From an uncultured Geobacter sp. (GTDB lineage Bacteria > Desulfobacterota > Desulfuromonadia > Geobacterales > Geobacteraceae): a DNA stretch of 64,000 nucleotides. Under the pieces are notes generated by a model. The model had not been told where the DNA came from, ran no database searches, and was given only the letters and a program-made list of their open reading frames with translations. The translations under genes and the position numbers were made by a program. How positions within the stretch are numbered: the first letter of the stretch is position 1; every line of letters begins with the position of its first letter. Below are positions 1-64,000 of the stretch, in pieces. The DNA is taken from the NCBI GenBank assembly GCA_903915655.1, contig CAIWTU010000039.1, positions 24,113 through 88,112 on the forward strand, given 5' to 3'.

Positions 1-717
1 GGCAAGGATGGCGCCGCAGTTTCGACCATCGAACATTTGATGGCGGCCCTGTTTGGAACTGGAATTGATAATGCGCATGTTGATATAGATGGTCAGGAAG
101 TCCCGATAATGGACGGTAGCGCCGGACCGTTTGTAGCTGCACTGCGGGAAGCCGGCACAAAGGTACTTTCCAGGCCGAGGAAATATATGGTGGTTACGAA
201 AGCTGTTACTGTTCTGGACGGCGACAAGAAAATCACAATAATTCCTTCACGCTATTTCAGGATTTCATTCGATATGCGTTTCAACCATCCTGTTGTAAAC
301 AATCAGTTTAAAAGCATGAAATTTTCTGCCGACACCTTCGCTGCAGAGTATGCTTCCGCCAGGACATTCGGTTTCCTTGCCGAGGTCGAGACACTCAAGG
401 CTAACGGTTTGGCACGGGGCGGTTCTTTGGAAAACGCGGTTGTGATTGGTGACGATGGAATTCTCAACGAAGAAGGATTGCGTTTTGCAGATGAGTTTGT
501 ACGGCACAAAATTCTTGATTCTACCGGGGATCTATATCTGGCGGGGTACAGGATAATAGGTCATGTGAAAGCGTTCAAATCGGGACATGATTTGAATCAT
601 AAGATGGTAACCGAACTCCTTGCGAAAAAAGATTGCTGGAAACTGGTTGACCAGACTGAGATAGAGGATTCAGAGGTTTCATTCCCTTTGTCAGAGTTAA
701 TCTGGTCAGAAGCGTAA
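1..717 (+). CDS. lpxC: UDP-3-O-acyl-N-acetylglucosamine deacetylase LpxC, 5'-partial (N-terminus outside window)
   Basis: Frame 1 is open from base 1 (GKDGAAVSTIEHLMAAL...). It continues into the listed 226-aa ORF with LpxC-typical FVRHKILDSTGDLYL and AFKSGHDLNHKMV segments. A strong terminator follows. Confidence 0.9.
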   Translation, partial: GKDGAAVSTIEHLMAALFGTGIDNAHVDIDGQEVPIMDGSAGPFVAALREAGTKVLSRPRKYMVVTKAVTVLDGDKKITIIPSRYFRISFDMRFNHPVVNNQFKSMKFSADTFAAEYASARTFGFLAEVETLKANGLARGGSLENAVVIGDDGILNEEGLRFADEFVRHKILDSTGDLYLAGYRIIGHVKAFKSGHDLNHKMVTELLAKKDCWKLVDQTEIEDSEVSFPLSELIWSEA

Positions 718-744
718 GTAGGAATTTATCTCCCCCCCTTTGAA

Positions 745-772
745 ACAGCCCGTAAACGGGCTGTTTTTTTTT
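745..772 (+). terminator. Rho-independent terminator of lpxC
   Basis: Hairpin acagcccg-taaa-cgggctgt followed by a run of 9 T. Confidence 0.85.
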
Positions 773-808
773 GTCATTCCTATACAAAAGTTGCAATTCC
801 TTGAATAA
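768..808. repeat. Direct repeat copy 1 (tttttgtcattcctatacaaaagttgcaattccttgaataa)
   Basis: About 40 nt, near-identical (a few mismatches) to 3737-3776. The two copies bracket the roughly 3 kb cassette. Confidence 0.75.
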
Positions 809-816
809 CGAAAGCC

Positions 817-1077
817 GTGGAGATAGGAACAATAGTCACCAGAGTATGCGAGCGTTACGGAATAGCAGCAGACTCATTGCTTGAGCAGAGCCGCAGAGCA
901 ACAATTACAGTAGCCCGGAGCGTGATCTGCTATCTGGCGGTACGTCGTGCCAGGCACAGTGGCTCCCTGGTAGACAGGTTGGTGAATCTGCAACGAGCCG
1001 GAGTTACTGTTGCTGCTGGGTGGGGGGAGAAGTTGGTGCAGGACGATCCTGTTCTTTTGGGAATAATCAACAAATAA
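817..1077 (+). pseudogene. Probable C-terminal fragment of a REP-associated/IS200-like transposase carrying a DnaA-C-like HTH
   Basis: The 86-aa ORF (…LLEQSRRATITVARSVICYLAVRR…GSLVDRL…) resembles the DnaA_C-type HTH tail of such transposases. No catalytic N-terminal part is present. Assignment is from memory of the family only. Confidence 0.4.
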
Positions 1078-1253
1078 ACTACTCTACCAGAAGGCCCCCG
1101 TTTGCCCCGGACGAGCAATCCTGATCGCAGACAGCACTCTTTTTCATGCACACCTTCCTCATGTAAAATGCTCCATCCTTGACCTGGGTCATAAGCTTTC
1201 TTCGTTTATGTAGCTATCCTGAAGCCACTACAACGAGGGGAGGGCCCACGATC

Positions 1254-2657
1254 ATGGCACCACCAGTACAACAAACCGCTGTCAAATCCATACAAGAATA
1301 CTTCCAGTGCAAGCTGAGGGAACCCCGCAGACTCTGTCTCGTCACAGCGCCAGACGGCTCCGTTCACCCGGCTCTGAAGGAGTTTCCGTCGCGCCTGTTC
1401 GTCGAGACGACGACCCGCTGCAACCTGCTCTGTGCCATGTGCGTCAAGCAGACGCCCGACTGCGGTGTCGTCGACGGGGATCTTTCCCCGGAAACCTTCG
1501 CTGCCCTGGAATCGGCCCTGCCCTACTGCGAGGCGCTGGTTCTGAACGGCATCGGTGAGCCGCTGCTCAATCGGCACTTGGAAGCGTTTGTTGCCCGTGC
1601 AAAAGTGCTGATGCCGGCCGGCAGCTGGGTCGGTTTCCAGAGCAACGGCCAGCTCCTAGACGAAGCACGGGCGGTTGCCCTGGTGGAGGCAGGTCTGGAT
1701 CGGCTCTGCATGTCCCTGGATTCGGTCTGCCCCGATACCTTTCGCAAACTGCGGGAGGGGGGTGATGTACTGCATCTGGACCGGGCACTGGCAGCGCTGC
1801 GCACGGCAAAGAAGCGGAGCGGGCGGACGAATCCCCGCGTGGGGCTCGAGTTCGTGCTCATGAAGGACAATGCCGGCGGACTGCCGGAGACATTGCGCTG
1901 GGCGGCCGAACGCGGTGTGGATTTTGCCATCGTCACCCACCTTCTTCCCTATGACGGTAAACACGTTGAGCAGATCGCCTATGACAGCAACACCGATGAA
2001 GCGGTCGCCTTCTTCAAACCCTGGAAGGAACGGGCAGAGGCGGAAGGTTTTGATCTGCGCCATTATTTCAAGACCATGTGGAACTACCTGCGTACCCCCG
2101 AGGAGCAGCGTATTGTTGATTTTGTGAAGGAAATGCAGGCCGAGGCCAGTGCACGGGAGTTGTTCCTCAATATGAAGAACCTGCTTGACCGTGACGAGAG
2201 CTGGGTTGCGGAGCTGGAAAGTATTTTTGCTGAAGCGCGGCAGGTTGCTGCTGAGACTGGTGTCGAACTGACTCTGCCGGAGGTGTTGCCTAAGGGGGAT
2301 CGCCGCTGTGATTTCGTCGACCGGGGTGGTGCCTTTATCTCCTGGGATGGTGCCGTACACAACTGCTACTTCCTCTGGCATACGTTCAGCTGCCACTTTT
2401 CCGGGCGGAAGAAATACGTGGAGGCCAGGGTGTTCGGTCGCTTGTCCGAGCACTGCATGAGGGATATCTGGAACGATCAGGCGTTCCGCTCCTTCCGGAA
2501 GGAGGTGCTGCGCCACGAATACCCCTTCTGCTCCAACTGCAACCTGGTGCCCTGCGAATATATCTATGCGGAGGAGTTCGAACAGGATTGCTTCACCAAC
2601 CAGGTGCCCTGCGGTGATTGTTTCTGGTGCATGGGATTATTCAATTGTCTCCAGTGA
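1254..2657 (+). CDS. Radical SAM / SPASM-domain protein (peptide- or cofactor-maturase-like)
   Basis: CNLLCAMC (CxxxCxxC) radical-SAM cluster motif after FVETTTR. Cys-rich C-terminus typical of SPASM (CYFLWHTFSC…FCSNCNLVPC…CGDCFWC). ATG at 1254 is preceded by GGGGAGGG; the longer ORF from 1179 is less likely. Confidence 0.85.
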   Translation: MAPPVQQTAVKSIQEYFQCKLREPRRLCLVTAPDGSVHPALKEFPSRLFVETTTRCNLLCAMCVKQTPDCGVVDGDLSPETFAALESALPYCEALVLNGIGEPLLNRHLEAFVARAKVLMPAGSWVGFQSNGQLLDEARAVALVEAGLDRLCMSLDSVCPDTFRKLREGGDVLHLDRALAALRTAKKRSGRTNPRVGLEFVLMKDNAGGLPETLRWAAERGVDFAIVTHLLPYDGKHVEQIAYDSNTDEAVAFFKPWKERAEAEGFDLRHYFKTMWNYLRTPEEQRIVDFVKEMQAEASARELFLNMKNLLDRDESWVAELESIFAEARQVAAETGVELTLPEVLPKGDRRCDFVDRGGAFISWDGAVHNCYFLWHTFSCHFSGRKKYVEARVFGRLSEHCMRDIWNDQAFRSFRKEVLRHEYPFCSNCNLVPCEYIYAEEFEQDCFTNQVPCGDCFWCMGLFNCLQ

Positions 2658-2873
2658 GAGGTGAGAAGTAAGAAGTCGGGAGGCAAAAGGCAGAATGAGG
2701 CTGAGAAAGCGGTTGGAAATGATAGGGGTGTTGCTTGCAGTGCCGATGGTATCGGTCAGGGCGACCAGATATTCGTGACTGCAATCGTCTGATGAGGGTG
2801 AGTTTCAGGTAATAAACGTTGCAGCCTTTTCGTTCAAAGCCTCCCAGAAACTCCCCCATTAACCAATCGGGCA

Positions 2874-3200
2874 TCACGCATCTAATAATCGCCGTTGTAA
2901 CAGCCTCTGCATATCGCGACGGCCATCGACAATCAGCAGAACGTAGACCTCCTTGTCCAAGATTCGGTAAATGATACGGTAGGGTTTGAAGAAGATCTCG
3001 CGGTATTCGCGAATCCCTAGCGCCGCCAGTTCTTTAGGATAGTCGCCCCGCTCTGGGAATTCAGACAACCTGGAGAAGGCTTTCTCGATTTGCTCCAAAA
3101 CGTAGTCCGCTTCTTTAGGCGTATCATGCAGAGCGATGTAATCATAAAGCACTACGAGATCACGTGCCGCATCATTGGTTAGCAAAACCGCGAACGGCAT
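2874..3200 (-). CDS. ParE/RelE-family toxin
   Basis: 108 aa with a typical ParE-like profile (…YDYIA…FPERG…REIFFKPYRIIYRI…VYVLLIVDGRRDM). Its start overlaps the antitoxin stop by 1 nt. Confidence 0.85.
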   Translation of the reverse strand: MPFAVLLTNDAARDLVVLYDYIALHDTPKEADYVLEQIEKAFSRLSEFPERGDYPKELAALGIREYREIFFKPYRIIYRILDKEVYVLLIVDGRRDMQRLLQRRLLDA

Positions 3201-3475
3201 CAGTAGCCCTCCCGCCGTGCGCGCAGACGTTTAATCACATCTTCTGCAGACAGGACCTTGCCTTCCTCAATCTGATGCATCCCAAGCGCCAGTATTTTCA
3301 AGAGAGCCATTGTTTCCTGGGTTTGCTCGTAGCTCTCGATGTCCTGTATGACCACCTTGGCTTCGCCATTCTGGGTGATAATCAGCGCCTCTTGCTGTTC
3401 GCCCAGGTTCCTTACAATTTCGGCGGCATGGGCCTTGAGGTAACTGATGGGCTTGATCTGGCTGGACAGCTTCAT
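3200..3475 (-). CDS. Phd/YefM-family antitoxin
   Basis: 91 aa. The N-terminus …ISYLKAHAAEIVRNL…ALIITQNGEAKVVIQDIESYE… is a classic Phd/YefM fold signature. It sits upstream of, and overlaps, the toxin gene. Confidence 0.85.
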   Translation of the reverse strand: MKLSSQIKPISYLKAHAAEIVRNLGEQQEALIITQNGEAKVVIQDIESYEQTQETMALLKILALGMHQIEEGKVLSAEDVIKRLRARREGY

Positions 3476-3657
3476 TGGAGTACCTCCACTTCTTAAATAT
3501 GACTAAATATAGTCCATAAACAGGTCTATAGTCAAGATTAATGATTTTCTCGATGCTGAGTCTGATGGATGTCATTTCAATACAGGGGAGACAATATGAT
3601 CTAAGCAGGGTACGAACAGGTGCAACCGTTTCAGTAACCTGAAAATAGAATTGAGAT

Positions 3658-3737
3658 GAGCCGTATACGAGGCCCGTACGTACGGTTCTATGAGAGGGAT
3701 GAGGTGAGATTGATCTTCTCACCTCACCCTGCTAGAT
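3658..3737 (+). mobile_element. Group II intron 3'-terminal remnant (domain V plus domain VI), no intron-encoded protein present
   Basis: GAGCCGTAT-ACGAGGCCCGT-AC-GTACGGTTC (3658-3688) fits the domain V consensus: lower stem GAGCCGUAU/GUACGGUUC, a 2-nt bulge and a short upper stem. It is followed by a long hairpin (gaggtgaga…tctcacctc) with an unpaired A on the 3' arm, like domain VI. Confidence 0.5.
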
Positions 3738-3776
3738 TTTGTCATTCCTACATAAAAACTGCAATTCCTTGAATAA
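3737..3776. repeat. Direct repeat copy 2 (ttttgtcattcctacataaaaactgcaattccttgaataa)
   Basis: Near-identical to 768-808. It begins immediately after the putative intron 3' end. Confidence 0.75.
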
Positions 3777-3847
3777 TTGGGATCTTTCGGTTACAGTAAA
3801 TCCGGGTTACCTGCAAATTACCGTATCTCGCAGGAGTTGTTCTGGAG

Positions 3848-6142
3848 ATGATTTCCTGGACTAACGAGAGTAATTTTATTAAACAGGCTGCAGGGAAAGA
3901 TATGGGAAACAAGAAAAGAGATCTGCTGACCCCTTATGAATTGCGTAAACGGAAACGGGAAGCGATTATTATCGCTGTTTCAACTCTCTTTATTGTTTTT
4001 CTCACCCTGGCGGAGTTCCAATTATCCAGACTTAGCCCTGACTTTCCTGCCGGTAACAATATCCTGATTTTTGGACTCATAAACGTAATTCTTCTTCTCA
4101 TAATACTACTCGTATACCTGGTGTTTCGTAATATTGCCAAGTTGATGCTGGACCGGAAGAGTAATCCATTCGGAGCCAAACTGCGAGGCAAACTCGTACT
4201 CGCTTTCGTGGGGATATCCATTATTCCGACCATTTTACTTTTTTTTGTCTCTGCAAGCTTCATTAACATGAGCATAAAACGGTGGCTTAATAAGCAGGTC
4301 GAAACTGCGCTTGAGGAGTCTCTGAGTGTTGCTCAGACTTACTACAGGAATTCTGAAGAGAACGCGATATTTTATGGCCGGCAATTGAGCAGGATTATAA
4401 AAGAGGAGAAGCTGCTTAATGAGCAGAATCTGCCTCAACTGAAAGAACTGATACGACAGAAGCAGAAAGAGTATAACCTCGGAATAGTAGAGGTGTTTTC
4501 CGCGCAACATGAAGAACTCGTACGCGCTTCTAATCCCAAAGTGCCACTGGGCGAATTTGTTAACCCCTCTTCAGCTGATATCAAGAGTGTACTTGGGGGG
4601 CGTGAGTTTGCCAGGGTGAACCGGGCGGGGGAGGCAGACCTGATCAGAGGTATAGTTCCGGTCTACTCCAGTTGGAATTCCCGGGATGTTGTAGGGGTGG
4701 TAGTTGTAAACTATTACGTTCCCTACTCTCTGGTAAATAAAATGCAAAAAATATCGAGCGAGTATATAAAGTACCGTCAGATGAAAATGCTGAAATCTCC
4801 GATAAGGAGCGGATATATACTGACTCTGTTTCTTATTACTGTTGTCATAGTTTTTCTTGCCACCTGGTTTGGTGTCTATCTTGCCAACAGTCTTACTACT
4901 CCGATCAAGGAGTTGGCGGAAGCTACCGGGAGGGTTGCTGAAGGAGACCTGGACATACTTCTCGAGGGTGAGGGGGGTGATGAGATAGGGATGCTGGTTG
5001 CTTCCTTCAATAAGATGACGGAAGATCTCCGCAACAATCAACTCGCTATCAGAGAGACCAACGCTGAACTTACCGGAAGCAACCTGGAGCTGGAACAGCG
5101 GCGCCGTTATATGGAAATAGTCTTGCGCAACGTAACGGCCGGTGTCATTTCCGTCGATAAGGAAGGGATCCTGACTACGGTCAACAAGTCTGCCGAGCGC
5201 CTGCTCAACATCTCCACGGAGAACGTTATCGGCAAGCACTTCCGCGAGATTCTCAGAACGGCCCAACTGGATATTATCAAGGGACTTTTGCGTGATATGG
5301 TCTTGTCCAAAAAAGACACAATCTATAAGCAGGTTACCTTGCCTCTTAAGGATACAACACTTACGCTGCTGGTCAATCTGACGGTATTGAAGGACGAGAG
5401 CGGGGAGTTTATGGGAACAGTAGTGGTGTTCGATGACCTTACCCAGTTAATCAAGGCACAACGAATGGCAGCCTGGAGGGAAGTTGCCCGAAGAATTGCC
5501 CATGAAATTAAAAACCCGTTGACGCCGATCAAACTTTCGGCCCAACGGTTGCGCAAGCGCTATCTGTCACGTTTCGAGGAGGATGAAAAAGTATTTGATG
5601 AATGTACGGATATGATAATAAAATCGGTAGATGAACTCAAAATCCTGGTCGATGAGTTTTCCAGTTTTGCTAGGATGCCGGCTGCCCAGCCGGCTGCCAA
5701 TAATTTAAACGAAATAATCCGGGATTCTATCACCCTTTATCAGGAGGCCCACCGCACTATAAACTTTACTTTCCGGGCTGACGACTCCATTCCTGTCCTG
5801 AAGCTCGACCGGGACCAGATCAAACGTGTTCTGATTAATCTATTGGATAATGCGGTTGCAGCGGTTGACGGAAGTGGGGAAATAGATATTGAGAGCATCT
5901 ATAACAGGGAATTGCAGATGGTAACCTTTATCGTTGCAGACACCGGTCACGGAATAACTCCGGAAGACAAGCCGAGACTTTTTGAGCCCTATTTCTCGAC
6001 TAAAAAGTCAGGTACTGGTCTCGGACTTGCGATAGTCAACAGTATAATTGCGGATCATAACGGTTTTATTCGTGTGAAAGATAACGAGCCAAGGGGAACC
6101 AGGTTCATAATAGAGCTACCAATCACAGGTGCGTGGGGTTGA
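3848..6142 (+). CDS. NtrY-like membrane sensor histidine kinase (TM, HAMP, PAS, HisKA, HATPase)
   Basis: N-terminal TM segments and a HAMP-like segment (PIKELAEATGRVAEGDLD). PAS region, H-box HEIKNPLTPI, N-box LLDNAV, G-boxes DTGHGI and GTGLGL. The start may be the ATG at 3902. Confidence 0.88.
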   Translation: MISWTNESNFIKQAAGKDMGNKKRDLLTPYELRKRKREAIIIAVSTLFIVFLTLAEFQLSRLSPDFPAGNNILIFGLINVILLLIILLVYLVFRNIAKLMLDRKSNPFGAKLRGKLVLAFVGISIIPTILLFFVSASFINMSIKRWLNKQVETALEESLSVAQTYYRNSEENAIFYGRQLSRIIKEEKLLNEQNLPQLKELIRQKQKEYNLGIVEVFSAQHEELVRASNPKVPLGEFVNPSSADIKSVLGGREFARVNRAGEADLIRGIVPVYSSWNSRDVVGVVVVNYYVPYSLVNKMQKISSEYIKYRQMKMLKSPIRSGYILTLFLITVVIVFLATWFGVYLANSLTTPIKELAEATGRVAEGDLDILLEGEGGDEIGMLVASFNKMTEDLRNNQLAIRETNAELTGSNLELEQRRRYMEIVLRNVTAGVISVDKEGILTTVNKSAERLLNISTENVIGKHFREILRTAQLDIIKGLLRDMVLSKKDTIYKQVTLPLKDTTLTLLVNLTVLKDESGEFMGTVVVFDDLTQLIKAQRMAAWREVARRIAHEIKNPLTPIKLSAQRLRKRYLSRFEEDEKVFDECTDMIIKSVDELKILVDEFSSFARMPAAQPAANNLNEIIRDSITLYQEAHRTINFTFRADDSIPVLKLDRDQIKRVLINLLDNAVAAVDGSGEIDIESIYNRELQMVTFIVADTGHGITPEDKPRLFEPYFSTKKSGTGLGLAIVNSIIADHNGFIRVKDNEPRGTRFIIELPITGAWG

Positions 6143-6207
6143 AAGGCGCCTAACAATGAACAGTCGGTATTCTGTACACTCTATGCTGAAATAATCAGGG
6201 AAGGGCT

Positions 6208-7584
6208 ATGAACGAAAAGATACTTGTTGTAGATGATGAAGAAAGCATTCGGACATCACTCACCGGCATACTGGAAGATGAGGATTTTACCGTTTCTTCT
6301 GCCGCTGAAGGGTTTGAAGCTCTGGAAAAAGTGCGGAGGGAGATGCCTGATCTGGTTCTTCTCGATATCTGGATGCCCCGCATGGATGGTCTGGAAACCC
6401 TTCAAAGGCTGAAGGAGATGAATCCTTCTCTTTTCGTAATCATGATGTCCGGCCACGGTACCATTGAAACGGCGGTTAAATCTACCAAAATAGGTGCTTA
6501 CGATTTTATTGAAAAGCCGCTGTCGCTCGAAAAACTTCTTGTTATCATAAAAAACGCCCTTTCGATGAAAAAGCTGAGGGCTGAAAACGATTCTTTACGG
6601 GAACTTGCTTTTCAGGACCAGGAGATGACCGGAAACTCCCGGTCAATGAGCAAATTGAAAGAGCAGATAAAACTGGTCGCCCCCACCAATGCCTCTGTCC
6701 TGATTAACGGAGAAAACGGAACCGGCAAGGAGCTGGTTGCCCGTTCCATCCATTATTACAGTCTGCGCCGGAACAAGCCCTTCCTGGAGATCAATTGTGC
6801 GGCAATACCGGAAGCGCTGATCGAAAGCGAGTTGTTCGGCCATGAAAAGGGTGCTTTTACCGGTGCAGTCGCCCAGAAGAAGGGAAAATTTGATCTGGCC
6901 GATGGCGGCACAATTTTCCTGGATGAAATCGGCGACATGTCGCTCAAAACGCAGGCCAAGCTGTTGCGCATCCTGCAGGAGAGAAAATTCGAACGGGTCG
7001 GTGGGACCCGGACCATTGAAGTGGATGTTCGAGTCATTGCTGCAACCAACAAGATCCTTGAGGAAGAGATGAAAGCCGGTAATTTCCGGGAGGATCTTTT
7101 TTACAGGCTTAACGTGGTCCCCTTCACGGTTCCGCCGCTTCGCGAGCGAAATGAGGATATCTGTCAGCTGACAGACCATTTCTTGAGTATCTTCTGTAAC
7201 CGGGAAGGGCGTGATTTCAAGGTTTTTACACCGGAAGCCTTGAGGTTGATGAAGAATTATGATTGGCCGGGGAATGTTCGGGAATTGAAGAATATTGTCG
7301 AACGTCTGGTAATCATGACTCCGGACACAACCATACAGGTAAATCATTTGCCGTCATATATCGCAGATAAGCATACGATCAGGGAAGAGGTTGCCCCTTT
7401 ACGGGAAAACGTCCAGGATCGAAGTACTCTGCGCGAAGCAAGGGAAGAGTTTGAAAAAGAATTCATAATCCTGAAACTGGAAGAAAATCACTGGAATATC
7501 AGCAAAACAGCCGAATCTATTGAGCTTGAGCGGAGTAACCTCTATCGCAAGATCAAGAGTTACGGTATTGATAAGAAGAAGTGA
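6208..7584 (+). CDS. Sigma-54-dependent response regulator (NtrX/NtrC family)
   Basis: Receiver domain (VVDDEESIR…LLDIWMP). AAA+ Walker A GENGTGKE, GAFTGA loop (EKGAFTGA), and a C-terminal Fis-type HTH. Confidence 0.92.
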   Translation: MNEKILVVDDEESIRTSLTGILEDEDFTVSSAAEGFEALEKVRREMPDLVLLDIWMPRMDGLETLQRLKEMNPSLFVIMMSGHGTIETAVKSTKIGAYDFIEKPLSLEKLLVIIKNALSMKKLRAENDSLRELAFQDQEMTGNSRSMSKLKEQIKLVAPTNASVLINGENGTGKELVARSIHYYSLRRNKPFLEINCAAIPEALIESELFGHEKGAFTGAVAQKKGKFDLADGGTIFLDEIGDMSLKTQAKLLRILQERKFERVGGTRTIEVDVRVIAATNKILEEEMKAGNFREDLFYRLNVVPFTVPPLRERNEDICQLTDHFLSIFCNREGRDFKVFTPEALRLMKNYDWPGNVRELKNIVERLVIMTPDTTIQVNHLPSYIADKHTIREEVAPLRENVQDRSTLREAREEFEKEFIILKLEENHWNISKTAESIELERSNLYRKIKSYGIDKKK

Positions 7585-7719
7585 AAGAAGGGACGATTTA
7601 TTGCCGTTATATTTAAGCTGAAAGATTACGGAAATTTTTCTGTACGGCTCCTATAACTAATTGCTAATCGACTGGTCAGAATCTGAAATATTTATTAATA
7701 TGAAGAGTGAGAGGTAACG

Positions 7720-9876
7720 ATGATGGTTCCCGATAGTTCTTTATCCTATATTGAGGCAGATTCCCAGGATATCCTAGCATTATATCGTTCATCTTCAACT
7801 GTCGCGGTTGAGGTAGATGGTTTTCAGTCAAAAAAGTGCGATGCCTTCATCTGTGCTGTGAAGGAGGGTGATTTATTCTCTATTTATCTGGTACTTCTGG
7901 CAAATGAAACCAGGAATACCCTCCTCTATACCTTCAAGACGCAGCCCAATACCGAAGGAGTGTATGCCGACAGAATGGAGGAGGCTGTCGGTTTTGCGAA
8001 AGACATCGGCTTCACGATGCAAAGTGTTAATCTTGACTACAGCAAGGCCTTGCGCGAGGTCATTATTAGCGATACCCGGGTTATCCGTTTTCCCAAAGTA
8101 ACCAAAAAAGGAGCTTCCGGGAAAATTGTCTCCAGAGCTACAGCTGCGGATAAAACTGTGATGTCTCTTGGTAAAGACGAAAATATCATTCCGCCTTCTG
8201 GCAAGGTTGAAGAAGAGAAATTTGTCGCAGATAAAAATGGAGACAAAGGAGTAAAAGAAGAGAAATTCGCTATTGGTGGATCTCTTGACGGGGGGGTGAT
8301 AGTTCCAGAACGTCATGATAAAGAAGAATCCGCCGGTATCAGGGTAGAACTTGCGAAGGTGACAGCTGAAAAGTATTCCGCGGAAAAGGCATCGGCCGGA
8401 GAACTGGCTGCGGCAAAATCCGAACTGGAAGGTTTGAAAGCGGAAATCACTAGAAGTGAGGCGATTGCACGGAAAGAGCTTGCTGCTGTCAGAACTGAGA
8501 TAAAGAATCTCTCCGGAGTGAAAGTATCTCCTGAAAAGCCGTTGGCCGATGAATTGACAGCTGCCCGTGTCGAACTAGAAGGCTTGATTGAGCAAAAAAA
8601 CTCGGCTCAGGGAGTTGCGGTTAAAGAACTGGCCGCAGTGCTTACCAGGATTGAGCAGTTATCAGAGGGAAAAAGTGCTGCCGAACGGTCAGCCGCAGAT
8701 CGTTTGTCGGCTGCGAAAACAGAGCTGGAAACCGTGATAAAAGAGAAAGCGCTTCTTGAAAAAGTTGCAGTTGAAGAGTTGACTTTTGTAAGGGGTGCGA
8801 TAAAAAATCTTGCCGAGGCGAAGAGCGACACTGAAAAGGCTCAAGACAGGGAGCTCTCTGCTGCCAGAGCCATGCTGGATGAATTGAAACGGTTGAAAAA
8901 ATTGGCCGAAGCAACTGCCAGTGAAGAGCTCTCTTTATTGTCGGATGAAGTAAAAAAAGTTGCGGCAAAAAAGGGGCTAGCCGAAAAAACCGCGATCGCT
9001 AATCTGTCGAATCTGAGAAATCTGTTGCAGGGGGTCATAAGCGAGATTATATCTGCAGAAGGAGCAGTCATCCGGCTTTTTTCCGATATCAGGGGCGAGG
9101 CGGAGGGGTTACTTCCGAAATTCGGAGTTATAGAAAACTTGCCATATCAGGAAGTTGCTGCCGGTAAGGACGAGACAAATGAAGTTCAGGTCAAGATAAA
9201 AACTGCTAACGTACAGACCGATCGGGATAGAAAACCGAGAGATGCAGCTGCCGAAGAAAAGGGTGCTGAACAGAAGGGTGCTGAAGAGGTTGAAACGAAC
9301 CGGTTTGCTGGAACGATGTTGCCAGACAGAGGAAACAAGCCGAAAATCGATGCCGCAGAGGAGAGTCGGCTGTTGGAACCGGCTGACTCAGTTCCCTTTG
9401 AAGAGCCGGAGACCCTCTTCTCTGGCAACGAGAAAATAGACAATGCCGGCTTCCCCTCACTCCCCGCAGAACAATCTTCAACTTCTTTCACAAAATTCCA
9501 GGTTGACCCATCTCTTTCCTTTATAGAGTTCAGATCTGTCGAAGATGTAATTGCAATATACCAATCGTTAAATGTTGCAAGGGTCAATACGCTGGGCCAT
9601 AAGCCAGAGAATGCTGAAGCCTTTATATGTGGTCTGAATAAAGGAGGAAAGCCTTCAGTTTATATAGCTTTACAGCTTATTGACAAAAAAGAGACACTCG
9701 TTTATCTACCTGAGGCACAACCTGCAAATTCCAGCGAGTACGACAAAACAGTTCAGGCTGCCGTTGAATTTTTCGAGAGAGCCGGTTTTATAATGGATAC
9801 CTTTGCACTACGTGGTAAAGAGGAAAGCCATGCTAAGATTATCGAAAAAATACCGGTGTTGCGCCGCGCCCCCTGA
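7720..9876 (+). CDS. Hypothetical protein with duplicated terminal globular domains flanking about five 50-aa coiled-coil repeats
   Basis: N-terminal (aa ~20-115) and C-terminal (aa ~600-705) segments align with each other (AFICAVKEGD…IYLVL vs AFICGLNKGG…VYIAL; AVGFAKDIGFTM vs AVEFFERAGFIM). The central ELAAVRTEIKNL…ELEGLIEQK unit repeats with a 50-aa period. Confidence 0.7.
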   Translation: MMVPDSSLSYIEADSQDILALYRSSSTVAVEVDGFQSKKCDAFICAVKEGDLFSIYLVLLANETRNTLLYTFKTQPNTEGVYADRMEEAVGFAKDIGFTMQSVNLDYSKALREVIISDTRVIRFPKVTKKGASGKIVSRATAADKTVMSLGKDENIIPPSGKVEEEKFVADKNGDKGVKEEKFAIGGSLDGGVIVPERHDKEESAGIRVELAKVTAEKYSAEKASAGELAAAKSELEGLKAEITRSEAIARKELAAVRTEIKNLSGVKVSPEKPLADELTAARVELEGLIEQKNSAQGVAVKELAAVLTRIEQLSEGKSAAERSAADRLSAAKTELETVIKEKALLEKVAVEELTFVRGAIKNLAEAKSDTEKAQDRELSAARAMLDELKRLKKLAEATASEELSLLSDEVKKVAAKKGLAEKTAIANLSNLRNLLQGVISEIISAEGAVIRLFSDIRGEAEGLLPKFGVIENLPYQEVAAGKDETNEVQVKIKTANVQTDRDRKPRDAAAEEKGAEQKGAEEVETNRFAGTMLPDRGNKPKIDAAEESRLLEPADSVPFEEPETLFSGNEKIDNAGFPSLPAEQSSTSFTKFQVDPSLSFIEFRSVEDVIAIYQSLNVARVNTLGHKPENAEAFICGLNKGGKPSVYIALQLIDKKETLVYLPEAQPANSSEYDKTVQAAVEFFERAGFIMDTFALRGKEESHAKIIEKIPVLRRAP

Positions 9877-9886
9877 TTTTAATGTT

Positions 9887-9918
9887 AAAAGAGTAAAGAC
9901 CGTTTGATTTCTTTACTC
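9887..9918. terminator. Hairpin between convergent genes; T-run on the minus strand (speA terminator)
   Basis: gagtaaag-N12-ctttactc, preceded by aaaa on the plus strand, which reads TTTT after the hairpin on the minus strand. Confidence 0.5.
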
Positions 9919-9970
9919 GGCACGGCCGGGTAAATCCGGCGGTTTCAAGTTTTTGAAGCCGATCCTGCTA

Positions 9971-11878
9971 CTATTTTCCCAAATATGTGTAGGACTGCAG
10001 CGTCTTGTCCAACAGTTCTAGGAAATGGCTGCTTTCTTCGATAGAGATCTTTTGCAAGGCAACGCTCTGTTCAAGATTGTTCTGAACACGCTTTAATATT
10101 TCGTTTCCATCGTACTGTACATATTTCAGGCTTTCCCATGTTGCATCGCCATTAATCACGGTATCAATCTTGTAATTGGTCTTTTTATTGAATGTTATGT
10201 GGACCGCGTTCGTGTCACCAAACAGATTGTGCATATCGCCAAGTATTTCCTGATAAGCGCCGATCAGGAAGAAGCCGATATAATATTCCTCGTCAGCCCG
10301 GATCTTGTGGATCGGGAGAAATTTGGTTCTTCCGTTCTCGCCGACAAAGCTGGTGATTTCGCCGTCTGAATCACAGGTTATATCCGCTATGGAAGAAATA
10401 ACATCCGGTTTCTGATGAAGCCGCTGGATCGGGACAATCGGGAATAACTGGTCGATCGCCCACGAGTCCGGAATCGATTGGAATAGGGAAAAATTGGCAA
10501 AATAAGTCTGACGCAAGCTGAGCTGGAAATTCTGCAATTCCTCAGGTATTGGCCTGATTTTTTCTACTATGCTGTTTATCTTCCTGATAATTTTCGAACA
10601 GACCCATTCCGCGATTGCTCGCTCATTTAAGTTGAGATAGCCAAGATTAAAAAGGCTTACCGCCTCCTGGATCAGTTGGATCGTATCGTGGTAATCTTCA
10701 CGTAGCGAATGCCGGTCGATACTTTTATAGATATCGACCAGTTTTGTTACCGTTGGCGACAATTTTTCCGGCTGGGTCAGAATTGATTCAAAATCCGGCA
10801 TGAGGTTCTGAGTGTTGGTGTTTAATATGTTGGTAACCAGTACGGAATAATGGGCAACGGTTGCCCGACCCGACTCAGATATGATGTTCGGACAGTCGAT
10901 ACCGGCATCGTCGCAGATATTTTTTATCTGGTAGATTACGTCATTGGCATATTCTTCGACGGAATAATTTACGCTTGAAAAGTAGCTCGATTTTGATCCG
11001 TCGTAATCAACGCCAAGTCCCCCCCCGATATCAAGATACTCCAGGTTTACGCCGAGTTTCTTCATTTCCACGTAAATTCGAGTTCCTTCGATCAGCGCGT
11101 TTTTTATTTTGTCGATTTTTGTTATCTGGCTGCCGATGTGAAAATGTAGCAATTTCACGCTTTCAAGGAGATTGTGCTTTTCGAGCATGTCAATAGCGGC
11201 TATGATCTCAGAGATCCTTAAACCGAATTTAGCGTCCTCTCCACCGGAGGTTGCCCATTTTCCGGTTCCCTTTGACGATAATTTTACCCGTATTCCGAGT
11301 TTGGGTACAATTCCGGTTGTTTCGGAAAGCTCGATAATTTTTTCGAGCTCAAACAGTTTTTCTACAACAATGGTTATGTCATAACCGACCCTGTTTGCAT
11401 ATAGAATCGTTTCGATGTATTCCGTATCTTTGTAACCATTGCAGATAATCGGCAGGCCGCTCTCTGTGGCCAATGAGATTGCAGCTACCAGCTCCGGTTT
11501 TGAACCGACCTCAAGGCCAATTGAGTATTTCTTCCCGAAAGTTGTGATTGCCTCTACAACCTGTCGTTGCTGATTAACTTTGATAGGATAAAATGTCTGA
11601 TATTTCGAAGGGTAATTATTTTCATGGATCGCATTTTTGAAAGCACGGCTGATCGATGCTATCCGTCCTTCGAGGATGTTCATGAACCTTAGGAGGATGG
11701 GCGGTTTGATTTTTCGTTTGATAAGGTCATCAACAAGCGATTTTAACTCGATTGAGTGTTTTGAATTAGGCGAAGGGTGAACACAGATGTTCCCCTTTTT
11801 GTTTATCGAGAATAAATCGGCGCCCCAGTTGTTGAGATTGTAGATTTTGGCGGAATCGTTAATTGACCAGCGTTCCAT
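9971..11878 (-). CDS. speA: Biosynthetic arginine decarboxylase
   Basis: 635 aa. N-terminus MERWSINDSAKIYNLNNWG… and overall length and profile are typical of SpeA (PLP-dependent, group IV decarboxylase). Confidence 0.92.
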   Translation of the reverse strand: MERWSINDSAKIYNLNNWGADLFSINKKGNICVHPSPNSKHSIELKSLVDDLIKRKIKPPILLRFMNILEGRIASISRAFKNAIHENNYPSKYQTFYPIKVNQQRQVVEAITTFGKKYSIGLEVGSKPELVAAISLATESGLPIICNGYKDTEYIETILYANRVGYDITIVVEKLFELEKIIELSETTGIVPKLGIRVKLSSKGTGKWATSGGEDAKFGLRISEIIAAIDMLEKHNLLESVKLLHFHIGSQITKIDKIKNALIEGTRIYVEMKKLGVNLEYLDIGGGLGVDYDGSKSSYFSSVNYSVEEYANDVIYQIKNICDDAGIDCPNIISESGRATVAHYSVLVTNILNTNTQNLMPDFESILTQPEKLSPTVTKLVDIYKSIDRHSLREDYHDTIQLIQEAVSLFNLGYLNLNERAIAEWVCSKIIRKINSIVEKIRPIPEELQNFQLSLRQTYFANFSLFQSIPDSWAIDQLFPIVPIQRLHQKPDVISSIADITCDSDGEITSFVGENGRTKFLPIHKIRADEEYYIGFFLIGAYQEILGDMHNLFGDTNAVHITFNKKTNYKIDTVINGDATWESLKYVQYDGNEILKRVQNNLEQSVALQKISIEESSHFLELLDKTLQSYTYLGK

Positions 11879-11963
11879 AATTTACCAACTTTCTGTTAAA
11901 GAAGTGTTCAGAATAGAGAATTAACAGCTATTCTGATATCAGACATCTGAACGCTGACCGCTT

Positions 11964-13118
11964 TCACGATAAACGTGACTTGAAATCTTCGTAGGTAAAG
12001 CTGCGTATGACCTTGAGTTCTGCAGTTCGTGGCTCAAAAGTGCAGATGTGAGGGAGGCAAATACCGTTAAAGGTCGTGTTCTTTACCATTGTGTAGTGAG
12101 CCATGTCAAGGAAGGCGAGTCGATCACCGGGGTGTAGCGGCTGTTCGAAGGACCAGTCTCCGATAACGTCTCCGGCAAGGCATGAGGGGCCTCCCAAACG
12201 ATAAGTATGTGGCATTTCCCCCGGTTTGAAACCACCTGCTATCTCCGGACGGTATGGCATCTCAAGAACGTCTGGCATGTGGCAGGCCGCAGAAACATCC
12301 AAAATGGCAATATCGGTCTGATTATGGACGATATCGAGCACTTCTCCCACCAGGATGCCGGTACCAAGAGCGATAGCTTCGCCTGGCTCAAGGTAAACCT
12401 CGAGATTGTACTTCTGTCGGAAATGGAGGACCAGTTCAACCAGTCCGTCGATATCGTAGCCTTCACGGGTGATATGGTGCCCTCCGCCGAGGTTGAGCCA
12501 TTTCATTCCCGACAGAAACCGGCCGAATTTCTCCTCAAAGGCTTGAGCGGTTCGTTCCAGTGGTTCAAAAAGCTGTTCACAGAGGGTATGGAAGTGGAGG
12601 CCTTCAACACCCTTTAGAGACCGCCCCCCGAACTCCGCAAGGGGGATGCCGAGCCGAGAGCCGGGCGCGCAGGGGTCATAGAGCGCGGTGTGACCTTCGG
12701 AATGTTCCGGATTTACCCGAAGACCGATTGAAACCCTGCCGCAGTAGGGCTGCCATAGAGGACGGAATCTCTCAAGCTGGCTAAAGGAATTGAATACGAT
12801 ATGGTTCGAGGTCTCAAGCAATTCCGCTACATCCGACTCGCTGAGGCCCGCGGCAAAACTGTGGACTTCACGACCAAATTCCTCCCGTCCCAGGCGGGCT
12901 TCCCAGGGCGAGCTGGCGCAAACGCCATGGAGTGTCTGGCGGATAACACCGAAAAGACTCCACATGGAAAAACCTTTTAGAGCAAGCAGTATTTTCGCTC
13001 CGCTCCTGCTCTGGACCTCATCAAGCAGGGCGAGATTCTCACGCAGCCTGCCGAGGTCAACCACGTAGGCTGGAGAAGGGGCCAGTTCAACTATTTTGTC
13101 AATTTTAATGTCGGTCAA
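11964..13118 (-). CDS. nspC: Carboxynorspermidine/carboxyspermidine decarboxylase
   Basis: 384 aa of the group IV decarboxylase fold (…SPAYVVDLGRLRENL…ALKGF…). It lies adjacent to the saccharopine-dehydrogenase-like gene and speA, the canonical alternative polyamine pathway context. Confidence 0.85.
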   Translation of the reverse strand: MTDIKIDKIVELAPSPAYVVDLGRLRENLALLDEVQSRSGAKILLALKGFSMWSLFGVIRQTLHGVCASSPWEARLGREEFGREVHSFAAGLSESDVAELLETSNHIVFNSFSQLERFRPLWQPYCGRVSIGLRVNPEHSEGHTALYDPCAPGSRLGIPLAEFGGRSLKGVEGLHFHTLCEQLFEPLERTAQAFEEKFGRFLSGMKWLNLGGGHHITREGYDIDGLVELVLHFRQKYNLEVYLEPGEAIALGTGILVGEVLDIVHNQTDIAILDVSAACHMPDVLEMPYRPEIAGGFKPGEMPHTYRLGGPSCLAGDVIGDWSFEQPLHPGDRLAFLDMAHYTMVKNTTFNGICLPHICTFEPRTAELKVIRSFTYEDFKSRLS

Positions 13119-13210
13119 TGGTCTCTGCCTATATGCTGAAGGGGCGGTTTTTACCGTCCGAAGAGGCGCCGTTTCGAGGCGCCTACAAAAACAGTGATCC
13201 TCTTTTATCT

Positions 13211-14407
13211 TTACAGTTCAAGCCAATCCCCACCTTCAACTACAGTCCAGGGAAGTCCCATTTCAGCAAGCGTTGCCAGAAACGGATCGGGATCGAACTG
13301 TTCCATGTTGAAGACCCCGGCGCCGCGCCATTTCCCAGTGAGCATCATTATTGCTCCCACCACTGCCGGTACGCCGGTGGTGTAGCTGATTGCCTGGGAC
13401 TTGACCTCCTGGTAACAGAGTTCGTGGTCACAGATATTATAGATGTAGACCTGTTTTTTCTCCCCGTTCCTGAGCCCCTTTGCTACCACGCCGATGCAGG
13501 TGCGCCCTTTGGTCAGCGGGCCAAGGCTACCTGGATCGGGCAGCAGCGCCTTGAGGAATTGCAGCGGAACTATCCTTTGGCCGTTAAACTCTATTTCGTC
13601 GATACGGGTCATGCCAACGTTCTGCAAGACTTCCAGATGCTTGAGATAGTTGTCCGAAAAGGTCATCCAGAACTGTGCCTTGCGGATAGTCGGGATATGT
13701 TTGACCAGAGACTCCATCTCTTCATGGTACATCCGGTAGATATTCATCGGTCCGATCCCCGCAGGGAAGTCGTACTGCCGCTTGGCAGTGAGTGCGGGAG
13801 TTTCGAGCCACTGACCATTTTCCCAGTGCCGGCATGGCGCGGTTACTTCGCGAATATTTATTTCCGGGTTGAAATTGGTGGCAAAAGGCTGACCATGGTT
13901 GCCCGCGTTTGCATCGATGATGTCGATCTCGTGGATTTCGTCCAGATAATGTTTGGCTGCGAGTGCAGTGAATACATTGGTGACTCCGGGATCGAAACCG
14001 CTTCCCAGAAGCGACATCAGACCTTTCTCCCTGAAACGGTCATGATAGGCCCATTGCCAGCTGTACTCGAACTTTGCTGTTTCCAGCGGTTCGTAATTGG
14101 CGGTGTCCAGGTAATCGACCCCCGTTGCCAGGCATGCGTCCATAATCGTCAGGTCCTGGTAGGGGAGGGCGACGTTGATAACGAGCCTCGGTTGCTCGCG
14201 TTTGATCAACTCTATAAGTTCGGGGACGTTATCGGCATTTACCTGAACCGTTTTTACCGGATAATCTATTTCCGCCGCGATAGCCCGGCATTTTGATTCC
14301 GTACGTGAAGCAAGGGTAATTGCGGTAAATACGTTGGAAGCCTGGGCGCACTTGTGAGTTACGACCCCGCCTACTCCTCCTGCCCCGATTATCAATACTT
14401 TGCTCAT
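13211..14407 (-). CDS. Saccharopine dehydrogenase-family carboxynorspermidine/carboxyspermidine dehydrogenase
   Basis: 398 aa with an N-terminal Rossmann motif KVLIIGAGGVGGVV. It is the first gene of the operon with nspC and speA. Confidence 0.8.
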   Translation of the reverse strand: MSKVLIIGAGGVGGVVTHKCAQASNVFTAITLASRTESKCRAIAAEIDYPVKTVQVNADNVPELIELIKREQPRLVINVALPYQDLTIMDACLATGVDYLDTANYEPLETAKFEYSWQWAYHDRFREKGLMSLLGSGFDPGVTNVFTALAAKHYLDEIHEIDIIDANAGNHGQPFATNFNPEINIREVTAPCRHWENGQWLETPALTAKRQYDFPAGIGPMNIYRMYHEEMESLVKHIPTIRKAQFWMTFSDNYLKHLEVLQNVGMTRIDEIEFNGQRIVPLQFLKALLPDPGSLGPLTKGRTCIGVVAKGLRNGEKKQVYIYNICDHELCYQEVKSQAISYTTGVPAVVGAIMMLTGKWRGAGVFNMEQFDPDPFLATLAEMGLPWTVVEGGDWLEL

Positions 14408-14578
14408 CTGTAAGTCCTCTTTGCATGTGAAATGAAAAAATGCTTCAGGGAAAATGCGTTATTCAGAATTATTCTCTTGCCGGAATAAGCAAAAAAAATT
14501 TCTAGCGTGCCAGCCTCTTGCAAATGTGAAAACAGTCGTCATTCCTGGAGAGGAAAATCTTTCTGCCTGAACATCGTG

Positions 14579-15124
14579 CTAATAGTAAAATGTCGGAGGG
14601 GTTACCACCCACAATATCCTCGCCGGCCCTTTACCAATATTTTTCACGGAATGCTTCCTGTCGGAACAAAAATAGAAGCATTCATCCTTCCTTAACGTGT
14701 GCAGCTTCTCGTCCAGCCTCAACTGAACTTTTCCGAGCAGAACGAATCCGAATTCCTCCCCTTCATGGAACTGCTGCTCGTCCATTTCTTCTCCTGGCGC
14801 AAGAGTTACGAGAACAGGGTCCATCTCCCTGTTCTGTGCTCCAGGCACCAGAAGTTCGACTTTTATTCTTTCATCACTGGAAGCCTGTACCCTGGCATCC
14901 TTGCCGTAGACAATATCCTCGGCATCGGTCGTGTCGCTGAAAAATTCCTGCATGCTGACTCCAAAGACATCCAGGATGTCCTTCAGGGTAGCAATGGAGG
15001 GGGAAGTGGCATCATTTTCGAGCTGGGAGATGAATCCCTTGGTAAGGTCGGCACGGCTTGCCAACTCTTCCTGGGTAAGAGAGTTGATAATCCTCAATCG
15101 CTTCAACCCCTCGCCTATTCTCAA
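14579..15124 (-). CDS. XRE-family HTH transcriptional regulator with C-terminal cupin domain
   Basis: HTH_3 signature (LKRLRIINSLTQEELASRADLTKGFISQLEN) followed by a cupin-like beta-barrel segment (…HEGEEFGFVLLGKV…). Confidence 0.85.
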   Translation of the reverse strand: MRIGEGLKRLRIINSLTQEELASRADLTKGFISQLENDATSPSIATLKDILDVFGVSMQEFFSDTTDAEDIVYGKDARVQASSDERIKVELLVPGAQNREMDPVLVTLAPGEEMDEQQFHEGEEFGFVLLGKVQLRLDEKLHTLRKDECFYFCSDRKHSVKNIGKGPARILWVVTPPTFYY

Positions 15125-15420
15125 ATAATCCTCCCGGTATGATAACGGTAAGCTTTTCTGCCAATTGAATAAGTTTAGTGATTCTAAACTTTATGTTTAA
15201 CAAGGTCAGGTTTATAATATAACGGAAACAAGCTGTCAATAATTATTTTCAATGGCGGACACTATATCTCCCCCTCGCTGCAGAATGACTTTGCAAATTC
15301 ATTGACATCCTACTGTTGATTTATTACCTTTACACCGACCTGCGGCAATGTGAGAAAGCTGGGGTTACCGGGGAGTTCTTATCCAGGGGCGGGTTATGAG
15401 CATTTAACAAGGAGGCGACA

Positions 15421-16233
15421 ATGATTAATGAGGCACTGGTAGGGTTTATAGGTGGCGGTAATATGGCAGAAGCCATCATAAAGGGATTATTGGCTGGAGG
15501 AGTCTCGTCATCTAATATTACGGTATCCGAACCTCTTGAAAAACGGAGGAATTTTCTGAGTGAGACCTACAAGGTAAATGTATCCACTGATAACGGAGCC
15601 GTAGTTTCGGCCGCTTCGCTAATCATTATGGCCGTAAAGCCACAGGTATGCGTCAAAATTCTTGAGGGGATAGCAAACGACAATTTCCATGGGAAACTGG
15701 TTGTTTCAATAATGGCCGGGGTGAGAACGGGAACGATAGAAGCTGCCCTTGACTCCGGTGTCAGAGTAGTAAGGGTTATGCCCAATACTCCGGCACTCGT
15801 GCTTGAAGCAGCCACAGCCATATGCCCCGGCTCCTGTGCAACAACTGAAGATGTTGCACTTACCACTACTATCTTTAACCTCCTCGGCAAGACATGCCAG
15901 GTTGAGGAAAAGCTTCTCGATGCGGTAACAGGTCTTTCGGGAAGCGGCCCGGCTTATGTATTTACCTTCATTGAGGCGCTTTCCGATGCAGGAGTCAAGA
16001 ATGGCCTCCCCCGTGATGTCGCCACCATGCTTGCGGCGCAGACCGTTTTTGGCTCCGCGAAAATGGTGCTGGAGACTGGGGAGCACCCGGCTCTGTTGCG
16101 GGAAAAAGTTACCTCTCCGGGCGGGACGACTATTGCGGGACTCCATGTTCTGGAGCTGGCAGGCTTTCGGGGAACTGTCATGACGTCGGTGGATGCTGCG
16201 ACAAACCGTTCGTCGGAATTGGGGAAGAAGTAA
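15421..16233 (+). CDS. proC: Pyrroline-5-carboxylate reductase
   Basis: 270 aa. NADP-binding GFIGGGNMAEAI and the C-terminal …VTSPGGTTIAGL… signature. Confidence 0.93.
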   Translation: MINEALVGFIGGGNMAEAIIKGLLAGGVSSSNITVSEPLEKRRNFLSETYKVNVSTDNGAVVSAASLIIMAVKPQVCVKILEGIANDNFHGKLVVSIMAGVRTGTIEAALDSGVRVVRVMPNTPALVLEAATAICPGSCATTEDVALTTTIFNLLGKTCQVEEKLLDAVTGLSGSGPAYVFTFIEALSDAGVKNGLPRDVATMLAAQTVFGSAKMVLETGEHPALLREKVTSPGGTTIAGLHVLELAGFRGTVMTSVDAATNRSSELGKK

Positions 16234-16254
16234 ATTGGAGTGAAGATCCACCGG

Positions 16255-16437
16255 TCATCGATCGGGAATATTTCCCCCGGCACGGTTCAGACGGTCATAA
16301 AGTTCTATCTGCTCCTGCATGGAAAGCTTTTTTCTGCAACTCCCTTTATGACCGAGACAGATTCGGCATCGGTCGTCGCTGCACCATTGGCAGTAGGTGC
16401 AGTCCGGGCAGGGGTGCTTTTTGTCGTCATTTGTCAT
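16255..16437 (-). CDS. Small cysteine-rich protein (8 Cys in 60 aa), function unknown
   Basis: HPCPDCTYCQWCSDDRCRICLGHKGSC gives CxxC-type spacing suggesting metal binding. It is convergent with proC. No family was recognised. Confidence 0.4.
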   Translation of the reverse strand: MTNDDKKHPCPDCTYCQWCSDDRCRICLGHKGSCRKKLSMQEQIELYDRLNRAGGNIPDR

Positions 16438-16577
16438 GGAGCCTCGTACATAAGGCGAAAGGGAGTGGCTTTGGCATATCCGGTGGAGTTATTCAGATCC
16501 GTGCGGGTCGTGCCGGTTATTAGGCTGCAATTGTATTGCTGATGCCAACCAATGATTATTTGCGGTACATCTTGAAT

Positions 16578-17393
16578 CTAATAGGCACTATTCTGCTTTG
16601 GCGTCGTTCCGGTCAGTATCCTGATAAAAGCACTCCCCTGGTCAGAGTTAACCATCAGAAAACGTGGGAGTTTCATAGGGTTGTCGCCGGTGCCGGCAAG
16701 GTGCCGCTCGATGGTAAATGCCGTCTTGTATCCTGAAGCGACGGCCCTGCTTATCAGGAAGTCGTCATAGATCCCGAATGGCCAGCCAAGCATGTCGATA
16801 GTTCCTCCCAGCTCCTTTCCGAGTCTTTCCTGAGATTTCCTGAGTTGAGAATTGACTAATTTTTCATATTCCGCCTGTTTAAGCTTCTTCTTTTCCCGTT
16901 TGAAATTGGGGTGCCAATAGGTATGGGACTGAATGTCGAACAGCCCAGTTTTTTTCAGTGCGCGCAGCTGCTCCCAGGTCATGGCATAGCTGGCGTTCGA
17001 GATTGCGGAAGGGTAGGCGAAGACCGTAACGGGGATATTATATTTTTTCACCAGCGGCAACATGCAGGTATAAACCGAGATGTGCGCATCATCTTCCACG
17101 ATAACAACCGATTTGGGTGGTGGAAAGGGCCCTTTTTTTATATAATAATCGACTAGTTGACGCAGGGGGATTACCGTGTAACCGTTATCTTTAAGATATT
17201 TCAGGTGTGACTCAAACACCCTACTGGTTACTGTCATTGAATCGGATACCTCGGATCCAAATCGATGGTAGAGCAGAATCGGGACACCGGCCGGTCTCCT
17301 ATCCTGCGGGTGCTCCACGGGGGGGGCGGCGGACGCCGATGTGATGCAGGCGAAAAATAGGAGAAGGTAAGTCACCATCAAGCGTAATGTCAT
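16578..17393 (-). CDS. Secreted polysaccharide deacetylase (NodB-homology) family protein
   Basis: Signal peptide (…FFACITSASA) and a PILLYHRFG start of the NodB domain. HTYWHP motif. Confidence 0.8.
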   Translation of the reverse strand: MTLRLMVTYLLLFFACITSASAAPPVEHPQDRRPAGVPILLYHRFGSEVSDSMTVTSRVFESHLKYLKDNGYTVIPLRQLVDYYIKKGPFPPPKSVVIVEDDAHISVYTCMLPLVKKYNIPVTVFAYPSAISNASYAMTWEQLRALKKTGLFDIQSHTYWHPNFKREKKKLKQAEYEKLVNSQLRKSQERLGKELGGTIDMLGWPFGIYDDFLISRAVASGYKTAFTIERHLAGTGDNPMKLPRFLMVNSDQGSAFIRILTGTTPKQNSAY

Positions 17394-17641
17394 TTTTGGG
17401 GATTTCTCCTTGTTCTGTTGGTAGGTTCAAGATTCTAGCACCCGGTGGCGGGGTCATGCAACCTATTAATTCGCTCACTATCGGTAGATAAAAATTCAGT
17501 GAAAGTGCAGCGGACCCTGACCATCACTCTCTTGACATTGCAGCGGTTGTAGGTTAATTTTGCATTTGAAAATGATTCGGGTTCCATGTGGTCCGATTAG
17601 GGCTCCAAGTCCGGGGCCTTTTGCTGCACAGGGGGGATTTT

Positions 17642-18016
17642 ATGGAGGTTGCTCTTTCCATCGGGCTTTTTGGCGCTGTCGGATGTCTGGCGCGCTATTT
17701 CCTTTCGGGCTGGGTATATGGGATGTTTGGCAGATTTTTTCCATATGGAACTTTTGTTGTAAATATTGTGGGAGCATTTCTGATCGGACTCATAATGGAA
17801 GTTGCCCTGAGGAGCACCCTTATTCCGCCAACTCTTCGCTTGGGGCTTACTATAGGTTTTCTGGGCGGCCTTACCACCTTCTCCACATTCAGCTACGAAA
17901 CGTTCAGACTGCTTGAGGACGGAGAGTTTTTTATCGCATCGGCAAACGTATTGCTGAGTGTGCTGACTTGCCTTGCGTTTACCTGGGTCGGGATAATTAC
18001 CGCACGTTATCTGTAA
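17642..18016 (+). CDS. crcB: Fluoride ion channel CrcB/FluC
   Basis: GAVGCLARY…, FVVNIVGAFLIGL…, GFLGGLTTFSTFSYE are CrcB signatures. ATG at 17642 follows a GGGGGG Shine-Dalgarno sequence. Confidence 0.9.
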   Translation: MEVALSIGLFGAVGCLARYFLSGWVYGMFGRFFPYGTFVVNIVGAFLIGLIMEVALRSTLIPPTLRLGLTIGFLGGLTTFSTFSYETFRLLEDGEFFIASANVLLSVLTCLAFTWVGIITARYL

Positions 18017-18037
18017 GAGTGTCGGAGGGTAAAGAAA

Positions 18038-18403
18038 ATGACTAAATTTGCAGGCGAAAAGATGTTGATGCGGATACACGTCAGCGAAAGCGATAAGCAT
18101 GGCCATATGCCGCTCTATGAAGCTTTAGTGGAACTTTTCATGAAAGAGGGGTTTGCCGGAGCAACCGTATTGCGAGGGGTTGCGGGGTTCGGGCCACATC
18201 TTGTCTATCATAGCAGCAAGCTCTTGGACATATCAAAAAGTCTGCCGATGATTGTAGAGGTTGTGGCGAGTGAGGATAAGGTTAATGCCGTCATGCCCAG
18301 GATCGATGAAATGATGCAAGGTGGGCTGATCACCCTTGAGTCTGTGCGTGTAATCAGGTATTGTGACAAAAATGATAAGGAATGCCTTCTCCATTCGCCG
18401 TAA
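18038..18403 (+). CDS. DUF190 (PII-like) protein, commonly linked to crcB
   Basis: …LMRIHVSESDKHGHMPLYEALVELFMKEGFAGATVLRGVAGFG… matches the DUF190 pattern. It lies directly downstream of crcB. Confidence 0.8.
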   Translation: MTKFAGEKMLMRIHVSESDKHGHMPLYEALVELFMKEGFAGATVLRGVAGFGPHLVYHSSKLLDISKSLPMIVEVVASEDKVNAVMPRIDEMMQGGLITLESVRVIRYCDKNDKECLLHSP

Positions 18404-18423
18404 AAGTGTAACTCAATGATCTG

Positions 18424-18945
18424 ATGGCGGGAAGTATGACAAATATTATGAAGGATATGAAAAAACTGTTGCTTGAAATGACGGTTATCATTTTTGTCGC
18501 CTCACTGATAGGAATAATCCTTAACCACAAGATGCTCCTGAAGGTCTGTTCGGGGAGATTTGATCTCTCCAAGATAACTTCTCCCGGCGTCCAGAGAATG
18601 GAGAAAATCCCGATGCCGGTCGGGCTTCTCCAGGCAAAGGAACTCTTCGAGCGCAAAGAGGCGGTTTTTGTCGATGCCCGCGATGCCTCGTTTTTCTCCC
18701 GTGGACATCTCAAAGGGGCCGTTCTGATGCCGCTCGGGGAATCAGAACTGAACCTGGCTCGATTTATGGTTAAGGTTCCATCCTCGGCCACCCTGGTTAT
18801 CTACTGTAATGGCTACGATTGTCGTGACAGCATGACATTAGGTGCTAAATTGATGGAGAAGGGATACCGGAAGGTTTATGTTTATGAGGGAGGTTACCCG
18901 GAATGGAGAGACGCCGGTCTCCCTATAGAGAGAGAAGCGCCATGA
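18424..18945 (+). CDS. Membrane-anchored rhodanese-domain protein
   Basis: N-terminal TM helix and a rhodanese active-site loop context (LVIYCNGYDCRDS…GGYPEW). Confidence 0.8.
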   Translation: MAGSMTNIMKDMKKLLLEMTVIIFVASLIGIILNHKMLLKVCSGRFDLSKITSPGVQRMEKIPMPVGLLQAKELFERKEAVFVDARDASFFSRGHLKGAVLMPLGESELNLARFMVKVPSSATLVIYCNGYDCRDSMTLGAKLMEKGYRKVYVYEGGYPEWRDAGLPIEREAP

Positions 18946-19379
18946 TGCGGAACAGGAAGAGATATTTCCGGATTTTGGTACGAATTGTCCTGGGCCTTGT
19001 TTTTATCTACGCTTCGATCCACAAGATTCGCGATCCGGTTGCCTTTGCCGGCGCTGTTGCCGCCTACAACATCCTCCCATACGGCTTGAACTTTCTGGTA
19101 GCGGCGATTCTTCCCTGGGTCGAATTGATCTCTGGTCTCCTTCTGGTTATCGGATACAGGGTAAAGGCCGCGGCATCAATCGTTATTGCCATGAACCTTT
19201 TTTTTATAGTGGCGCTTTCCTCGACTATTGTTCGTGGACTTGACATCGATTGCGGTTGCTTCAAGCAGGGAGGGGGGAAAACTCCAGCCTGGGAGGTAAT
19301 TATCAGAGATGTTATCTTCCTTGTGACAGCAATATTTCTGGTTCTCAATAAACAAAAGCCCGGTAAACGGTTAAGCTGA
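18942..19379 (+). CDS. MauE/DoxX-family membrane protein
   Basis: Four TM helices with FIYASIHKIRDPVAFAGAVAAYNILP typical of MauE/DoxX. ATGA overlap with the rhodanese gene stop. Confidence 0.7.
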   Translation: MMRNRKRYFRILVRIVLGLVFIYASIHKIRDPVAFAGAVAAYNILPYGLNFLVAAILPWVELISGLLLVIGYRVKAAASIVIAMNLFFIVALSSTIVRGLDIDCGCFKQGGGKTPAWEVIIRDVIFLVTAIFLVLNKQKPGKRLS

Positions 19380-19412
19380 TGGTCCCTATTCTTTATTTAT
19401 CAGAGGTGCTGC

Positions 19413-20000
19413 TTGGAGATTAATATCTTGTTTGTAATATCTGCCTATCTGCTTGGCTCCATACCGACCGGGCTTCTGCTGGCGAAGGCCTTTTGCGGGG
19501 TTGACATCCGTTCGACCGGGAGCGGTAATATCGGGGCTACCAACGTCTATCGAACTATCGGCCCCAGAATAGGTATCCTGACCCTGTTTGGTGATTGCCT
19601 CAAGGGGGCGCTCCCGGTTGTGATTGCGAAAAGTCTTGCTCTCCCGGTATACTGGATTGCACTTATCGGTCTGGCGGCATTTCTGGGACATGTATATACT
19701 GTTTTTCTCGGTTTCAAGGGGGGAAAGGGAGTTGCAACCGCGCTCGGAGTTTTCCTGGCGGCATCCCCTTTGGCAGTTCTGGTTGCGTTGGTTGTTTTTT
19801 CGCTGGTTCTCTACAGATGGCGATATGTATCTCTAGCGTCTATTACCGCATCGGCGCTGATGCCATCCCTGGTGGCGCTTATTGATGGAGAGCCGGCTAT
19901 TGTGTTGATGACCCTTGTGATAGCGGCAGTTGTAATATTAAAGCACAGGGAAAACATCAAAAGGCTCAAAAACGGTACGGAAAATAAATTCAAGGCATAA
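19413..20000 (+). CDS. plsY: Glycerol-3-phosphate acyltransferase PlsY
   Basis: AYLLGSIP…GSGNIGATNVYR…GGKGVAT signatures. TTG start. Confidence 0.9.
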   Translation: MEINILFVISAYLLGSIPTGLLLAKAFCGVDIRSTGSGNIGATNVYRTIGPRIGILTLFGDCLKGALPVVIAKSLALPVYWIALIGLAAFLGHVYTVFLGFKGGKGVATALGVFLAASPLAVLVALVVFSLVLYRWRYVSLASITASALMPSLVALIDGEPAIVLMTLVIAAVVILKHRENIKRLKNGTENKFKA

Positions 20001-20234
20001 AAAAGCCGGCATACCGACCCATTTCATCGGCTGTAGATTATGCGGGGTATCAGAGGCTCTTGTAAAACTCCGGGAATGTCAAGAAAATACCTTCCTTGCA
20101 GGGGGGAATGCTTTTGGGCGTGCCTCATTGATTACCGGGCTGAAACACCGACGTACCGGTGACGGCTGGAAGAGGCAAAGGGAGTGGGGTGACGATCTGG
20201 TCGTGAGAAAAGGTGCCTGTTGCCAGGCATAAGG

Positions 20235-20687
20235 CTACATGTCTGTAAGGACCTTTTCATCGTAGATCGACTCCAGGATGTACTTATGTCTTTTCTCCTC
20301 ATTTGCGAGCATGAGGAAGAGCTTTTTGAGTTCCGGATCATCGGTCATCGCTTCCGCCTCATTATACAGTCTGCATGACTTTTCTTCGCCCTTCATGGAG
20401 TAGACCAGAATTTCCTGGTAGGTCATATCCTCCCGGTATGGGATATCTATCAGATATTCGCTGATTTTCAGGTCCGGAACCTTCTTTAACTTGTAAAGGG
20501 CAATTTTTTCCTTATTCAGTTGCTTTATAAATCGAATATGCTCTTCCTCCTGCTTTGCCATTTCATCGAAGAGTTTTCGGGCGGAGGGACTTGCCGACAT
20601 CTTTGCAGCGGATTTATAGAGCCTGAAGGATGCATCTTCTTTTTCCAGTGCAAATTCCAATATGTCTTCTATCGTACCGAATTCCAT
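20235..20687 (-). CDS. Rubrerythrin/ferritin-like four-helix-bundle protein
   Basis: Two E…EEEH / E…EKRH diiron-type helices (MAKQEEEHIRF, LANEEKRHKYIL). Confidence 0.75.
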   Translation of the reverse strand: MEFGTIEDILEFALEKEDASFRLYKSAAKMSASPSARKLFDEMAKQEEEHIRFIKQLNKEKIALYKLKKVPDLKISEYLIDIPYREDMTYQEILVYSMKGEEKSCRLYNEAEAMTDDPELKKLFLMLANEEKRHKYILESIYDEKVLTDM

Positions 20688-20823
20688 CTGTCATGCCTCC
20701 TTTTAGCGAGGACCCGTAAAGTCTTTTTTATGGATAGAGTCCATGACTCTTTTAACAACAAATGTTTACATTGTCAAGAAAGGTTAGGGTCTAGCCACTA
20801 TCTCCGGGATATCTTGAGAATAT

Positions 20824-21966
20824 ATGTTCGAACTATTTAAGAGGATCGGTTCCTTAATTATGAAGTTGACCTTGTCGAGAAAGAATTTACTTGGGATCTC
20901 GCTCTTTATAACTCTGGTTGTAACTCTCCCACTCAATATCTATCTCATTTTCCTCCTATCCTCTCCCGGGACAGGCAAGAATGTCAAGATCTTGGATCTC
21001 CGCGAAGGATACAGCCTGAAAAAAATTGCCGGGGAACTCAAACGTTCACGGATTATTTCTAGTGAATGGCTGTTTATACTTTATGCCAGGCTCCAGGGGG
21101 TTGATGATAAGGTCAAGGCTGGCGCTTACCAGTTTAATGATGGTATGAAGCCGCCGAATATCCTCCATAGATTGATAACAGGCGAGGTTTATAACTTGAG
21201 GTTTGCGGTTCCGGAAGGATATTCCATCTACCAGATTGCCCTCCTTCTTGAGAATCGAGGTCTGTTCCGCCGGGAGGCTTTTCTTGCACAATGTTTCAAC
21301 CGGTCTCTGCTTGCCGAACTCGGAATAAAGGGACCAACTATTGAGGGGTATCTTTACCCAAGCACCTATAATATAACCCCACATACTACCGAGGCTGATC
21401 TGATCAGGGGGATGGTAAGCCAGTTCAAGAAGCGCTTCTCTCCGGAAATGGGTATAAAGGCGAAAATGCTGCGTATGGATACCAACGAAATTCTGACCCT
21501 TGCATCCATGGTAGAAAAAGAGGCTGTTTCGCCTGCAGAACGCCCGTTGATAGCTTCGGTTTTTCATAACCGGTTGAAGAGAAAAATGCCTCTCCAGAGC
21601 GACCCCACAGCCGTATACCGGTCGCGGGCATTTGCCGGGAAGATTTCAAGGCGTGATATTCAGAGCGATTCACCTTACAATACCTATAAAATCAGTGGGC
21701 TGCCCCCCGGACCGATCGGCAATCCGGGAATTGAAGCGATAAATGCCGTGCTTAGTCCGGCTAAAACGAAGTATCTTTATTTTGTAGCCAAACTGGATGG
21801 TACCCACTGTTTTTCGACCACTCTGAACGAGCATAACAGGGCGGTGCATAAGTATCTGAGATCCGGAGCAGCCGTTGCGGAGAGTTCGGAACCGACAGCT
21901 CCGGAGTACCGGAACGATTATCCGGTAATAAAAAGTGGGGTAGATTCAGGGCCGGTCTCTCCATAG
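20824..21966 (+). CDS. mltG: Endolytic murein transglycosylase MltG (YceG-like)
   Basis: N-terminal TM anchor, YceG domain signatures (…EGYLYPSTY…, ILTLASMVEKEA, PLQSDPT, YNTYKISGLPPGPI). Confidence 0.9.
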   Translation: MFELFKRIGSLIMKLTLSRKNLLGISLFITLVVTLPLNIYLIFLLSSPGTGKNVKILDLREGYSLKKIAGELKRSRIISSEWLFILYARLQGVDDKVKAGAYQFNDGMKPPNILHRLITGEVYNLRFAVPEGYSIYQIALLLENRGLFRREAFLAQCFNRSLLAELGIKGPTIEGYLYPSTYNITPHTTEADLIRGMVSQFKKRFSPEMGIKAKMLRMDTNEILTLASMVEKEAVSPAERPLIASVFHNRLKRKMPLQSDPTAVYRSRAFAGKISRRDIQSDSPYNTYKISGLPPGPIGNPGIEAINAVLSPAKTKYLYFVAKLDGTHCFSTTLNEHNRAVHKYLRSGAAVAESSEPTAPEYRNDYPVIKSGVDSGPVSP

Positions 21967-22082
21967 GCGCCTGTAATCCGGTTTTTCAGGTGTCTGATGA
22001 AATATACGGTCTGATAAATCAGCCTCATTATTTGTTAATAAAGGGGAGAGCAATTCCCTTGCGGGGAGAAACTACGCTGGAT

Positions 22083-22829
22083 TCAGGGTAGATTGGTGAA
22101 GAGGAGGGAACCATCTGCCAAAATCGCTCTCCTGATCCGGTTTTTTTTGTGTGAAATCTCGCGATAAGTAGTTTTAAGTTGCCCGGCATCGCCCTCTCCT
22201 GAAAAAGAGGAGGTTACATTAACCCCCTCCCTCCATGCCTCAAAGTGGAGATGCGGTCCGGTTGAGCGTCCAGTCGAGCCGGAAAGCGCGATAACCGTAT
22301 CTCTCCCGGCCTCTTCACCTGATGCTGCCATGTTGAGGCTGTTATGGGCGTAAACGGTTCTCATTCCATCCTGGTGTTGTACAATTATCATCTTTCCGTG
22401 ACCAGGCTCGTCGCCGCTGTAAACAATTCTTCCCGCAGCCACCGGTTTTATAGGTGTCCCCACCGGAATAGCTATATCGACTCCCTTGTGAAAGCGGAAA
22501 ACACCGTCAAAAGGGTCGCTCCGCATGCCGACCAGAGAGGTTATTCTCCCTTGCACAGGGAGGGATGCCTCTTGAGAAGAGGCGCCTGCTTCTCCCCCCC
22601 GGGTTGCCATCCTTGGGGTTGTTAAGTTTTTTCGCTCCGGCTTTCTTACCCCCTTGTTTGGAATTATTTTCCGGGCAGGTGCGGGTTCTCTGATAATCAG
22701 GATAGCTCCTTGATCTGACGGTGAATCGGTAAAACATTCAACCCCGTCTTCAGAAACATATCTGTAAATATCAGCAAAAGCCTCACTTGTGGAGAATATA
22801 AAAAAGATGAGAAAGAAACCGGCTATCAT
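22083..22829 (-). CDS. M23-family (LytM-type) peptidase
   Basis: Signal peptide. HKGVDIA…GTP…, HLHFE metal-binding motifs. Confidence 0.85.
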   Translation of the reverse strand: MIAGFFLIFFIFSTSEAFADIYRYVSEDGVECFTDSPSDQGAILIIREPAPARKIIPNKGVRKPERKNLTTPRMATRGGEAGASSQEASLPVQGRITSLVGMRSDPFDGVFRFHKGVDIAIPVGTPIKPVAAGRIVYSGDEPGHGKMIIVQHQDGMRTVYAHNSLNMAASGEEAGRDTVIALSGSTGRSTGPHLHFEAWREGVNVTSSFSGEGDAGQLKTTYREISHKKNRIRRAILADGSLLFTNLP

Positions 22830-22986
22830 TGCGATAGTGATGCTCCTTGGTAATTTTCAGACCTAAACCCTCTTTCGGCAACGATCTATTCAATACGGAT
22901 AGTATACAGATTGAGAAACTCTTTAGCAAGTAAAGGGGGGGGAGGGTGAGAGCGGCAATTAGAGCCGGATAATAATTCAACTCTTT

Positions 22987-24141
22987 CTACTTCTCACTCT
23001 TCGAATGCCGCAGTTCGATCACCGTTATTTCCGGATGCGCCAGGAAGCGGATTGGCGGCCCCCAGACGCCGGTCCCCCTGTTCACGTAAAGGGCCGAGTT
23101 CAGGGGGAGCAGCGAATAACCTGTCCTTACAGGATAAAAGAGATAGGTCAACAGGTTGAAGGGGAATATCTGCCCCTTATGGACATGACCGGACAATTGC
23201 AGGTCGAATAGACCGAGGCTTTCCTGTTCTATAACAGGGCGATGTTTGAGAAAGAGGGTAAATTTTTCATGGGGCAGTTCCTTTAGCAGGGTCTTTTCCG
23301 AAACCGGTGTCTCGTGGCTGATCCTGCTGACCAGAGGGTCATCTACCCCGGCGATATTAAGCAACCCGCCAGCCACCACATTTTGCCCGCGCAAAACCTT
23401 GAACCCCGCTTTCCCGGTGAAAGAGAGGGAGTTACTGAACCCTGCGTAGACCTCATGATTGCCGGTAACTGCATATTTGCCGTATCTCGGTTTGATATCA
23501 TTCAGAAGTTCAGCCATTCCGGGCATCCCGTTAATTTCCCCATCCAGAAGGTCACCGGTAGATACAAGAATATCGGGCGAGGCTGCCTTGACCTTGTCAA
23601 TGATCTTCGAGAGGCGCTCTTTTCTTACGATCAGCCCCAGATGCATATCGGATATCTGTACAATGGTCAGTCTGCCGGCGGATTCGGGAATCTTCGATGT
23701 CACAATTACCAGTCGCTCGCTCTTTATATCCATAGCCTCGAAGTAACCATAAAGAGTAGCAGCTGTTCCGAAGACAAAGGGTAGAGCAAGGGCGACTCGC
23801 TTTGAGAGAAAAAATGGGGTAAAGTCCCTCTCGGAGAGAAACCGTGCGCAATGAAAAACTCCATGATAAATATCTGTGATCAGTGAGGCGCAAAAATAGA
23901 GGAAGAGGAACCCCATCCATGAATAACCTGCATAGGCCAGGATCCGTGCCGAAGTTTCCACCCCCACTCTTTCCAGCACTCTGACCAGAATCGGGGTAAA
24001 TACCATTGCCAGCAGGAAGATCGCGAGAAAGGAGCCGGAAAAGGCGCCAAAGGAGAAGGCTGCCTTGACCTTGAGGAAAAAATAGAGATGCATACCCCCA
24101 TACAGGATTAAAAAAGCGAGGAGAAACAGGCTCATCACCAC
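22987..24141 (-). CDS. Membrane-anchored metallophosphoesterase (YkuE/YaeI-like)
   Basis: N-terminal TM helices, then calcineurin-like motifs (ISDMHLG, TGDLLD, GNHE, GHVH). Confidence 0.85.
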   Translation of the reverse strand: MVMSLFLLAFLILYGGMHLYFFLKVKAAFSFGAFSGSFLAIFLLAMVFTPILVRVLERVGVETSARILAYAGYSWMGFLFLYFCASLITDIYHGVFHCARFLSERDFTPFFLSKRVALALPFVFGTAATLYGYFEAMDIKSERLVIVTSKIPESAGRLTIVQISDMHLGLIVRKERLSKIIDKVKAASPDILVSTGDLLDGEINGMPGMAELLNDIKPRYGKYAVTGNHEVYAGFSNSLSFTGKAGFKVLRGQNVVAGGLLNIAGVDDPLVSRISHETPVSEKTLLKELPHEKFTLFLKHRPVIEQESLGLFDLQLSGHVHKGQIFPFNLLTYLFYPVRTGYSLLPLNSALYVNRGTGVWGPPIRFLAHPEITVIELRHSKSEK

Positions 24142-24162
24142 TCCATCCGCAGCTGAAAATAT

Positions 24163-24519
24163 TTAATTCTGGTTACTTTCTGAACTTATCAAGAGGCTCA
24201 AGAGAGAACTTATGATACTGAAAACCAGCGCACCGAGGAAAGCGTGCCAGTACCCGGCAATTACAAAACCGTGTACAAGCTGAGCTACAAGGTAGAAGAT
24301 GAAGCCGTTAATTATAAGGGTGAAAAGCCCTAGGGTAAGGATATTCACCGGCAAGGTCAGCACGATAAGCACCGGCCTGACGAAGGCATTCAGAAGCCCA
24401 AGGACGAGAGCTGCGGCGATGGTGGCCAGCCAGCTGCTTATGCTGATACCGGAAACGATATGTACGACCAGGAAGAGGCTGATACCGTTGATAAGCCACC
24501 TTAGCAAAAAACGCTTCAT
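24163..24519 (-). CDS. Small 4-TM membrane protein of the PF04020 (phage-holin-4_2-like) family
   Basis: MKRFLLRWLINGISLFLVVHIV…LNAFVRPVLIVLTLPVNILTLGLF… follows the characteristic pattern of this family. Confidence 0.75.
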   Translation of the reverse strand: MKRFLLRWLINGISLFLVVHIVSGISISSWLATIAAALVLGLLNAFVRPVLIVLTLPVNILTLGLFTLIINGFIFYLVAQLVHGFVIAGYWHAFLGALVFSIISSLLSLLISSESNQN

Positions 24520-24770
24520 TGAGATACTCCTGATTCATCCCCTGATTCTACAGAACCATAACCATCTTCCTTTAAGAATCTGTATTCACGAATGATACCA
24601 TCAAACAGATAGTTATCAAGTCGGAACTAGAGACGGTTCGCATAGTTGTAAAAGGATAAATTCAACGGAGGAAGAGAGCTCTTGAGGCCCGCCGGAAACG
24701 GTAGATACTTGCCATGCAGACAGCCTCTGATATATTTAATCTGCTGTCATGTTTTCATAGGAGAAATTGA

Positions 24771-27700
24771 ATGAATCTCAGCAATGATGACTCCGGATTG
24801 ATGCCTGCCGAACGTGATGCCTGTGCTATTATCTGTTACGCCAACAAGGAGGGAAAGCCGACTCACGGCAATCTGCAGCGGACTGTAGAAGCTCTTGTCA
24901 AGATGGGACACCGCGCAGGGGAAACCAACGGCGAGGGAGATGGGTGCGGGGTCCTGACCGATATTCCGCGTCTGCTCTGGAGGGTTATACTTGAAGAGGC
25001 CGGCATGGCGCCGGAAATTGCCGAATCTCCAGAGTTTGCCGTAGGTCACTTCCTGATACCAAAGGATCTCCTCGCTGGGCGCCCGGGACTCCAGAACGAG
25101 ATTCTCCGGTTATGCAGTGAAAAAGGAGCAGTGGCGCTTTTAGGGCGTACGGGGGTGGTTCGTAGTGAAGTCCTTGCCGCCAATGCCCGAAAGAGTGAAC
25201 CGGTTTTCTGGCAGATTGCCCTTGATTGCCGCAACCAAAAAAATGCTTCTCTCCTCCTTTATGAACTCCAAACGGAGATAGAGCGGGACTATCCCCTCCA
25301 TATCGCTTCCCTCTCAAGGGAGATAGTTGCCTATAAAGTGCATGGGGCCCCGGAGTTGCTCTCCCGCTATTATCCAGAACTCAAACGGCGCGATTTCATG
25401 TCGTCTGTCACAATCGGCCACAGCCGCTATTCCACCAATACCCTTCCCACAGTGCTTCTTGCGCAGCCGTTCAGTATGCTGGGTCATAACGGCGAGATCA
25501 ATACCATTGCCCGTCTGCGCGAGGAGGGGCGTATCCTCGGTATTCCCCTCCCGGTGGGGGGGAGCGACTCCCAGGACGTGAACAGGGTGATGGAGGGACT
25601 GATCAACCTTTATGGCCTCACTCTTTTTGAGGCGATCGAGATGATATTCCCACCCATCTTTACCGAGATGGATCGTATGGGAGAGGAACTCCGGTCCATG
25701 TATACCTGGTTTCGCAGGTTTTTGTCCGCAAGCGCCCAAGGACCTGCCGGGATCATTGCACGGTGCGGTGGCCGTTGTGTATTCAGTGTGGATGCGATGG
25801 GCCTCCGTCCGCTCTGGTTTGGTGAGACGGAAAGAGAGTTTTTTGCTTCATCCGAGCTTGGAGTTGTCCCCCATGAGGAGATAATTTCAGACCCCAAACC
25901 ACTGGCGCCGGGTGAAAAATTGGGATTGCGGATCATACCCGGCAGGCCGGTTCAGCTCCTTGAACACCACGAACTGCGTGCGGAGACCCTTGCGCTTTTT
26001 CAGAGGAAAACAGACCTTGCCGCGTATGCCGGAAAGCTTGTCCGCGGGACCGCTCTGGAAGGAGCGTTAAGTCCGGCAGAAACCGGCTTCAGCAGGGGGA
26101 AGAGGTTCCAGCAGGAAAATCTGTTGATTGCCATGGGGTGGAAGACCAACGATGTTCTTTCCCTCAGGGAAATTGCCAAAAACTGTAGCGAACCGATCGG
26201 GTCGTTGGGGTATGATAGTCCGCTGGAAGCCCTTGCCGACCGGACGCTGCAGAATCTGGCCGATTATTTCAAGGAACAGGTTGCGGTGGTTACAAATCCG
26301 GCCATCGATCGGGAGAGGGAGGCAGCTCATTTTTCCACAAGGGTTTATCTTGGGCCAAAGCCCGTGATGCGAGGGGTGGCGCTCCCGGCGGTCGAACTGG
26401 CGGTCCCCCTGCTTCTCGGGGGGGAGCGATTGGGACAGGGGAGGGTACTCCCGGAATCGGGAGAAATGACCGGGAGCTGTACAGTTGAGTCGCTGCTGGC
26501 TCACTTTGGTCAGGGGAAAGGGAGGTTCCGCATCCTCTCCTGCACTCTCGGCCCGGATGAATCGATCCGTCAGGGACTGGAACGGCTGCAGAGAGAGGCG
26601 CAACATAACGTTTCCCGTGGCTGCAGGCTTTTGCTCCTGGACGACAGCAGGGCATTTGGCCCTTCAAGGAGCTTTCTCGATTCCGGTCTGGCAGTTGCGG
26701 CTCTGCACAAGTCCCTTTTGGAGAGTGTTGACGCAGATGGAAAGAGCCTCCGTCGGAAGACCTCTCTGGTGCTTCGTTCAGGGTCTCTCCGCAACCTCCA
26801 TGATCTTATTTTTACACTCGGGATGGGTGCCGATGCATTGTGCCCTTATCTTATGTGGGAGCTGGCTGCCCGTGAAGAAGGGGGTGTCAGCCACCTGATG
26901 GTGACCATGCAGGCCGGACTGGAGAAGGTTATGTCAACCATGGGAACCCATGAAATCGGTGGCTACGGCAAGTATTTCGCCTCGATAGGTCTTTCCTCGG
27001 AACTGGCCGAAATCTTTGGTACCCCCAATTTTTGCGGATCTGCCCGTAAAGGTCTCACCCTCGCGCGACTGGAAGAAGACAACCGGTCACGCAGGGTAAT
27101 TGCTCGCAGCAGCGGGAAGCAACCGATGGAGACCCCGTTTCGTCTCTACCCGAAGATCTGGAAAATGGCGGGATCCGTGGCCAAGATGGAGGAAAACTAC
27201 TCCGACTTTGCAGGTCTGGTCCGGAACCTGGAGAAGGAGACCCCTCTGTCGATCAGACATCTGCTCGACTTCCGGTTCAGTGGTGAGCTGACGGTGGATC
27301 CGGAAGAGGTCGATACTACGGTAGGTGAACACGCTCTCCCCATCCTGATTTCGGCCATGAGTTTCGGTTCCCAGGGGGAGACCCCCTTCCGAATCTATGC
27401 CGAGGCAGCAAAGAAGCTTAATATCATCTGCATGAACGGCGAAGGCGGGGAAATTGTCGACATGCTTGGGAAGTACCGTAAAAACCGGGGCCAGCAGATT
27501 GCGTCCGGACGCTTCGGGGTAAACATGGAGTATCTCAATTCGGCCGATATACTCGAAATCAAGGTTGGCCAGGGGGCGAAGCCGGGGGAGGGGGGGCATC
27601 TGCCGGGATTCAAGGTAACAGAAAAGATAGCTGCTGCACGTAACGCAACTCCCGGCGTTTCGCTCATCTCTCCCTCAAATAACCACGACATTTATTCCAT

Positions 27701-29306
27701 AGAGGATCTGGCGCAGCTCGTGGAAGAGCTCCGCACGGCAAACCCCTTTGCCCGTATCTCGGTCAAGGTTCCTTCCGTTGCAGGTATCGGCACTATAGCC
27801 CTCGGGATTGCCAAGGCAGGGGCCGACATAATGACGATTAGTGGTTTTGACGGCGGCACAGGGGCTGCCCGCAAACATGCCATCAAGTATGTCGGCCTTC
27901 CAGTGGAGATCGGTGTTCGCGAGGCCCATCGCGCCCTGACGGAAGCGTTACTGCGCCATAAGCTGGAGGTATGGGCGGACGGAGGGATGAAAACCGGCCG
28001 TGATGCTGTAAAGCTTATCCTGCTGGGGGCCAACAGGGTCGGGTTCGGGACCATGGCCATGGTAACTATTGGCTGCACGATATGCCGTGGTTGCCACCTT
28101 GGGAGCTGTCACGTCGGGATTGCAACCCAGATAGAGACTCTGGCCGAGGCGGAAAGAAAGGGGCTGAAACGGTTTGTACCGCGTATCATGGAGAACGGTG
28201 TTATTTATCAGGCCACCTTTTTCCGGGCACTTGGTCAGGAAATCAGCGCTATTACCGCCAAACTCGGGTTCAGTCGCACCCAGGAGCTGGTGGGGAGGGC
28301 CGATTTGCTTTTTCAGGCACGGGGTGAATACTTGCTTGATCTTGCCGATTTACTGGCTCCTCCCGTAGTGAGAGAGGTGCGGGAGGAGAGAGACAAGGTA
28401 TACATCATCCGCAAGCCGCTGAATTATCTTACATCTGTCATTTCAGCGCTGGTTACCGAGGCCTTTGACAGCGGCGAATCCTCCGTCCACTATGATGACG
28501 ACAGCGCCTCCAGTTCTGACAGAGCGATCGGTACCTACCTGGCGGGTACCATGATTCGCAACAGAGGAGAGGGAGAGCGGATGGAGAAGGAGGCGTTGCT
28601 CCATTTCAGGCGTGACTCCATCCCCGGCAACGGCATGGCGGCCTTTAATATAAGGCCGATAAAAATAATAGTGGAAGGGGGCGCTCAGGATGGTGTCGGC
28701 AAATGTGCCAGCGGTGGGAAGATTGTTGTTCTGAAGGGGGAAAATCGTAACGGAGTGCGGGTTGGGGGTTCGGTAGGGAAAGGTCTGGCTTACGGCGCGC
28801 AGGGAGGAACCTTTCTGATTCAGGGGGATGCCGATAGTCGTGCCTGTATCCGGCTCTCTGGCGCTGACGTGCTGTTGGGAGGAAGAATACGGGAAAAACT
28901 GGACGACAATATGGGGAGTCTGGCTGAACGGGCTAATATCAAGGGGTTTGCCTTCGAGTATATGACGGCGGGGAGGGTGGTTGTCCTCGGTGACCCTGGG
29001 CCCTGGATCTGTTCAGGGATGACCGGAGGGGTGGTATACTGCTACCTGGAGCTGGAGAAAGGTATGAATAGGGACGCCCTGCAACGGCGGATTGCCATTG
29101 GGGCAGGTGTCGAGATTTGCGACATGGAGGAAGATGATGTTGAGCAGGTCACGGAACTCCTGCTTCTTTATCAGCGGGAGTTGCTCCATTCACATCAGGA
29201 GGAAGATGCGCGCTGGCTTGAGGGAGTTATTTCCGGATGCCGCAGCAATTTTGTCAAAATTGTCCCAGTAAAAGCCAGGTTCAGGTCGCTCCGGACAACA
29301 GAGTGA
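24771..29306 (+). CDS. gltB: Glutamate synthase large-subunit-like protein (GATase-2, central, FMN and GXGXG domains fused)
   Basis: 1511 aa. Ntn amidotransferase start (…DACAIICYA…), FMN domain (…ISAMSFG…KVGQGAKPGEGGHLPG…ISPSNNHDIYSIEDL…), and a C-terminal GXGXG domain. Confidence 0.9.
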   Translation: MNLSNDDSGLMPAERDACAIICYANKEGKPTHGNLQRTVEALVKMGHRAGETNGEGDGCGVLTDIPRLLWRVILEEAGMAPEIAESPEFAVGHFLIPKDLLAGRPGLQNEILRLCSEKGAVALLGRTGVVRSEVLAANARKSEPVFWQIALDCRNQKNASLLLYELQTEIERDYPLHIASLSREIVAYKVHGAPELLSRYYPELKRRDFMSSVTIGHSRYSTNTLPTVLLAQPFSMLGHNGEINTIARLREEGRILGIPLPVGGSDSQDVNRVMEGLINLYGLTLFEAIEMIFPPIFTEMDRMGEELRSMYTWFRRFLSASAQGPAGIIARCGGRCVFSVDAMGLRPLWFGETEREFFASSELGVVPHEEIISDPKPLAPGEKLGLRIIPGRPVQLLEHHELRAETLALFQRKTDLAAYAGKLVRGTALEGALSPAETGFSRGKRFQQENLLIAMGWKTNDVLSLREIAKNCSEPIGSLGYDSPLEALADRTLQNLADYFKEQVAVVTNPAIDREREAAHFSTRVYLGPKPVMRGVALPAVELAVPLLLGGERLGQGRVLPESGEMTGSCTVESLLAHFGQGKGRFRILSCTLGPDESIRQGLERLQREAQHNVSRGCRLLLLDDSRAFGPSRSFLDSGLAVAALHKSLLESVDADGKSLRRKTSLVLRSGSLRNLHDLIFTLGMGADALCPYLMWELAAREEGGVSHLMVTMQAGLEKVMSTMGTHEIGGYGKYFASIGLSSELAEIFGTPNFCGSARKGLTLARLEEDNRSRRVIARSSGKQPMETPFRLYPKIWKMAGSVAKMEENYSDFAGLVRNLEKETPLSIRHLLDFRFSGELTVDPEEVDTTVGEHALPILISAMSFGSQGETPFRIYAEAAKKLNIICMNGEGGEIVDMLGKYRKNRGQQIASGRFGVNMEYLNSADILEIKVGQGAKPGEGGHLPGFKVTEKIAAARNATPGVSLISPSNNHDIYSIEDLAQLVEELRTANPFARISVKVPSVAGIGTIALGIAKAGADIMTISGFDGGTGAARKHAIKYVGLPVEIGVREAHRALTEALLRHKLEVWADGGMKTGRDAVKLILLGANRVGFGTMAMVTIGCTICRGCHLGSCHVGIATQIETLAEAERKGLKRFVPRIMENGVIYQATFFRALGQEISAITAKLGFSRTQELVGRADLLFQARGEYLLDLADLLAPPVVREVREERDKVYIIRKPLNYLTSVISALVTEAFDSGESSVHYDDDSASSSDRAIGTYLAGTMIRNRGEGERMEKEALLHFRRDSIPGNGMAAFNIRPIKIIVEGGAQDGVGKCASGGKIVVLKGENRNGVRVGGSVGKGLAYGAQGGTFLIQGDADSRACIRLSGADVLLGGRIREKLDDNMGSLAERANIKGFAFEYMTAGRVVVLGDPGPWICSGMTGGVVYCYLELEKGMNRDALQRRIAIGAGVEICDMEEDDVEQVTELLLLYQRELLHSHQEEDARWLEGVISGCRSNFVKIVPVKARFRSLRTTE

Positions 29307-29379
29307 GGTTTGGAGTTGAAATCTGCAAAATACGGGTTAGAATGGTTCTAGTAGTTATAAACTTATTCAAGGAGGAGAT

Positions 29380-29538
29380 ATGGAGAGCTATCGATGCGTA
29401 ATCTGTGACTATATTTATGACCCTGTCCAGGGTGATCCTGCCAACGGTGTGGCCCCGGGAACATCATTCTTTGAGATTTCCGATGATTGGGTCTGCCCCG
29501 TTTGCGGTATGGATAAGGGCAATTTTGAGAAAGTCTGA
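29380..29538 (+). CDS. Rubredoxin (52 aa; below the ORF-track length cutoff)
   Basis: My own translation gives [52 protein letters not shown], with two CxxC knuckles and the YxYD/W signature. AGGAGG sits 7 nt upstream. Confidence 0.88.
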
Positions 29539-29593
29539 CCTGGCAGAGGGGAGAACTCCGGGCGGAAGCTAATTTTGTAGGAGGAATAGGGAG

Positions 29594-29782
29594 ATCCCAA
29601 ACAAACCGTTTGTTGACCAGAATATCTGCATCAGTTGCCGACTTTGTGTAGAATCAGCGCCGGAGGTGTTCCTCATTGATAATAATGATCTGGCTGAGGT
29701 ATACGATCCTTTTGGAGTCACTGAAGAAAAAATACAGGAGGCTATTTACAGCTGCCCTGTGAGCTGTATCTACTGGGATTAA
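29594..29782 (+). CDS. Small single-cluster ferredoxin (CxxCxxC…CP); start codon uncertain
   Basis: The frame reads …IPNKPFVDQNICISCRLCVESAPEVFLIDNNDLAEVYDPFGVTEEKIQEAIYSCPVSCIYWD*. There is no ATG/GTG/TTG between the upstream in-frame TAA (29570) and the Cys motif. AGGAGG at 29579-29584 sits 9 nt before an ATC. Confidence 0.55.
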   Translation: MPNKPFVDQNICISCRLCVESAPEVFLIDNNDLAEVYDPFGVTEEKIQEAIYSCPVSCIYWD

Positions 29783-29819
29783 TGTCGCGCTAACCCTCGA
29801 TATCCAGGCAGTTATAATA

Positions 29820-29888
29820 AACGAGGCCCTCTCCTTTAACCTCCTGCTTCAACATCTGGAGCAGGAGGAAAAGAGAAGGCCTCGTTTT
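29820..29888. terminator. Long bidirectional hairpin terminator between convergent genes
   Basis: acgaggcc…cctcctgct / agcaggagg…ggcctcgt arms (about 26 nt each, imperfect centre), flanked by an A-run upstream and TTTT downstream. Confidence 0.75.
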
Positions 29889-29916
29889 ATTGCAGTATGC
29901 TAATCTACTCTACCAA

Positions 29917-30258
29917 TTATGCGGCAGGTTCATCGCTTTTTTTGTGCCCTTCGCAAAACTTCTCCCGTTCCTTTTCCATGGCTTCCTTGCCGGCCTCGAT
30001 TGCGGAACTGAGAATAGACTTTTTCTCCTTGATCAACTCTTTTCCTTCATCACAGGTTGTCTTGATCCTTTCCTGAGCGTCCCGGGCATAATCTCTGATC
30101 TTTACGGCTGCATCATCAGTGAGGTCTTTTATCTGTTCGCGGACCTCTTTACCTGTTTTTGGTGCAAAGAGCAGAGCCAGACCCGAACCGATAGCCGCAC
30201 CGGCCAGAAAAGAAATTAACACCGTTCCAATGTTTGAATCTTTATCTTCGTATGCCAT
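29917..30258 (-). CDS. YtxH-domain protein
   Basis: N-terminal TM plus GxxxG (FLAGAAIGSGLALLFAPKTGKEVRE), then a charged helical tail. This is the classic YtxH pattern. Confidence 0.75.
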   Translation of the reverse strand: MAYEDKDSNIGTVLISFLAGAAIGSGLALLFAPKTGKEVREQIKDLTDDAAVKIRDYARDAQERIKTTCDEGKELIKEKKSILSSAIEAGKEAMEKEREKFCEGHKKSDEPAA

Positions 30259-30259
30259 T

Positions 30260-30652
30260 TTAAATTACCTCCTTTTTTAGGATTCTTCCAACAGTATATT
30301 TGCTCGCGGCCTTTAAACCTTTGAGCCAGAGCGATGATCTGCAGAGGAGAGTCGCAGCCTCCCCTACCACGATATTGATCGTGCTGATATTGCGGCCGGT
30401 ATCACCCAAAGCATCCATGAAGGCCTTTACTTCTCCCGTCCGCGAAGAGAGAGCGCCAGTCACAAGCCGCAGGTTTGCTGTCAACTCATTGAACTCCTTC
30501 AAGATTGGCTGCAGTTGCGATTGAACATCGGTGATATACGTTCTTATGGAAACCGCGGTTTTTTTGATTTCGATCAAGGCGGAGATCATAAAGCCTGCCA
30601 GTACAATAAACGTAAGCGCAATTACGGCTGCAGCAAAAGCAATAAATTCCAT
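30260..30652 (-). CDS. DUF948-like membrane-anchored protein
   Basis: Single N-terminal TM helix followed by a helical region (…IEIKKTAVSIRTYITDVQSQLQPILKEFNELTANL…). It is paired with the YtxH gene, as is common. Confidence 0.7.
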   Translation of the reverse strand: MEFIAFAAAVIALTFIVLAGFMISALIEIKKTAVSIRTYITDVQSQLQPILKEFNELTANLRLVTGALSSRTGEVKAFMDALGDTGRNISTINIVVGEAATLLCRSSLWLKGLKAASKYTVGRILKKEVI

Positions 30653-30715
30653 ATTATCAGTCCCTCCACTTCAGATGAATTGTACACCATAACGCGAGAA
30701 TTCCAATACCTCAAG

Positions 30716-31588
30716 TCACCCCTTCAAGGCTGCCAGCATTGTTCTGCCCATCTCGGTCGGGATACGGCATACGGAAACTCCGCACTCCATGAGGGTTCTG
30801 ATTTTGTCTTCAGCCTTTCCCTTGCCGCCGCTGACTATCGCCCCGGCATGACCCATTCGCTTGCCCGGCGGCGCCGTCAGCCCGGCTATGAAGGAAGCCA
30901 CAGGTTTTTGCATATTCTCCATGATCCAGTGAGCTGCTTCCTCTTCGGCTCCACCACCGATTTCACCAATCATGAAAATTCCCTCGGTTTCGGGGTCCTG
31001 GTTAAAAAGAGTCAGGATGTCGATGAAATTCATGCCGATTATGGAATCGCCGCCAATGCCGACACATGTAGTCTGGCCAAGTCCGATATCGGTCAGCTGT
31101 TTCACTGCTTCGTAGGTCAGGGTGCCGCTCCGGGAAACCACCCCAATCTTACCCTTTTTGTGGATGGAACCGGGCATGATGCCGACTTTACACTCTTCTG
31201 GGGTAATTATTCCGGGACAATTTGGCCCGATCAAGAGAGTTTTGCTCCCCTGTAGAGTCCGTTTTACCAGTACCATGTCGCGCACCGGTATTCCCTCCGT
31301 GATACAGACAGCAAGGGCAATCCCGGCGTTATCCGCCTCCAGAATTGCATCCGCAGCCCCTGACGGCGGGACGAAAATCATAGAAACATCGGCTTCGGTA
31401 AGGCGGACTGCTTCTTCTACACTGTTAAAGACCGGTATCCCTTCTATCTCCGTGCCGCCTTTGCCCGGCGTCACGCCGGCCACGATTTTAGTGCCGTATT
31501 CCCTGCACTGGCAGGAGTGAAACAGGCCGGTCCTCCCTGTTATCCCCTGGACGACTATCCTCGAATCCTTATTTACAAGAATGGACAT
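30716..31588 (-). CDS. sucD: Succinyl-CoA synthetase alpha subunit
   Basis: 290 aa. …VVQGITGR…, SRSGTLTYE, and the GHAGAI phosphohistidine loop. Confidence 0.94.
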
Positions 31589-31633
31589 AAAGTAAATTAC
31601 TCCGTATTTTTTTATGCAGCGTCAGCAGCCGGT

Positions 31634-32791
31634 CTATTGCAGCATCTTCACTATCTTCTCGACACCGTCACCCAGGTAGTCGGCATACTGCACGTTCAGC
31701 CCTGATTCGAGAAGCAGCTTCCTGCCGACCTCGACCTTTGTTCCATCCATTCTGACAACTATTGGGAGTGGGCAACCAACGTCAGAAGCTGCCTCTATGA
31801 TTCCCTGGGCGATCACGTCACAGCGCATGATGCCGCCGAAAATGTTGACAAAAATTCCTCTCACGTCCGGATCCTGAAGTATTATCTTGAACGCTTCGGC
31901 TACCCTTTCCTTGTTTGCTCCCCCCCCTACATCCAGAAAATTGGCAGGCTCGCCGCCGTACTCCTTCAGCATGTCCAGCGTTGCCATGGCTAATCCCGCG
32001 CCGTTCACCATGCAGCCGATATTGCCCATAAGCTTTATATAGGAAAGCTCGAACGCTCCTGCAGTTATCTCCAGCGGGTCGATCTGGGAGCAGTCGATCA
32101 TTGCAGGGTAATCCAGATGGCGATAAATTGCGTTGTCGTCAAAGCTTATTTTCGCGTCCATGGCTAGGAGCCATCCGGCTCGAGTTACCACCAGGGGGTT
32201 TATCTCCACCAGCGAGCAGTCTTTTTCCAGTGAGCATCGATACAGGTTGAGCATAAGTTTTACACAGTCTTCGCATAGTTCCCCCTCCAGGCCGAGACGG
32301 AGAGCCAACTTGCGGGCCTGAAAGGGACGGAGCCCGGTAAAGGGATCGATAGTCAGGGTGAGGATCTTTTCCGGGGCATTCACCGCCAACTCCTCTATAT
32401 CCATTCCACCTTCAGCCGATGCGATGATGCAGTAGCGGGAACTGTTCCGGTCAAGGGTGATAGAAAGATAGAATTCACGCTCTATCTCTACAGCCTCCTC
32501 TACCAGAAGTCGCCTGACAACGAGCCCCTTGGGGCCTGTCTGCGGAGTAACCAATACCTTGCCGAAAAGGCTTTTACCTGCTTCCAGCGCCTCTTCCGGA
32601 CTGTTGACCAATCGGACGCCGCCTGCCTTGCCGCGGCCTCCGGCATAAATCTGTGCCTTTACGACGCAGCGTCCTCCCAGCTCCCTGGCTGTCCGTTCTA
32701 CCTGACGGGAAGTCAGGGAAACATGTCCGCGCGGGACCTGAATACCGAATGATTGTAATATCTCTTTGGCCTGATACTCGTGGATATTCAT
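31634..32791 (-). CDS. sucC: Succinyl-CoA synthetase beta subunit
   Basis: 385 aa. MNIHEYQAKEIL…, ATP-grasp region, NIFGGIMRCD. Confidence 0.94.
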   Translation of the reverse strand: MNIHEYQAKEILQSFGIQVPRGHVSLTSRQVERTARELGGRCVVKAQIYAGGRGKAGGVRLVNSPEEALEAGKSLFGKVLVTPQTGPKGLVVRRLLVEEAVEIEREFYLSITLDRNSSRYCIIASAEGGMDIEELAVNAPEKILTLTIDPFTGLRPFQARKLALRLGLEGELCEDCVKLMLNLYRCSLEKDCSLVEINPLVVTRAGWLLAMDAKISFDDNAIYRHLDYPAMIDCSQIDPLEITAGAFELSYIKLMGNIGCMVNGAGLAMATLDMLKEYGGEPANFLDVGGGANKERVAEAFKIILQDPDVRGIFVNIFGGIMRCDVIAQGIIEAASDVGCPLPIVVRMDGTKVEVGRKLLLESGLNVQYADYLGDGVEKIVKMLQ

Positions 32792-33066
32792 GAAAACTCC
32801 ATTAATAAGAATTACAAGTTTGCCATTATAGCAGATGAACAGGATAATTCAAGATGGTTTCGCAAATTCTCAAAACGCCAAGTTGCGGCTTCAACCACCT
32901 ATTCTCCTTTGACAAGAACGGAGAGCAGCTATATAGTCTATATCAGCTGCTCTTTACCTCTGCAGACCGTTCATCCGGGCTTCCTGTAGCGCTGGTTGGC
33001 GATAGCAGAGGTCATGGAGTTGAATGCTCTGACGTCCAAGATATCTTGATAAAAAAAGGAGTGTCG

Positions 33067-34209
33067 ATGACTTCGACCCGATTTCCATATGCACCCGTAT
33101 TAATCTCCATCCTGGGCGCGAGCGCGCTCGTTTCCTGCGCAACGCAGCCGATTTCTCTTTCACCAGGGAAAATAGCGCCGTCGGTCCTGGTTACAACTGT
33201 ACAAGGCGGAATCAGTGACGGCCGCGGCCGTTTTCGCGAAATTTTCAAGGAGGTCCTTTCTGCCCAATGCTCAAAACTCCCGGCTGGAGTTCCCTGCGAT
33301 GATAGCATAAACCTCTGGAAACTGTCAGGGGAACCAGCTGCCACAGGGAGACCTGCCCCCTCCGGGCGATCCGGGGGCACTTTGCGCGTGGTGGTCGTCC
33401 CCGGTGTGATGGCCGAGTGCGTTGCGGACAAATCGATGGCCTTTGGAGATGCCCGGGCCCGGCTGGAAGAGCTTGGCTATGAAACTGACTACATCCAGAC
33501 AGGGGGTCGCCAGGGGAGTGACCACAACGCCGATCTTATCCGCGATGCAGTCATGAGGATGCCGACCGGAAAGAGGCTCATATTTGTCACCCACTCTAAA
33601 GGCGCCGTTGATACCATGGAAGCGCTTGTGAAATATCCCTCCATTGCCGAGCGGACTGCCGCTCTGCTCAGCGTTTCAGGCGCGGTCAACGGGTCCCCTC
33701 TGGCGGAAGCTTTCCCGGAGTTTCTCTTTAAGCTCGCTCATCAGATACCGCTTTCATCATGCCTTCAGGGAGAAGGGGTCGAAGCTGTGGAAAGCCTGCG
33801 CCGCAACGTTAGGATCTCCTGGCTCTCCACGCACCAGCTGCCGAAGAGCGTCCGCTACTATTCACTGGCTGCCTTCACCTCGCGAGAGAATACTTCCCGG
33901 ATTCTGCGCCCATTCTACGACATTCTCTCCAAGACCGAACCACTCAACGACGGCATGGTGATATGCTCAGACGCAATTGTTCCAGGCTCGGTCTTGCTTG
34001 GATATCCGAACGCAGACCATTTTGCGGTGGCTATGCCATTTACCGGGGAAACTTCCAGCACGCTTGCCTGGCTTATCGACAAGAATGATTATCCTCGCGC
34101 AGCGTTGATCGAGGCTGCAGTGCGCTTCGTTGAGGAAGACCTCGCGCAGGCCGATCCGTCCCATCCCCGCTTGGCAGGCAATCATGATCGGGAAAGCGGG
34201 GCGAAATGA
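33067..34209 (+). CDS. Lipoprotein, alpha/beta-hydrolase (lipase/esterase-like)
   Basis: ATG at 33067 is preceded by AAGGAG. Lipobox-like signal (…GASALVSC), nucleophile-elbow-like VTHSKGAVD. The longer ORF from 32854 lacks an RBS or signal. Confidence 0.65.
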   Translation: MTSTRFPYAPVLISILGASALVSCATQPISLSPGKIAPSVLVTTVQGGISDGRGRFREIFKEVLSAQCSKLPAGVPCDDSINLWKLSGEPAATGRPAPSGRSGGTLRVVVVPGVMAECVADKSMAFGDARARLEELGYETDYIQTGGRQGSDHNADLIRDAVMRMPTGKRLIFVTHSKGAVDTMEALVKYPSIAERTAALLSVSGAVNGSPLAEAFPEFLFKLAHQIPLSSCLQGEGVEAVESLRRNVRISWLSTHQLPKSVRYYSLAAFTSRENTSRILRPFYDILSKTEPLNDGMVICSDAIVPGSVLLGYPNADHFAVAMPFTGETSSTLAWLIDKNDYPRAALIEAAVRFVEEDLAQADPSHPRLAGNHDRESGAK

Positions 34210-34682
34210 CCAAGAAGAAGCTGGCATTGATGATGGAGTGGCTTCGGCCCGCCGGCTTAGGGGTTGTCATTTATTGCGCATACTATTTCGGCAACGAGGC
34301 CATAGGAAGATTTCATATTCTGGGACCATTCGCAGTCATGCTCATGTCAGGCACAGTGGCCTTTGAATCTCTGATACTGGGAGAGGCGGCCTCGGAGAAA
34401 ATTGGCTATGCTCCCCATCGTCCTTATCAAATACAATCGGGCCTCGCTAATGCGGCCACAGCGATAACAGCTTTACTCGTTTATCTGCTCGAGTGGGGAC
34501 GATACGCGGAGGCAACCATCGTCACAGCGATGTTGATCTTCTTCACCCTTTCGGCGGCAAATCACCTTGCCACAGCGATCGTGGGATGCAACATGAGACC
34601 TGTTAATCTGCTCCGTCCGGCCATGACGTTGTTATTGATCGGTTTCCTCCTTCCCCCCATGATCAAAGCGCTGACTCAGTAA
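34206..34682 (+). CDS. Hypothetical integral membrane protein (4-5 TM)
   Basis: Hydrophobic helices throughout. ATGA overlap with the upstream hydrolase gene suggests translational coupling. Confidence 0.55.
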   Translation: MTKKKLALMMEWLRPAGLGVVIYCAYYFGNEAIGRFHILGPFAVMLMSGTVAFESLILGEAASEKIGYAPHRPYQIQSGLANAATAITALLVYLLEWGRYAEATIVTAMLIFFTLSAANHLATAIVGCNMRPVNLLRPAMTLLLIGFLLPPMIKALTQ

Positions 34683-34724
34683 TGCTTCTTAACAGAAACA
34701 GAGGGGTCGTCCATTGACGGCCTC

Positions 34725-36500
34725 TCATACCAGTCCCTTCAGTTCATCTATCAAATCACCGAGAAAATCATATCCCTGCTGCCAAAAACCGTGGTCGGAG
34801 AAGTCGATACCGGCGAGTTTTACCGTGTCGGCCGGGGATTGCGAGCCGCCGCTTGAAAGGATCGCTTTGTATGCCGGTACAAAGGGGGTCCCCTCCTGCA
34901 GGTATTTGTGGAAGAGCGAAAGAACGAGCAGCTCGGCAAAGGTATAGGAATAGCAGTAGAATCTTGCATGAATGAAGTGGGAAATGTAACTCCAGCCCCA
35001 TCGGTACGGCTCGATCATTTCCACGGCGTCGCCGTACAGTTTTGCATTCTCTTCCCACCAGGCGTCACAAAGCCGGGATGAGACCAGAAGGCCATTGGCG
35101 CGTTCCAGATGCATCCGCTCTTCAAAACGGGTCAGAACATTTTGACGGAAGGTGGTGGCGATAATATCCTCTATCTTGGCGCAGAGGAGTGAAATCTTGA
35201 TATCAGGGTCGTTCTCACTCTCCAGCATGTGGCGTGTCAGGAGCATTTCGCTGAACACCGACGCAGTCTCTGCCAGTGGCAGGGGGGGGTGGTAATTGAG
35301 GATGGTCTGGCGCTGGGCCAGGACAAAATGGAGCCCGTGTCCAATTTCATGGGCAAGAGTGGAGACGTCGCGCAGGTTGCCGGTGAAATTCAGCAGCAGG
35401 TACGGGGGAAGGGACGGCGTCATCCCCATGCAGAAGGCGCCCCCCGCTTTCCCATGGCGTGGGGCGACATCCACTCTTTTCCCGGTGAAAAATTCTGCTG
35501 CGATCTCCCGGCAATCGGTATCGAAATCTCTATAGGAGTCGAGTACGAGTTTAACGGCTTCGTCGAACGAATATTTGCGGGCTGTTTCTCCAATGGGAGC
35601 GAAAATGTCGGTGTTTTTCAGCTTCGGAATCTTCAGCAGGCGTGCCTTTAGACGGAAATAGTCCCGGGCAAGGGGGTAGTTTTCCTCGGTAACGGCCATC
35701 ATCTGCTGCACCGCTCTGGCGGAGAGCTCGTTGGCCAGATGGGTCGGTTCCATCGGAGAGGGGTAATTGCGTATTTCCAGTTCTTGGGAATGGTCCAGGG
35801 CAACCGTATTGAAGACAGTAGTGAAGGTAATACCTTCTTCCTCGTGCCGTTTGAGAAAAGTGCCGAAGGCCCTTTCCCTGATAGCCGGAAGAGGGTGGTG
35901 AAGCATCCCGAGCAGTTCCTCTCCGGTGAAATCCCTCTCCTCATCGTCGATCTCCATCCTGTAGCGGAAAGAGGCCGAGAGCTCATCAAAGAGGCGCGAA
36001 AAGGCGTCGACCCCGGTGAGGCTTTTCTGCTTCAGGAGCCGCTCTTCCCGCTCGGGGAGGGTGTGGGGTCGGAATTTGCGTATGCTCTCCAGAAAATGAC
36101 GATAGAGGGAAAGTTGAGGGTCTTGCAGCAGTCGGGAAAAAGAGTCATCGGGGAGTTCGATCAGTTCCAGATCAAAAAAAAGCAATTCCCGTTCCATCTT
36201 GTTGCCGAACTCCGCCGTCTGCTGGGAGAGCCTTTTATATGTATCATTCTCGCTGTCCGCCGCGAACAAGAGGTAGGCGTACAGTTGCGGTTTTGCTGTC
36301 AGTTCCTGGAGAGCTTCGAACTCGAGCAGGACCCTGCGGAGCTCCTCCGCATCGAGTGAGGCGACCTTCCCGAAATATCGCTCCCGAAAAGTCCGTGCCT
36401 GCGCAGTAGCCGCTGCAATATCCCTCTCAACTTCTGCCCCCTCCGGTGAAGAGTAAAAAGTAGTGGTGTCCCATAACAGGTTCTGATCAGAAAAGTCCAT
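34725..36500 (-). CDS. pepF: Oligoendopeptidase F-family M3B metallopeptidase
   Basis: 591 aa with the HEIGHGLH zinc motif plus the downstream E of the M3 family. Confidence 0.88.
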   Translation of the reverse strand: MDFSDQNLLWDTTTFYSSPEGAEVERDIAAATAQARTFRERYFGKVASLDAEELRRVLLEFEALQELTAKPQLYAYLLFAADSENDTYKRLSQQTAEFGNKMERELLFFDLELIELPDDSFSRLLQDPQLSLYRHFLESIRKFRPHTLPEREERLLKQKSLTGVDAFSRLFDELSASFRYRMEIDDEERDFTGEELLGMLHHPLPAIRERAFGTFLKRHEEEGITFTTVFNTVALDHSQELEIRNYPSPMEPTHLANELSARAVQQMMAVTEENYPLARDYFRLKARLLKIPKLKNTDIFAPIGETARKYSFDEAVKLVLDSYRDFDTDCREIAAEFFTGKRVDVAPRHGKAGGAFCMGMTPSLPPYLLLNFTGNLRDVSTLAHEIGHGLHFVLAQRQTILNYHPPLPLAETASVFSEMLLTRHMLESENDPDIKISLLCAKIEDIIATTFRQNVLTRFEERMHLERANGLLVSSRLCDAWWEENAKLYGDAVEMIEPYRWGWSYISHFIHARFYCYSYTFAELLVLSLFHKYLQEGTPFVPAYKAILSSGGSQSPADTVKLAGIDFSDHGFWQQGYDFLGDLIDELKGLV

Positions 36501-36632
36501 TTAAGTAAAGTCTCCTGGCAATTAGGATGCGTTGTCTGAATCTTTAAATCGGTGTAGAGGATCTTTGAAATCTGTTTTCAGCTTCTCGCCACGGATAGGG
36601 GGTGGCATGAAGCCGTCCGGTTCTTATATCTG

Positions 36633-38069
36633 TCAAGAGAGAAATTTGGCAGCCCTGTGCAGTGCCTGATCGAGATCGGCAATAATGTCGGCTGGATGTT
36701 CGGCTCCCACGCTGAGGCGAACCATGTTCGGAGGGATGTTTGCCAGAGCCCGCCCTTCATCTCCCTGCTGTTGATGGGTAGATATCGCCGGTATGGTGGC
36801 AACGCTTTTTATCCGGCCCAGATCTGTCGCCCGCCATATGCGCTGAAGTCCATCGAAAAAGAGTCGGGTCTTTTCTATCCCCCCCTTGACGCAGAATGAG
36901 AGGAGATGCCCATACCTGTTGATCGGCCTGCCATACTGTTCGTCGTGTTCCGCATCCACCAGCCACATGTACCGGCTGGCGAGCTCGTGCAACGGATGAT
37001 TGGGGAGACCCAGGTATTGAACAGATTCAATCATCGGGTGGCGCTCGAGGAATAGGGCGACCTCCATCGTATTGCGGCTCATAAGGTCCATCTTGGAGCG
37101 GAGCGTCCGGATGTCATTCAACGTCATAACCGCCTGCATCGGATGGAGATTAGGCCCGAAATCGCGATTTTGCTGGTACTTGATATAAAGGGAAAAATCG
37201 GTTTTTAGTTGATCGTCGTCAATGTTGGTTATAAGGTTCTTTCGGGCTATGACGGCGCCGCAGACGCCGAAGCCGCTGCTGGTGAGGCTCTTGGTGGCGG
37301 ATTGCACGACGATGTCTGCGCCGTGGCAGATGGGACGGAGTAGCGCCGGTGTTGCTATTGTGGAATCGCATATCAGGGGGATATTGTGGCTGTGTGCCAG
37401 CTCTGCTACCGCCTTGATATCGAAGAAACCGAGTTGGGGATTGCTGGGCAACTCTCCATACAGGAAACGGGTATTCCGGTCGATCTTGGAGGCCCATTCA
37501 TCGAGGTTGGTCGCGTCCAGAACCCAGCGGCATTCTACATTCTGCTCCTGCATCAGGCGAACGCTAAACTGCTGGTATGTCCCGCCGTAACACTGGACTG
37601 TAGCAACAAAATTCCGCTTTTCGGTTTTAACTTTCCCGACCTTGAGAAATGGATGTACGGCTGTCATTATGGCTGCCATTCCCGAAGAAGTGGAGCAGCA
37701 GGAGGTCTCGACGTCCCCCCCGTATCCTTCGAGCAATGCCAGGGTCCATTCGTAGTAGTAGGTCGACGGGTTGGCTATTCGTGAGTAACACCAGGCCGGG
37801 ATCTTGTAGGCGAGTGCGGCGGCCATCTCATCCGAGTCCCGAAATGCCTGGGCGGTACTCATGAAAATAGGCTCAATGATAGATCCCTGGTAGTCTTCGA
37901 TCGCATCCGTGACCGTATAAAGCCCATGGACAGCGATTGTATCGAATCTCCACTTCTTTACCACCTCGTTGATGTAGCTGTCCCGTTCCGACAGATATTT
38001 ATTGTTCTGATCGATATACCTTTGCATCCCTGCCGAGTTTACTGCGTCATTACCCTTTGACATAGTCAC
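36633..38069 (-). CDS. PLP-dependent Cys/Met-metabolism enzyme (O-acetylhomoserine/O-acetylserine sulfhydrylase-like)
   Basis: Fold-type I pattern with …DIVVQSATKSLTSSG… (PLP lysine) and …TIATPALLRP…. At 478 aa it is longer than typical MetY. Confidence 0.8.
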   Translation of the reverse strand: MTMSKGNDAVNSAGMQRYIDQNNKYLSERDSYINEVVKKWRFDTIAVHGLYTVTDAIEDYQGSIIEPIFMSTAQAFRDSDEMAAALAYKIPAWCYSRIANPSTYYYEWTLALLEGYGGDVETSCCSTSSGMAAIMTAVHPFLKVGKVKTEKRNFVATVQCYGGTYQQFSVRLMQEQNVECRWVLDATNLDEWASKIDRNTRFLYGELPSNPQLGFFDIKAVAELAHSHNIPLICDSTIATPALLRPICHGADIVVQSATKSLTSSGFGVCGAVIARKNLITNIDDDQLKTDFSLYIKYQQNRDFGPNLHPMQAVMTLNDIRTLRSKMDLMSRNTMEVALFLERHPMIESVQYLGLPNHPLHELASRYMWLVDAEHDEQYGRPINRYGHLLSFCVKGGIEKTRLFFDGLQRIWRATDLGRIKSVATIPAISTHQQQGDEGRALANIPPNMVRLSVGAEHPADIIADLDQALHRAAKFLS

Positions 38070-38121
38070 ACCCCCTGTTCAAATAACTGATGCGCGATTT
38101 TTATAAAGTCCCGGGTTGTCG

Positions 38122-39919
38122 CTACTCTGCCTCATCGAAACCGGCAATTGCCCGGAGGAACTCTGCCCCGTACTTGCCGAGCTTGTGTTGCCCGACTCCG
38201 CTTACCTGCAGCAATTCTTCGGCGGTTGAGGGACGCATGGCTGCCATCCCGGTCAGAGTGACGTCGCCGAACACTACGAACGGAGGGACCCCCTCCCTGT
38301 CGGAGATCCTTTTGCGCAGGGTGCGCAGCTCCTGGAATAGCCCCTCGTGACGCGCGGGAAGCGGCCCCTTTGCACCCCCCTTCTTTGGCGCTATTGTCTT
38401 CAGGCGGGGGCGGGCCAGGATCAGCCGCTCTTCGCCGCGCAGAAGGGGTCGAGCGGCCTCGGTAAGCCTGAGCACCGAATAGTTGGCCAGATCCTGCTCA
38501 AGAAAGCCGAGGTGCACCAGCTGGCGCAACAGACTACCCCAAGCCTCTTGAGGAAGATCCCGGCCGATGCCGAAGGTGGAAAGCCGGTCATGCCCCAGCT
38601 GCCTGATCCGCTCGCTGTTGGAACCCCGCAGCACGTCGATCAGATGCCCGGTACCGAATCTCTGCCCGACCCTGAAGACGCAGGAGAGGGCCTTGCGCGC
38701 CTCTTCCGTGGCGTCAAACCGCTCCGGGGGGAGAAGGCAGATGTCGCAGTTACCGCAGTCATCGGCTAACCGTTCGCCGAAGTAGCCGAGGAGCACCCGG
38801 CGCCGGCAGCTTTGCGCCTCGGCAAAGCCGATCATGGCATTGAGCTTGTGCAGCTCGATCCGGTTCTGTTCCTGATTTCCCCCCCCCCTGGATCAGGGCG
38901 CGGGCAACCACCACATCGCCGTAGCCGAACAGGAGGAGCGCTTCGGAGGTGAGTCCATCACGCCCGGCCCGGCCGGTTTCCTGGTAGTAGCTTTCGATGT
39001 TGCGGGGGAGATCGTAGTGGACCACGAAACGGACGTTCGGCTTGTCGATCCCCATCCCGAAGGCGACCGTTGCCACCACGATCTGCAGATCATCGCGCTG
39101 GAAAGCCTCCTGTACCCGCCGGCGCTCACGGTCGGGAAGTCCGGCATGGTAAGGCGCTGCCCGAAAGCCTGCCTCGGAGAGACGGGCCGCCACGGCATCT
39201 ACCCTTTTGCGGGAAAGAGCATAGACGATTCCTGGGTCACCGTCGCCCCGCTCCCGCAGAAAAGCCCTGAGCTGGGCGAACGGTTTCACCTTATCCGTGA
39301 CCGTATAGCGGATGTTGGGACGGTCGAACCCGGCCACGTAGCAGGTGGCGTGCTCGAGCCCGAGTTGCCGGACGATGTCGGCGCGGGTCTGGGAATCTGC
39401 GGTCGCGGTCAGGGCGATCAGCGGCACGTTGGGGAAAAGGGTGCGGAGCCGGCCAAGCTGTACATATTCGGGACGGAAGTCGTGTCCCCACTGGGAGACA
39501 CAGTGGGCCTCGTCTATGGCAAAGAGGGAGACGGGAAGTCCCTGCAGCCGCTCGATGAAAGAGTCTGTCATCAGCCGCTCCGGAGCAACGTAGAGAAGCT
39601 TGAGCCGACCGGCGTGGAGTTCGGCCAGCACCCTGCGCGACTCCTTTTCGCCTAAAGTAGAATTGTAGAAGGCTGAAGCTACGCCGTTGGCGGTCAGCGC
39701 GTCCACCTGATCCTTCATCAGGGAGATGAGGGGAGAGACAACCAGAGCCGTCCCTTCCCGGTGGAGGGCCGGGACCTGGTAGCAGAGGGATTTACCTCCC
39801 CCGGTCGGCATGAGGACAAAGGCGTCCTCCCCGCGGATGAGCCCGGTGACGATCTCCTCCTGATAGGGTCGAAAGAGAGTGTAGCCGAAGACTGTTTTCA
39901 GGGTTTCACGAATGGTCAT
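38122..39919 (-). pseudogene. recQ: ATP-dependent DNA helicase RecQ, frame broken by a 1-nt indel in a G10 (plus-strand C10) homopolymer at 38879-38888
   Basis: Upstream ORF has the DEAH helicase core (FGYTLFRPYQ…, PTGGGKSLCYQ, FAIDEAHC). Downstream ORF has …IGFAEAQSCRRRVLLGYFGE…CGNCDICL, winged-helix and HRDC regions. Removing one G restores …QGGGNQEQNRIELHKLNAMIGFAEAQ…. Confidence 0.88.
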
Positions 39920-40030
39920 GGAAACCTCGATATAAAAACCTGCACTGAGTCCGATTAATTCTTGGTCGGGGCAAAAAAGAGGCCTGCTTTCCGGCAGACC
40001 TCTTACTTCACTTTTTCGCTTTAGTAAGTG

Positions 40031-40159
40031 AGCCTCTTGCAAAAGTCCTTATCACCCTTCGACAAGCTCAGGGCGAACGGACTTTACTCCAATAGCTGGT
40101 TGCTATCCCGTTCGTGGTGAGCTTGTCGAACCATGAACGGGATACTTTTGCAAGAGGCT
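40031..40159. repeat. 129-nt imperfect palindromic intergenic (REP-like) element
   Basis: Outer perfect 16-bp inverted repeat agcctcttgcaaaagt / acttttgcaagaggct. Inner inverted repeat ttcgacaagctcagggcgaacgg / cccgttcgtggtgagcttgtcgaa. Confidence 0.7.
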
Positions 40160-40503
40160 AATCTGAATAGCATATCCTAAAATACCTTTGATTGGAAGAA
40201 CACATTGAACAAGTACGGACAAATACCGGATCTTTTTGAAGACGGGAGGGAAATCAATTTCAAGGCTTTTCTAAAGATACCGAGGGTGTCTTTGATAAAT
40301 AGAAATATATTTGTACATAAATGATAACGGATGATTTCATCATAAAATTCCTGCTTGATAACTGCATATGCGTGAAAGCGCATATGCAGAGGGGAGTCGC
40401 GGATACCATTCTGCCAGAAACGCCGAAAACTACCAATATCGGCGCTGCATCTCCGTAATTCCCGGATTAATACGAAATCATATGCCATCCCCCACTGGCG
40501 ACT

Positions 40504-40612
40504 CCGCCGGAATTCCTCCAAAGGTGCGAAAATTTAATAGAAATTCCATTGGACAAACGCAAACCAGGGCTGCTAAACTGCCGTAGGCGAGAGAATAAAT
40601 TCCTGTCCGATT
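40504..40612 (+). promoter_or_regulatory. Conserved leader-like element, copy A
   Basis: Shares CCGCCGGAATTCCTCC…ATAGAAAT..CATTGGACAAACGCAAACCAGGG..G.TA..CTGCCGTAG.CG…TCC with copies at 47989-48108 and 49468-49553. Confidence 0.5.
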
Positions 40613-40974
40613 TATCGATTAAGGAAAATTCAGAATCCATTAACTTTTTCTTGAATGGGTTCCATACAGCCAAAGAGAGTGGCATATTAGTGGGTCAGGA
40701 GGCGATCCTGGCCTTTAAGCTTCCAAAGACAGCAAAAGAAATTGATGTAGAGATCAAAAAAGCGCTGGAGAGTGGTGGCCTTTATCCGGCCAGAGCAAAG
40801 GTTTCTCAGTCTGTCCAGTGAGTGGTTTCCGGGGGGCGCTTGCTCATTGGGGGAGCGCTCACCCCTTCAGAGGGCGCCCCCCGCCAACCTAGAATTGTCT
40901 TTCTCTAAAGAGACAGGCGAAAGAAACCGGAGCATTTGCTAAATGAAGACAACTTAAAACAGGAGGCAGGAACA

Positions 40975-41427
40975 ATGAAAAAGATCGGATTAGTAATAGG
41001 CGTATTGGCTATTTTAGCGCTGTTGCCTGGCGGCGCTAAGGCTGAGTGCGTGCGGGATTGCCTGCTCACTTACAGCACCTGTCTAACTCTCTGCAGTCAA
41101 ACAGGGAAAGGGGATGATGCTGCGTGCACCGCCCACTGTCAAAAAGGACGTGACGGTTGCATCGAAAGATGTGAAGCCAATAATCGGCGGAGTGAAAATA
41201 GTACAGATCACAAAAAGGTTCAATCATCTGCGGCAAATGATTTTATGGCTAAGAATATAGTGCTTGCTTCGGGTCGTGATGACAATGATCAGCCCTGTGT
41301 TGTAGGTGGAAAATATGTTGGAAACTGCTCACTAAATAAGCCCTATTATAATGCATTCAATGGAAAATGTTTTGCAACTTTGAGTGGTTGCGGCGGAAGC
41401 TCAAGCTGTGTCCGTTGCGGTAATTGA
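40975..41427 (+). CDS. Secreted cysteine-rich protein, unknown function
   Basis: AGGAGG then ATG at 40975. Signal peptide MKKIGLVIGVLAILALLPGGAKA. The mature part has about 17 Cys in CxxxC/CxxC-like spacing. Confidence 0.65.
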   Translation: MKKIGLVIGVLAILALLPGGAKAECVRDCLLTYSTCLTLCSQTGKGDDAACTAHCQKGRDGCIERCEANNRRSENSTDHKKVQSSAANDFMAKNIVLASGRDDNDQPCVVGGKYVGNCSLNKPYYNAFNGKCFATLSGCGGSSSCVRCGN

Positions 41428-41590
41428 TTGAAAAGCAGCTCTTTTCCATACGCCCGTTGAGTATCTTTGCTCCGTAGCCCATGCGAAGGCAAACTACCTT
41501 GGTCTCCTCGGTGAGCATGAGCATGGATGGGAGGTCGTGACCGGGCCATATGGTCGCGGCTTGAGGGTAAGAAGTCGCTGCAGGAGATTA

Positions 41591-42106
41591 ATGATGACGC
41601 AAGTGGAGAGGAAATCCATGACTGAAGTGGCATATGTGACATCAGACCAAACATCACACGGCATACCGGGTAGTGCATTTGCAGGGTTGATGGAGGCGGT
41701 GCTTGAAAAGAATCTGCCCTTCCGGTTCAGCGCGTCCGGCAGCAGCATGACTCCTTTCATTCAAGACGGCGACACCATTACCGTCGCGCCTTTGCCCTTG
41801 CAGCTCAGTCCGGGCGATGTAGTGGCATTTGTCAATCTGCACAGTAATCAGCTGATGATTCATCGCATAATTCATGCTTCACCGGCAGGATATCTTATCA
41901 AAGGTGATAATAACAGAGTGCCCGATGGGCTGATGCCTGCATCGAGTATTATCGGCCATGTTTTCCGAGTAGTGCGACGGGGCCGGCAGGTGCGGCTTGG
42001 TCTCGGTATCGAACGCTTCTTAATTGCATGGCTCTCAAATCGCTGCTGGTTGACGCAGTTACTATCAATGGGGCTGCGCATCACAAAACAGGTCTATCGT
42101 CCATGA
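41591..42106 (+). CDS. S24/S26 (signal-peptidase-I-like) serine peptidase
   Basis: SGSSMTPFIQDGD (nucleophile Ser) and IKGDNN (general-base Lys / GDN box). C-terminal hydrophobic segment. Confidence 0.7.
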   Translation: MMTQVERKSMTEVAYVTSDQTSHGIPGSAFAGLMEAVLEKNLPFRFSASGSSMTPFIQDGDTITVAPLPLQLSPGDVVAFVNLHSNQLMIHRIIHASPAGYLIKGDNNRVPDGLMPASSIIGHVFRVVRRGRQVRLGLGIERFLIAWLSNRCWLTQLLSMGLRITKQVYRP

Positions 42107-42293
42107 CACAGCTTGTCGAGGTCATCGCCATTTTGGGTTTTCCGCTCCGGGCGCCCGGTACGACCTTCGACCTGCGCCGGGGGACGCTTCGCGAGGGGTG
42201 GAAATCTTTTGTACCGAAGGTGCGTGACATCCGTTCCCGGAGGAGGGAGTATCTGGAAAATTGCCGGGCATGCCCGGAATTACCCGACAAGCG

Positions 42294-44153
42294 ATGAAAG
42301 ATCATCCTTCGATTTTTGTACGGCTGCGTCAGCAGGCCCCCTATATTCCGAAGACCATGCGGCTTATCTGGCGTGCATCGGGGGTATGGATGGTCGCATG
42401 GCTCATGCTTCTGCTGCTGCAGGGCGCACTTCCGGTAGCCCTTGTCTATATGACCCGGCATGTCGTTGACACCATTTCTGGCATTGCCGTAAAGAGCGGC
42501 ATGGGCGGCAGCATCTTGTTGCCACTTGTCACTCTGGGTCTTTTGCTGCTCGCCGGACAGATTTTTCTGAGCACAGGCCAATGGGTGCGCACCATCCAGA
42601 GCAATCGCATCCAGGATTATATGTCCGGCCTGATCCACGTTCAGGTTATGGCGGTGGACCTGAGTTTTTATGATTCCTCGGTCTATTACGACCGGCTGCA
42701 CCGGGCAAGGATGGATGCCATGACCCGCCCGCTTGCCCTTCTTGAGGGGATGGGCAGCCTTTGTCAGAACGCTATTACCCTTGCCGGTATGGCCGCCCTG
42801 CTTTTTTCGTACTCCTTCTGGATACCGATCCTGCTTTTTACTGGCACAGCTCCAGCTCTCTGGGCCACCGTCCGTTATGCCGGACGGTTGAACGATTGGC
42901 TGCGCAGTAATACCGTAGAAGAGCGTCGCTGCGAATATTATGATTGGCTGCTTACCATGCGGGATGCGGCCCAGGAGCTTCGGTTCTTTGATCTTGGCGC
43001 TCACTACCGCTTTGCGTATCAGCGACTGCGGGCTCGTCTGAGAAATGAGAAGGAGCGGCTGGAAAAAGGAAGGTTTCTGAGCGAACTCGTGGCCGGTGTT
43101 TTGGCCCTCCTGACAACAGCCTTGGCCATGCTCTGGATGATCTTTCGGACCATAGCCGGCAAGGCAGGCGTTGGCGACATTGTGCTCTTTTACCAGGCTT
43201 TCGGGCAGGGGCAGCGGCTTATGGCAAACCTGCTGCGTAATACCGGCGAGATATATCAGAACGTGCTCTTTCTTGAAAACCTTTTCGAACTGCTTGAAAC
43301 GAAGCCAAAGCTCTGCGATCCGGAAAATCCGTTGCCGGTGCCAAACTTGAATGAGGATCTCCGGTTCGAAAACATAGAGTTCCGATATCCCGGGAGTGAG
43401 CGGACCATTCTGAAAGAGTTCAATCTCACCATGAAGGCGGGGGAGATCGCTGCCATCGTCGGTGAAAACGGCGAAGGGAAATCAACCCTAATTAAGTTGC
43501 TCTGCCGGTTCTACGATCCTGACAAAGGCCGTATCACGGTCGACGGTAGTGACATCCGGGAGTTGAGCCAAGTAGAGTGGCGCGGGCAGATCACCGTACT
43601 TTTCCAGGAGCCTGTGCGCTACCACGTATCCGCCTCTGAAAATATCGCCCACGGCAATATTGCCGGCAATCCTACGCAAGAGAGTATCGAAAAGGCTGCT
43701 GAAGCATCCGGCGCCTTTGATCTCATCGAGCGCCTGCCCGAAGGGTTTCAGACGGTTCTCGGCAAATGGTTCGGCGGCGCTGAGCTGAGCGCGGGGGAGT
43801 GGCAAAGGGTTGCTCTGGCCAGGGCCTTTCTGCGACGTGCCAGGCTGATCATCCTTGATGAGCCGACAAGCATGCTTGACGTCTGGTCTGAAGCGAGGTG
43901 GTTTTCACGGTTCCGGACACTTGCCGCCGGAAACACCGTGCTCATCATCAGCCATCGTCTCACGACGATCATGCAGGCAGATGTGATTCACGTTATGCAG
44001 GGGGGCCGAATCACCGAATCGGGGCGTCACGAAGAGCTGCTGAACAAGCATGGGCGTTACAGTGAGGCGTGGGAAAGCCAAAAGTCGCGACCCTGCTTTG
44101 ACACGCGAGGGAGCTGTACGGGTCATGGCGATTGTACTGCGGCGCCGGTCTGA
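42294..44153 (+). CDS. ABC exporter, fused permease and ATPase (no C39 peptidase domain)
   Basis: Six-TM N-terminal half. Walker A GENGEGKST, signature LSAGEWQR, Walker B LIILDEPTS. Confidence 0.87.
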   Translation: MKDHPSIFVRLRQQAPYIPKTMRLIWRASGVWMVAWLMLLLLQGALPVALVYMTRHVVDTISGIAVKSGMGGSILLPLVTLGLLLLAGQIFLSTGQWVRTIQSNRIQDYMSGLIHVQVMAVDLSFYDSSVYYDRLHRARMDAMTRPLALLEGMGSLCQNAITLAGMAALLFSYSFWIPILLFTGTAPALWATVRYAGRLNDWLRSNTVEERRCEYYDWLLTMRDAAQELRFFDLGAHYRFAYQRLRARLRNEKERLEKGRFLSELVAGVLALLTTALAMLWMIFRTIAGKAGVGDIVLFYQAFGQGQRLMANLLRNTGEIYQNVLFLENLFELLETKPKLCDPENPLPVPNLNEDLRFENIEFRYPGSERTILKEFNLTMKAGEIAAIVGENGEGKSTLIKLLCRFYDPDKGRITVDGSDIRELSQVEWRGQITVLFQEPVRYHVSASENIAHGNIAGNPTQESIEKAAEASGAFDLIERLPEGFQTVLGKWFGGAELSAGEWQRVALARAFLRRARLIILDEPTSMLDVWSEARWFSRFRTLAAGNTVLIISHRLTTIMQADVIHVMQGGRITESGRHEELLNKHGRYSEAWESQKSRPCFDTRGSCTGHGDCTAAPV

Positions 44154-44351
44154 AAGACGCAGTTAAATGGACCGAGCAGTTCACCCTATCTGGAGATGCA
44201 GGATAGCAACAGTGGTGCCGAAAAAATAGTGCGGGACGTGCCGGATAGTGGCAATTCTCCGGTCGAAATATTCCCTTGACATACAATTGAGGTTTATGAT
44301 CTGCTTTCAAAGTAACTTCTTATCTAAAATATCAAAAAACGGAGGTGCATA

Positions 44352-44534
44352 ATGAAAAAGGGCAAAAAGAGTTGGGAAACTCCCCAGTTGATCGCCATTA
44401 CACGCCAGCAGCCGAGGGCAAATGTGCTATCTGCATGCAAATCGGGCTATTCCGCTGGGTCGAATGAGTCCAATGGCAACTGCTATTCGGTTGGTACTAC
44501 ATGTGAAACCTGCAGTTCCCGGCCAAGTTCGTGA
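44352..44534 (+). CDS. Candidate ribosomal peptide precursor (60 aa; basic W-x-x-P-x-L leader, Cys/Ser/Thr/Gly-rich core)
   Basis: GGAGG sits 6 nt upstream of the ATG. MKKGKKSWETPQLIAITRQQPRANVLSACK leader-like half, then SGYSAGSNESNGNCYSVGTTCETCSSRPSS. Confidence 0.55.
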   Translation: MKKGKKSWETPQLIAITRQQPRANVLSACKSGYSAGSNESNGNCYSVGTTCETCSSRPSS

Positions 44535-44624
44535 CGCCAAAAGTCTATGGGTAGAGGGATAGATGTAGCCTGTCGGCAAAATGTCCAATCTTTGCATCCC
44601 ATGCTGTAATCAGAGGAGAATAAG

Positions 44625-44975
44625 ATGAAAAAAGAGACCATCGAAGCTGGAGTAACCACCACTTCTGTAGAAACCCCAGCGGAAGCATCAGCTCAAGAAA
44701 CCCTGCACGGTCGCTCCGTCTTTGCCATCGAGATGACCGCCTCCGGACTCTCCGTTCGCACCGTCTTCCTGAGCGACCAGAACCAACTCATCGAAATGCC
44801 GGCGCTATTCCCGGATGTGCATTATGCTCTGTCCCAGATTGACGAGCTGCGCCGCATGGTCATGGAGCGTTTTGCCGAGGCGGCGCAGATCGGCGCACAG
44901 GTTATCGCAGCGCAGGCTGCTGAGCAGAACCTGAAAACAGCAGGAAAGCGGCGATTTTCAGAAGCGCCAGCTTGA
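44625..44975 (+). CDS. Hypothetical protein
   Basis: Good RBS (GAGGAG). 116 aa, no recognisable motif. Confidence 0.45.
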   Translation: MKKETIEAGVTTTSVETPAEASAQETLHGRSVFAIEMTASGLSVRTVFLSDQNQLIEMPALFPDVHYALSQIDELRRMVMERFAEAAQIGAQVIAAQAAEQNLKTAGKRRFSEAPA

Positions 44976-45290
44976 TGCCGTAGATGGGCGCCTCAGCAAT
45001 AAGATTGATGCCATGTCCGCCGATCTGAAGGCTCACCGGGCTGACACCGAGGCTCATCATGGGGTGTATTTGGTGAAGGAAGGTTGAGGAAATTGGTACG
45101 GGCGGCGGGAGTTAGAATCAAATCATACAATTGTCCGTTTAGCATCACTTTGCGCCAGAGAGAGTCTTTGACATTTTCGTTGTTGTGATATAGAACATAT
45201 GGAAGCATCTGAAAGAGCCAAACCTCGAGTAATCGCGGGACGGAAAGCCACGGGTCCCCAAGGGACGGCCGGGTTGCCGGATGAAACAGT

Positions 45291-45677
45291 TTGAAGACCG
45301 GAGACCAGGGCCCGCGGCGAGACGTAGCGGGCCTCTTTTTTTTCAGCGGGGCCGAATCGGGCGCTGCTAAATTTGTTTCCGGCCGATTCACCGAGGCAAA
45401 ATTACTGATTATATCGCAACCGGTGTCAGCATCGTTTATCTACCCAATTCCTGAAAGCACTTTCAGCCATAGCAACCCAACGGCGCAAGTTGCCCTGGAA
45501 GCACGGATGGCTTACGGTTCGCCACTTCCGGCATGGATGTCGTTTGATCCTGTCCGCAAGGTTATAATGGGGACACCACCAGAAGGTGCTACGGGTGGAT
45601 TTGAGATCAGAATCACAGCCAAAGACCAGTTTGGCGGTGAGGCGCAGACGTTCCTTAAGATAACTGTCGGGATGTAA
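45291..45677 (+). CDS. Possible remnant encoding a single dystroglycan-type cadherin-like/putative-Ig domain
   Basis: The C-terminal 80 aa (…GSPLPAWMSFDPVRKVIMGTPPEGATGGFEIRITAKDQFGGEAQTFLKITV) match the LPxWLxFD…GTP…G.Y.I.V.A.D pattern. The N-terminal part looks non-coding and there is no RBS. Confidence 0.35.
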   Translation: MKTGDQGPRRDVAGLFFFSGAESGAAKFVSGRFTEAKLLIISQPVSASFIYPIPESTFSHSNPTAQVALEARMAYGSPLPAWMSFDPVRKVIMGTPPEGATGGFEIRITAKDQFGGEAQTFLKITVGM

Positions 45678-45806
45678 CTTTGACGGCCTTTTGGTTATTT
45701 GATGGGGTAATGATGAGGGAAACTGGCAGATGATGAGGCACTTGGCGACATGGTGGTGCGGATCAAAAAGATTTCCGGCATCGGTTAACGCAACCTTATC
45801 GCAACG

Positions 45807-47741
45807 TTGAAAATGCAAAGCGAGTATATGAATAGTATAGAAGAGTTAAATCAAATACTGGACAACATTCGGGAACATATTGCAACTGTCCCTGGCGATG
45901 TTGATGCCCTGGCTGACCTGGCAGCGGTGCTGGCGCAACTGGGGCAAACAGAAGAAGCATTGACCATGTTGTTATCGGCGCTTCAACAGTGCCCCGATCA
46001 TCTCGGACTACAACACAACCAGGCTGAACTATACCGGAATACGGGAATGATAGATCAAGCCGAAAGCCTGTTTACAAAATTGGTCACTAAATACCCTCAT
46101 TTTGTTCCCGCCTATCAATCGCTCATCCTTATTCTGGTCGGCCGCCTGGAAACAGGCCAACTGACAACAGGGCAATTTGCAGAAGTTTCGAGGCAAATTG
46201 CCATATACAGCAGCAACAAAGGTAACGCCCTGCTGGACATCGGGCAGATTGAATCCGCAGAAGCAGCTTACGTTGATGCCCTGAAATATTGGCCGGATTA
46301 CCCTGCCGCGCACTCCAATTTATCGAATGTATCGCGGATGATGGGCCAGGTCAGTAAAGCGGAAATGTCCGCGCGCACAGCGTTGGCATTACGCCCGGAC
46401 TTTGCTGGGGCCTGGAATAACCTTGGCACCGCGCTTTCAGAGCAAGGTCGATGTGCAGAAGCGATGGGTTGCTATCAACGTGCCCTGACTCTCGATCCAG
46501 GTCAGGATGGCGCACGACACAATGCGGGCAGCGGCAGCCTGTTTCTTCAACTGTATCGGGATGATCTTACGGTTGATCAGGTAGTAAAAGTGCATCGAGA
46601 ATGGGGGAAATCTTATCCATTTGCTGCCCTTCCTGAGGCTGTTGCCCTAACCGGCAAGCTCCGTGTCGGTTTTATATCCGGCGATTTTCGGGAACATTCG
46701 GTCATGTATTTTGTTGAAGCCCTTTTGGAAAAGCTCGATCGCACAAAGTTTGAAATTGTCTGTTATGCCAATCAAACCGGGGAAGACGCGGTTACCAGGC
46801 GTATAAAAGCGTTGCCTCTCAAATTGCGACAAGTCGCCGCGTTGTCTGATACTGATCTATGCGATCAGATCAGAGAGGATCAATTGCATATTCTGATCGA
46901 TTTGAGTGGGCATACAAAGGGTCACCGAGTATACGCGCTTGCCAACAAACCGGTTCGCGTGATGGCGCATTGGCTGGGCTATCCTTTTACCAGTGGCCTG
47001 CCGGCTTTTGATTATCGTATCAGCGACAGGTGGGCTGACCCTGAAGCATCCGCAGCAGAACAGCACACCGAACAACTGGCTTATTTAACGGGAAGTCAGT
47101 TCAATTATCGTCCCAAAGCTGATGCGCCTGAAGTGAACGCGCTACCGGCCGCAAGCAATGGCTTTATCACTTTTGGCTCGCTGAACAACATACAGAAGCT
47201 GAATCGAAGCGTGGTTTCGGTCTGGAGCCAAATTCTGCTGAACATCCCGGATAGTCGTCTGATTCTGCAGAACAAATTATTGGCTGATGCAGGTGTTGCC
47301 GGAAGAATCAGAGGTATGTTTGAAGCGTTTGGCGTGGATGCTGCTCGCCTGGATTGTAGCCCCGCCTCTCTAAACCATCTTGCAAGGTACCATGAGATCG
47401 ACATCGCGCTGGACACCTTTCCCTACAATGGCGCGACAACAACCTGTGAGGCGCTCTGGATGGGCGTTCCGGTGCTAGCGCTTGCGGGCGATGGTTCCGT
47501 TGGGCGTATGGGCGCGAGTATTTTATCGGCCATCGGCATGGAATCATGGCTGGCAAATTCGGTGGGTGACTACATCCGTCTGGCTCAGCGCCACAGCGCC
47601 CTGCCTGATAATCTGGCTCTGCTTCGCAAAGGTTTGAGACACCGAATGGCAGGAAGCCGTTTGTGTGACGAAGAGGAATTTGCAGTTGATTTTGGCCGAT
47701 GCCTTAGAGAGATGGTTGGGTTCAGACGGGTGGATCGGTAA
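45807..47741 (+). CDS. TPR-repeat protein fused to a GT41 (SPINDLY/O-GlcNAc-transferase-like) glycosyltransferase domain
   Basis: N-terminal TPRs (…AYVDALKYWPDYPAAHSNL…, AWNNLGTAL…YQRALTLDP). C-terminal LRVGFISGDFREHSV…, DLSGHT…, DTFPYNGATTTCEALWMGVPV are typical of the family. Confidence 0.8.
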   Translation: MKMQSEYMNSIEELNQILDNIREHIATVPGDVDALADLAAVLAQLGQTEEALTMLLSALQQCPDHLGLQHNQAELYRNTGMIDQAESLFTKLVTKYPHFVPAYQSLILILVGRLETGQLTTGQFAEVSRQIAIYSSNKGNALLDIGQIESAEAAYVDALKYWPDYPAAHSNLSNVSRMMGQVSKAEMSARTALALRPDFAGAWNNLGTALSEQGRCAEAMGCYQRALTLDPGQDGARHNAGSGSLFLQLYRDDLTVDQVVKVHREWGKSYPFAALPEAVALTGKLRVGFISGDFREHSVMYFVEALLEKLDRTKFEIVCYANQTGEDAVTRRIKALPLKLRQVAALSDTDLCDQIREDQLHILIDLSGHTKGHRVYALANKPVRVMAHWLGYPFTSGLPAFDYRISDRWADPEASAAEQHTEQLAYLTGSQFNYRPKADAPEVNALPAASNGFITFGSLNNIQKLNRSVVSVWSQILLNIPDSRLILQNKLLADAGVAGRIRGMFEAFGVDAARLDCSPASLNHLARYHEIDIALDTFPYNGATTTCEALWMGVPVLALAGDGSVGRMGASILSAIGMESWLANSVGDYIRLAQRHSALPDNLALLRKGLRHRMAGSRLCDEEEFAVDFGRCLREMVGFRRVDR

Positions 47742-47988
47742 GGATACGCTACCCAGTGATGTCGCGGAGAACGCCCTATCCGCGACCGCCTTTGCCGTTT
47801 CCGGCAGTCTGCTGAAAGGCTCCTCTCAACGCCAAAAACCTCCCCTATGCAAGAAAAATGATTTTTTTCAACAGTCGCTGTATTCAGCCATCTCCTCCTG
47901 ATCTGGTTTTAGGCTAACGGTATTCTTGGGTATCTCATTTTTGAATTGTTCCACTTTCGATGGGTGACCCCGCTTCTTCAATTTCGAT

Positions 47989-48108
47989 CCCGCCGGAATT
48001 CCTCCCAACATGTTGAAACTTATAGAAATATCATTGTACAAAAGCAACTTAGAGGTGGTAAACTGCTGTAGCCGGAAAAGTAAATCCCTATTCGGAACCT
48101 ATCCGAAA
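47989..48108 (+). promoter_or_regulatory. Conserved leader-like element, copy B (immediately 5' of the metzincin gene)
   Basis: Aligns with copies A and C. It is followed by the hairpin ttcgga-accta-tccgaa, an AGGAGG RBS and the ATG at 48140. Confidence 0.5.
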
Positions 48109-48139
48109 TAATCGTTCAACCTCAGGAGGAATTACCACG

Positions 48140-49426
48140 ATGAGAGAGAGAATAATTGCCGTCCTCTTTGTATTTTGCCTCATCTTCAATTACGGATGCA
48201 CGGGAGGCGGAAGCGTTGATGCCGGGCCTTCGCTCTTTACGGAGAACACCCAGCAGGGACACCCCACCCCCAGCAGCGCTCTGGGGTATGTCAGATATAG
48301 GTTCGTTGATGTCGCTGACAATTACCTGGTCGATGCAAGAGTGACCCGCCTCACACTCAATCTATTCTCTGATCTCTCCTACTCGGCGGTGCGTGATTCG
48401 TTTGAGCAACTAGAGGACGGTTCGTACGTCTGGACTGGCCACATCGTGGGCGTCCAGAACAGCGAGGTCGAGTTCGTGAATGACGGTGGCTCGGTGGTGG
48501 GCATTGTGCGCGTCGGCTCGCGCTCGTACGAAGTGGGATATGATGATGGGTGGCAGATAGCGGCAGAGCTCGATCCGAACCTGCCAGAGCCGACAACCGA
48601 TGCGATAGAGATAGATCCGACCAAAGAGGCCGCGCAGTCCACGAAGGGATCTGCAGCGGCCGTGCCCCCCACGAAGGCGTCTGCGGATGATGGATCGGTG
48701 ATCGATGTCATGGTGGTCTACACTGCGGCAGCTCGTAAAGCGGCCGCTGGGATAGGTGATCTGCCGGACAAAGGTATCAGGGCAAAGATCGATCTGGCGG
48801 TCAAGGAGACCAACCAGGGTTTTGTGAACAGCGGAGTGAACACCAAGGTGCGTCTGGTTCACGCGGCGGAAGTCAGTTTTGACGAGAGCGAGATGACCCC
48901 GAGTGAAGCATTGTCGGAGATGAAGGATGGGAAAATCGGCTCGGTTCATGCGTGGCGCGATACCTATAAGGCAGATCTTGTCGTGATGCTTGCCCTCTAT
49001 CCGCGCGAAGACGTCTCAGGTGAATCGCTCGGCGTCGGGTATGTGATGAGTGGTCGGTATCTGGATAAGCAGACCCTCGTATATCCGTTTGAGCACTTGG
49101 GGTACAGCATCGTAGGCGTGAACTATGCGACAGGCTACTACACCTTTGCCCATGAGATGGGCCATAATATGGGTCTCTGTCATTACTATGACGTTTCGAC
49201 GATCACCGCGGCGGAGTCAGGCGGTTATGCGTGGAAGACCACGTTGTTCAGGTCGATCATGGGGCCGCCGGCGGGAGTGCCCAGAATCAACTACTGGTCG
49301 AATCCCAGCGTCAAATATAGCGGGTTGGCGACCGGAGGAACGGGTCTGGACGGAAGCTTTGTTTACGGAGGGAATGAGGCCACTGTCCTGAACTGGACAC
49401 GCGCCATCGTCGCGAAGTTCCGATAG
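48140..49426 (+). CDS. Lipoprotein zinc metalloprotease of the metzincin clan (reprolysin/M12B-like)
   Basis: Lipobox-like signal (…LIFNYGC). HEMGHNMGLCH is the HExxHxxGxxH motif. Confidence 0.8.
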   Translation: MRERIIAVLFVFCLIFNYGCTGGGSVDAGPSLFTENTQQGHPTPSSALGYVRYRFVDVADNYLVDARVTRLTLNLFSDLSYSAVRDSFEQLEDGSYVWTGHIVGVQNSEVEFVNDGGSVVGIVRVGSRSYEVGYDDGWQIAAELDPNLPEPTTDAIEIDPTKEAAQSTKGSAAAVPPTKASADDGSVIDVMVVYTAAARKAAAGIGDLPDKGIRAKIDLAVKETNQGFVNSGVNTKVRLVHAAEVSFDESEMTPSEALSEMKDGKIGSVHAWRDTYKADLVVMLALYPREDVSGESLGVGYVMSGRYLDKQTLVYPFEHLGYSIVGVNYATGYYTFAHEMGHNMGLCHYYDVSTITAAESGGYAWKTTLFRSIMGPPAGVPRINYWSNPSVKYSGLATGGTGLDGSFVYGGNEATVLNWTRAIVAKFR

Positions 49427-49467
49427 CTTCGTTTCAGCGTTCCTATTCGGTGGTGAAGACTAAGAAG

Positions 49468-49553
49468 TTGCTAATATTTTATAGAAGTTTCATTGGACAA
49501 ACGCAAACCAGGGGTGGTAGCCTGCCGTAGCCGAAAAAGCAGATTTCTATCCG
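49468..49553 (+). promoter_or_regulatory. Conserved leader-like element, copy C (lacks the GGAATTCC head; no downstream gene)
   Basis: TTGCTAATATTTTATAGAAGTTTCATTGGACAAACGCAAACCAGGGGTGGTAGCCTGCCGTAGCCGAAAAAG… aligns to copies A and B. It is followed by a terminator and then the AT-rich island. Confidence 0.5.
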
Positions 49554-49560
49554 TAAAAAA

Positions 49561-49590
49561 ACCCTCCAGACAAGTGTTAGGAGGGTTTTC
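49561..49590 (+). terminator. Rho-independent terminator-like hairpin at the island junction
   Basis: accctcc-N12-ggagggt followed by TTTT, preceded by an A-run. Confidence 0.6.
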
Positions 49591-49831
49591 TGGTTTGCTA
49601 CTTCTTCAGTTTAAACTTTACAACTTTAAATAACTATGCGCACTCATAAGTGTTACATCTACTATGTAAAGATATCGCCATACAGTAAATTAATTAGTTA
49701 GTTATATACATTATAAAAGAACAGTTGTAAATATTTATTTTTTGCATAAATTGTAAAGTAAATTCATAACATACCGAAATTAATAACATCACTATTCACA
49801 GCCTAAAAAATATTCAATAAGATACAAATTT

Positions 49832-50452
49832 CTAAATAACTTCACTGCCACTAACAGGATTCAACTTTTCATTTTCTTTCGCTTCCAGTTCCAACTTACT
49901 TATTTCTTCCAGATAACGAAAGAGCGTGCGTCTGCCGACGCCGGATATCTTACAAACTTCAGCGGCTGTGTAGTCAGAATTATCATACAGAATCTTTGCC
50001 TGTTCCAGCTTTTTTTCATCAGTTCTGGGCCTGCCGCCCGTTCGTCCTCTTGCCTTGGCTGATTTTCTGCCTGCTTCTGCACGCTCGGACTTCAGCTCCC
50101 TCTCGAGCTGGTTGATGACGCCCATCATCAAAAAGAAAGCTCTCCCACTAGCGCTCGTAGTGTCTATGCTTTCCCGAAGGGATTTGATGTTGATTTTTTT
50201 AGCGGTGAACTCGTTGGATAATTGGAGTAGGTGCGTCAGCGAGCGAGTCATGCGACTAAGCTCTACCACAACGATAACATCACCAGGACGGACATATTGT
50301 ATCAACCTGTCCCAATCAGGTCTGGACTCGGTAATACCGCTGGTTTTGTCCGAAAATATCTTTTTACACCCTGCCGCCTTCAGCATATCAAGCTGACTAT
50401 CGAGGTTCTGGTCGCGACTGCTGACGCGGGCGTATCCGATTAATTCTGACAT
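49832..50452 (-). CDS. Serine recombinase (resolvase/invertase family)
   Basis: IGYARVSSRDQNLDSQ catalytic-Ser motif, and a C-terminal HTH (…AAEVCKISGVGRRTLFRYL). Confidence 0.92.
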   Translation of the reverse strand: MSELIGYARVSSRDQNLDSQLDMLKAAGCKKIFSDKTSGITESRPDWDRLIQYVRPGDVIVVVELSRMTRSLTHLLQLSNEFTAKKINIKSLRESIDTTSASGRAFFLMMGVINQLERELKSERAEAGRKSAKARGRTGGRPRTDEKKLEQAKILYDNSDYTAAEVCKISGVGRRTLFRYLEEISKLELEAKENEKLNPVSGSEVI

Positions 50453-50476
50453 AAAGTTCTCAATAAAGTGGATTGA

Positions 50477-50899
50477 CTACTGAGAGCCAGCTTTTCGGGA
50501 TTCCATAATTTCGTCATATTGTTCCCAAAATTCCCCAAGTTGATAGGGACAATAAAAGATGAAAGGAACGCCATCTACTCGAACCATCAATCCAAGTGGC
50601 CTCAGCTCCTGTTCTGCATACAAGTAGGCGAGGAAATCCCACATCCGCCGAGGTGGCTTATGATAGCATTCAGCTCCTCCTGTGGCATTTGTATAAGCTC
50701 CCCAAGCAGCTGCGACGCTCCCACCACTCCATTTTTGAAGCTCTGGATATTGCGACTTAAGGCTGTTCCCAAAATCAACTCGTTCGTCAGATAGATACTC
50801 GTCTTCTTTGTACACATAGTCTTTTTGAGGTTTACGGGCCTGAGGGAGTCTTTTAAGCCTCTTCGGTTTGAATTTCAATTCCATGTGCTTTATCTCCAT
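50477..50899 (-). CDS. Hypothetical protein, co-oriented 24 nt upstream of the recombinase gene
   Basis: 140-aa ORF with no recognisable motifs. Tight spacing suggests an operon with the recombinase. Confidence 0.5.
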   Translation of the reverse strand: MEIKHMELKFKPKRLKRLPQARKPQKDYVYKEDEYLSDERVDFGNSLKSQYPELQKWSGGSVAAAWGAYTNATGGAECYHKPPRRMWDFLAYLYAEQELRPLGLMVRVDGVPFIFYCPYQLGEFWEQYDEIMESRKAGSQ

Positions 50900-51105
50900 T
50901 ATCGGTTAATAGGTAGCAACATGGGTACTATAGTGCCATAACTCAACTCAACTGTCAAGTTTATGCACTATGAATATGGCATAAGTTATGACATGACTTA
51001 TTGTGTAATAAACAGCCTGTAAAAGGTCGTAGGGTAGGGGTGTCAAAAGTGTACTTTTGGCACTGGCACAAATGTCCTTGTTTTAGTACGAAATGTTTTT
51101 TAATT

Positions 51106-51639
51106 TCAAACACCGCTCATAACTTCAAGTATATAATTAGTTTTCCGTTCTGAATAATTTTTGACTAAATCAACGACTACTTCTCTATCATTTAACTCGC
51201 CTTCGATATTGTATTTAATATGCATTTTGTAATCCTTATACTCTAGTGGGACATGATATAAAAACAAAGCCATCATTGTTTGGTTATCATAAGGTTGGCT
51301 TTGAGCAGATTGTGTATTTTTATCATTAAATATAATGTTATTATCTTTATACATAATTACCAATTCTTTAACATTTGCAGTAAAAACTGTTGGTGTTTTT
51401 TTGTCTATCCAAATATTAATTTTATATGGAGATGCAAATGCAATAACATTATTATTTGTGTGCTCAGTACTATCTATTCGTATAGTTATTGCTGTGTTAT
51501 CTTTATTTATGTTGATACTGTTATAGTCATATTTTTTTATTACAATGTTATACTTAATAACAACAATTGATATTATTAATAACAAAAATCCGATTATATA
51601 TTTAAGCATATTAGTGACTCCTGTCATATTTAATGGCAT
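51106..51639 (-). CDS. Hypothetical membrane-anchored protein (very AT-rich gene)
   Basis: N-terminal TM helix (YIIGFLLLIISIVVI). Asn/Ile/Lys-rich composition reflects the low GC. Confidence 0.45.
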   Translation of the reverse strand: MPLNMTGVTNMLKYIIGFLLLIISIVVIKYNIVIKKYDYNSININKDNTAITIRIDSTEHTNNNVIAFASPYKINIWIDKKTPTVFTANVKELVIMYKDNNIIFNDKNTQSAQSQPYDNQTMMALFLYHVPLEYKDYKMHIKYNIEGELNDREVVVDLVKNYSERKTNYILEVMSGV

Positions 51640-51743
51640 TGCCTTAACTCGGGGCGATTAAATATCTCATTTCAGTGTCTAACCGGCCAATTGCATCAGA
51701 TACCAACTGAATGGTCGAACCGTCGCCGAACGTCACACAGGGC

Positions 51744-52013
51744 TTAACCAAACCAAGAAAACCAAGAGAGAATTTTTTCCATTATTTTTTCTCCCACCAA
51801 AGCTCCAAGCAATCCACAACCGAGAAGAATAAAAAGGAGGAATATTTTTGAGCTCTCATAAAAAGCAGATGGCGATTCCTTGATATAGTAGGAAAATATG
51901 CCTAAAACACCTAAGATTATTCCTCCCCAAAAGCCTGTCATACTCCAACAAGACTTACAGTTTGTAGAGTTGCTTGCGTCTATATTGTGTTCATTTTTTA
52001 TCTGTTTGCCCAT
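51744..52013 (-). CDS. Hypothetical small 2-TM membrane protein
   Basis: 89 aa with two hydrophobic helices (FWGGIILGVLGIFSYY; IFLLFILLGCGLLGALVG). Confidence 0.45.
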   Translation of the reverse strand: MGKQIKNEHNIDASNSTNCKSCWSMTGFWGGIILGVLGIFSYYIKESPSAFYESSKIFLLFILLGCGLLGALVGEKIMEKILSWFSWFG

Positions 52014-52598
52014 AAATCACCCGATAAAGTTATATTGGACATAATTGTGCCTCCTGGCTATAAGGCAACGTTGGCTGTGGAGGGAGCATGCTATTCGGTG
52101 GACTAAAATCAACTGGGTTATTTCTGTTACGATAGTCGTTTTTTAGTTCATTATAAATTTCACTAGATGTTTGTTTTACAAAATCGAAAGTCGTTTGCAA
52201 TACAGGTTTTCCTGGGGATACGCGGACATCGAATAATTTACTTTTCGACCCTAGTTACATACTCCCCCAATACAACAGAAAAGACCCCAAGGGCAAGGGG
52301 TCTTTTCTGTTTCAGTCATATCATAACTAACCGTTTTTACTTAAATTATACCAACTGGTATTATTGAGTGTTGATTATAAAGAGCAAATTGAAGCAAGTC
52401 GCAAATATCGAAAAATTACGAAATATTTGTTAATAAGTATTTATGGCAAGTAAAAGAGCCGTTTCAGACTCAATTATGAGGGATGTAAAAAGTGTATTTT
52501 GCGCAAAAAAAAGACCTGGATAATCATCCAAGGCTTCTCACGTCATTTATATCTGACATTTCCTCTCCTATCTACAGGTATGCCAGCGTCGTTTCAAA

Positions 52599-53174
52599 CT
52601 ATTTCCGCATAGCAAACACTTCCCTGATATCAGTTTGTTTGATAAGACCACTCTCTATAACCAACATGTCATAAACTGTATTGACTTCAGTAAATCTCAG
52701 AAGAGACATATTGATGCTATTGCAAACATCAATTCGACACCATTTTGACGAATCATCAACCGTGACGTGCCGCCGGCAGACGAAAGGGCGTGACTTGTAG
52801 ATGGAACAAGAGCCTTTCTTCAGGAAAGGACAAGGGCTTCCGTAAGTATTCCCAGTAATTATTTCCTTCGCAGGCTTAATACCCTCAGTTTTTCTGATAT
52901 ATTCAACTTCCAGTTTAGATATGGATACTTCAATGTGGCAGCAATGTGTGCATCCTTTTTTGCATGGTGTGAATTTTTGTATGAATTCAAGGAGGTCGTC
53001 CATAAATTCATATAGAGATTTCAACTTGCTGAAGTAATTGCCGCTATGCTTCATAAACCTGGCCACAAGCTGCTCTTCTTGAGACTTTAAATGAGGAGGA
53101 AGCGTACGAGCTATTAGGTCGCTGTTTTTCTGAGCCCTTAATCGGGCTTGTTCCTTTTCATCTTGTTCAACCAT
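52599..53174 (-). CDS. YkgJ-family cysteine-cluster (CxxCxxCC / UPF0153-like) protein
   Basis: FTPCKKGCTHCCH… and …GSPCPFLKKGSCSIYKSRPFVCRRH are the two halves of the YkgJ Zn/Fe-binding motif. It lies 56 nt downstream of the E2-E1-JAB gene. Confidence 0.75.
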   Translation of the reverse strand: MVEQDEKEQARLRAQKNSDLIARTLPPHLKSQEEQLVARFMKHSGNYFSKLKSLYEFMDDLLEFIQKFTPCKKGCTHCCHIEVSISKLEVEYIRKTEGIKPAKEIITGNTYGSPCPFLKKGSCSIYKSRPFVCRRHVTVDDSSKWCRIDVCNSINMSLLRFTEVNTVYDMLVIESGLIKQTDIREVFAMRK

Positions 53175-53230
53175 ACCGTTACTCCTCCTTTCCTTGTATA
53201 AGACAGACTACTTGTCGTCAGCGTTTGAAA

Positions 53231-55474
53231 TCAATAATCACCGTAGTCGGCAAAGCATGTCAGCTCACGGTTATACCAAATCAGGTTGAATGCTGGGATG
53301 CCGAGCCGTAATTTCCTGATTTTCTGCAGCATCGCTTCATCAATCCCAGACGGTGCACTCCCGTACAGATGACTGTGCCACGTGCCGAGATATGTCAGCC
53401 CGGATGATTTCAGAATATTGGTGATTTTGTCCCTCAGTCCATCAATCCCCAGCACAAACAAACCACTTTTTCGAATGGAATCAGGTGGTGCTTCTAAAAT
53501 CCTGGTTACAATGGCGCACTTTCGCGCCAGACAGAGCCGTCCGATTAGTAACCCACCGGTTTCAACATCAGGCCACTTCCCGACTTCCTGTTCCATGGAA
53601 TCGAATGCAGAAGACAGCACTCTGAGCTCCCAGTCCCTATTCTGAAGATTCACGACGTGGGTTTTCCCGAGAAATGCCGTTTCCCATTTCAGAGACATTC
53701 CCATATCGGACATGCAACCGATTGATATCTCACCATCAACCTGGATATTACCCTCGTACGCCAGACGGGCGCGTTCGGCCATTGCTGCCGAATACATGGA
53801 TATTTTCGTATCCGGAATGACCATGGTATATGAGCCGCAACCCTGACCGGTTGAATGGCGCCGAAATCCATCGCCAGAACCCATTAGCACATTGGACACC
53901 GCTTTATTGTCGATTGTCGAATCGAACATAGCGGCATGCAAATCATCGACTCGGGGGTTTCGTCCTTTCCCTTCAATGGTAATAAAGCCGAGTTTCCCTT
54001 CCGAATATAGACCTGTCTGAAAAACTCGTGAGTTATTCTGTGCGGCAGGGAGTGACGCCAAAGTCTCTCGTACATTAATCGAAGCGGTGGAATCAATCAC
54101 CAGGCTATTCTTTTCGAACAGCCGGTTCTCATTCTTTGCGACAAAATCCTGCAATGACTTTGGATAAGGGGTGGCCTCGATATTAAAAACGTCGATTTCC
54201 TTTTTCAGCAATTCTGCCTTATTTCCAGAGGTCTTTGTGAGAGCATGTCGAGCAAGGTTGTGCTCGGACATGCTTCTGTTGTCTATCAACTTAAAAGGTC
54301 CATGCCCGGCTCTGCAAAGGTGCAGCGCTATTTTCGAGCCCAAGCTTCCGCACCCTACCTGTATAATCGATTCCATCTGGGCTGGCGATGAGCCTGACAA
54401 CCCCTGCAGCAATTCAGGCCCTACTGCATGGAGGTGACAAATGATATCAACCGGAGAATCCTTGTCAGCAAATCCTATTGTATCGAACTTCACCCGGACC
54501 CGGTAAGCAAGTAATTCAAGGTTGGTGTTCTGGTTTATTAATGGCAATGGCCTTCTTACACAATGCACCGTTATCACATCGACAATCCGTGATGTATCCC
54601 TTAGCCGGTTCCAGAGAGATTGAATCTCCTGCCAGAAAATTTTATATGTGCCGTATACCTTGCTCTTTTCCCGCAGCTCACCAAGATTTGTAACGGTCTC
54701 GGGGAAGTACTCGTTGACAACCATATCTTTGTCGGGCCAACAAAACAGCAGGGGTCTTGTGTTTAACGAATAATTATCCTTTTTATAATCTCGTTCAGTT
54801 ACATCGGAGATAAACCTGCCGTCCAGTTTTCGTGGGGTATAGTCGACAACGCTGCAACGTGAAATGTTATCAATTTCAAAACTTTCTACAGCTAGATACT
54901 TGCTGCCTGCAATGTCGGTTATTAATGACCGAAGCTTTGCATGCTGATAGACGATAAAGTTATCAAAAGTGTCGTAACGAATTGGTTCCCACCCTTGATT
55001 CGGGTTGATAAGACTGTTGCTTGCTGCCTTCATCAACCAATCCTGCACCTGGTAAAGTATTTCAGTCAATCCAAGCCCTCGATGCAGCAGGTCATCCAGA
55101 GAACCTTCATATATACAAGGCTTTACGAAATCATCTTCAGAACCTGGATTGATATGAGGCAGATTCCTTGGGAAATCCTTTCGTAAAAAAACCGTAGGCG
55201 CTTTCCGCGGGTAGTTTGCCGGGAACCTGAAATAGACAGGTTCGCAATCCTTAACGCCCGTCGAGCTGATGCCAGCCTTGATTGCCCTGTTTGGGAGTGA
55301 TACTGCAAAGCTGGTAACGATTATCCAGCCATTTCCGTTCTGTATCGGCTCATCGAAAATTTCTAAATCCGGAAATGTATCCATTTCCTTGAGCGCCAGA
55401 ACGATTGCCTTGGGAATCGGCAAGACATAAGCCTTATCTTTCTTCTTATCCTTACCCATGAGAGTGCGGTTCAC
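53231..55474 (-). CDS. E2-like / E1-like (ThiF) / JAB (JAMM) triple-fusion protein, Cap2+Cap3-like
   Basis: aa ~75-125: YFRFPANYP…PHINP…KPCIYEG (UBC-like HPN…C). aa 371-410: IQVGCGSLGSKIALHLCRAGHGPFKLIDN (E1 Rossmann GxGxxG). aa 636-712: VETGGLLIG…GTWHSHLYGSAPSGID (JAMM E…HxH…S..D). The listed start is GTG at 55474. An ATG at 55459 overlaps the MBL stop (ATGGGTAA). Confidence 0.8.
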   Translation of the reverse strand: MNRTLMGKDKKKDKAYVLPIPKAIVLALKEMDTFPDLEIFDEPIQNGNGWIIVTSFAVSLPNRAIKAGISSTGVKDCEPVYFRFPANYPRKAPTVFLRKDFPRNLPHINPGSEDDFVKPCIYEGSLDDLLHRGLGLTEILYQVQDWLMKAASNSLINPNQGWEPIRYDTFDNFIVYQHAKLRSLITDIAGSKYLAVESFEIDNISRCSVVDYTPRKLDGRFISDVTERDYKKDNYSLNTRPLLFCWPDKDMVVNEYFPETVTNLGELREKSKVYGTYKIFWQEIQSLWNRLRDTSRIVDVITVHCVRRPLPLINQNTNLELLAYRVRVKFDTIGFADKDSPVDIICHLHAVGPELLQGLSGSSPAQMESIIQVGCGSLGSKIALHLCRAGHGPFKLIDNRSMSEHNLARHALTKTSGNKAELLKKEIDVFNIEATPYPKSLQDFVAKNENRLFEKNSLVIDSTASINVRETLASLPAAQNNSRVFQTGLYSEGKLGFITIEGKGRNPRVDDLHAAMFDSTIDNKAVSNVLMGSGDGFRRHSTGQGCGSYTMVIPDTKISMYSAAMAERARLAYEGNIQVDGEISIGCMSDMGMSLKWETAFLGKTHVVNLQNRDWELRVLSSAFDSMEQEVGKWPDVETGGLLIGRLCLARKCAIVTRILEAPPDSIRKSGLFVLGIDGLRDKITNILKSSGLTYLGTWHSHLYGSAPSGIDEAMLQKIRKLRLGIPAFNLIWYNRELTCFADYGDY

Positions 55475-56615
55475 TTATTATGGCTATTCCCGCTCCCCCT
55501 GCCGACATCTTTTTCTTGCCCGGGGGTTGTATCCCATCGACAGCAATGGTGAATTCCATCGGTTCATGTGTCGTTTCGTTTGGATATTCTCCAGTACACC
55601 TGAAATTCTTTGATATTTTAAGATATTCCTGCTTCGCAGCATAGCAAGGAGGGTCGGTCTCATCATCTTTGATAGCTCTGCTGGTGGAGATAATAAAGGC
55701 ACCTTCATTTGCTTGTGAGAGCGCTGATATTGCATCCGCATCAACCTTAGGGTCGTCGCATTGACTCCTGCTATCGAACGACAGGACATGCCACGAACAG
55801 TGATGGGGGATTTGGAGCAAGTCGTATTTTAAGTTGTCGAGGTTGTACTGATACTTCGCCCACAATTTATTCCAGATGGCGACCTCGGCGTCACCACCCG
55901 TCAAAAAGAGGCAGGCATCCTGGTGAGAAGCGTCTGCGGCAATATGAAATTGGATAATTATACTCGAGTGGTTTTTTACCAGGGTCTTCTCGTCCTCTTC
56001 ATTTTGAAGCGAAAACGGCCCCAAGACTCTCATCCATGCAGCTGTTGAATGAGTGCCATTGATTGCATAAAAAATTTCCCCCTGCTTTTTCAAGATTCCT
56101 TCCAAGCCTTCGGACTTTTGGTCTTCGTCCTCTCCAATAATCAGAATCCTGTCACCGTCCGTGATACCTACTCCATAGTTGTCTTTATACTGTTTTACGC
56201 GCCGCTTGGCTTCTGTACTGAAAGCCTTCGCGTCTTCAGTAAGCGTGTGGTTTTTACTTGCTCGCCTGAAAACCATTGGAGATGACCATATCTCTCTGAC
56301 AAAAATCTTCTTTTCTTCCCCTTCAGGAGGCTCATCAACGTAATCATTGGGTTTCCCCAGATGAAAATGATTCTGCAGGCCTGTACAGTGGTCTTTATCA
56401 GGGTGGCTTAGAACAAAAACATCAACATATGGCCGGCCCTTATCATCGGTTTTAATCCGTTTTCTCAATTCTGAAGCGACATCACATGCATCATCTTCTG
56501 GATTGTCAGCTGCAGTGCGGATGTTCACGTCAATGAGAATGTTGGTGTCATCAATAAGGGTGATGAGGGTCATGTCGCCGTTTCCAACAGGGAAGAATGT
56601 TATCTTTGCGCTCAT
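55452..56615 (-). CDS. Metallo-beta-lactamase-fold protein (ComEC/Rec2-type MBL signature), C-terminus …EPHSHG
   Basis: ITFFPVGNGDMTLI and VFVLSHPDKDHCTG (HxDxDH-type motif), later IPHHCSWH. The gene's 3' end overlaps the E2-E1-JAB start. Confidence 0.8.
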   Translation of the reverse strand: MSAKITFFPVGNGDMTLITLIDDTNILIDVNIRTAADNPEDDACDVASELRKRIKTDDKGRPYVDVFVLSHPDKDHCTGLQNHFHLGKPNDYVDEPPEGEEKKIFVREIWSSPMVFRRASKNHTLTEDAKAFSTEAKRRVKQYKDNYGVGITDGDRILIIGEDEDQKSEGLEGILKKQGEIFYAINGTHSTAAWMRVLGPFSLQNEEDEKTLVKNHSSIIIQFHIAADASHQDACLFLTGGDAEVAIWNKLWAKYQYNLDNLKYDLLQIPHHCSWHVLSFDSRSQCDDPKVDADAISALSQANEGAFIISTSRAIKDDETDPPCYAAKQEYLKISKNFRCTGEYPNETTHEPMEFTIAVDGIQPPGKKKMSAGGAGIAIISEPHSHG

Positions 56616-56696
56616 ACGGTCTCCTTGTGCTGCTATGATATTGGCAATAAATCTGTTTCAATAAATTTGTTGAACCAGCTGGCAAAAAAAAGAAAA

Positions 56697-57284
56697 TTAT
56701 TTTATGCGATAATAAATAAATTCGATGCCGCCTGAGGGGGCCATCTCTTCACGCCTCATGATGTAACCGCTTTCCCATAGCTGCTTGAGCTTGGTACTAG
56801 CGTTGGTGAGTTTCAAATCCAGTGCCGATGCTGCCGTTGAAGCTGTAGTCTCAGCAACTGTCAGGATATAATGGAGCAGGTCTGTGTTCCCTTTAGTTGG
56901 GCTCTGTCCTAACAATTTCCATGAGTCATCTTGCCATGAGAATAGCGGTTGTTCCTTCTTGTCGGCCGCCACATCGAGGTTCTCTATCAAGTCGTCATCA
57001 TCCAGGTCGACAATGGCGATTGCGTGCCTGGTGCGGAATCGGCTGGCTATCTCGACAACGCTCTCTCTTGAAAAGGATGCGTCAGTACGTTGTATCCCGG
57101 CAAACGATACCTTGAAAATATCAATTTCAGGATGTCTTTGGATAAAGTTTTCAAGAAGTTTGCCTACCTCTTTGCCTTGGGCATTTCCCCAACCGTCCGG
57201 GCTTTTCGTGAGGTCGACCAATTTGACAACACCGCGAGTCTGATTCATGCTTTTTATTGAACCAGAATTTTCCATATTTGTCAA
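56697..57284 (-). CDS. STAS-like (DUF4325-type) domain protein with C-terminal winged-helix HTH
   Basis: N-terminal …VVKLVDLT…GKEVGKLLENFIQRHPEIDIFKVSFAGIQRTDASFSRESVVEI… resembles DUF4325/STAS-like. C-terminal …LLHYILTVAETTASTAASALDLKLTNASTKLKQLWESGYIMRRE… is MarR-like wHTH. ATGA overlap with the upstream GHKL gene. Confidence 0.6.
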   Translation of the reverse strand: MTNMENSGSIKSMNQTRGVVKLVDLTKSPDGWGNAQGKEVGKLLENFIQRHPEIDIFKVSFAGIQRTDASFSRESVVEIASRFRTRHAIAIVDLDDDDLIENLDVAADKKEQPLFSWQDDSWKLLGQSPTKGNTDLLHYILTVAETTASTAASALDLKLTNASTKLKQLWESGYIMRREEMAPSGGIEFIYYRIK

Positions 57285-58156
57285 TACTTAAAATCAAAGG
57301 TGATATGTGTGCCCTTTACCGGCAGGAGTTCAAGGAAGCAATAGGCGGTGTCATGAGTATATACGTCATCGGCGGGGACAAGGTTTACGCGGGTATCTGC
57401 AAGTCGGACATGAAGCTTGCCATGGAACTGTTTCGCCTTCCTGGCACATGTCGTCAATCCACAGCCGTGACCACTTTTTTTCCGGTGTCTTGTAAGACCC
57501 TTCTCAAATGCGTCAATCACTATTTCGATATCTGTCGCATCCTTGTATTTCTTTGGTAGTTTGGGTCGAAGGGTTCCAAGTAGGCCTTTCCCGCTATCGG
57601 ACACAATAACCATAATTCCATTCTTGTATGTCTGCAGTGCCGCAAATGCGTCCAATTTTGTGGAGCTGTGCCTAATCACATTGTCAATCAGCTCGCCAAA
57701 AATTGTGAAGGACGCCTTGCCGAGCTTCTTGTCCTTGGTTTCAAGGGCATCAGCAAGGCGGCCGGGAAGTTCCGCGTCATCTTCATCGATGCGGACAATT
57801 TCCACCAGCCCCTTATTGGATTTTTTGTACAGCTGAGCGCCGGAAAATAAAGGTTTGGCAGGGAGTATTGTGACGTGGGGGGCAATGTGGTCAAAAAATC
57901 CCATTCTGTTGAAATAACCCATTACTTCAGAGTCTTCATTCTGGAAATCGATGGTTACTAATTTCCCCTCTGCTGAAAGTTGGTTGATGAGGCTTAAAAA
58001 TATTACGGCGGCATCGATAAGGATTTTTGAGCCTGGCAGAATTTCAAAACAAACTGACTCTTTCCCCTGAATTGCCTCTTTAGCTTTCCAGAGAATACCC
58101 TCAAGCTTGTCACCACCAATCCATACGTCTTCCGGGAAAGAGATTCTCGGCATCAT
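57281..58156 (-). CDS. GHKL (SpoIIAB/RsbW-like) ATPase/kinase with N-terminal STAS-like region
   Basis: N-box FGELIDNVIRHS, G1 VSDSGKGL, G2 SGHGCGL. The N-terminal 130 aa (…ILIDAAVIFLSLINQLSAEGKLVTIDF…MGYFNRMGFFDHI) look like an anti-sigma-antagonist-type fold. Confidence 0.72.
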   Translation of the reverse strand: MMPRISFPEDVWIGGDKLEGILWKAKEAIQGKESVCFEILPGSKILIDAAVIFLSLINQLSAEGKLVTIDFQNEDSEVMGYFNRMGFFDHIAPHVTILPAKPLFSGAQLYKKSNKGLVEIVRIDEDDAELPGRLADALETKDKKLGKASFTIFGELIDNVIRHSSTKLDAFAALQTYKNGIMVIVSDSGKGLLGTLRPKLPKKYKDATDIEIVIDAFEKGLTRHRKKSGHGCGLTTCARKAKQFHGKLHVRLADTRVNLVPADDVYTHDTAYCFLELLPVKGTHITFDFKY

Positions 58157-58458
58157 TTGACGGCCCTTTTGAGATGCTACTCTTGCGGAAGTGATTTATG
58201 CTGGCGCAGAGCTCTGCGATGTGAACTGACCAACAAGACTTCGGGTTTCAATTTCCGGCAATAAATAATTCCTGACCTGGATGTTATTACATTTTATTCA
58301 TACGCTCATATTCCCTCATATTCAAGAAGTTTTGATGCCGTAACTTCACAATTTAACAATAAAATACATACTTTGGTGTATTTTCAAATTGATTATATTT
58401 AGCAAACTGGCATTCAGCATCATGTTTCAAAAAATTACGAAATGTTTATTTTGACCCC

Positions 58459-58487
58459 TTGACTCCCACTAACACTTCCGATAGTAT
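58459..58487 (+). promoter_or_regulatory. Sigma-70-type promoter for the HTH-DUF499 operon
   Basis: TTGACT (58459-58464), 17-nt spacer, TAGTAT (58482-58487). It lies about 40 nt upstream of the ATG at 58526. Confidence 0.55.
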
Positions 58488-58525
58488 CTTCCGTAAAATT
58501 GAAACATCTAAAAAGGTACGGTTTT

Positions 58526-58804
58526 ATGGCACATGAAATAGTTGTAATAGGCTTGGGCACAAACGAGAAAGCCAGCAGCATTCTCAAAGCCGAATTGACC
58601 AAACGCGGCATTTCCTACACAAAACTGGCGGAGCTTTTAAACCAGCGTGGGTGGAAGCTGAACAAGCCGGCGGTCGACAACAGAATGAGCCGCAGCGGCT
58701 TCTCTGCTGACTTCTTCCTTGATTGCTTGCGGGTAATTGGCTGCGAAAATATTGGTGTACTAGTAGACAAACCTGTGAAGGACCTTGTGAAGAACTCCGA
58801 TTAA
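58526..58804 (+). CDS. Small HTH protein (DUF6471-like)
   Basis: …LKAELTKRGISYTKLAELLNQRGWKLNKPAVDNRMSRSGFSADFFLDCLRVIGC… resembles the DUF6471 pattern as I recall it. The ORF track starts at a TTG at 58499. Confidence 0.5.
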   Translation: MAHEIVVIGLGTNEKASSILKAELTKRGISYTKLAELLNQRGWKLNKPAVDNRMSRSGFSADFFLDCLRVIGCENIGVLVDKPVKDLVKNSD

Positions 58805-58834
58805 CCCAATTTTATTTAATTCTATGGAGAGACT

Positions 58835-61800
58835 ATGAAAACCGTACGCGACGCCTGTGTGCTTCAAGACAATGCCCTGGACATCCATGTAAGCGACCAG
58901 ATTGAACAACTTGACGAACTCATCGCCAACGAAAAGGACGGGCGTCTTTTCTTCGAGAAAACCCATATCACCGAAGGCATGAAGACCCTCATGATTGAGG
59001 GTATCGCCCGCCTTGCCGGGAAATCGAATCAGGCTATCTTCCATCTCAAACAGGCCATGGGCGGCGGTAAAACTCACTTGCTGGTCGGCTTCGGGCTGTA
59101 TGCCAAGCATGCCGTACTGCGAGACGAATACTGCTCCGATATTCCTCACATAAAAGCTTTCGCCGGCGCCAAGGTTGCCGCCTTCAATGGCAGGAACAGC
59201 CCGGCCCATTTCGTCTGGGGCGAGATAGCCGCCCAATTGGGGAAAGCAGAGCAGTTCAAGAAATTCTGGGAAAGCGGCCCCAAGGCTCCCGACGAGCAGG
59301 ATTGGGTATCCCTCTTCGATGGTGACACCCCAATCCTCATCCTGCTCGACGAGATGCCACCATATTTCCACTATCTCGACACCCAGCAGGTTGGGAACGG
59401 CACCGTTGCCGATATCGCCACCCGCGCCTTCGCCAATATGCTGACCGCCGCCAGCAAAAAGGCCAATGTTTGCGTCGTGATTTCCGACCTGACCGCTTCG
59501 TACGATACCGGCACGAAGTTAATTCATAAGGCGCTGGAAGATGCCCGCCAGGAGGTTGGCCGCCAGGAGAGGAACATCACTCCGGTCGACCTCGCCGGTA
59601 ACGAGATTTACGACATCCTTCGCAAGCGGATGTTCAAGAAGCTCCCCGACCGTGCGGTAATCGAAGATATCGCTGCCTCATTCGGCCGGGCCTTGGAGGA
59701 AGCGAGCAAGGCAAAAGTCGTGAATCGTGGCGCTGAAGCCATTGCCGATGAAATCGTCAACACCTATCCTTTCCATCCCCGCCTGAAAAACCTGGTTGCC
59801 CTTTTTAAGGAAAATGAAAAGTTCAAACAGACTCGCGGTCTCATGGAAATCGTGTCACGCCTGATGAGGTCGGTCTGGGAGCGCCAGGATAATGATGTCT
59901 ACCTGATAGGCCCGCAGCACTTTGATTTCTCCATTTCCGATGTCAGGGAAAAGATTTCCGAGATTTCCGAGATGCGGGATGCAATAGCCAAAGACCTCTG
60001 GGACGCGAACATGTCGTCTCATGCCCAAATCATTGACCTGAACACCGGCAATGATGCCGCGTCACGTGTTGGCGCTCTTCTCTTGACTTCCAGCCTTTCC
60101 ACCGCCGTGAACGCCGTCAAAGGCCTCACCAAGGAAGAACTGCTCGAATGCCTGGTTACTCCCATCAGCGGGGCAACCGAATTTGCCACGGCATTCGATT
60201 CGTTCCATGGCGTTGCCTGGTATGTCCACCACACCCCTGAGGGCAAGTATTACTTCGACCGCCAGGAAAATCTTACCAAGCTCCTGCAGAGCATTGCCGA
60301 GGATGCCCCGGACAACAAGATTGATGAGCTTATCAGCGACCGTTTGAAGGAAAAGTTTGCCCCAACCAGAAAAACCGCCTACGACGAAGTACTGCCGTTG
60401 CCGAAGATTAGCGAGGTTGCTGACAAGGTAAGAAAAAATCGCGTACTCTTGATAGTCAGCCCTGATTCAAAGGTACCACCTGAAGAGGTCCAGCGGCTCT
60501 TTGACAGCCTCATGCAGAAAAACAACCTCTGCATCCTTACCGGCGACAAGACCCAAATGGGCAGCGTAGAAAAGGCCGCCCGGCAGGTTTTCGCCGCCCT
60601 GAAGGCAGATAAGAGGATTCCGAAAGGCCATCCCCAGCGGGAAGAGCTTGACATGAAACAGCAGCAGTACGAGCAGGATTTCACCGCAACGGTGCTGAAC
60701 CTTTTTGACAAAGTAATTTTCCCAATTCACCGTCCTGGAAAGACCGCACAGCTTGTTTCCAAGCCGCTAGATATGACCTACGACCAAAAAAAAGGATTCA
60801 GCGGCGAAGAGCAAATAGAAAAGACCCTCACCAAAGACCCGATAAAGCTGTACCTCGACATAGAACAAAACTTTGACGGTATCAGAGACAAGGCGGAAGA
60901 ACTGCTGTGGCCGGCCAACCAGGATGACTCTAGGTGGAGCGACATTCAGGACAGGATTACAGAACAGGCCGGCATGCCATGGCTGCCGCCCAAAGGCCTT
61001 GACCAGCTAAAAGCTCTCGCTTGCAATCGCGGTCTTTGGGAAGACCTTGGCAATGGCTACATCACGAAAAAACCGCAGAAGAAAAAGACTTCCGTTCAAT
61101 ATACCAATGAGACACAACGCGACGATGAAGGGTACATCAGGATTCGTATCAATCCCCTGAATGCCGGCCCATCGCCCCGTATCTATTATGCCGAGGATGG
61201 CCCGGTCTCCGAAGCAAGCCAGTTGCTTGCCGAACAGACCCTGACCACCAAGGCCATTCGTGTCCAGTTCCTGGCCGTCGACCCCTCGAATCAGTTTGAG
61301 ACCGGCCCCGCAGTTACCTGGGATGCAAAGCCAGTTATCAGGAACAACCTTCTGGATGTCGAGCCGAAACGGAAAGTGGAGCTGTTCGTTGCACCAAAGG
61401 GCGCACTCAAATATTCCATGGACGGCAGTGAACCGCGTAACGGCATCGACTATACCGGAGCCATCGAGATTTCCGATGGCGATGTCCACCTGATGGTATT
61501 TGCCGAAGCCGATGGTCTTGAAGCCAAGGAAGAGTTCAGATTCGCCGCAAAGGGGCAAAAAGGTCTCCGTATTAAGGAAACCGAGCCCGCCCGCCTCATA
61601 AGCCCGCGTGGCGGCAAGCGTTTGGATTCCCGCATCAAGGCCTTCGCCGGGCTGAAAGAAGCCAAAGAGAAGAGCGTCAACTTCGAGCGGGTCACTCTCC
61701 AGATTGGCCAAGGTAGCCAGGCTGTCACGGTCATGTTTGGAGACATCCAGGTAGACGCAGAGTATATCGAGTCGGTTCTTGAAACCGTCCTGACCAAATT

Positions 61801-61921
61801 TGATGCCACTACCCCTATCACGCTGACCTTCGCCAAGGCCAATTTCCACTCCGGCCATGACCTGAAACAGTTTGCGGATAGCTTGGGTATCGACATCAAA
61901 CAAGAGGAAGTTGAGCAGTAA
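58835..61921 (+). CDS. DUF499-type large P-loop ATPase
   Basis: 1028 aa. Walker A HLKQAMGGGKTHLL, Walker B ILILLDEMPPY. Size and gene context (DUF3780-like plus DUF1156 methylase downstream) fit the DUF499 module. Confidence 0.72.
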   Translation: MKTVRDACVLQDNALDIHVSDQIEQLDELIANEKDGRLFFEKTHITEGMKTLMIEGIARLAGKSNQAIFHLKQAMGGGKTHLLVGFGLYAKHAVLRDEYCSDIPHIKAFAGAKVAAFNGRNSPAHFVWGEIAAQLGKAEQFKKFWESGPKAPDEQDWVSLFDGDTPILILLDEMPPYFHYLDTQQVGNGTVADIATRAFANMLTAASKKANVCVVISDLTASYDTGTKLIHKALEDARQEVGRQERNITPVDLAGNEIYDILRKRMFKKLPDRAVIEDIAASFGRALEEASKAKVVNRGAEAIADEIVNTYPFHPRLKNLVALFKENEKFKQTRGLMEIVSRLMRSVWERQDNDVYLIGPQHFDFSISDVREKISEISEMRDAIAKDLWDANMSSHAQIIDLNTGNDAASRVGALLLTSSLSTAVNAVKGLTKEELLECLVTPISGATEFATAFDSFHGVAWYVHHTPEGKYYFDRQENLTKLLQSIAEDAPDNKIDELISDRLKEKFAPTRKTAYDEVLPLPKISEVADKVRKNRVLLIVSPDSKVPPEEVQRLFDSLMQKNNLCILTGDKTQMGSVEKAARQVFAALKADKRIPKGHPQREELDMKQQQYEQDFTATVLNLFDKVIFPIHRPGKTAQLVSKPLDMTYDQKKGFSGEEQIEKTLTKDPIKLYLDIEQNFDGIRDKAEELLWPANQDDSRWSDIQDRITEQAGMPWLPPKGLDQLKALACNRGLWEDLGNGYITKKPQKKKTSVQYTNETQRDDEGYIRIRINPLNAGPSPRIYYAEDGPVSEASQLLAEQTLTTKAIRVQFLAVDPSNQFETGPAVTWDAKPVIRNNLLDVEPKRKVELFVAPKGALKYSMDGSEPRNGIDYTGAIEISDGDVHLMVFAEADGLEAKEEFRFAAKGQKGLRIKETEPARLISPRGGKRLDSRIKAFAGLKEAKEKSVNFERVTLQIGQGSQAVTVMFGDIQVDAEYIESVLETVLTKFDATTPITLTFAKANFHSGHDLKQFADSLGIDIKQEEVEQ

Positions 61922-62496
61922 TGGATAAGTACCTTTTCACAGATTTTGGCGCTCCGGATGAATACGGTGCCCATATATTTAAGGTTGAAATACCTGCCTC
62001 ACGGAGTGATGCAGTCCGGATTATCGAGGACTTTGGGCTAAAGGGTGGCGACAGCGGTCTGCCTTATGAAGAGGTAAGGGTGGTTCTCCCCCGTAAAGCC
62101 TGGTCTGCCATCGCGGAAACCGCCCGGAAAAATTTCAACGAACGCCTGAAAACCAAGAAACTCCTGACTGGGCGCTGGCGAGTTGGGACAGGCAAAGAGG
62201 CCACCAAGGTTGACCGGCTACTGGGGAAAGAGCTTTGCATTTTGGCTTGGGCGGTTGAAAACGCCGACGAAGATAAATACCCGGTCGTATGCAGCAAGTG
62301 GGTCTCGTTGCGCCCTGAAGAACGCTGGTGGCTGTTTTCCATGACTGCCGCGGAAGCCGGACTTGCGGAAGATGGCGACCGTGGCTGGCGGAAAGCCCTG
62401 CTCTATGCCCTGTCGGATGGCAAAGCCGGAGAGAAGACGGTAAAGCGCCGTCGCCCGGTTGTTGATGAAGATAACCTATCGTTGTTTGGAGTTTGA
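61921..62496 (+). CDS. DUF3780-like protein
   Basis: 191 aa. The start overlaps the DUF499 stop (TAATG). Assignment rests mainly on size and position between the DUF499 and DUF1156 genes. Confidence 0.5.
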   Translation: MDKYLFTDFGAPDEYGAHIFKVEIPASRSDAVRIIEDFGLKGGDSGLPYEEVRVVLPRKAWSAIAETARKNFNERLKTKKLLTGRWRVGTGKEATKVDRLLGKELCILAWAVENADEDKYPVVCSKWVSLRPEERWWLFSMTAAEAGLAEDGDRGWRKALLYALSDGKAGEKTVKRRRPVVDEDNLSLFGV

Positions 62497-64000
62497 TGAT
62501 GACTGATAAGAAGCAAATTGTCCCTTTTTCTTTAAGAGATGCTCCGGCGCTGATTGAAACAATTTTCCCATCGCAAAAGGTTTCTGTAGAAGCTTATAAA
62601 GAGCAAATGGCAGGAAGTGGCAAAACATTAACTCCCCTTGGAAGTTTTTGGAAAGGTAGAAAACCTCTAATTCTCAATAAAGCATGTATATTAGGTTGTC
62701 TATTACCTACAACATCAAACTTAAAGAGAGATTTGGAAATTTATGAAAAATTAATGGGCATGGATGATGAATCTTTTGTTGTTCGTTTTTCCAAGCGTCC
62801 ACGAATTCAAGAAATATTATCAAAAGTAAAAATCGATAATATATACGATTACTTTAAAATCCCTCCTGGATTTGCCCTCCCAATATCTTCCCCATTCAAT
62901 ATCTCAGACTATGAAAATATGGATATAAGTTGGCGGGAAGATATTACTGAACTAGAGCGAAGAAAAATTGAAGCTAAAGCACTTCCTTCACTGTCATATA
63001 AAGAAAAGGTAAGTAATTCAAAGAGACCTGAAGAGGTAATCAGTATAATTCATAATCATATTTGGCAGGATGTTAACCAACATCTAGGTACTAACGCCTA
63101 TTCTTTCCCAGAACTAGTTGAACAATTAGGGGTAATGCGTTTTGGGCATCGTCCCAGAGTTGGAGATACATTCGCTGGGTCTGGTCAAATTCCATTTGAA
63201 GCTGCAAGACTTGGATGTGATGTTTATGCTTCTGACTTGAATCCAATAGCATGCATGCTTAATTGGGGAAGTTTTAACATTATTGGTTGTTCCAATGAAA
63301 AGAGAGTCTTGTTAGAAAATAAACAAAAGATTCTTATACACAAGATACAATCTGAAATAGAAAATCTCGGCGTTGAAGTAAATAATGAAGGGCTAGTGGC
63401 AAAAGTATTTTTATATTGTTTTGAAGCAACATGTCCACAAACTGGATGGAAAGTTCCTCTTTTACCTAGTCTTGTTATAAGTAAACCAAGGACCGGCAAA
63501 TTGATAAATGTTATTGCTAAATTAGTTCCTGATAATATCAATAAAAGATATGACATTGTAATTGTTAACGGCGTTTCAAATGATGAACTTATGTCAGCTG
63601 AAAAAAATGGAACTATACGCTCTGAAACACGTGGACAAGATACATATATGGTTCATTCTGTTAATGGGGTTGAGTATCGCACAAAGATTTCAACTTTACG
63701 CGGAGATTACCGCAACACAAATGGTAGCACAGAAAACAAGTTACGACTTTGGGGGAAATCTGATTTTATACCCAAACAAGATGATATTTTCCAAGAACGT
63801 CTTTATTGCATCCAATGGAATCGCCCAAAAAAATCCGGCAAGGGTGATGACTTTGAATTTAGGGCTGTAACTCCAGATGATGTAATACGTGAACAAATCG
63901 TTAAGGATTACATTGCTGAACATATAATTGACTGGCAATCCAAAGGATGGATTCCAGATATGCGTATTGAGGTGGGAGGTCCACCCCGTTATCAAGGTCT
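62496..64000 (+). CDS. DUF1156-domain DNA methyltransferase, 3'-partial (not in the ORF track because no stop lies within the window)
   Basis: I translated frame 3 from ATGATG at 62496 to the window end without a stop. N-terminus MMTDKKQIVPFSLRDAPALIETIFPSQKVSVEAYKE… is DUF1156-like. …VGDTFAGSGQIPFEAARLGCDVYASDLNP… is SAM-binding motif I. Confidence 0.75.
   Translation, partial: MMTDKKQIVPFSLRDAPALIETIFPSQKVSVEAYKEQMAGSGKTLTPLGSFWKGRKPLILNKACILGCLLPTTSNLKRDLEIYEKLMGMDDESFVVRFSKRPRIQEILSKVKIDNIYDYFKIPPGFALPISSPFNISDYENMDISWREDITELERRKIEAKALPSLSYKEKVSNSKRPEEVISIIHNHIWQDVNQHLGTNAYSFPELVEQLGVMRFGHRPRVGDTFAGSGQIPFEAARLGCDVYASDLNPIACMLNWGSFNIIGCSNEKRVLLENKQKILIHKIQSEIENLGVEVNNEGLVAKVFLYCFEATCPQTGWKVPLLPSLVISKPRTGKLINVIAKLVPDNINKRYDIVIVNGVSNDELMSAEKNGTIRSETRGQDTYMVHSVNGVEYRTKISTLRGDYRNTNGSTENKLRLWGKSDFIPKQDDIFQERLYCIQWNRPKKSGKGDDFEFRAVTPDDVIREQIVKDYIAEHIIDWQSKGWIPDMRIEVGGPPRYQG

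Follow-up and report, generated by a model that had tools for sequence, protein, structure and literature searches.

The 64,000-nt stretch of DNA from an uncultured Geobacter sp. analysed here (the window) contains three copies, A, B and C, of a non-coding element of about 100 bp, all on the plus strand. They lie within a few bases of the positions given in a preliminary description of this DNA, whose three-copy observation is borne out both by pairwise alignment (75–80% identity over 78–101 nt) and by a sequence-only covariance model (81–94 bits, E about 1e-24 to 1e-28), which places the copies as follows:

40520–40621, plus strand: copy A
48006–48105, plus strand: copy B
49464–49563, plus strand: copy C

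The upstream head reported earlier for A and B is an exact match between the two. Copy B lies, as had been proposed, in the 5′ UTR of the metzincin lipoprotein gene and ends 35 nt before its ATG. Copy A ends about 355 nt upstream of the gene for a Cys-rich secreted protein, in agreement with the previous estimate of about 360 nt. Copy C is directly followed by a hairpin and a T-run, the intrinsic terminator already recognized, and has no plus-strand gene downstream, just this two-way terminator and an island junction. The individual parts of the copies, with the signals and start sites predicted for them, are:

40504–40519, plus strand: head of copy A, CCGCCGGAATTCCTCC, about -80 from the predicted start; the same in B, with one mismatch in copy D (see below)
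40520–40549, plus strand: A/T-rich upstream block of copy A, AAAGGTGCGAAAATTTAATAGAAATTCCAT, subfamily-specific and at the position of an UP element; a possible activator site
40550–40555, plus strand: -35 hexamer of copy A, TGGACA
40571–40579, plus strand: extended -10 of copy A, TGcTAAACT; predicted start about 40585–40586
40592–40610, plus strand: conserved leader block of copy A, AGAATAAATTCCTGTCCGA, at positions of about +6 to +25 in the predicted transcript
47990–48005, plus strand: head of copy B, CCGCCGGAATTCCTCC
48007–48034, plus strand: A/T-rich upstream block of copy B
48035–48040, plus strand: -35 hexamer of copy B, TGTACA, the weakest in the family
48056–48064, plus strand: extended -10 of copy B, TGgTAAACT; predicted start about 48070–48071; with the ATG at 48140, the predicted 5′ UTR is about 69 nt long
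48077–48109, plus strand: leader block of copy B, AAAGTAAATCCCTATTCGG, with a second CCTATCCGAAAT tail in tandem behind it
48140–49426, plus strand: gene predicted to be driven by copy B, whose 428-aa lipoprotein product contains reprolysin-type (M12B) metallopeptidase domains
49465–49493, plus strand: A/T-rich upstream block of copy C
49494–49499, plus strand: -35 hexamer of copy C, TGGACA
49515–49523, plus strand: extended -10 of copy C, TGgTAGCCT; predicted start about 49529–49530
49536–49554, plus strand: leader block of copy C, AAAGCAGATTTCTATCCGT
49558–49589, both strands: two-way intrinsic terminator after copy C, a hairpin flanked by an A-run on its 5′ side and a T-run on its 3′ side

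The search for further copies that had been suggested yields three good extra copies and one decayed copy in this genome, besides a fragment:

C21:3166–3265, plus strand: copy D, a good copy
C158:55952–56051, minus strand: copy E, a good copy
C158:67287–67381, minus strand: copy F, a good copy
C158:67909–67986, plus strand: copy G, a decayed copy
C18:35932: a fragment, 5′ part only

By sequence comparison, the A–G element is a subfamily of six to seven copies that occurs only in this species. The subfamily model has no match in 40 relatives, and pattern scans of genome and metagenome collections return only same-species contigs (L022 and L023, 98–99.8% identity) and chance matches. The region on C34 upstream of a paralogue was considered as a diverged copy and rejected, its alignment score of about 2.4 standard deviations above shuffles not being significant.

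Wherever a start is recognisable, the genes downstream of the subfamily copies are predicted to encode lipoproteins or signal-peptide proteins. Across these copies and the wider family described below, the start codon lies 9–126 nt beyond the cassette and in the right orientation, with the exceptions of A (about 350 nt), C (terminator) and a few wider-family members. The generalization that the element always precedes genes for exported proteins is correct for A, B, D, E and F and fails for C, which has no downstream gene. The proteins include an M12B metallopeptidase, a calcineurin-like phosphoesterase, a Cys-rich peptide, a putative binding-protein lipoprotein and a 925-aa Gly-rich protein; they differ in sequence, so that the adjacent coding sequences are non-paralogous. 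Pfam names two of them, a reprolysin-type peptidase and an unrelated Metallophos phosphoesterase, and gives no domain match, or just a zinc ribbon (the protein of copy G), for the other four scanned. Similarity between copies ends at ...CTATCCG. A small ORF within the element was also considered and rejected, because its frames differ between copies and it has no ribosome-binding site.

For such conserved non-coding DNA the preliminary description offered a shared cis-regulatory RNA, a promoter with an operator for a dedicated regulator, or a small non-autonomous repeat. The layout of the copies, that of a sigma-70 extended -10 promoter, supports the promoter; the dedicated operator may also hold. 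We put at about 75% the probability that each copy is a ~100-bp sigma-70-type promoter cassette, comprising the promoter and the first ~25 transcribed bases and reused before non-homologous genes. Among the sigma-70 promoters of E. coli and B. subtilis, those of the extended -10 (TGn) type that have UP elements carry a TG one base upstream of the -10. The element likewise has a TG one base 5′ of TAnnnT, a weak to near-consensus -35 at 17–18 nt, and A/T-rich DNA 5′ of the -35. Copies A–E read TGGACA (TGTACA in B), 18 nt, TGn and TAnnnT in the automated table, and copy F, left unplaced by the script, has the same promoter signals in the alignment. The invariant columns are the TG, the T and A at hexamer positions 1 and 2, and the T at position 6; the n and hexamer positions 3–5 vary (TAAACT, TAGCCT, TAACCT, TAAAGT). 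Since the invariant columns are those required by a sigma-70 extended -10 promoter, they argue for the promoter reading. The hexamers of the subfamily are weak, matching the consensus at 4–5 of 6 positions in the -35 and at 3–4 of 6 in the -10, and the promoter case therefore draws on the TG extension together with the homology to stronger relatives. A consensus scan finds TGGACA-18-TAAACT with the TG in copy A, and the other subfamily copies fail this simple scan. Copy G, despite two 2-nt deletions, appears to retain promoter geometry, reading TTGCAA-16-TATACT by eye; the automated table lists it as TTGCAA / 18 / TACTCT. Other candidates were rejected on their spacing or content: a sigma-54 promoter (GG and GC are 8 nt apart in the sequence, where 12 are required), a sigma-28 promoter (TAAA and GCCGAAAA are 8 nt apart, where 15 are required), RfaH ops (GCCGTAG matches 7 of 12 positions and is missing from copy F), and ECF-promoter, PurR half-site and CodY-like readings (wrong spacing or second half-site missing). 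JUMPstart has no match in the Rfam search of the window.

The conserved 3′ block AAAGCAAATTCCTATCCG starts 12 nt past the -10. The distance is 12 nt in copies A–E and 10–13 nt in 15 of the 16 tabulated rows, with wide variation between copies in the distance from leader to start codon; this combination of fixed and variable spacing ties the leader to the promoter and not to the ribosome-binding site. The block recurs, with at most 4 mismatches in 21 and in register with copies A–G, at eight other sites in the genome, where it stands 12–13 nt after TTGAC(A/G/T)-17/18-(TGn)TATTTT, TATTAT or TATAGT. Three more members of this wider family are present in the 17-sequence alignment, which brings the total to at least 11 other sites in the genome; a wider model finds 21 sites, so that the family has about 17–21 copies here. 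For a few of its members the script found no nearby start codon. At least 12 of 39 relatives of the same order have matches extending over the leader, at 1–5 sites per genome, and the sites collected from relatives have TTGAC in 15 of 17 and TGnTA in 15 of 17. The presence of the block after TTGACA-17/18-TGnTATTTT promoters, here and in relatives, makes the element one species-specific subfamily within a family composed of a promoter and a conserved leader. What can be read directly from the DNA in favor of the promoter reading is thus its geometry, its homology to textbook promoters, the orientation of the genes and the lack of RNA structure. As a counterpoint, about 100 nt at 75–89% identity exceeds what a promoter needs, and copy C drives nothing recognisable. 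RNA polymerase contacts alone would not suffice to explain the near-invariant TTTCATTGGACAAACGCA and the leader block. To our knowledge, unrelated genes with ordinary promoters have no common spacer, region upstream of the -35 or first 25 transcribed bases, whereas the copies of the element share their spacer, their region upstream of the -35 and their first 25 predicted transcribed bases.

The length and conservation of the element, its constant sense-strand orientation and its location in or near 5′ UTRs might instead point to a structured cis-regulatory RNA (riboswitch, attenuator or GEMM-I-like aptamer) whose promoter would lie further upstream, and ACGCAAACC does resemble GCAAACC of GEMM-I. 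A true GEMM-I-type aptamer nearby (45208–45282) indicates that such RNAs are used at the locus; it is the only c-di-GMP-I-clan match in the window, stands at a separate site from A, B and C, and looks quite different from the copies. All that the element shares with this clan (Rfam CL00126) is the short string GCAAACC and a position 5′ of genes for exported proteins in a Geobacter-like genome. Unlike its members (RF01051, RF03167 and relatives), it has no model match, two-hairpin fold or tetraloop-receptor pair, and the alignment of 6–7 copies contains neither conserved hairpins nor a GNRA tetraloop with its receptor. The GEMM-I hint of the preliminary description finds no backing in Rfam, which assigns no family to any copy: A–C have no match at the gathering score or at E ≤ 10 in the search of the window, and a search of 12 wider-family sites at E ≤ 1 gives no match on the copies. 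Inspection of the alignment by eye suggests a possible A/U-rich outer helix, ATAGAAATTT/AAATTnCTAT, but enumeration of all column pairs leaves only 4–5-bp G-U-rich stacks without compensatory changes. The RNAalifold consensus of the 6–7 copies is -0.9 kcal/mol, the six copies folded do no better than shuffles (z of -0.14 to +1.37), and the minimum-energy fold differs for every copy. No helix of at least 4 bp has real covariation, in a comparison whose power is limited by its seven related copies from one species. Promoter signals account for the invariant positions, and because the predicted start lies inside the element, about two-thirds of it would not be transcribed from its own promoter, which counts against the RNA option under the refuting condition on transcription starts set in the preliminary description. 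A structured RNA is in our view highly improbable. Scarcely better placed, and still very unlikely, is a main function in the leader RNA, in which the pyrimidine-rich UUCCUAUCC would be an anti-Shine-Dalgarno or RNA-binding-factor site and copy C, which consists of promoter, leader and terminator, would yield a decoy RNA of ~60 nt. The leaders of F, C4 and C7 pair with the ribosome-binding site far above shuffled leaders (summed pair probabilities of 5.1, 6.5 and 6.2, vs. 0.3–1.8 when shuffled), that of C158y does so weakly, and the CCTATC tail is tandemly duplicated in B, F, C13 and C90. However, 9 of 13 leaders, including those of B, D and E, are without such pairing, and an anti-Shine-Dalgarno role, supported in 3–4 of the 13, was rejected. 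Leader spacing is fixed relative to the -10 but not relative to the start codon, there is no genome-wide enrichment of CCTATCC, and the terminator after copy C has its longer and better T-run on the minus strand. A literature search on the leader sequence found nothing relevant.

The repeat option was correct in that the element is dispersed before non-homologous genes. As a MITE- or REP-like element, small, non-autonomous and spread selfishly, with incidental promoter activity, it would be multi-copy and confined to one species, as observed; its copies precede accessory genes for which no close orthologues were found in the genus, and its 3′ edge, at ...CTATCCG, is sharp. Mobile repeats that supply promoters to neighbouring genes are known among dispersed intergenic repeats, for instance the Correia elements of Neisseria and ERIC, as mentioned in PMC3575422. 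The element resembles these in being a dispersed intergenic repeat, but Correia elements and ERIC are bounded by terminal inverted repeats, duplicate their target and insert in either orientation, whereas the present copies share no such ends or target-site duplications and, where linked to a gene, always face it. The 5′ edge of similarity is ragged (-47 to +20), the promoter geometry persists even in the decayed copy, and the core architecture is order-wide at low copy number. Selfish spread is accordingly a quite improbable account.

The promoter cassette is closer to the putative mobile promoters, cases of promoter reuse (Matus-Garcia, Nijveen and van Passel, 2012; PMC3575422). That source sets the threshold at ≥80% identity over ≥50 nt between regions upstream of genes, and judged by sequence the element comes under this definition; the pairs that reach the threshold are C–E (88.6%, 70 nt), A–D (84.9%, 119 nt), D–F (82.2%, 73 nt) and D–E (80.3%, 71 nt). 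Like the putative mobile promoters as described there, the element is highly similar non-coding DNA that recurs within one genome upstream of non-homologous genes, with no associated IS and no Rfam family. It differs from that description in that its promoter signals are directly readable, in that a conserved, predictedly transcribed leader is included, and in that a wider version of the cassette is common to an order at low copy number. The element is promoter reuse of a known kind and not a new riboswitch, which removes a false riboswitch lead. It is a clear example from nature, in an uncultured Geobacter-like bacterium, of a single promoter cassette being reused before unrelated genes for exported proteins, and if the cassette is active, its ~80-bp core, from the -35 through the leader, would constitute a portable expression signal for this bacterial group.

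In the proposed arrangement, the cassette would begin at its 5′ end with the A/T-rich block at the UP-element position, continue with the -35 hexamer (TGGACA, or TGTACA in B), the 18-nt spacer and the extended -10 of the form TGnTAnnnT, and then with a G+C-rich stretch of ~7 nt up to the start, predicted to lie ~7 nt past the -10; AAAGCAAATTCCTATCCG would come last, as about +6 to +25 of the transcript. Being reused before lipoprotein and secreted-protein genes, the cassette most likely provides those genes with the same transcription signal and the same 5′ end. The subfamily-specific upstream block may bind an activator. A fuller scheme, which we think rather unlikely, is that the order-wide leader AAAGCAAATTCCTATCC is the site of a global factor on promoter-proximal DNA or the RNA 5′ end, that the upstream block binds a dedicated activator and thereby defines a small regulon of secreted proteins and lipoproteins, and that the copy C RNA (~60 nt) is a decoy for the factor. 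The leader block itself may act at initiation or at the RNA 5′ end, as an operator or a 5′-end determinant; even relatives from other families of the order keep its spacing from the promoter, and this conservation favors one of these two points of action.

Copies A, B and C, the three window elements of the preliminary description, are present where it placed them, all on the plus strand, and the head that A and B were said to have in common, CCGCCGGAATTCCTCC, is exact in both. Their three-way alignment has a mean column identity of 72% with long invariant runs, and they score 81-94 bits with a sequence-only covariance model of six copies from the genome. The window corresponds to contig C39:24113-88112 of a 3.36 Mb assembly in 171 contigs; the genome-wide search proposed earlier adds three further good copies and a decayed one. 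This subfamily comprises:

40504-40612, plus strand: copy A, upstream of an operon whose first gene encodes a Cys-rich signal-peptide protein
47989-48108, plus strand: copy B, upstream of an M12B/reprolysin lipoprotein gene
49468-49553, plus strand: copy C
C21:3166-3265, plus strand: copy D, good, upstream of a gene for a lipoprotein resembling periplasmic binding proteins, inside which the contig ends
C158:55952-56051, minus strand: copy E, good, upstream of a calcineurin-like phosphoesterase lipoprotein gene
C158:67287-67381, minus strand: copy F, good, upstream of a gene for a 925-aa Gly-rich repeat protein with a signal-like segment (C158:64473-67247, minus strand)
C158:67909-67986, plus strand: copy G, decayed

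In the six-copy alignment, the block first read as GGTA..CT is TGnTAnnnT: TG, T, A and the final T are invariant, G or C occupies n, and the inner three bases of the hexamer differ between copies (TAAACT in three, then TAGCCT, TAACCT and TAAAGT). An extended -10 element is conserved in just this way. A -35 hexamer, TGGACA (TGTACA in B), lies 18 nt upstream of the -10 and matches TTGACA at five of six positions; a consensus scan returns TGGACA-18-TAAACT with TG in copy A alone. Starts are predicted near 40586, 48071 and 49530. Copy G carries two 2-nt deletions and reads by eye as TTGCAA-16-TATACT (TTGCAA / 18 / TACTCT in the automated table instead); on either reading, its decay appears to have kept the promoter geometry and not the overall sequence.

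The 3' block, or leader (GAAAAAGCAAATTCCTATCCG), searched by itself across the genome, recurs at eight further sites with up to 4 mismatches (about 0.003 sites with up to 2 mismatches are expected by chance), each of them preceded, 12-13 nt upstream, by a textbook promoter, as in gcgTTGACActaccctgccgcgggTGtATTTTT...CAAAAAGCAAATTCCTATCCC and ccgTTGACGctgactcctgccgggTGtTATTAT...CAAAAAGCAAACTCCTATC. Seventeen aligned sequences have one architecture (-35, 17-18 nt spacer, TGn or GTG, TAnnnT, 12-13 nt, leader), with the subfamily TGGACA under TTGACA and the subfamily TGGTAAACT under TGGTATTTT. Because the 3' block stands in register behind textbook promoters, about two-thirds of the element can be read as promoter DNA, and the transcript would begin with the final ~25 nt. 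The leader tail CCTATYCG is duplicated in tandem in copy B (48086-48109, CCCTATTCGGAACCTATCCGAAAT), in F on C158, where an entire second AAAGCAAGTCCCTATCCGA follows the first, and in wider-family copies on C13 and C90.

The preliminary description left open a cis-regulatory RNA, with a hint of GEMM-I, a promoter with operator, or a small non-autonomous repeat. The riboswitch reading is wrong, and structured RNA in general is not supported. No copy has a match in Rfam 15, at the gathering score or at E<=10; the RNAalifold consensus of six copies has an energy of -0.9 kcal/mol and a single implausible 7-bp helix; and a scan of all column pairs for stacks (at least 4 bp, tolerated by at least five of six copies) yields only short G-U-rich stacks without compensatory changes. 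No copy folds better than its dinucleotide shuffles (z -0.14 to +1.37), and the minimum fold differs from copy to copy. All copies come from one species, which limits the power of these tests; nothing in them points to RNA structure. The window's only riboswitch is a separate c-di-GMP-I-GGC (GEMM-I-type) aptamer between A and B (45208-45282, plus strand; 59.4 bits vs a gathering score of 59, E 1.7e-11), adjoining the 5' side of an ORF at 45291-45677 and a TPR/GT41 gene at 45807-47741. The promoter option is right in outline, supported at the sequence level by geometry, homology to strong promoters, orientation and the lack of RNA structure. As to repeats, putative mobile promoters are defined as sequences ahead of non-paralogous genes that are 80% or more identical across 50 nt or more (PMC3575422), and under that operational definition the element is one. 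Correia-/MITE-type promoter carriers, in contrast, have inverted ends and target duplications, and the element has neither. Papers on Geobacter genomes describe numerous multicopy families in intergenic regions, and sequences of putative regulatory function 5' of operons (PMC2700814); a description of this particular motif was not found in the literature.

The subfamily is restricted to this species: it has no match in 40 relatives, four of the same genus among them, its A/T-rich block upstream of the -35 is absent from all 40, and collection-wide pattern scans return, besides chance matches, only same-species contigs (L022, Loclat_bin-10882, 99.8% identical to C158; L023, 98% identity). The wider cassette of promoter and leader is older. 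Modelled on the 17 sequences, it has 21 sites in this genome; matches reaching into the leader occur in 12 or more of 39 relatives belonging to several families of the order, at 1-5 per genome, with the form AAATTGCaTTGAC..GCTCATTTnCGG-TGgTAnnnT-N10-13-AAAGCAAATTCCT.TCC.

The cassette points at the start codon wherever a start was identified. The earlier statement that the element always lies 5' of exported-protein genes holds for A, B, D, E and F, whose proteins are mutually unrelated, and fails for C, which has nothing behind it. For the E and B genes, close orthologues in the genus were not found. The protein behind F, with about 20 Gly-rich repeats (…GILAQSIGGGGG.GG…) and no Pfam match, resembles an autotransporter passenger but is unclassified. 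Wider-family members precede mixed genes; judged by their N-termini, the products include transporters, lipoproteins, a Nif11-type peptide and a putative D-aminoacyl-tRNA deacylase, ribulose-phosphate epimerase and acetoacetate decarboxylase.

Transcription by RNA polymerase carrying the housekeeping sigma factor would begin about 7 nt past the -10. Judging from the weak -35, the near-invariance of TTTCATTGGACAAACGCA and the direct repeats GAAA(A)TTTCAT further upstream, the subfamily may rely on the TG extension and perhaps also an activator, which would put the exported-protein genes under common control. The -10-to-leader gap is 10-13 nt in 15 of the 16 tabulated members, and similar in relatives, whereas the distance from leader to start codon varies from 9 to >120 nt; the role of the leader is thus tied to initiation or the RNA 5' end, not to the ribosome-binding site, and might be that of an operator, in promoter escape or in 5'-end stability. 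Of 13 leaders, only those of F, C4 and C7, and that of C158y weakly, are compatible with an anti-Shine-Dalgarno role.

Between A and the Cys-rich gene lie a possible 43-codon ORF (40690-40821, plus strand; GTG start, VGQEAILAFKLPKTAKEIDVEIKKALESGG…) and a strong G+C hairpin without a clear T-run (40831-40882, plus strand; GGGGGGCGC…GCGCCCCCC), so the real first product of this promoter is uncertain. In B, the head segment AATTCCTCC (47997-48005) is perfectly complementary to the metallopeptidase ribosome-binding region GGAGGAATT (48125-48133), 119 nt away, where chance would give about 0.1 such pairs per 240 nt; for the pairing to matter, there would have to be an additional transcription start 5' of the head. 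Behind copy C comes a hairpin with its better T-run on the minus strand, and AT-rich DNA lies beyond; with no gene behind it, C may be a promoter that lost its gene. Within 49427-49610 (plus strand), copy C and the terminator are bracketed by AAGAAGTTGCTAA and TTTGCTACTTCTT, complementary at 11 of 13 positions, and GCAAACCAG can pair with CTGGTTTGC. This 184-nt stretch, the 3' region of the metallopeptidase gene, has a folding z-score of -3.5, to which the terminator hairpin itself contributes much.

On C18, a fragment comprising only the 5' 26 nt of the upstream block (35932-35957, plus strand; AAGGTGCAAAAATTTCACAGAAATTT), 24/26 identical to D, precedes a type IV pilin-like gene (…GFTLIELMIVIG…) by ~70 nt, with no other part of the cassette, which suggests that the upstream block is a separate module. 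A distinct dispersed repeat of ~109 nt (…GTCATTCCGGCAGGCTTCTAATCGGAATCCAG…) lies just upstream of copy F (L023:3508-3616, equivalent to C158); with at least 10 copies at 89-94% identity, on contigs C51, C83, C90, C116, C127 and C157, it resembles elements of the REP/MITE type.

Follow-up and report, generated by a model that had tools for sequence, protein, structure and literature searches.

A 6A-MBL gene pair preceded by capK and capS in an uncultured Geobacter sp.: a probable anti-phage operon under a DNA-damage switch

The occurrence of ubiquitin-like conjugation enzymes in a bacterial operon with neither a gene for a ubiquitin-like protein (Ubl) nor a cyclase raises two questions: what these enzymes conjugate, and whether the genes packed around them belong to the same machinery. 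Such an operon lies in a 64,000-nt stretch of DNA from an uncultured Geobacter sp. (contig CAIWTU010000039.1), which is referred to here as the window. A preliminary description, made from the sequence, had recognised in it genes for a GHKL kinase, a STAS-wHTH protein, a metallo-beta-lactamase-fold (MBL) protein, an E2-E1-JAB fusion and a YkgJ-family CxxCxxCC protein, and had read these five genes as a functional unit of which it knew no functional description. Our analyses support another reading, in which the locus is very probably a 6A-MBL anti-phage operon placed under the DNA-damage switch formed by CapK and CapS.

All five co-oriented minus-strand open reading frames (ORFs) were found where the preliminary description had placed them (Table 1). 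Its spacers of 81 nt between capS and the MBL gene and of 56 nt between the fusion and the CxxCxxCC gene are correct, as is the overlap of 8-23 nt between the MBL and fusion genes, whose extent depends on whether the fusion begins at the ATG at 55459 or at the GTG at 55474, relative to the MBL stop codon at 55452-55454. The ATG is the likely start; in the database record the protein begins at Met6 and has 742 aa. The capK/capS junction had been given as ATGA, but the letters read TTGA, that is, a TTG start at 57284 over the TGA at 57281-57283; 4 nt are shared between these ORFs, and capS has alternative in-frame ATG starts at 57275 and at 57248. The low-GC island noted earlier is also present (GC 0.32-0.48 at about 49-59 kb, below the flanks), and the proposed defence-island setting is borne out by the resolvase and the DUF499/DUF3780/DUF1156 module that flank the operon. 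The only good terminator-like sequence lies 3' of the CxxCxxCC gene.

Table 1. Features of the locus, in positions of the window
Feature	Position	Strand	Length	Remarks
capK	57281..58156	-	291 aa	
capS	56697..57284	-	195 aa	
Candidate CapS operator	56653..56678	.	26 nt	Palindrome in the capS-MBL spacer; minus-strand reading CTGGTTCAA-N8-TTGAAACAG
MBL gene	55452..56615	-	387 aa	
MBL predicted disordered tail	55455..55514	-		aa 368-387, ends His-Gly; pLDDT about 30
E2-E1-JAB fusion gene	53231..55474	-	747 aa	
E2 part of the fusion	54950..55321	-		
E1 part of the fusion	53957..54367	-		
JAB part of the fusion	53312..53653	-		
YkgJ-family CxxCxxCC gene	52599..53174	-	191 aa	
Terminator-like hairpin	52515..52532	-		7-pair stem, then TCTTTTTTTT (T8 tail), 3' of the CxxCxxCC gene; consensus match only

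Together, the MBL and E2-E1-JAB fusion genes make up the 6A-MBL anti-phage system. The MBL protein scored 416.7 bits against the NCBIfam model NF058524 (6A-MBL_enzyme, cut-off 220) and the fusion 528 bits against NF058523 (cut-off 320), two equivalog models which name 6A-MBL as anti-phage. An MBL gene adjoining an E2-E1-JAB gene constitutes operon type 6a of Iyer/Burroughs/Aravind 2006 (PMC1779556), a survey to which the preliminary description had rightly pointed. Its remark that it knew of no functional description does not stand, since the pair is a named anti-phage system with equivalog models of its own; the papers that cite the anti-phage report give it as van den Berg et al. (2024, Cell Host Microbe 32:1427), and passages of PMC13276650, PMC11601596 and bioRxiv 2025.09.30.679545 cite 6A-MBL as anti-phage. 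The MBL gene was located directly upstream of the fusion in 79/80 of the genomes scanned, which belong to many phyla, and across loci the stop and start codons of the two genes often overlap. The window's core pair falls into a distinct 6A-MBL clade, with 61-79% identity inside it and about 30-41% to all others. Among the viral contigs scanned, a full-length 6A-MBL fusion was found just once.

The three activities first proposed for the fusion were recovered by Pfam in a single chain, in the order E2, E1, JAB: Prok-E2_A (1e-29, residues 52-175), ThiF (2.7e-12, residues 370-506) and Prok-JAB (1.6e-5, residues 628-718), the last also matched in PADLOC (JAB, 1e-16). Invariant residues among 28 fusion homologs are H107, C120, G374/G376/G379, C546, E638, H700, H702, S709 and D712, which include the C120, the GxGxxG motif and the H700/H702 pair that had been singled out as catalytic candidates. 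The closest solved relatives are the Cap2 structures 7TSQ/7TO3/7TSX (about 1e-13), and the analogy previously drawn with Cap2/Cap3 of type II CBASS holds.

The MBL protein has no match in Pfam, and nothing was retrieved for it from the PDB by sequence search. Its AF2 model (pLDDT 85) found its best fold match in the ComEC beta-lactamase-like domain 9ic4 (E 5.6e-12), in agreement with the ComEC-type fold originally suggested, although this is a moderate match, with a TM of 0.48 for the query and of 0.67 for the target. Residues H71/D73/D75/H76, D242 and H271/H272/H276 are invariant, and this putative ComEC-like hydrolase is probably a nuclease. In its C-terminal tail (Table 1), G387 is invariant and H386 is conserved in at least 90% of cases; the stop codon directly follows HG in 37/55 distinct genome-locus tails, the others carrying one or two residues after it. 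The persistence of this HG end, with or without one or two further residues, on a disordered tail across phyla suggests that the MBL protein is the conjugated substrate and the JAB domain a possible trimmer, and the MBL is accordingly presumed to be both effector and E1 substrate. Cyclases of type II CBASS have the same kind of tail, which is adenylated by Cap2, and the Corbett lab has grouped 'Type II CBASS/Pycsar/MBL' as pathways conjugating their own enzyme.

Neither a cyclase nor a Ubl was matched among the five proteins in Pfam, PADLOC or NCBIfam, and the two spacers (81 and 56 nt) are too short to leave room for a small Ubl ORF, in keeping with both absences reported for the locus from the outset. 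A Ubl hidden at the C-terminus of the MBL protein was considered and rejected, the model showing a disordered tail only, without a beta-grasp domain.

Alternatively, the MBL protein might be an independent effector, and what the fusion charges might be a small molecule or another protein, of the host or of a phage. No demonstration of MBL conjugation was found in the 6A-MBL literature, where the 2024 report is represented by the papers citing it, and the targets of Cap2-type enzymes are unknown. This explanation is nevertheless rather unlikely in view of the HG end kept on the disordered MBL tail across phyla, of the strict adjacency of the MBL and fusion genes, with stop and start often overlapping, and of a neighbourhood that holds no other conserved candidate substrate.

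The kinase and STAS-wHTH protein encoded upstream are CapK and CapS, characterised respectively as an ssDNA-activated kinase and a repressor that CapK phosphorylates (Chambers et al., EMBO J 2026, PMC13373217). These two additions had been thought new; the same study already lists MBL operons downstream of capKS (7/443). The assignment of the former as a GHKL kinase was confirmed by Pfam (HATPase_c, 1.9e-8), and 26 homologs show no variation in its N-box (ELIDNVxxHS), G1 (DSGxG) and G2 (GxGCGL) motifs. Over residues 10-289 it is 32.6% identical (E 2e-29) to WP_001567866.1, the gene of which lies directly upstream of that for the published E. roggenkampii CapS, WP_001567865.1. The C-terminal half of its AF2 model (pLDDT 86) resembles GHKL folds; the fold search returned weak GHKL matches, none at E<=0.001, and the sequence search of the PDB returned nothing. 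An N-terminal HTH is absent, the alignment of the longest possible ORF (291 aa) to E. roggenkampii CapK (368 aa) beginning near residue 66 of the latter. Deletion of the HTH from CapK gave no phenotype (PMC13373217), and most sampled CapK homologs are as short as the window's or shorter.

The assignment of the second protein as STAS-wHTH was likewise upheld, in this case by full-length matches to crystal structures of CapS, namely 9Z71 (E 3.7e-28) and, at E 1.3e-27, 9Z72/9Z73. Its predicted phospho-acceptor is Ser70 (codon 57075-57077) within 'TDASF'; the alignment pairs this with 'TDSSF' in the E. roggenkampii protein and with 'TDAAF', the site of S58A, in V. cholerae CapS. Neither of these two proteins nor the CxxCxxCC protein was matched in PADLOC, whose 2023 library predates CapKS, and their matches in NCBIfam were below threshold or missing.

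The palindrome in the spacer between capS and the MBL gene is an inverted repeat with 88% complementarity, the arms of which are kept in the capS-downstream spacers of loci L085, L087 (a perfect 9+8+9), L092 and L089, the last preceding a Bub operon. Its half-sites are TTCAA/TTGAA with an 8-nt spacer and the published sites are TTAA-N10-TTAA; CapS may bind here. The published 'narrow palindrome' between capK and capS has no counterpart at this locus because the two genes overlap. Two other motifs were set aside. The motif 'ATTTATTGCC', present in the capS-MBL spacer and in the region upstream of capK, is not claimed as an operator (8 matches in the window against 6.4 expected). For the half-site 'TTGAAAC', 25 copies stand against 11.6 expected, an enrichment that extends over the entire window, so that its copies upstream of capK prove nothing.

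Essentially all loci whose contig permits it have a capS homolog after the capK homolog, and capKS is also found upstream of CBASS I/II/III, Thoeris-like (ThsB-like) and Bub operons, in accord with the survey in PMC13373217; it is a portable, interchangeable regulatory cassette. Within the 6A-MBL clade of the window, CapKS is the regulator in the window, L085, L087 and L092, an HTH + M78 peptidase pair in L004 and L172, and BrxR/WYL in L002, while L173 has no recognisable regulator gene. It could be proposed that the five genes constitute one new integrated system, with the kinase, the STAS-wHTH and the YkgJ proteins as targets or sensors in the conjugation chemistry or signalling, as the tight packing and common orientation of the genes would suggest, together with the order capK-capS-MBL-fusion seen again in several metagenome contigs. 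However, the same capKS pair stands before the unrelated cassettes listed above, close 6A-MBL relatives have other types of regulator or none, and the three extra genes are present in 0/80 genomic 6A-MBL loci, none of them occurring there singly either. The YkgJ gene was found in no related locus, and the role demonstrated for CapKS is transcriptional. The five genes are thus not co-conserved as a set, contrary to the functional unit first envisaged, and they correspond to systems already characterised, two outcomes that the preliminary description had named as refuting its reading; such a system appears extremely improbable.

The fifth gene was correctly assigned to the YkgJ family (CxxCxxCC, PF03692, 1.5e-8 in Pfam). 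It is preceded, after its spacer, by a strong AAGGAGGAG ribosome-binding site (RBS), and it is probably co-transcribed with the operon. The gene was found in 0/80 genome loci and 0/85 capKS loci (about 170 related loci), its sole match being a fragment on the same-strain contig L001. A second contig encodes an identical fusion protein, again followed by the CxxCxxCC gene; coming from essentially the same strain, it does not count as independent evidence. Relatives with 31-35% identity are present on 1,561 plasmids; their surroundings there are unrelated and uninformative, with no 6A-MBL nearby, and the viral contigs scanned contained no relatives.

The slot directly after the fusion is filled in most loci, the type of gene varying. 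Its occupants in other 6A-MBL loci include a patatin, a membrane protein and a second MBL; in the closest relatives a ~152-aa membrane protein is conserved at this place, against the CxxCxxCC gene here. No remnant of that protein was found within the window and, given its absence, the window copy may be incomplete.

Conceivably, the CxxCxxCC protein is a genuine third component (effector, metal/redox sensor or adaptor) in this variable slot, functional and co-transcribed, which has replaced the membrane protein to give a previously unseen three-gene 6A-MBL variant. In favour of this, it has the 56-nt spacer and strong RBS before it and the only good terminator-like sequence after it, it occupies a place where a gene is common and its type changes with the locus, and it follows the identical fusion on the second contig. 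Against this, it does not co-occur with the system elsewhere, its relatives on more than 1,500 plasmids lack 6A-MBL nearby, PADLOC and the viral contigs yielded no matches, and the second contig is not independent. We regard a third component as doubtful, and the gene would rather be a passenger, specific to its lineage, in a third slot whose content varies. Should the idea extend to 6A-MBL at large, the real effector or adaptor would be the product of whichever gene fills this slot (membrane protein, second MBL, patatin, CxxCxxCC), and the two-gene 6A-MBL definition of NCBIfam would lack it.

A mechanism for a 6A-MBL operon under CapK/CapS can be proposed, in which the catalytic residues and the lack of Ubl and cyclase are observed at this locus and every step is otherwise inferred. 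At rest, as in E. roggenkampii, a CapS dimer would occupy the palindrome and keep the MBL gene, the fusion and probably the CxxCxxCC gene repressed. Phage infection or DNA damage would generate ssDNA and thereby activate CapK, which would phosphorylate Ser70 within CapS's STAS domain, so that the dimer would dissociate and the operon be de-repressed; ssDNA-activated phosphorylation with de-repression has been shown for the E. roggenkampii proteins only (PMC13373217). By analogy with Cap2 of type II CBASS, E1 would then adenylate the C-terminal Gly387 on the MBL's own flexible tail, which would pass to E1 Cys546, then to E2 Cys120, and finally be ligated to some target. Conjugation may prime, localise or activate the MBL hydrolase, whose putative nuclease activity would block phage replication. 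The JAB domain would reverse conjugation and, in relatives with an MBL ending in HG plus one or two residues, probably also trims these to expose the glycine.

Instead of being dedicated to defence against phages, the same circuitry could serve as a response to DNA damage or stress in general, or as a weapon with which mobile elements compete: CapKS answers DNA damage generally, the locus is inside a resolvase-bounded island, and the authors of PMC13373217 say that Bub and YegP operons under capKS may be stress pathways. With 6A-MBL counted, in passages of the literature citing it, among the known jumbo-phage defence systems of P. aeruginosa, named as anti-phage by NCBIfam, and surrounded by defence modules (DUF499/DUF3780 here, BREX in L087), we consider this very unlikely and retain the anti-phage reading.

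The locus is a fresh example of described systems, not new machinery, and its weight as a discovery is low because both modules and their combination have already been published. Its value is as a clean example of defence operons assembled from parts, with one 6A-MBL clade behind three types of regulator (CapK/CapS, HTH + M78 peptidase, BrxR/WYL), and one CapK/CapS clade that drives a Bub operon in one genome and 6A-MBL in others. Furthermore, the HG tail and the variable gene after the fusion could guide experiments on 6A-MBL.

Compared with other 6A-MBL loci, this locus shares an MBL gene directly upstream of a single E2-E1-JAB chain, both above the NCBIfam cut-offs, with all catalytic residues present and neither cyclase nor Ubl; it differs in being preceded by capKS, in belonging to a separate clade and in having the CxxCxxCC gene where its closest relatives have the ~152-aa membrane protein. 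With the studied CapK/CapS pairs it has in common a kinase that joins GHKL and STAS-like domains, right after it a STAS-wHTH protein that keeps the conserved serine, a position upstream of an immune operon and beside a methyltransferase-containing module, and a palindrome in the downstream spacer, whereas its CapK lacks the ~56-residue N-terminal HTH and shows about 33% identity to the characterised proteins.

The E1, E2 and JAB domains are homologous to those of type II CBASS, with Cap2 as the closest PDB matches, and by analogy the substrate would again be a tail that belongs to the enzyme itself, predicted to be disordered and conserved at its end, not a Ubl, with JAB as a putative reversing peptidase. 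In contrast to type II CBASS, the operon has no CD-NTase, no cyclic-nucleotide signal and no effector of the SAVED or another nucleotide-sensing type, a single chain combines Cap2 and Cap3, and the conjugated enzyme would be an MBL hydrolase; the locus is thus a relative of type II CBASS, not a member of it, because no cyclase or SAVED match exists in the five proteins. Bil and Bub systems encode a beta-grasp Ubl, an E1 and an E2 as distinct proteins, unlike this operon with its lack of a Ubl gene; they too place E1/E2/JAB-type chemistry in defence islands, and Bub operons are often preceded by capKS, as in L089, whose CapK is 62% identical to that of the window.

On the minus strand, five co-oriented open reading frames were found at the coordinates first assigned to them, and the operon observed in the preliminary description was thereby confirmed. 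Its spacers and overlaps were likewise as described, with the exception of the first junction, which reads TTGA and not ATGA, the TTG start of capS overlapping the stop codon of capK. An additional small gene would not fit into the 81-nt and 56-nt spacers. All the original domain assignments were upheld, with profile matches to Prok-E2_A (1e-29), ThiF (2.7e-12) and Prok-JAB (1.6e-5) in the E2-E1-JAB fusion protein, HATPase_c (1.9e-8) in the kinase and CxxCxxCC (1.5e-8) in the 191-aa protein, while cyclase, SAVED and Ubl models matched none of the five proteins. Residues invariant across 28 aligned fusion homologs are His107 and Cys120 of E2, the GxGxxG motif and Cys546 of E1, and E638, H700, H702, S709 and D712 of JAMM.

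Features of the operon and its surroundings (window positions)
Feature	Position	Strand	Remark
Serine recombinase	49832-50452	-	Resolvase + HTH_7
AT-rich stretch	51000-52100		GC 0.32
Small ORF	51106-51639		177 aa
Small ORF	51744-52013		89 aa
Five-gene operon	52599-58156	-
CxxCxxCC gene		-	191 aa
E2-E1-JAB fusion gene	53231-55474	-	747 aa
MBL gene	55452-56615	-	387 aa
Palindrome in capS-MBL spacer	56653-56678		26 nt
capS, alternative in-frame ATG starts	57248, 57275	-	capS product 195 aa
capK/capS junction	57281-57284	-	start TTG at 57284, stop TGA at 57281-57283
capK		-	291 aa
DUF6471 / DUF499 / DUF3780 / DUF1156 module	58499-64000	+	divergent to capK
DUF1156 methyltransferase-like gene	start near 62547	+	runs past window end

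The metallo-beta-lactamase (MBL) and fusion genes constitute the already known 6A-MBL system. Searched against the NCBIfam release of June 2026, the MBL protein scored 416.7 bits (cut-off 220) and the fusion protein 528.3 bits (cut-off 320) on equivalog models named "anti-phage 6A-MBL system", a name derived from Iyer, Burroughs and Aravind 2006 (PMC1779556), where the operon type is row 6a of Table 1. A 2026 review and the Corbett lab credit its anti-phage activity to van den Berg et al. 2024, and a 2025 preprint, crediting the same work, lists 6A-MBL among the "known jumbo phage defense systems" of P. aeruginosa. From a scan of one genome per species with the fusion-protein profile, we retained 80 loci spread over many phyla. 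In 79 the fusion gene is immediately preceded by the MBL gene, the sole exception being a contig without sequence upstream of the fusion, and all 80 lack homologs of the kinase, of the 195-aa protein and of the CxxCxxCC protein. Within this set, tblastn matches to the window's 6A-MBL proteins are near-identical (same coordinates, identical or nearly identical E-values) in L055-L070, loci of many genera including Comamonas, Xenophilus, Azospirillum, Bordetella, Stenotrophomonas, Achromobacter and Hydrogenophaga, which points to a recently spread mobile element.

The C-terminus of the MBL protein has features that would fit a conjugation substrate. A conserved "(P)HG" motif occurs in all 55 distinct MBL C-termini across the phyla sampled (L005-L084); 37 of them stop at HG, and about a third continue for one or two residues (AS, AA, SS, SA, TR, KK or G), these longer tails resembling Ubl precursors awaiting trimming. 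Gly387 and the metal ligands H71, D73, D75, H76, D242, H271, H272 and H276 are invariant across 31 aligned homologs, and His386 is at least 90% conserved. AlphaFold2 modelled residues 1-367 with confidence (mean pLDDT 85, pTM 0.88) and predicts residues 368-387 to be disordered; the model contains no beta-grasp domain, and its best structural match is the ComEC beta-lactamase-like nuclease domain (9ic4, E 5.6e-12), in support of the original "ComEC-type" call. Type II CBASS cyclases likewise have a conserved terminal glycine on a predicted disordered tail, which is adenylated by Cap2 using E1 Cys548 and E2 Cys109 (Ledvina et al.). In the fusion protein the counterparts of these cysteines are C546 and C120; its nearest solved relatives are Cap2 structures (~1e-13), and the Corbett lab puts "Type II CBASS/Pycsar/MBL" together as pathways conjugating their own enzyme. 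By analogy, we infer that the MBL protein may act as its own "ubiquitin"; the JAB domain would undo the conjugation and, where one or two residues come after HG, probably trim the tail as well.

The kinase and the 195-aa protein correspond to CapK (HTH-STAS-GHKL) and CapS (STAS-wHTH), named by Chambers et al. (EMBO J 2026, PMC13373217). In that study CapS is a dimeric repressor and CapK is activated by ssDNA; CapK phosphorylates a conserved STAS serine, the dimer dissociates and the downstream operon is de-repressed. The 195-aa protein matches CapS crystal structures over its full length (9Z71, E 3.7e-28; 9Z72/9Z73, E 1.3e-27), its Ser70 aligning with the residue changed by S58A in V. cholerae CapS. 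The kinase matches WP_001567866.1 of an E. roggenkampii IncHI2A plasmid (E 2e-29), a gene directly followed by WP_001567865.1, the accession given for the studied CapS (PMC13373217), and then by a Bub operon. Since the alignment begins at about residue 66 of the 368-aa plasmid protein, the window CapK, unlike the studied one, is without the N-terminal HTH, a domain found dispensable (PMC13373217). Its AF2 model is confident (pLDDT 86) and the C-terminal half matches GHKL domains; the fold search with this model returned no match at E<=0.001.

Kinase homologs numbered 272, and in 80 metagenome loci retrieved with the kinase profile the kinase gene is directly followed by a 195-aa-protein homolog in all cases where the contig permits it. 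The cassettes downstream of the pair vary: MBL and E2-E1-JAB genes in 18 loci, some with an extra patatin; patatin, CD-NTase, Cap2 and Cap3 (type II CBASS); SMODS cyclase and HNH-SAVED (type I CBASS); TRIP13, HORMA, cyclase and NucC (type III CBASS); a ThsB-like TIR protein; or, in Geomonas, a Bub operon (Multi_ubiq, Prok-E2_E, ThiF, BubE).

As a candidate CapS operator, we identified from the sequence a palindrome in the capS-MBL spacer, CTGGTTCAA-N8-TTGAAACAG on the minus strand, whose arms are kept in the equivalent spacers of four relatives. The spacer palindrome of L087, a related capKS-linked 6A-MBL locus, is perfect (9+8+9), and that of L089 stands ahead of a Bub operon. The logic is that of the published "wide palindrome", although the half-sites differ from TTAA-N10-TTAA; the published "narrow" site between capK and capS is absent from the window, as the two genes overlap. 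Two more shared motifs were rejected as operators, one being not above chance and the other enriched window-wide. The heptamer TTGAAAC occurs 25 times in the whole window against 11.6 expected, a count reached by none of the shuffles, and eight copies fall at 52.5-58.6 kb.

In the 6A-MBL clade to which the window belongs (61-79% identity), the regulator cassette is interchangeable. Upstream of the MBL gene lie CapK/CapS in the window, L085, L087 and L092; a pair of HTH (MqsA-like) and Peptidase_M78 genes, CapH/CapP-like by Pfam only, in L004 and L172; a BrxR/WYL protein in L002; and no recognisable regulator gene in L173.

The CxxCxxCC gene is probably co-transcribed with the operon, being preceded by a strong RBS and followed by the single good terminator. 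It is not conserved with the operon, however: no homolog occurs in any related locus, whether 6A-MBL genome locus or capKS locus, and its relatives (31-35% identity) were found on 1,561 plasmids (1,317 conjugative), away from any 6A-MBL. Directly after the fusion gene, the window's closest relatives, L002, L085, L087, L092, L172 and L173, instead encode a highly conserved multi-pass membrane protein of ~152 aa with the motif EHPTNLAFYALAFIAGLNVDKF, which has no Pfam, PHROG or NCBIfam match and of which the window contains no remnant; the NCBIfam library holds models for two 6A-MBL genes only. More widely, this position holds one of several protein types. In other 6A-MBL clades (L032-L084 and L009-L031) it is taken in 33 loci by a second MBL-fold protein of ~356 aa and in 20 by a membrane protein of 210-236 aa, and a patatin follows the fusion in five capKS-linked loci and L046. 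The third position is thus a variable slot with effector-like fillers. The window and a 2.8-kb metagenome contig of essentially the same strain (L001:2290-2838) encode identical fusion proteins; the contig matches the window only as far as codon 34 or so of the CxxCxxCC gene and continues as unrelated high-GC sequence, a switch due to either a chimeric assembly or an alternative junction.

Beyond capK lies the DUF6471-DUF1156 module, whose DUF499 protein scores 1588 bits on PADLOC model PDLC02192; L085 has the same layout, and about 20% of capKS pairs adjoin an R-M system (PMC13373217). On the other side, the serine recombinase shares 72% identity with a recombinase that flanks the L085 6A-MBL operon on that side, and no nucleotide similarity exists between the two islands. 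The arrangement suggests a mobile defence island that is bounded by the resolvase and varies in its cargo. The two membrane-protein-like ORFs of the AT-rich stretch matched no NCBIfam or PHROGs family.

The features peculiar to this locus are modest: a CapK without HTH, a different candidate operator sequence and, in the variable third position, a lineage-specific CxxCxxCC gene. The preliminary description had taken the five genes as a possibly new system, and two of the outcomes that it had itself named as speaking against that reading were found, a match to characterised systems and a lack of joint conservation of the five genes. The locus maps onto two described systems, 6A-MBL and CapK/CapS, and their combination is already on record, the supplementary table of Chambers et al. 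(PMC13373217) including seven MBL operons with capKS, from Bradyrhizobium (three strains), Rhodoplanes, a Rhizobiaceae bacterium, Sphingomonas and a Euryarchaeota MAG.

What the first reader, a model, noticed from the sequence alone, without database searches (positions are those of the whole stretch)
55452..55480. The MBL protein ends in …EPHSHG and its stop is embedded in the start of the E2-E1-JAB gene: candidate conjugation substrate
Of the five operon products, only the MBL-fold protein terminates with glycine (…GAGIAIISEPHSHG*). The others end in Y, K, Y and K.

E1-type enzymes adenylate a C-terminal carboxylate that is usually Gly. In CBASS the conjugated C-terminus belongs to the enzyme encoded next to Cap2, not to a dedicated Ubl.

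The sequence CATGGGTAAG holds both the MBL Gly-stop (GGG TAA) and an ATG for the fusion protein, which implies translational coupling and stoichiometric co-production. My inference is that the MBL protein itself is the modifier that becomes conjugated, and that the JAB domain trims or recycles it.
Basis: inference. Interest (0 to 1): 0.7.

Follow-up and report, generated by a model that had tools for sequence, protein, structure and literature searches.

The report
Known 6A-MBL phage defence operon

Summary
On the minus strand the 387-aa MBL-fold protein ends …SEPHSHG*, and its Gly-stop (GGG TAA) shares eight bases (ATGGGTAA, 55459-55452) with the ATG of a 742-aa E2-E1-JAB fusion.

- In 88 loci and about 200 further homologues, nearly every MBL of this family ends in [His/Tyr]-[Gly/Ala], or has that motif followed by a 1-8 residue extension.
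- The last 20 residues are predicted to be disordered.
- The E1 adenylation motif, E1 Cys, E2 Cys and JAMM motif are invariant.
- No ubiquitin-like gene recurs, and paralogous MBLs in the same islands lack the tail.

None of this is new in kind. It is operon type "6a" of Iyer et al. 2006. NCBIfam now has equivalog models for both proteins ("anti-phage 6A-MBL system"), and both are matched far above cut-off. A 2024 Corbett-lab preprint already states that "MBL pathways" conjugate their enzyme as Type II CBASS does.

The two upstream genes are the published CapK/CapS regulators. The fifth gene (CxxCxxCC) is not a core component.

Conjugation itself remains untested here. Verdict: new member of a known kind, with low to moderate interest.

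The parts
57281..58156 (-). CapK-like GHKL kinase (291 aa), first gene of the regulator pair
   Evidence: Pfam HATPase_c 1.9e-08, with a weak DUF4325/STAS-like hint in the N-terminal part. Homologues sit directly upstream of CBASS, Bub and 6A-MBL operons. This matches the published description of CapK (PMC13373217).
56697..57284 (-). CapS-like STAS-wHTH repressor (195 aa, TTG start overlapping the capK stop by 4 nt)
   Evidence: Sequence match to PDB 9z71 and 9z72/9z73 (184-185 aa wHTH/MarR-type regulators) at E = 4e-28 over residues 19-193. The D-x-S-F serine, conserved in all 58 aligned homologues, is Ser70 here. The protein is 65-84% identical in L085-L087 in the same position.
55452..56615 (-). 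6A-MBL system MBL-fold enzyme (387 aa), proposed conjugation substrate and probable nuclease effector
   Evidence: NCBIfam NF058524 '6A-MBL_enzyme' scores 416.7 bits against a cut-off of 220. The AF2 model has pLDDT 87, and the best PDB fold match is the ComEC MBL domain 9ic4 at E = 4e-13. Invariant H71-x-D73-x-D75-H76, D242 and H271/H272.
55455..55514 (-). Disordered C-terminal tail of the MBL protein (residues 368-387, …AGGAGIAIISEPHSHG)
   Evidence: pLDDT is below 50 for residues 368-387. The family consensus is [R/K]-E-P-x-x-H-G-COOH, with Pro at -4 in 132/188, His or Tyr at -1 in 185/188 and Gly or Ala at 0 in 188/188 anchored tails.
55452..55459 (-). 8-nt stop/start overlap ATGGGTAA (MBL Gly-stop and the fusion-protein ATG)
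   Evidence: Read directly from the sequence. The same ATGGnTAR geometry occurs in 35 of 87 loci, and a 4-nt xTGA overlap occurs in 42 more.
53231..55459 (-). E2-E1-JAB triple-module protein (742 aa; 'cap2_3')
   Evidence: NCBIfam NF058523 '6A-MBL_cap2_3' scores 528.3 bits against a cut-off of 320. Pfam finds Prok-E2_A 1e-29, ThiF 2.7e-12 and Prok-JAB 1.6e-05. The best solved relative is CBASS Cap2 (7tsq/7to3).
54950..55321 (-). E2 (Prok-E2_A) domain with His102 and catalytic Cys115
   Evidence: The Pfam match is. His and Cys are invariant in 59/59 non-redundant homologues (numbering there is +1).
53828..54400 (-). E1 (ThiF-like) adenylation domain: G369-x-G371-x-x-G374, D393, N401, R404, and catalytic Cys541
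   Evidence: All listed residues are invariant in 59/59. The Cap2 counterparts are C548 (E1) and C109 (E2).
53312..53653 (-). JAB/JAMM peptidase domain: E633, H695-x-H697, S704, D707
   Evidence: Pfam Prok-JAB, and PADLOC JAB models at 1e-16. The motif residues are invariant in 59/59.
52599..53174 (-). YkgJ-type CxxCxxCC protein (191 aa); fifth gene of the cluster and not a core component
   Evidence: Pfam CxxCxxCC 1.5e-08. It is absent from 79 of 80 genome loci and present in L014. The closest relatives of the cassette carry a 150-aa membrane protein here instead. Homologues at 51-55% identity pair with DUF4357 in other defence islands.

Best explanation
The cluster is a CapK/CapS-regulated copy of the known 6A-MBL anti-phage system.

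CapS (STAS-wHTH) is inferred to repress the operon, and CapK (GHKL kinase) is inferred to relieve repression after DNA damage. This follows the published work on homologues.

The two core genes are translationally coupled. The MBL-fold protein has a ComEC-like metallo-hydrolase fold and is probably a DNase effector. It carries a 20-residue disordered tail ending in …EPHSHG.

By homology with the Type II CBASS pair Cap2 and CD-NTase, the proposed steps are:
1. The ThiF-type E1 domain of the fusion protein binds this tail and adenylates Gly387.
2. The tail is passed as a thioester to E1 Cys541.
3. It is then passed to E2 Cys115.
4. It is ligated to an unknown target.
5. The C-terminal JAMM domain reverses the linkage. 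In relatives whose MBL has extra residues after the Gly, the JAMM domain would also expose the Gly.

Shown here: family membership, gene order and overlap, the conserved tail, its predicted disorder, intact catalytic motifs, and the absence of a Ubl.

Inferred: every chemical step, the nuclease activity, the target, and the effect of conjugation on activity.
For: Family membership and gene order:
- NCBIfam equivalog models for both 6A-MBL proteins are matched at about twice their cut-offs.
- Pfam finds Prok-E2_A, ThiF and Prok-JAB.
- Cap2 is the closest solved structure by sequence.
- The MBL is followed on the same strand by an E2-E1(-JAB) gene in about 72 of 80 genome loci by BLAST. The remainder have a divergent E2-E1 plus a separate JAB gene.
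- The stop/start overlap is present in 77/87 loci.

The tail:
- Tail classes in 88 loci are 36 HG, 36 HG plus extension, 7 [Y/F]A and 7 [R/K]AG with or without extension.
- Of 85 cluster representatives at 50% identity, 54 end in [HYFW][GA], 16 have HG/YG plus 1-8 residues, 9 end in another G/A, and 2 have RAG plus extension.
- His codon usage shows that HG is selected at the protein level.
- The tail is disordered in the AF2 model.

Catalytic residues and controls:
- The E1, E2 and JAMM catalytic residues are invariant in 59/59.
- As a control, a paralogous MBL in 29 of the same loci ends in N/S/E, with 1/30 ending in Gly.
- No recurring small ORF was found among neighbours.

The CBASS precedent:
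- The E. cloacae CdnD tail ends …KTGRFA and the V. cholerae tail ends in Gly436.
- Cap3 cleaves exactly after the last residue.
- Acidobacterial 6A MBL tails (…GNSRYA, …GGGRYA) resemble the CdnD tail.

Literature:
- Operon type 6a.
- 6A-MBL listed among anti-phage systems.
- 'MBL pathways' described as conjugating their enzyme.
- CapK/CapS reported upstream of 7 MBL operons.
Against: - No experiment or complex model was available, so binding of the tail in the E1 pocket is untested.
- The primary paper on 6A-MBL (van den Berg 2024) is not in the held library. I could not check what was actually demonstrated for the MBL C-terminus.
- The nuclease assignment rests on a remote fold match (13% identity to ComEC) and on weak hits to other defence MBLs.
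- One of 88 loci lacks the motif, probably because of a frameshift.
- A few long family members (504-631 aa) carry other C-terminal domains and no terminal Gly.
- Co-inheritance of the two adjacent genes could by itself explain some tail-class and E1-clade correlation.
Confidence: 0.8

Rival explanations
1. The terminal His-Gly is a nucleotide-level by-product. The CAT-GGN-TAA arrangement is kept only because it builds the ATG, and its context, for the downstream gene. Under this view the protein tail has no role as a substrate.
For: In the HG-terminal class, 29 of 36 His codons are CAT, which creates the overlapped ATG. The Y-A terminal class uses TAT-GCC-TAA, which also creates ATG at -5.
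Against: - HG is equally conserved in 36 loci where it is followed by 1-8 more codons. There His is CAC in 32 cases and the start codon lies elsewhere.
- An ATG constraint alone would also allow Asn or Asp at -1 and Val, Asp or Glu at 0, and these are not seen.
- Conservation extends to Pro at -4, Glu at -5 and Arg/Lys at -6.
- The motif persists in loci with a gap between the genes.
Confidence: 0.04
2. The E1/E2 machinery acts on something other than the MBL protein, such as a Ubl or peptide encoded elsewhere, or a small molecule. The MBL is simply the co-expressed effector. Its conserved tail would serve another purpose, such as autoinhibition, metal binding by His, or docking to the fusion protein.
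For: - Conjugation of the MBL was not tested here.
- Related defence MBLs are autoinhibited DNases controlled by partner enzymes through a different mechanism, proteolysis of inserted loops.
- A terminal His could plausibly reach a metal site.
Against: - No Ubl-like or other small conserved ORF accompanies the pair in 87 loci from many phyla.
- The operon is usually just these two genes plus a regulator.
- Tails ending in a small residue after a disordered linker, with frequent short extensions, match the signature of E1 substrates and their precursors.
- The closest characterised relative, Cap2, uses exactly the neighbouring enzyme's tail.
Confidence: 0.1
3. The E1 domain performs non-conjugative chemistry on the MBL C-terminus. 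Examples are MccB-like adenylation and cyclisation, or ThiS/MoaD-like thiocarboxylation, rather than transfer to a target.
For: MccB and the ThiF/MoeB adenylyltransferases are among the sequence relatives of the E1 domain.
Against: - An E2 domain with an invariant Cys/His pair and a JAMM isopeptidase are fused to the E1 in 59/59 homologues. These have no role in sulfur transfer or microcin-type chemistry.
- There is no rhodanese or sulfur-relay gene nearby.
- Cap2 matches better than MccB.
Confidence: 0.04

Closest known systems
6A-MBL anti-phage system (operon type '6a' of Iyer, Burroughs & Aravind 2006; named and validated by van den Berg et al. 2024; NCBIfam NF058524 and NF058523)
   Same: - The same two core proteins, in the same order and on the same strand.
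- Both are matched above the curated equivalog cut-offs.
[quoted passage not shown]
- It sits in a defence island next to a DUF6471/DUF499/DUF3780 system.
   Different: - This copy belongs to a Desulfuromonadales-like subclade. Its MBL is 73-76% identical to those of L001/L002.
- It uses CapK/CapS instead of the divergent WYL regulator seen in 53 loci.
- It has a CxxCxxCC gene where its closest relatives have a 150-aa membrane protein.
- The NCBIfam MBL model stops at residue 361 and does not cover the tail.
Type II CBASS: Cap2 (E2-E1), Cap3 (JAB) and CD-NTase (operon type 6b)
   Same: - The E1 is closest to Cap2 among solved structures.
- E1 Cys, E2 Cys and the JAMM motif are conserved.
- There is no Ubl.
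- The neighbouring enzyme has a disordered tail with a conserved small C-terminal residue preceded by an aromatic or His residue. Compare CdnD …GRFA and DncV …G436 with …HSHG, …TYG and …SRYA here.
   Different: - The substrate enzyme is an MBL-fold hydrolase, not a nucleotidyltransferase.
- No cyclic-nucleotide synthase or receptor-effector is present.
- JAB is fused to E2-E1 here. It is split, as in CBASS, only in an acidobacterial subclade.
- The E2 belongs to Pfam Prok-E2_A.
Bil and Bub bacterial ubiquitination-like systems (types 6e and related)
   Same: - E1, E2 and JAB-type peptidase logic.
- Precursors with C-terminal extensions that a peptidase removes.
- The same CapK/CapS or WYL regulators upstream.
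   Different: - Those systems conjugate a dedicated β-grasp Ubl. No Ubl gene exists here or in related loci.
- Their E1 and E2 are separate proteins.
Trypsin-MBL effector module of Hachiman/AVAST/pAgo systems
   Same: - A ComEC-like MBL-fold protein acts as the toxic effector of a defence system.
- There are weak sequence hits to Avs1a, LmuA-type and DRT-associated MBLs.
- Activity is controlled post-translationally by a partner enzyme.
   Different: - Control there is by proteolytic removal of inhibitory loops, not by C-terminal conjugation.
- The relationship is distant, with Avs1a at 25 bits against a cut-off of 420.
CapK/CapS transcriptional regulator pair (Chambers et al. 2026)
   Same: - A GHKL kinase gene followed by a STAS-wHTH gene immediately upstream of the immune operon.
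- The CapS match to PDB 9z71/9z72 is at E = 4e-28, with the conserved serine present.
- The paper reports 7 MBL operons with this pair.
   Different: - CapK here is 291 aa, and no N-terminal HTH was detected by Pfam.
- Regulation by DNA damage was not testable.

Membership tests
6A-MBL anti-phage system | MBL-fold protein of the 6A-MBL family | tested here: met
   NF058524.1 scores 416.7 bits against a cut-off of 220, E = 7e-125, covering residues 7-361.
6A-MBL anti-phage system | Single polypeptide with E2, E1 and JAB domains in that order (cap2_3) | tested here: met
   NF058523.1 scores 528.3 bits against a cut-off of 320. Pfam places Prok-E2_A at 48-171, ThiF at 366-502 and Prok-JAB at 624-714.
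6A-MBL anti-phage system | The two genes are adjacent and co-directional, with the MBL first | tested here: met
   There is an 8-nt overlap at 55452-55459. The same order is seen in the 80 genome loci.
6A-MBL anti-phage system | Protects against phage | not testable with these tools
   Only indirect evidence is available. The locus is in a defence island beside DUF499/DUF3780. Relatives lie beside BREX, Wadjet-like and PLD genes.
Cap2-type ubiquitin-like conjugation of a non-Ubl enzyme (as in Type II CBASS) | E1 adenylation motif with catalytic Cys, and E2 catalytic Cys | tested here: met
   GxGxxG, D393, N401, R404, C541, H102 and C115 are invariant in 59/59. The best PDB hit is Cap2.
Cap2-type ubiquitin-like conjugation of a non-Ubl enzyme (as in Type II CBASS) | Neighbouring enzyme has an extended, disordered C-terminal tail with a conserved extreme C-terminus (Gly/Ala) | tested here: met
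   pLDDT is below 50 for residues 368-387.
Cap2-type ubiquitin-like conjugation of a non-Ubl enzyme (as in Type II CBASS) | JAMM peptidase with an intact metal site | tested here: met
   E633, H695-x-H697, S704 and D707 are invariant.
Cap2-type ubiquitin-like conjugation of a non-Ubl enzyme (as in Type II CBASS) | Formation of substrate~AMP, thioester and substrate-target conjugates | not testable with these tools
   This needs biochemistry. No multimer prediction was available.
Type II CBASS proper | CD-NTase and a cyclic-nucleotide-activated effector in the operon | tested here: not met
   No SMODS/CD-NTase or effector domain is found among the five genes. The locus is therefore not CBASS.
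Ubl-based bacterial systems (Bil, Bub) | Dedicated β-grasp Ubl gene | tested here: not met
   The intergenic gaps in the cluster are 81 and 56 nt. No recurrent small ORF family was found in 87 loci. The small flanking ORFs have no Pfam hit.
CapK/CapS regulators | STAS-wHTH protein with a conserved phospho-acceptor Ser, preceded by a GHKL kinase gene, upstream of an immune operon | tested here: met
   PDB 9z71/9z72 at E = 4e-28. Ser70 lies in the D-x-S-F motif that is conserved in all aligned homologues. HATPase_c domain.
CapK/CapS regulators | N-terminal HTH in CapK, and activation by ssDNA/DNA damage | tested here: inconclusive
   Pfam found no HTH in residues 1-127 and only a weak DUF4325/STAS hint at E = 0.1. 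Activation is not testable.

The most novel reading that the evidence does not exclude
In CBASS, conjugation primes a signalling enzyme. Here the conjugated protein would be the killing enzyme itself. The E2-E1-JAB protein might covalently tether a ComEC-like DNase, through Gly387, to a specific phage or host protein, or into MBL chains. Ubiquitin-like ligation would then deliver or switch on a nuclease, and JAB-dependent trimming of precursor tails (…HG-AS, …RAG-YGWKAR) would act as a second safety catch. The distinct tail classes (HG, YG, RAG, RYA) would then mark co-evolving E1-substrate specificity groups.
Probability: 0.25. Interest if true: 0.7.

Novelty: new member of a known kind. Interest (0 to 1): 0.3.

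Why it matters
If the tail really is the E1 substrate, 6A-MBL is a second natural case, after CBASS, in which ubiquitin-type chemistry is applied to a whole enzyme rather than to a small modifier. In this case the enzyme is probably the effector nuclease.

The survey gives ready-made experimental handles:
- a sharply defined C-terminal motif, [R/K]-E-P-x-x-[H/Y]-[G/A];
- natural precursor forms with 1-8 extra residues;
- fused and split JAB variants.

For this particular window the practical value is annotation. All five genes can now be named: CapK, CapS, 6A-MBL enzyme, cap2_3, and a YkgJ-type passenger. The finding does not open a new question that specialists have not already posed.

Tried and rejected
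- PADLOC 2023 has no 6A-MBL model. It only gave generic E1-E2/JAB hits and weak MBL hits.
- The primary 6A-MBL paper and the final Ledvina and Chambers Nature papers are not held. I could therefore not establish whether MBL conjugation has been shown experimentally. A search for metallo-β-lactamase + Cap2 + ubiquitin-like + phage found nothing. One literature search was wasted on 'MBL', which mostly means other things.
- I first took the HATPase/195-aa pair for non-conserved neighbours, because all 80 genome loci lack them. Closer relatives and a metagenome scan showed they are a portable module, since published as CapK/CapS.
An alignment of 58 homologues showed the conserved Ser is the second position, which is present here.
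- I considered the CxxCxxCC protein as a system-specific fifth component or target, because it also follows the fusion gene in Rudaea L014. I rejected it as specific, because homologues at 51-55% identity pair with DUF4357 in unrelated defence islands.
- The apparent MBL-E2-E1-JAB 'fusion' proteins (P0131, P0190) are frameshifted gene calls, not natural fusions.
- Promoter and terminator scans were no better than shuffled sequence.

Full report
**What is in the sequence.** All genes of the cluster lie on the minus strand.

| Coordinates | Product | Last residue |
|---|---|---|
| 57281-58156 | 291 aa | Y |
| 56697-57284 | 195 aa | K |
| 55452-56615 | 387 aa | G |
| 53231-55459 | 742 aa | Y |
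| 52599-53174 | 191 aa | K |

The string CATGGGTAAG is there. CAT-GGG-TAA closes the 387-aa ORF, and the embedded ATG (55459-55457) opens MGKDKKK….

The ORF tool lists an upstream GTG for the fusion gene. Relatives, however, start at the same overlapped ATG with the same basic N-terminus, and gene callers give 740-742 aa for them. Residue numbers for the fusion protein were computed from 55462. They are one higher than the true numbering, which I use below.

**Identity of the two core genes.**
- Pfam finds Prok-E2_A, ThiF and Prok-JAB in the 742-aa protein. It finds nothing in the 387-aa protein.
- NCBIfam settles the question. The 387-aa protein hits NF058524 'anti-phage 6A-MBL system MBL-fold protein' at 416.7 bits (cut-off 220). 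The fusion hits NF058523 'anti-phage 6A-MBL system cap2_3 protein' at 528.3 bits (cut-off 320).
- Later papers list 6A-MBL among anti-phage systems and cite van den Berg et al. 2024.
- The closest solved structure to the E1 domain is CBASS Cap2.

- Of the 120 closest MBL homologues (53-100% identity), 105 end in Gly, nearly all as …EPxxHG. Most of the rest have HG followed by a few residues.
- I ran an exhaustive search of representatives of 50%-identity clusters, reaching down to about 32% identity, and kept the 85 full-length proteins:

| Tail in the 85 cluster representatives | Number |
|---|---|
| Ends in [HYFW][GA] | 54 |
| HG or YG plus 1-8 residues | 16 |
| Ends in another Gly/Ala | 9 |
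| RAG plus extension | 2 |
| Other | 4 |

- When tails are anchored on the motif, the consensus is [R/K]-E-P-x-x-[H/Y]-[G/A], with Pro at -4 in 132 of 188.
- In 88 loci (the window, 80 species-representative genomes and 7 metagenome contigs) the tails are:

| Tail in the 88 loci | Number |
|---|---|
| HG at the end | 36 |
| HG plus extension | 36 |
| [Y/F]A at the end | 7 |
| [R/K]AG, with or without extension | 7 |
| Probable frameshift | 1 |
| Runs off the contig | 1 |

- The AlphaFold model of the window protein is confident (pLDDT 87) except for residues 368-387, which fall below 50. The conserved end therefore sits on a flexible 20-residue tail.

**Is HG merely the footprint of the overlapping start codon?** No.
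- Where HG is terminal, His is CAT in 29 of 36 cases, and CAT supplies the ATG.
- Where HG is followed by extra codons and the start is a later ATGA, His is CAC in 32 of 36 cases, yet HG is kept.
- An ATG constraint would also tolerate Asn or Asp at -1 and Val, Asp or Glu at 0. These do not occur.

**Controls.** Other gene families in the same neighbourhoods rarely end in Gly:
- a paralogous MBL found in 29 loci: 1 of 30;
- the WYL regulator: 3 of 54;
- two membrane-protein families: 0 of 28 and 0 of 18.

**Partner enzyme and absence of a Ubl.**
- In about 72 of the 80 genome loci, BLAST finds the fusion gene directly downstream on the same strand. In the remainder, mostly Acidobacteria, a roughly 650-aa ThiF protein and a separate 154-aa Prok-JAB gene follow, which is the CBASS-like split arrangement.
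- Stop and start overlap by 8 or 4 nt in 77 of 87 loci.
- In 59 non-redundant fusion proteins the following are invariant:
  - E2: His102 and Cys115;
  - E1: G369-x-G371-x-x-G374, D393, N401, R404 and Cys541;
  - JAMM: E633, H695-x-H697, S704 and D707.
- Clustering all neighbouring ORFs found no recurrent small protein that could be a Ubl. The intergenic gaps in the window (81 and 56 nt) leave no room for one.

**Comparison with the CBASS precedent.** The Cap2 preprint gives the criteria:
- The tail enters the E1 site and is adenylated.
- Cap2 C548 (E1) and C109 (E2) are needed.
- Cap3 cleaves exactly after the last residue.
- E. cloacae CdnD ends …KTGRFA and V. cholerae DncV ends in Gly436.

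The 6A MBL tails share the same grammar: an aromatic or His residue followed by Gly or Ala. The acidobacterial …GNSRYA and …GGGRYA tails come close to the CdnD tail. Natural extensions after the Gly, in about 40% of loci, imply a maturation step. The fused JAB is the obvious candidate for that step, as shown for Bil and Bub precursors.

**What the MBL does.**
- The best fold match is the ComEC β-lactamase-like domain (9ic4, E = 4e-13), followed by tRNase-Z-like PNGM-1.
- The invariant H71-P-D73-x-D75-H76, D242 and H271/H272 form a complete metal site.
- There are weak sequence links to the MBL components of Lamassu-like, DRT-associated and AVAST type 1 systems. A related defence MBL was recently shown to be an autoinhibited DNase.

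A nuclease effector is therefore the best inference, but only an inference.

**The other three genes.**
- *Genes 1 and 2.* The 291-aa and 195-aa genes are absent from all 80 genome loci. They do accompany the cassette in closer relatives that sit in three different genomic contexts.
  - Homologues of the pair also precede a Bub operon, a CBASS operon and another E1 operon.
  - In a metagenome scan, the genes downstream of the pair included ThiF (12), patatin (10), Prok-E2_A (9), Prok-JAB (8), CD-NTase (7), HORMA, SAVED and TIR domains.
  - This is the CapK/CapS module published in 2026: a GHKL kinase that phosphorylates a STAS-wHTH repressor in response to ssDNA. [quoted passage not shown]
  - The 195-aa protein matches PDB 9z71 and 9z72 at E = 4e-28 and keeps the conserved serine, Ser70.
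  - In most other 6A-MBL loci a divergent WYL regulator occupies this role.
- *Gene 5.* It is a YkgJ-type CxxCxxCC protein.
  - The nearest relatives of the cassette carry a conserved 150-aa membrane protein at that position instead. The window has no trace of that gene.
  - CxxCxxCC homologues occur after the fusion gene in Rudaea (L014), and probably on the contigs of MBL P0008 and P0009, judging by matching contig lengths.
  - At 51-55% identity, however, they pair with DUF4357 in unrelated defence islands.
  - I treat gene 5 as a defence-island passenger or optional accessory, not as part of the core mechanism.

**Verdict.** It also coincides with what specialists already assume. [quoted passage not shown]

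I could not read the primary 6A-MBL paper, so I cannot say how much of this has been shown at the bench. No 6A-MBL structure is in the PDB copy searched.

The locus is a new member of a known kind.

Noticed in passing
window 56697-58156 (minus strand): The two genes upstream of the MBL are a CapK (GHKL kinase) / CapS (STAS-wHTH) regulator pair. In a metagenome scan, homologues precede CBASS, Bub, 6A-MBL and TIR-containing operons. In most other 6A-MBL loci a divergent WYL regulator sits there instead.
   Followed up: yes
window 58499-62496 (plus strand), and 62500-64000: A DUF6471 / DUF499 / DUF3780 anti-phage-associated set (NF042962 and NF042961 above cut-off) lies divergent to the cluster. 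The DUF1156 methyltransferase that follows DUF3780 in relative L085 is not seen here. Instead the sequence drops to about 36% GC with no long ORF up to the window end, so the system may be truncated or interrupted.
   Followed up: partly
window 52599-53174; loci L171, L172, L014: The YkgJ-type CxxCxxCC protein recurs in defence islands. It directly follows the E2-E1-JAB gene here and in Rudaea. Elsewhere it is paired (about 20-nt overlap) with a 300-aa DUF4357 protein next to nSTAND3/ResIII genes. Its function is unknown.
   Followed up: partly
L081 9418-9879, L084 9441-9893, L085 10427-10915, L086 10403-10858, L087 6431-6898: A conserved protein of about 150 aa (72-81% identical between contigs) follows the fusion gene in the window's closest relatives but is missing from the window. 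From its hydrophobic sequence I judge it to be a multi-pass membrane protein; it has no Pfam hit. Other subclades carry different membrane proteins (about 212 aa in 18 loci, about 262 aa in 28 loci) and a second MBL paralogue (29 loci).
   Followed up: partly
L013, L025, L037, L040, L056, L062, L080 (Acidobacteria and relatives): This is a split-gene variant of 6A-MBL. The MBL ends in …G-N-S-R-Y-A or …AGFA, and is followed by a roughly 650-aa E2-E1 and a separate roughly 154-aa JAB gene. The tail resembles the E. cloacae CdnD tail …GRFA.
   Followed up: partly
proteins P0128 (631 aa), P0124 and P0147 (504 and 532 aa): These are long members of the MBL family. P0128 has …IRPHG at the usual end position, followed by a further 246-aa domain, so it may be a precursor or a read-through. 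P0124 and P0147 share a different Cys-rich C-terminal domain and no terminal Gly. Their genomic context could not be looked up.
   Followed up: no
window 49832-52500: A serine recombinase (Resolvase + HTH_7, 49832-50452) borders an AT-rich stretch (32-38% GC, 50.5-52.5 kb). That stretch holds small ORFs without family matches. One is an 89-aa ORF ending in …WFG, which from its sequence looks like a membrane protein, not a Ubl. The cassette itself is 45-47% GC against 52-55% in the flanks. This suggests a mosaic mobile island.
   Followed up: no
L089, L098, L100, L109 (genes after CapK/CapS): Several 393-414-aa proteins downstream of CapK/CapS end in …NTF[F/Y]G plus 1-2 residues. The one in L089 is a CD-NTase by Pfam. 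This is a conserved near-terminal Gly in operons whose next genes are 336-484 aa. I did not examine whether these are Cap2-type substrates.
   Followed up: no
window 48140-49426 (plus strand): A 428-aa protein has a partial match to the Mep72-type metzincin protease (E = 4e-29, far below the family cut-off). It appears unrelated to the cluster.
   Followed up: no
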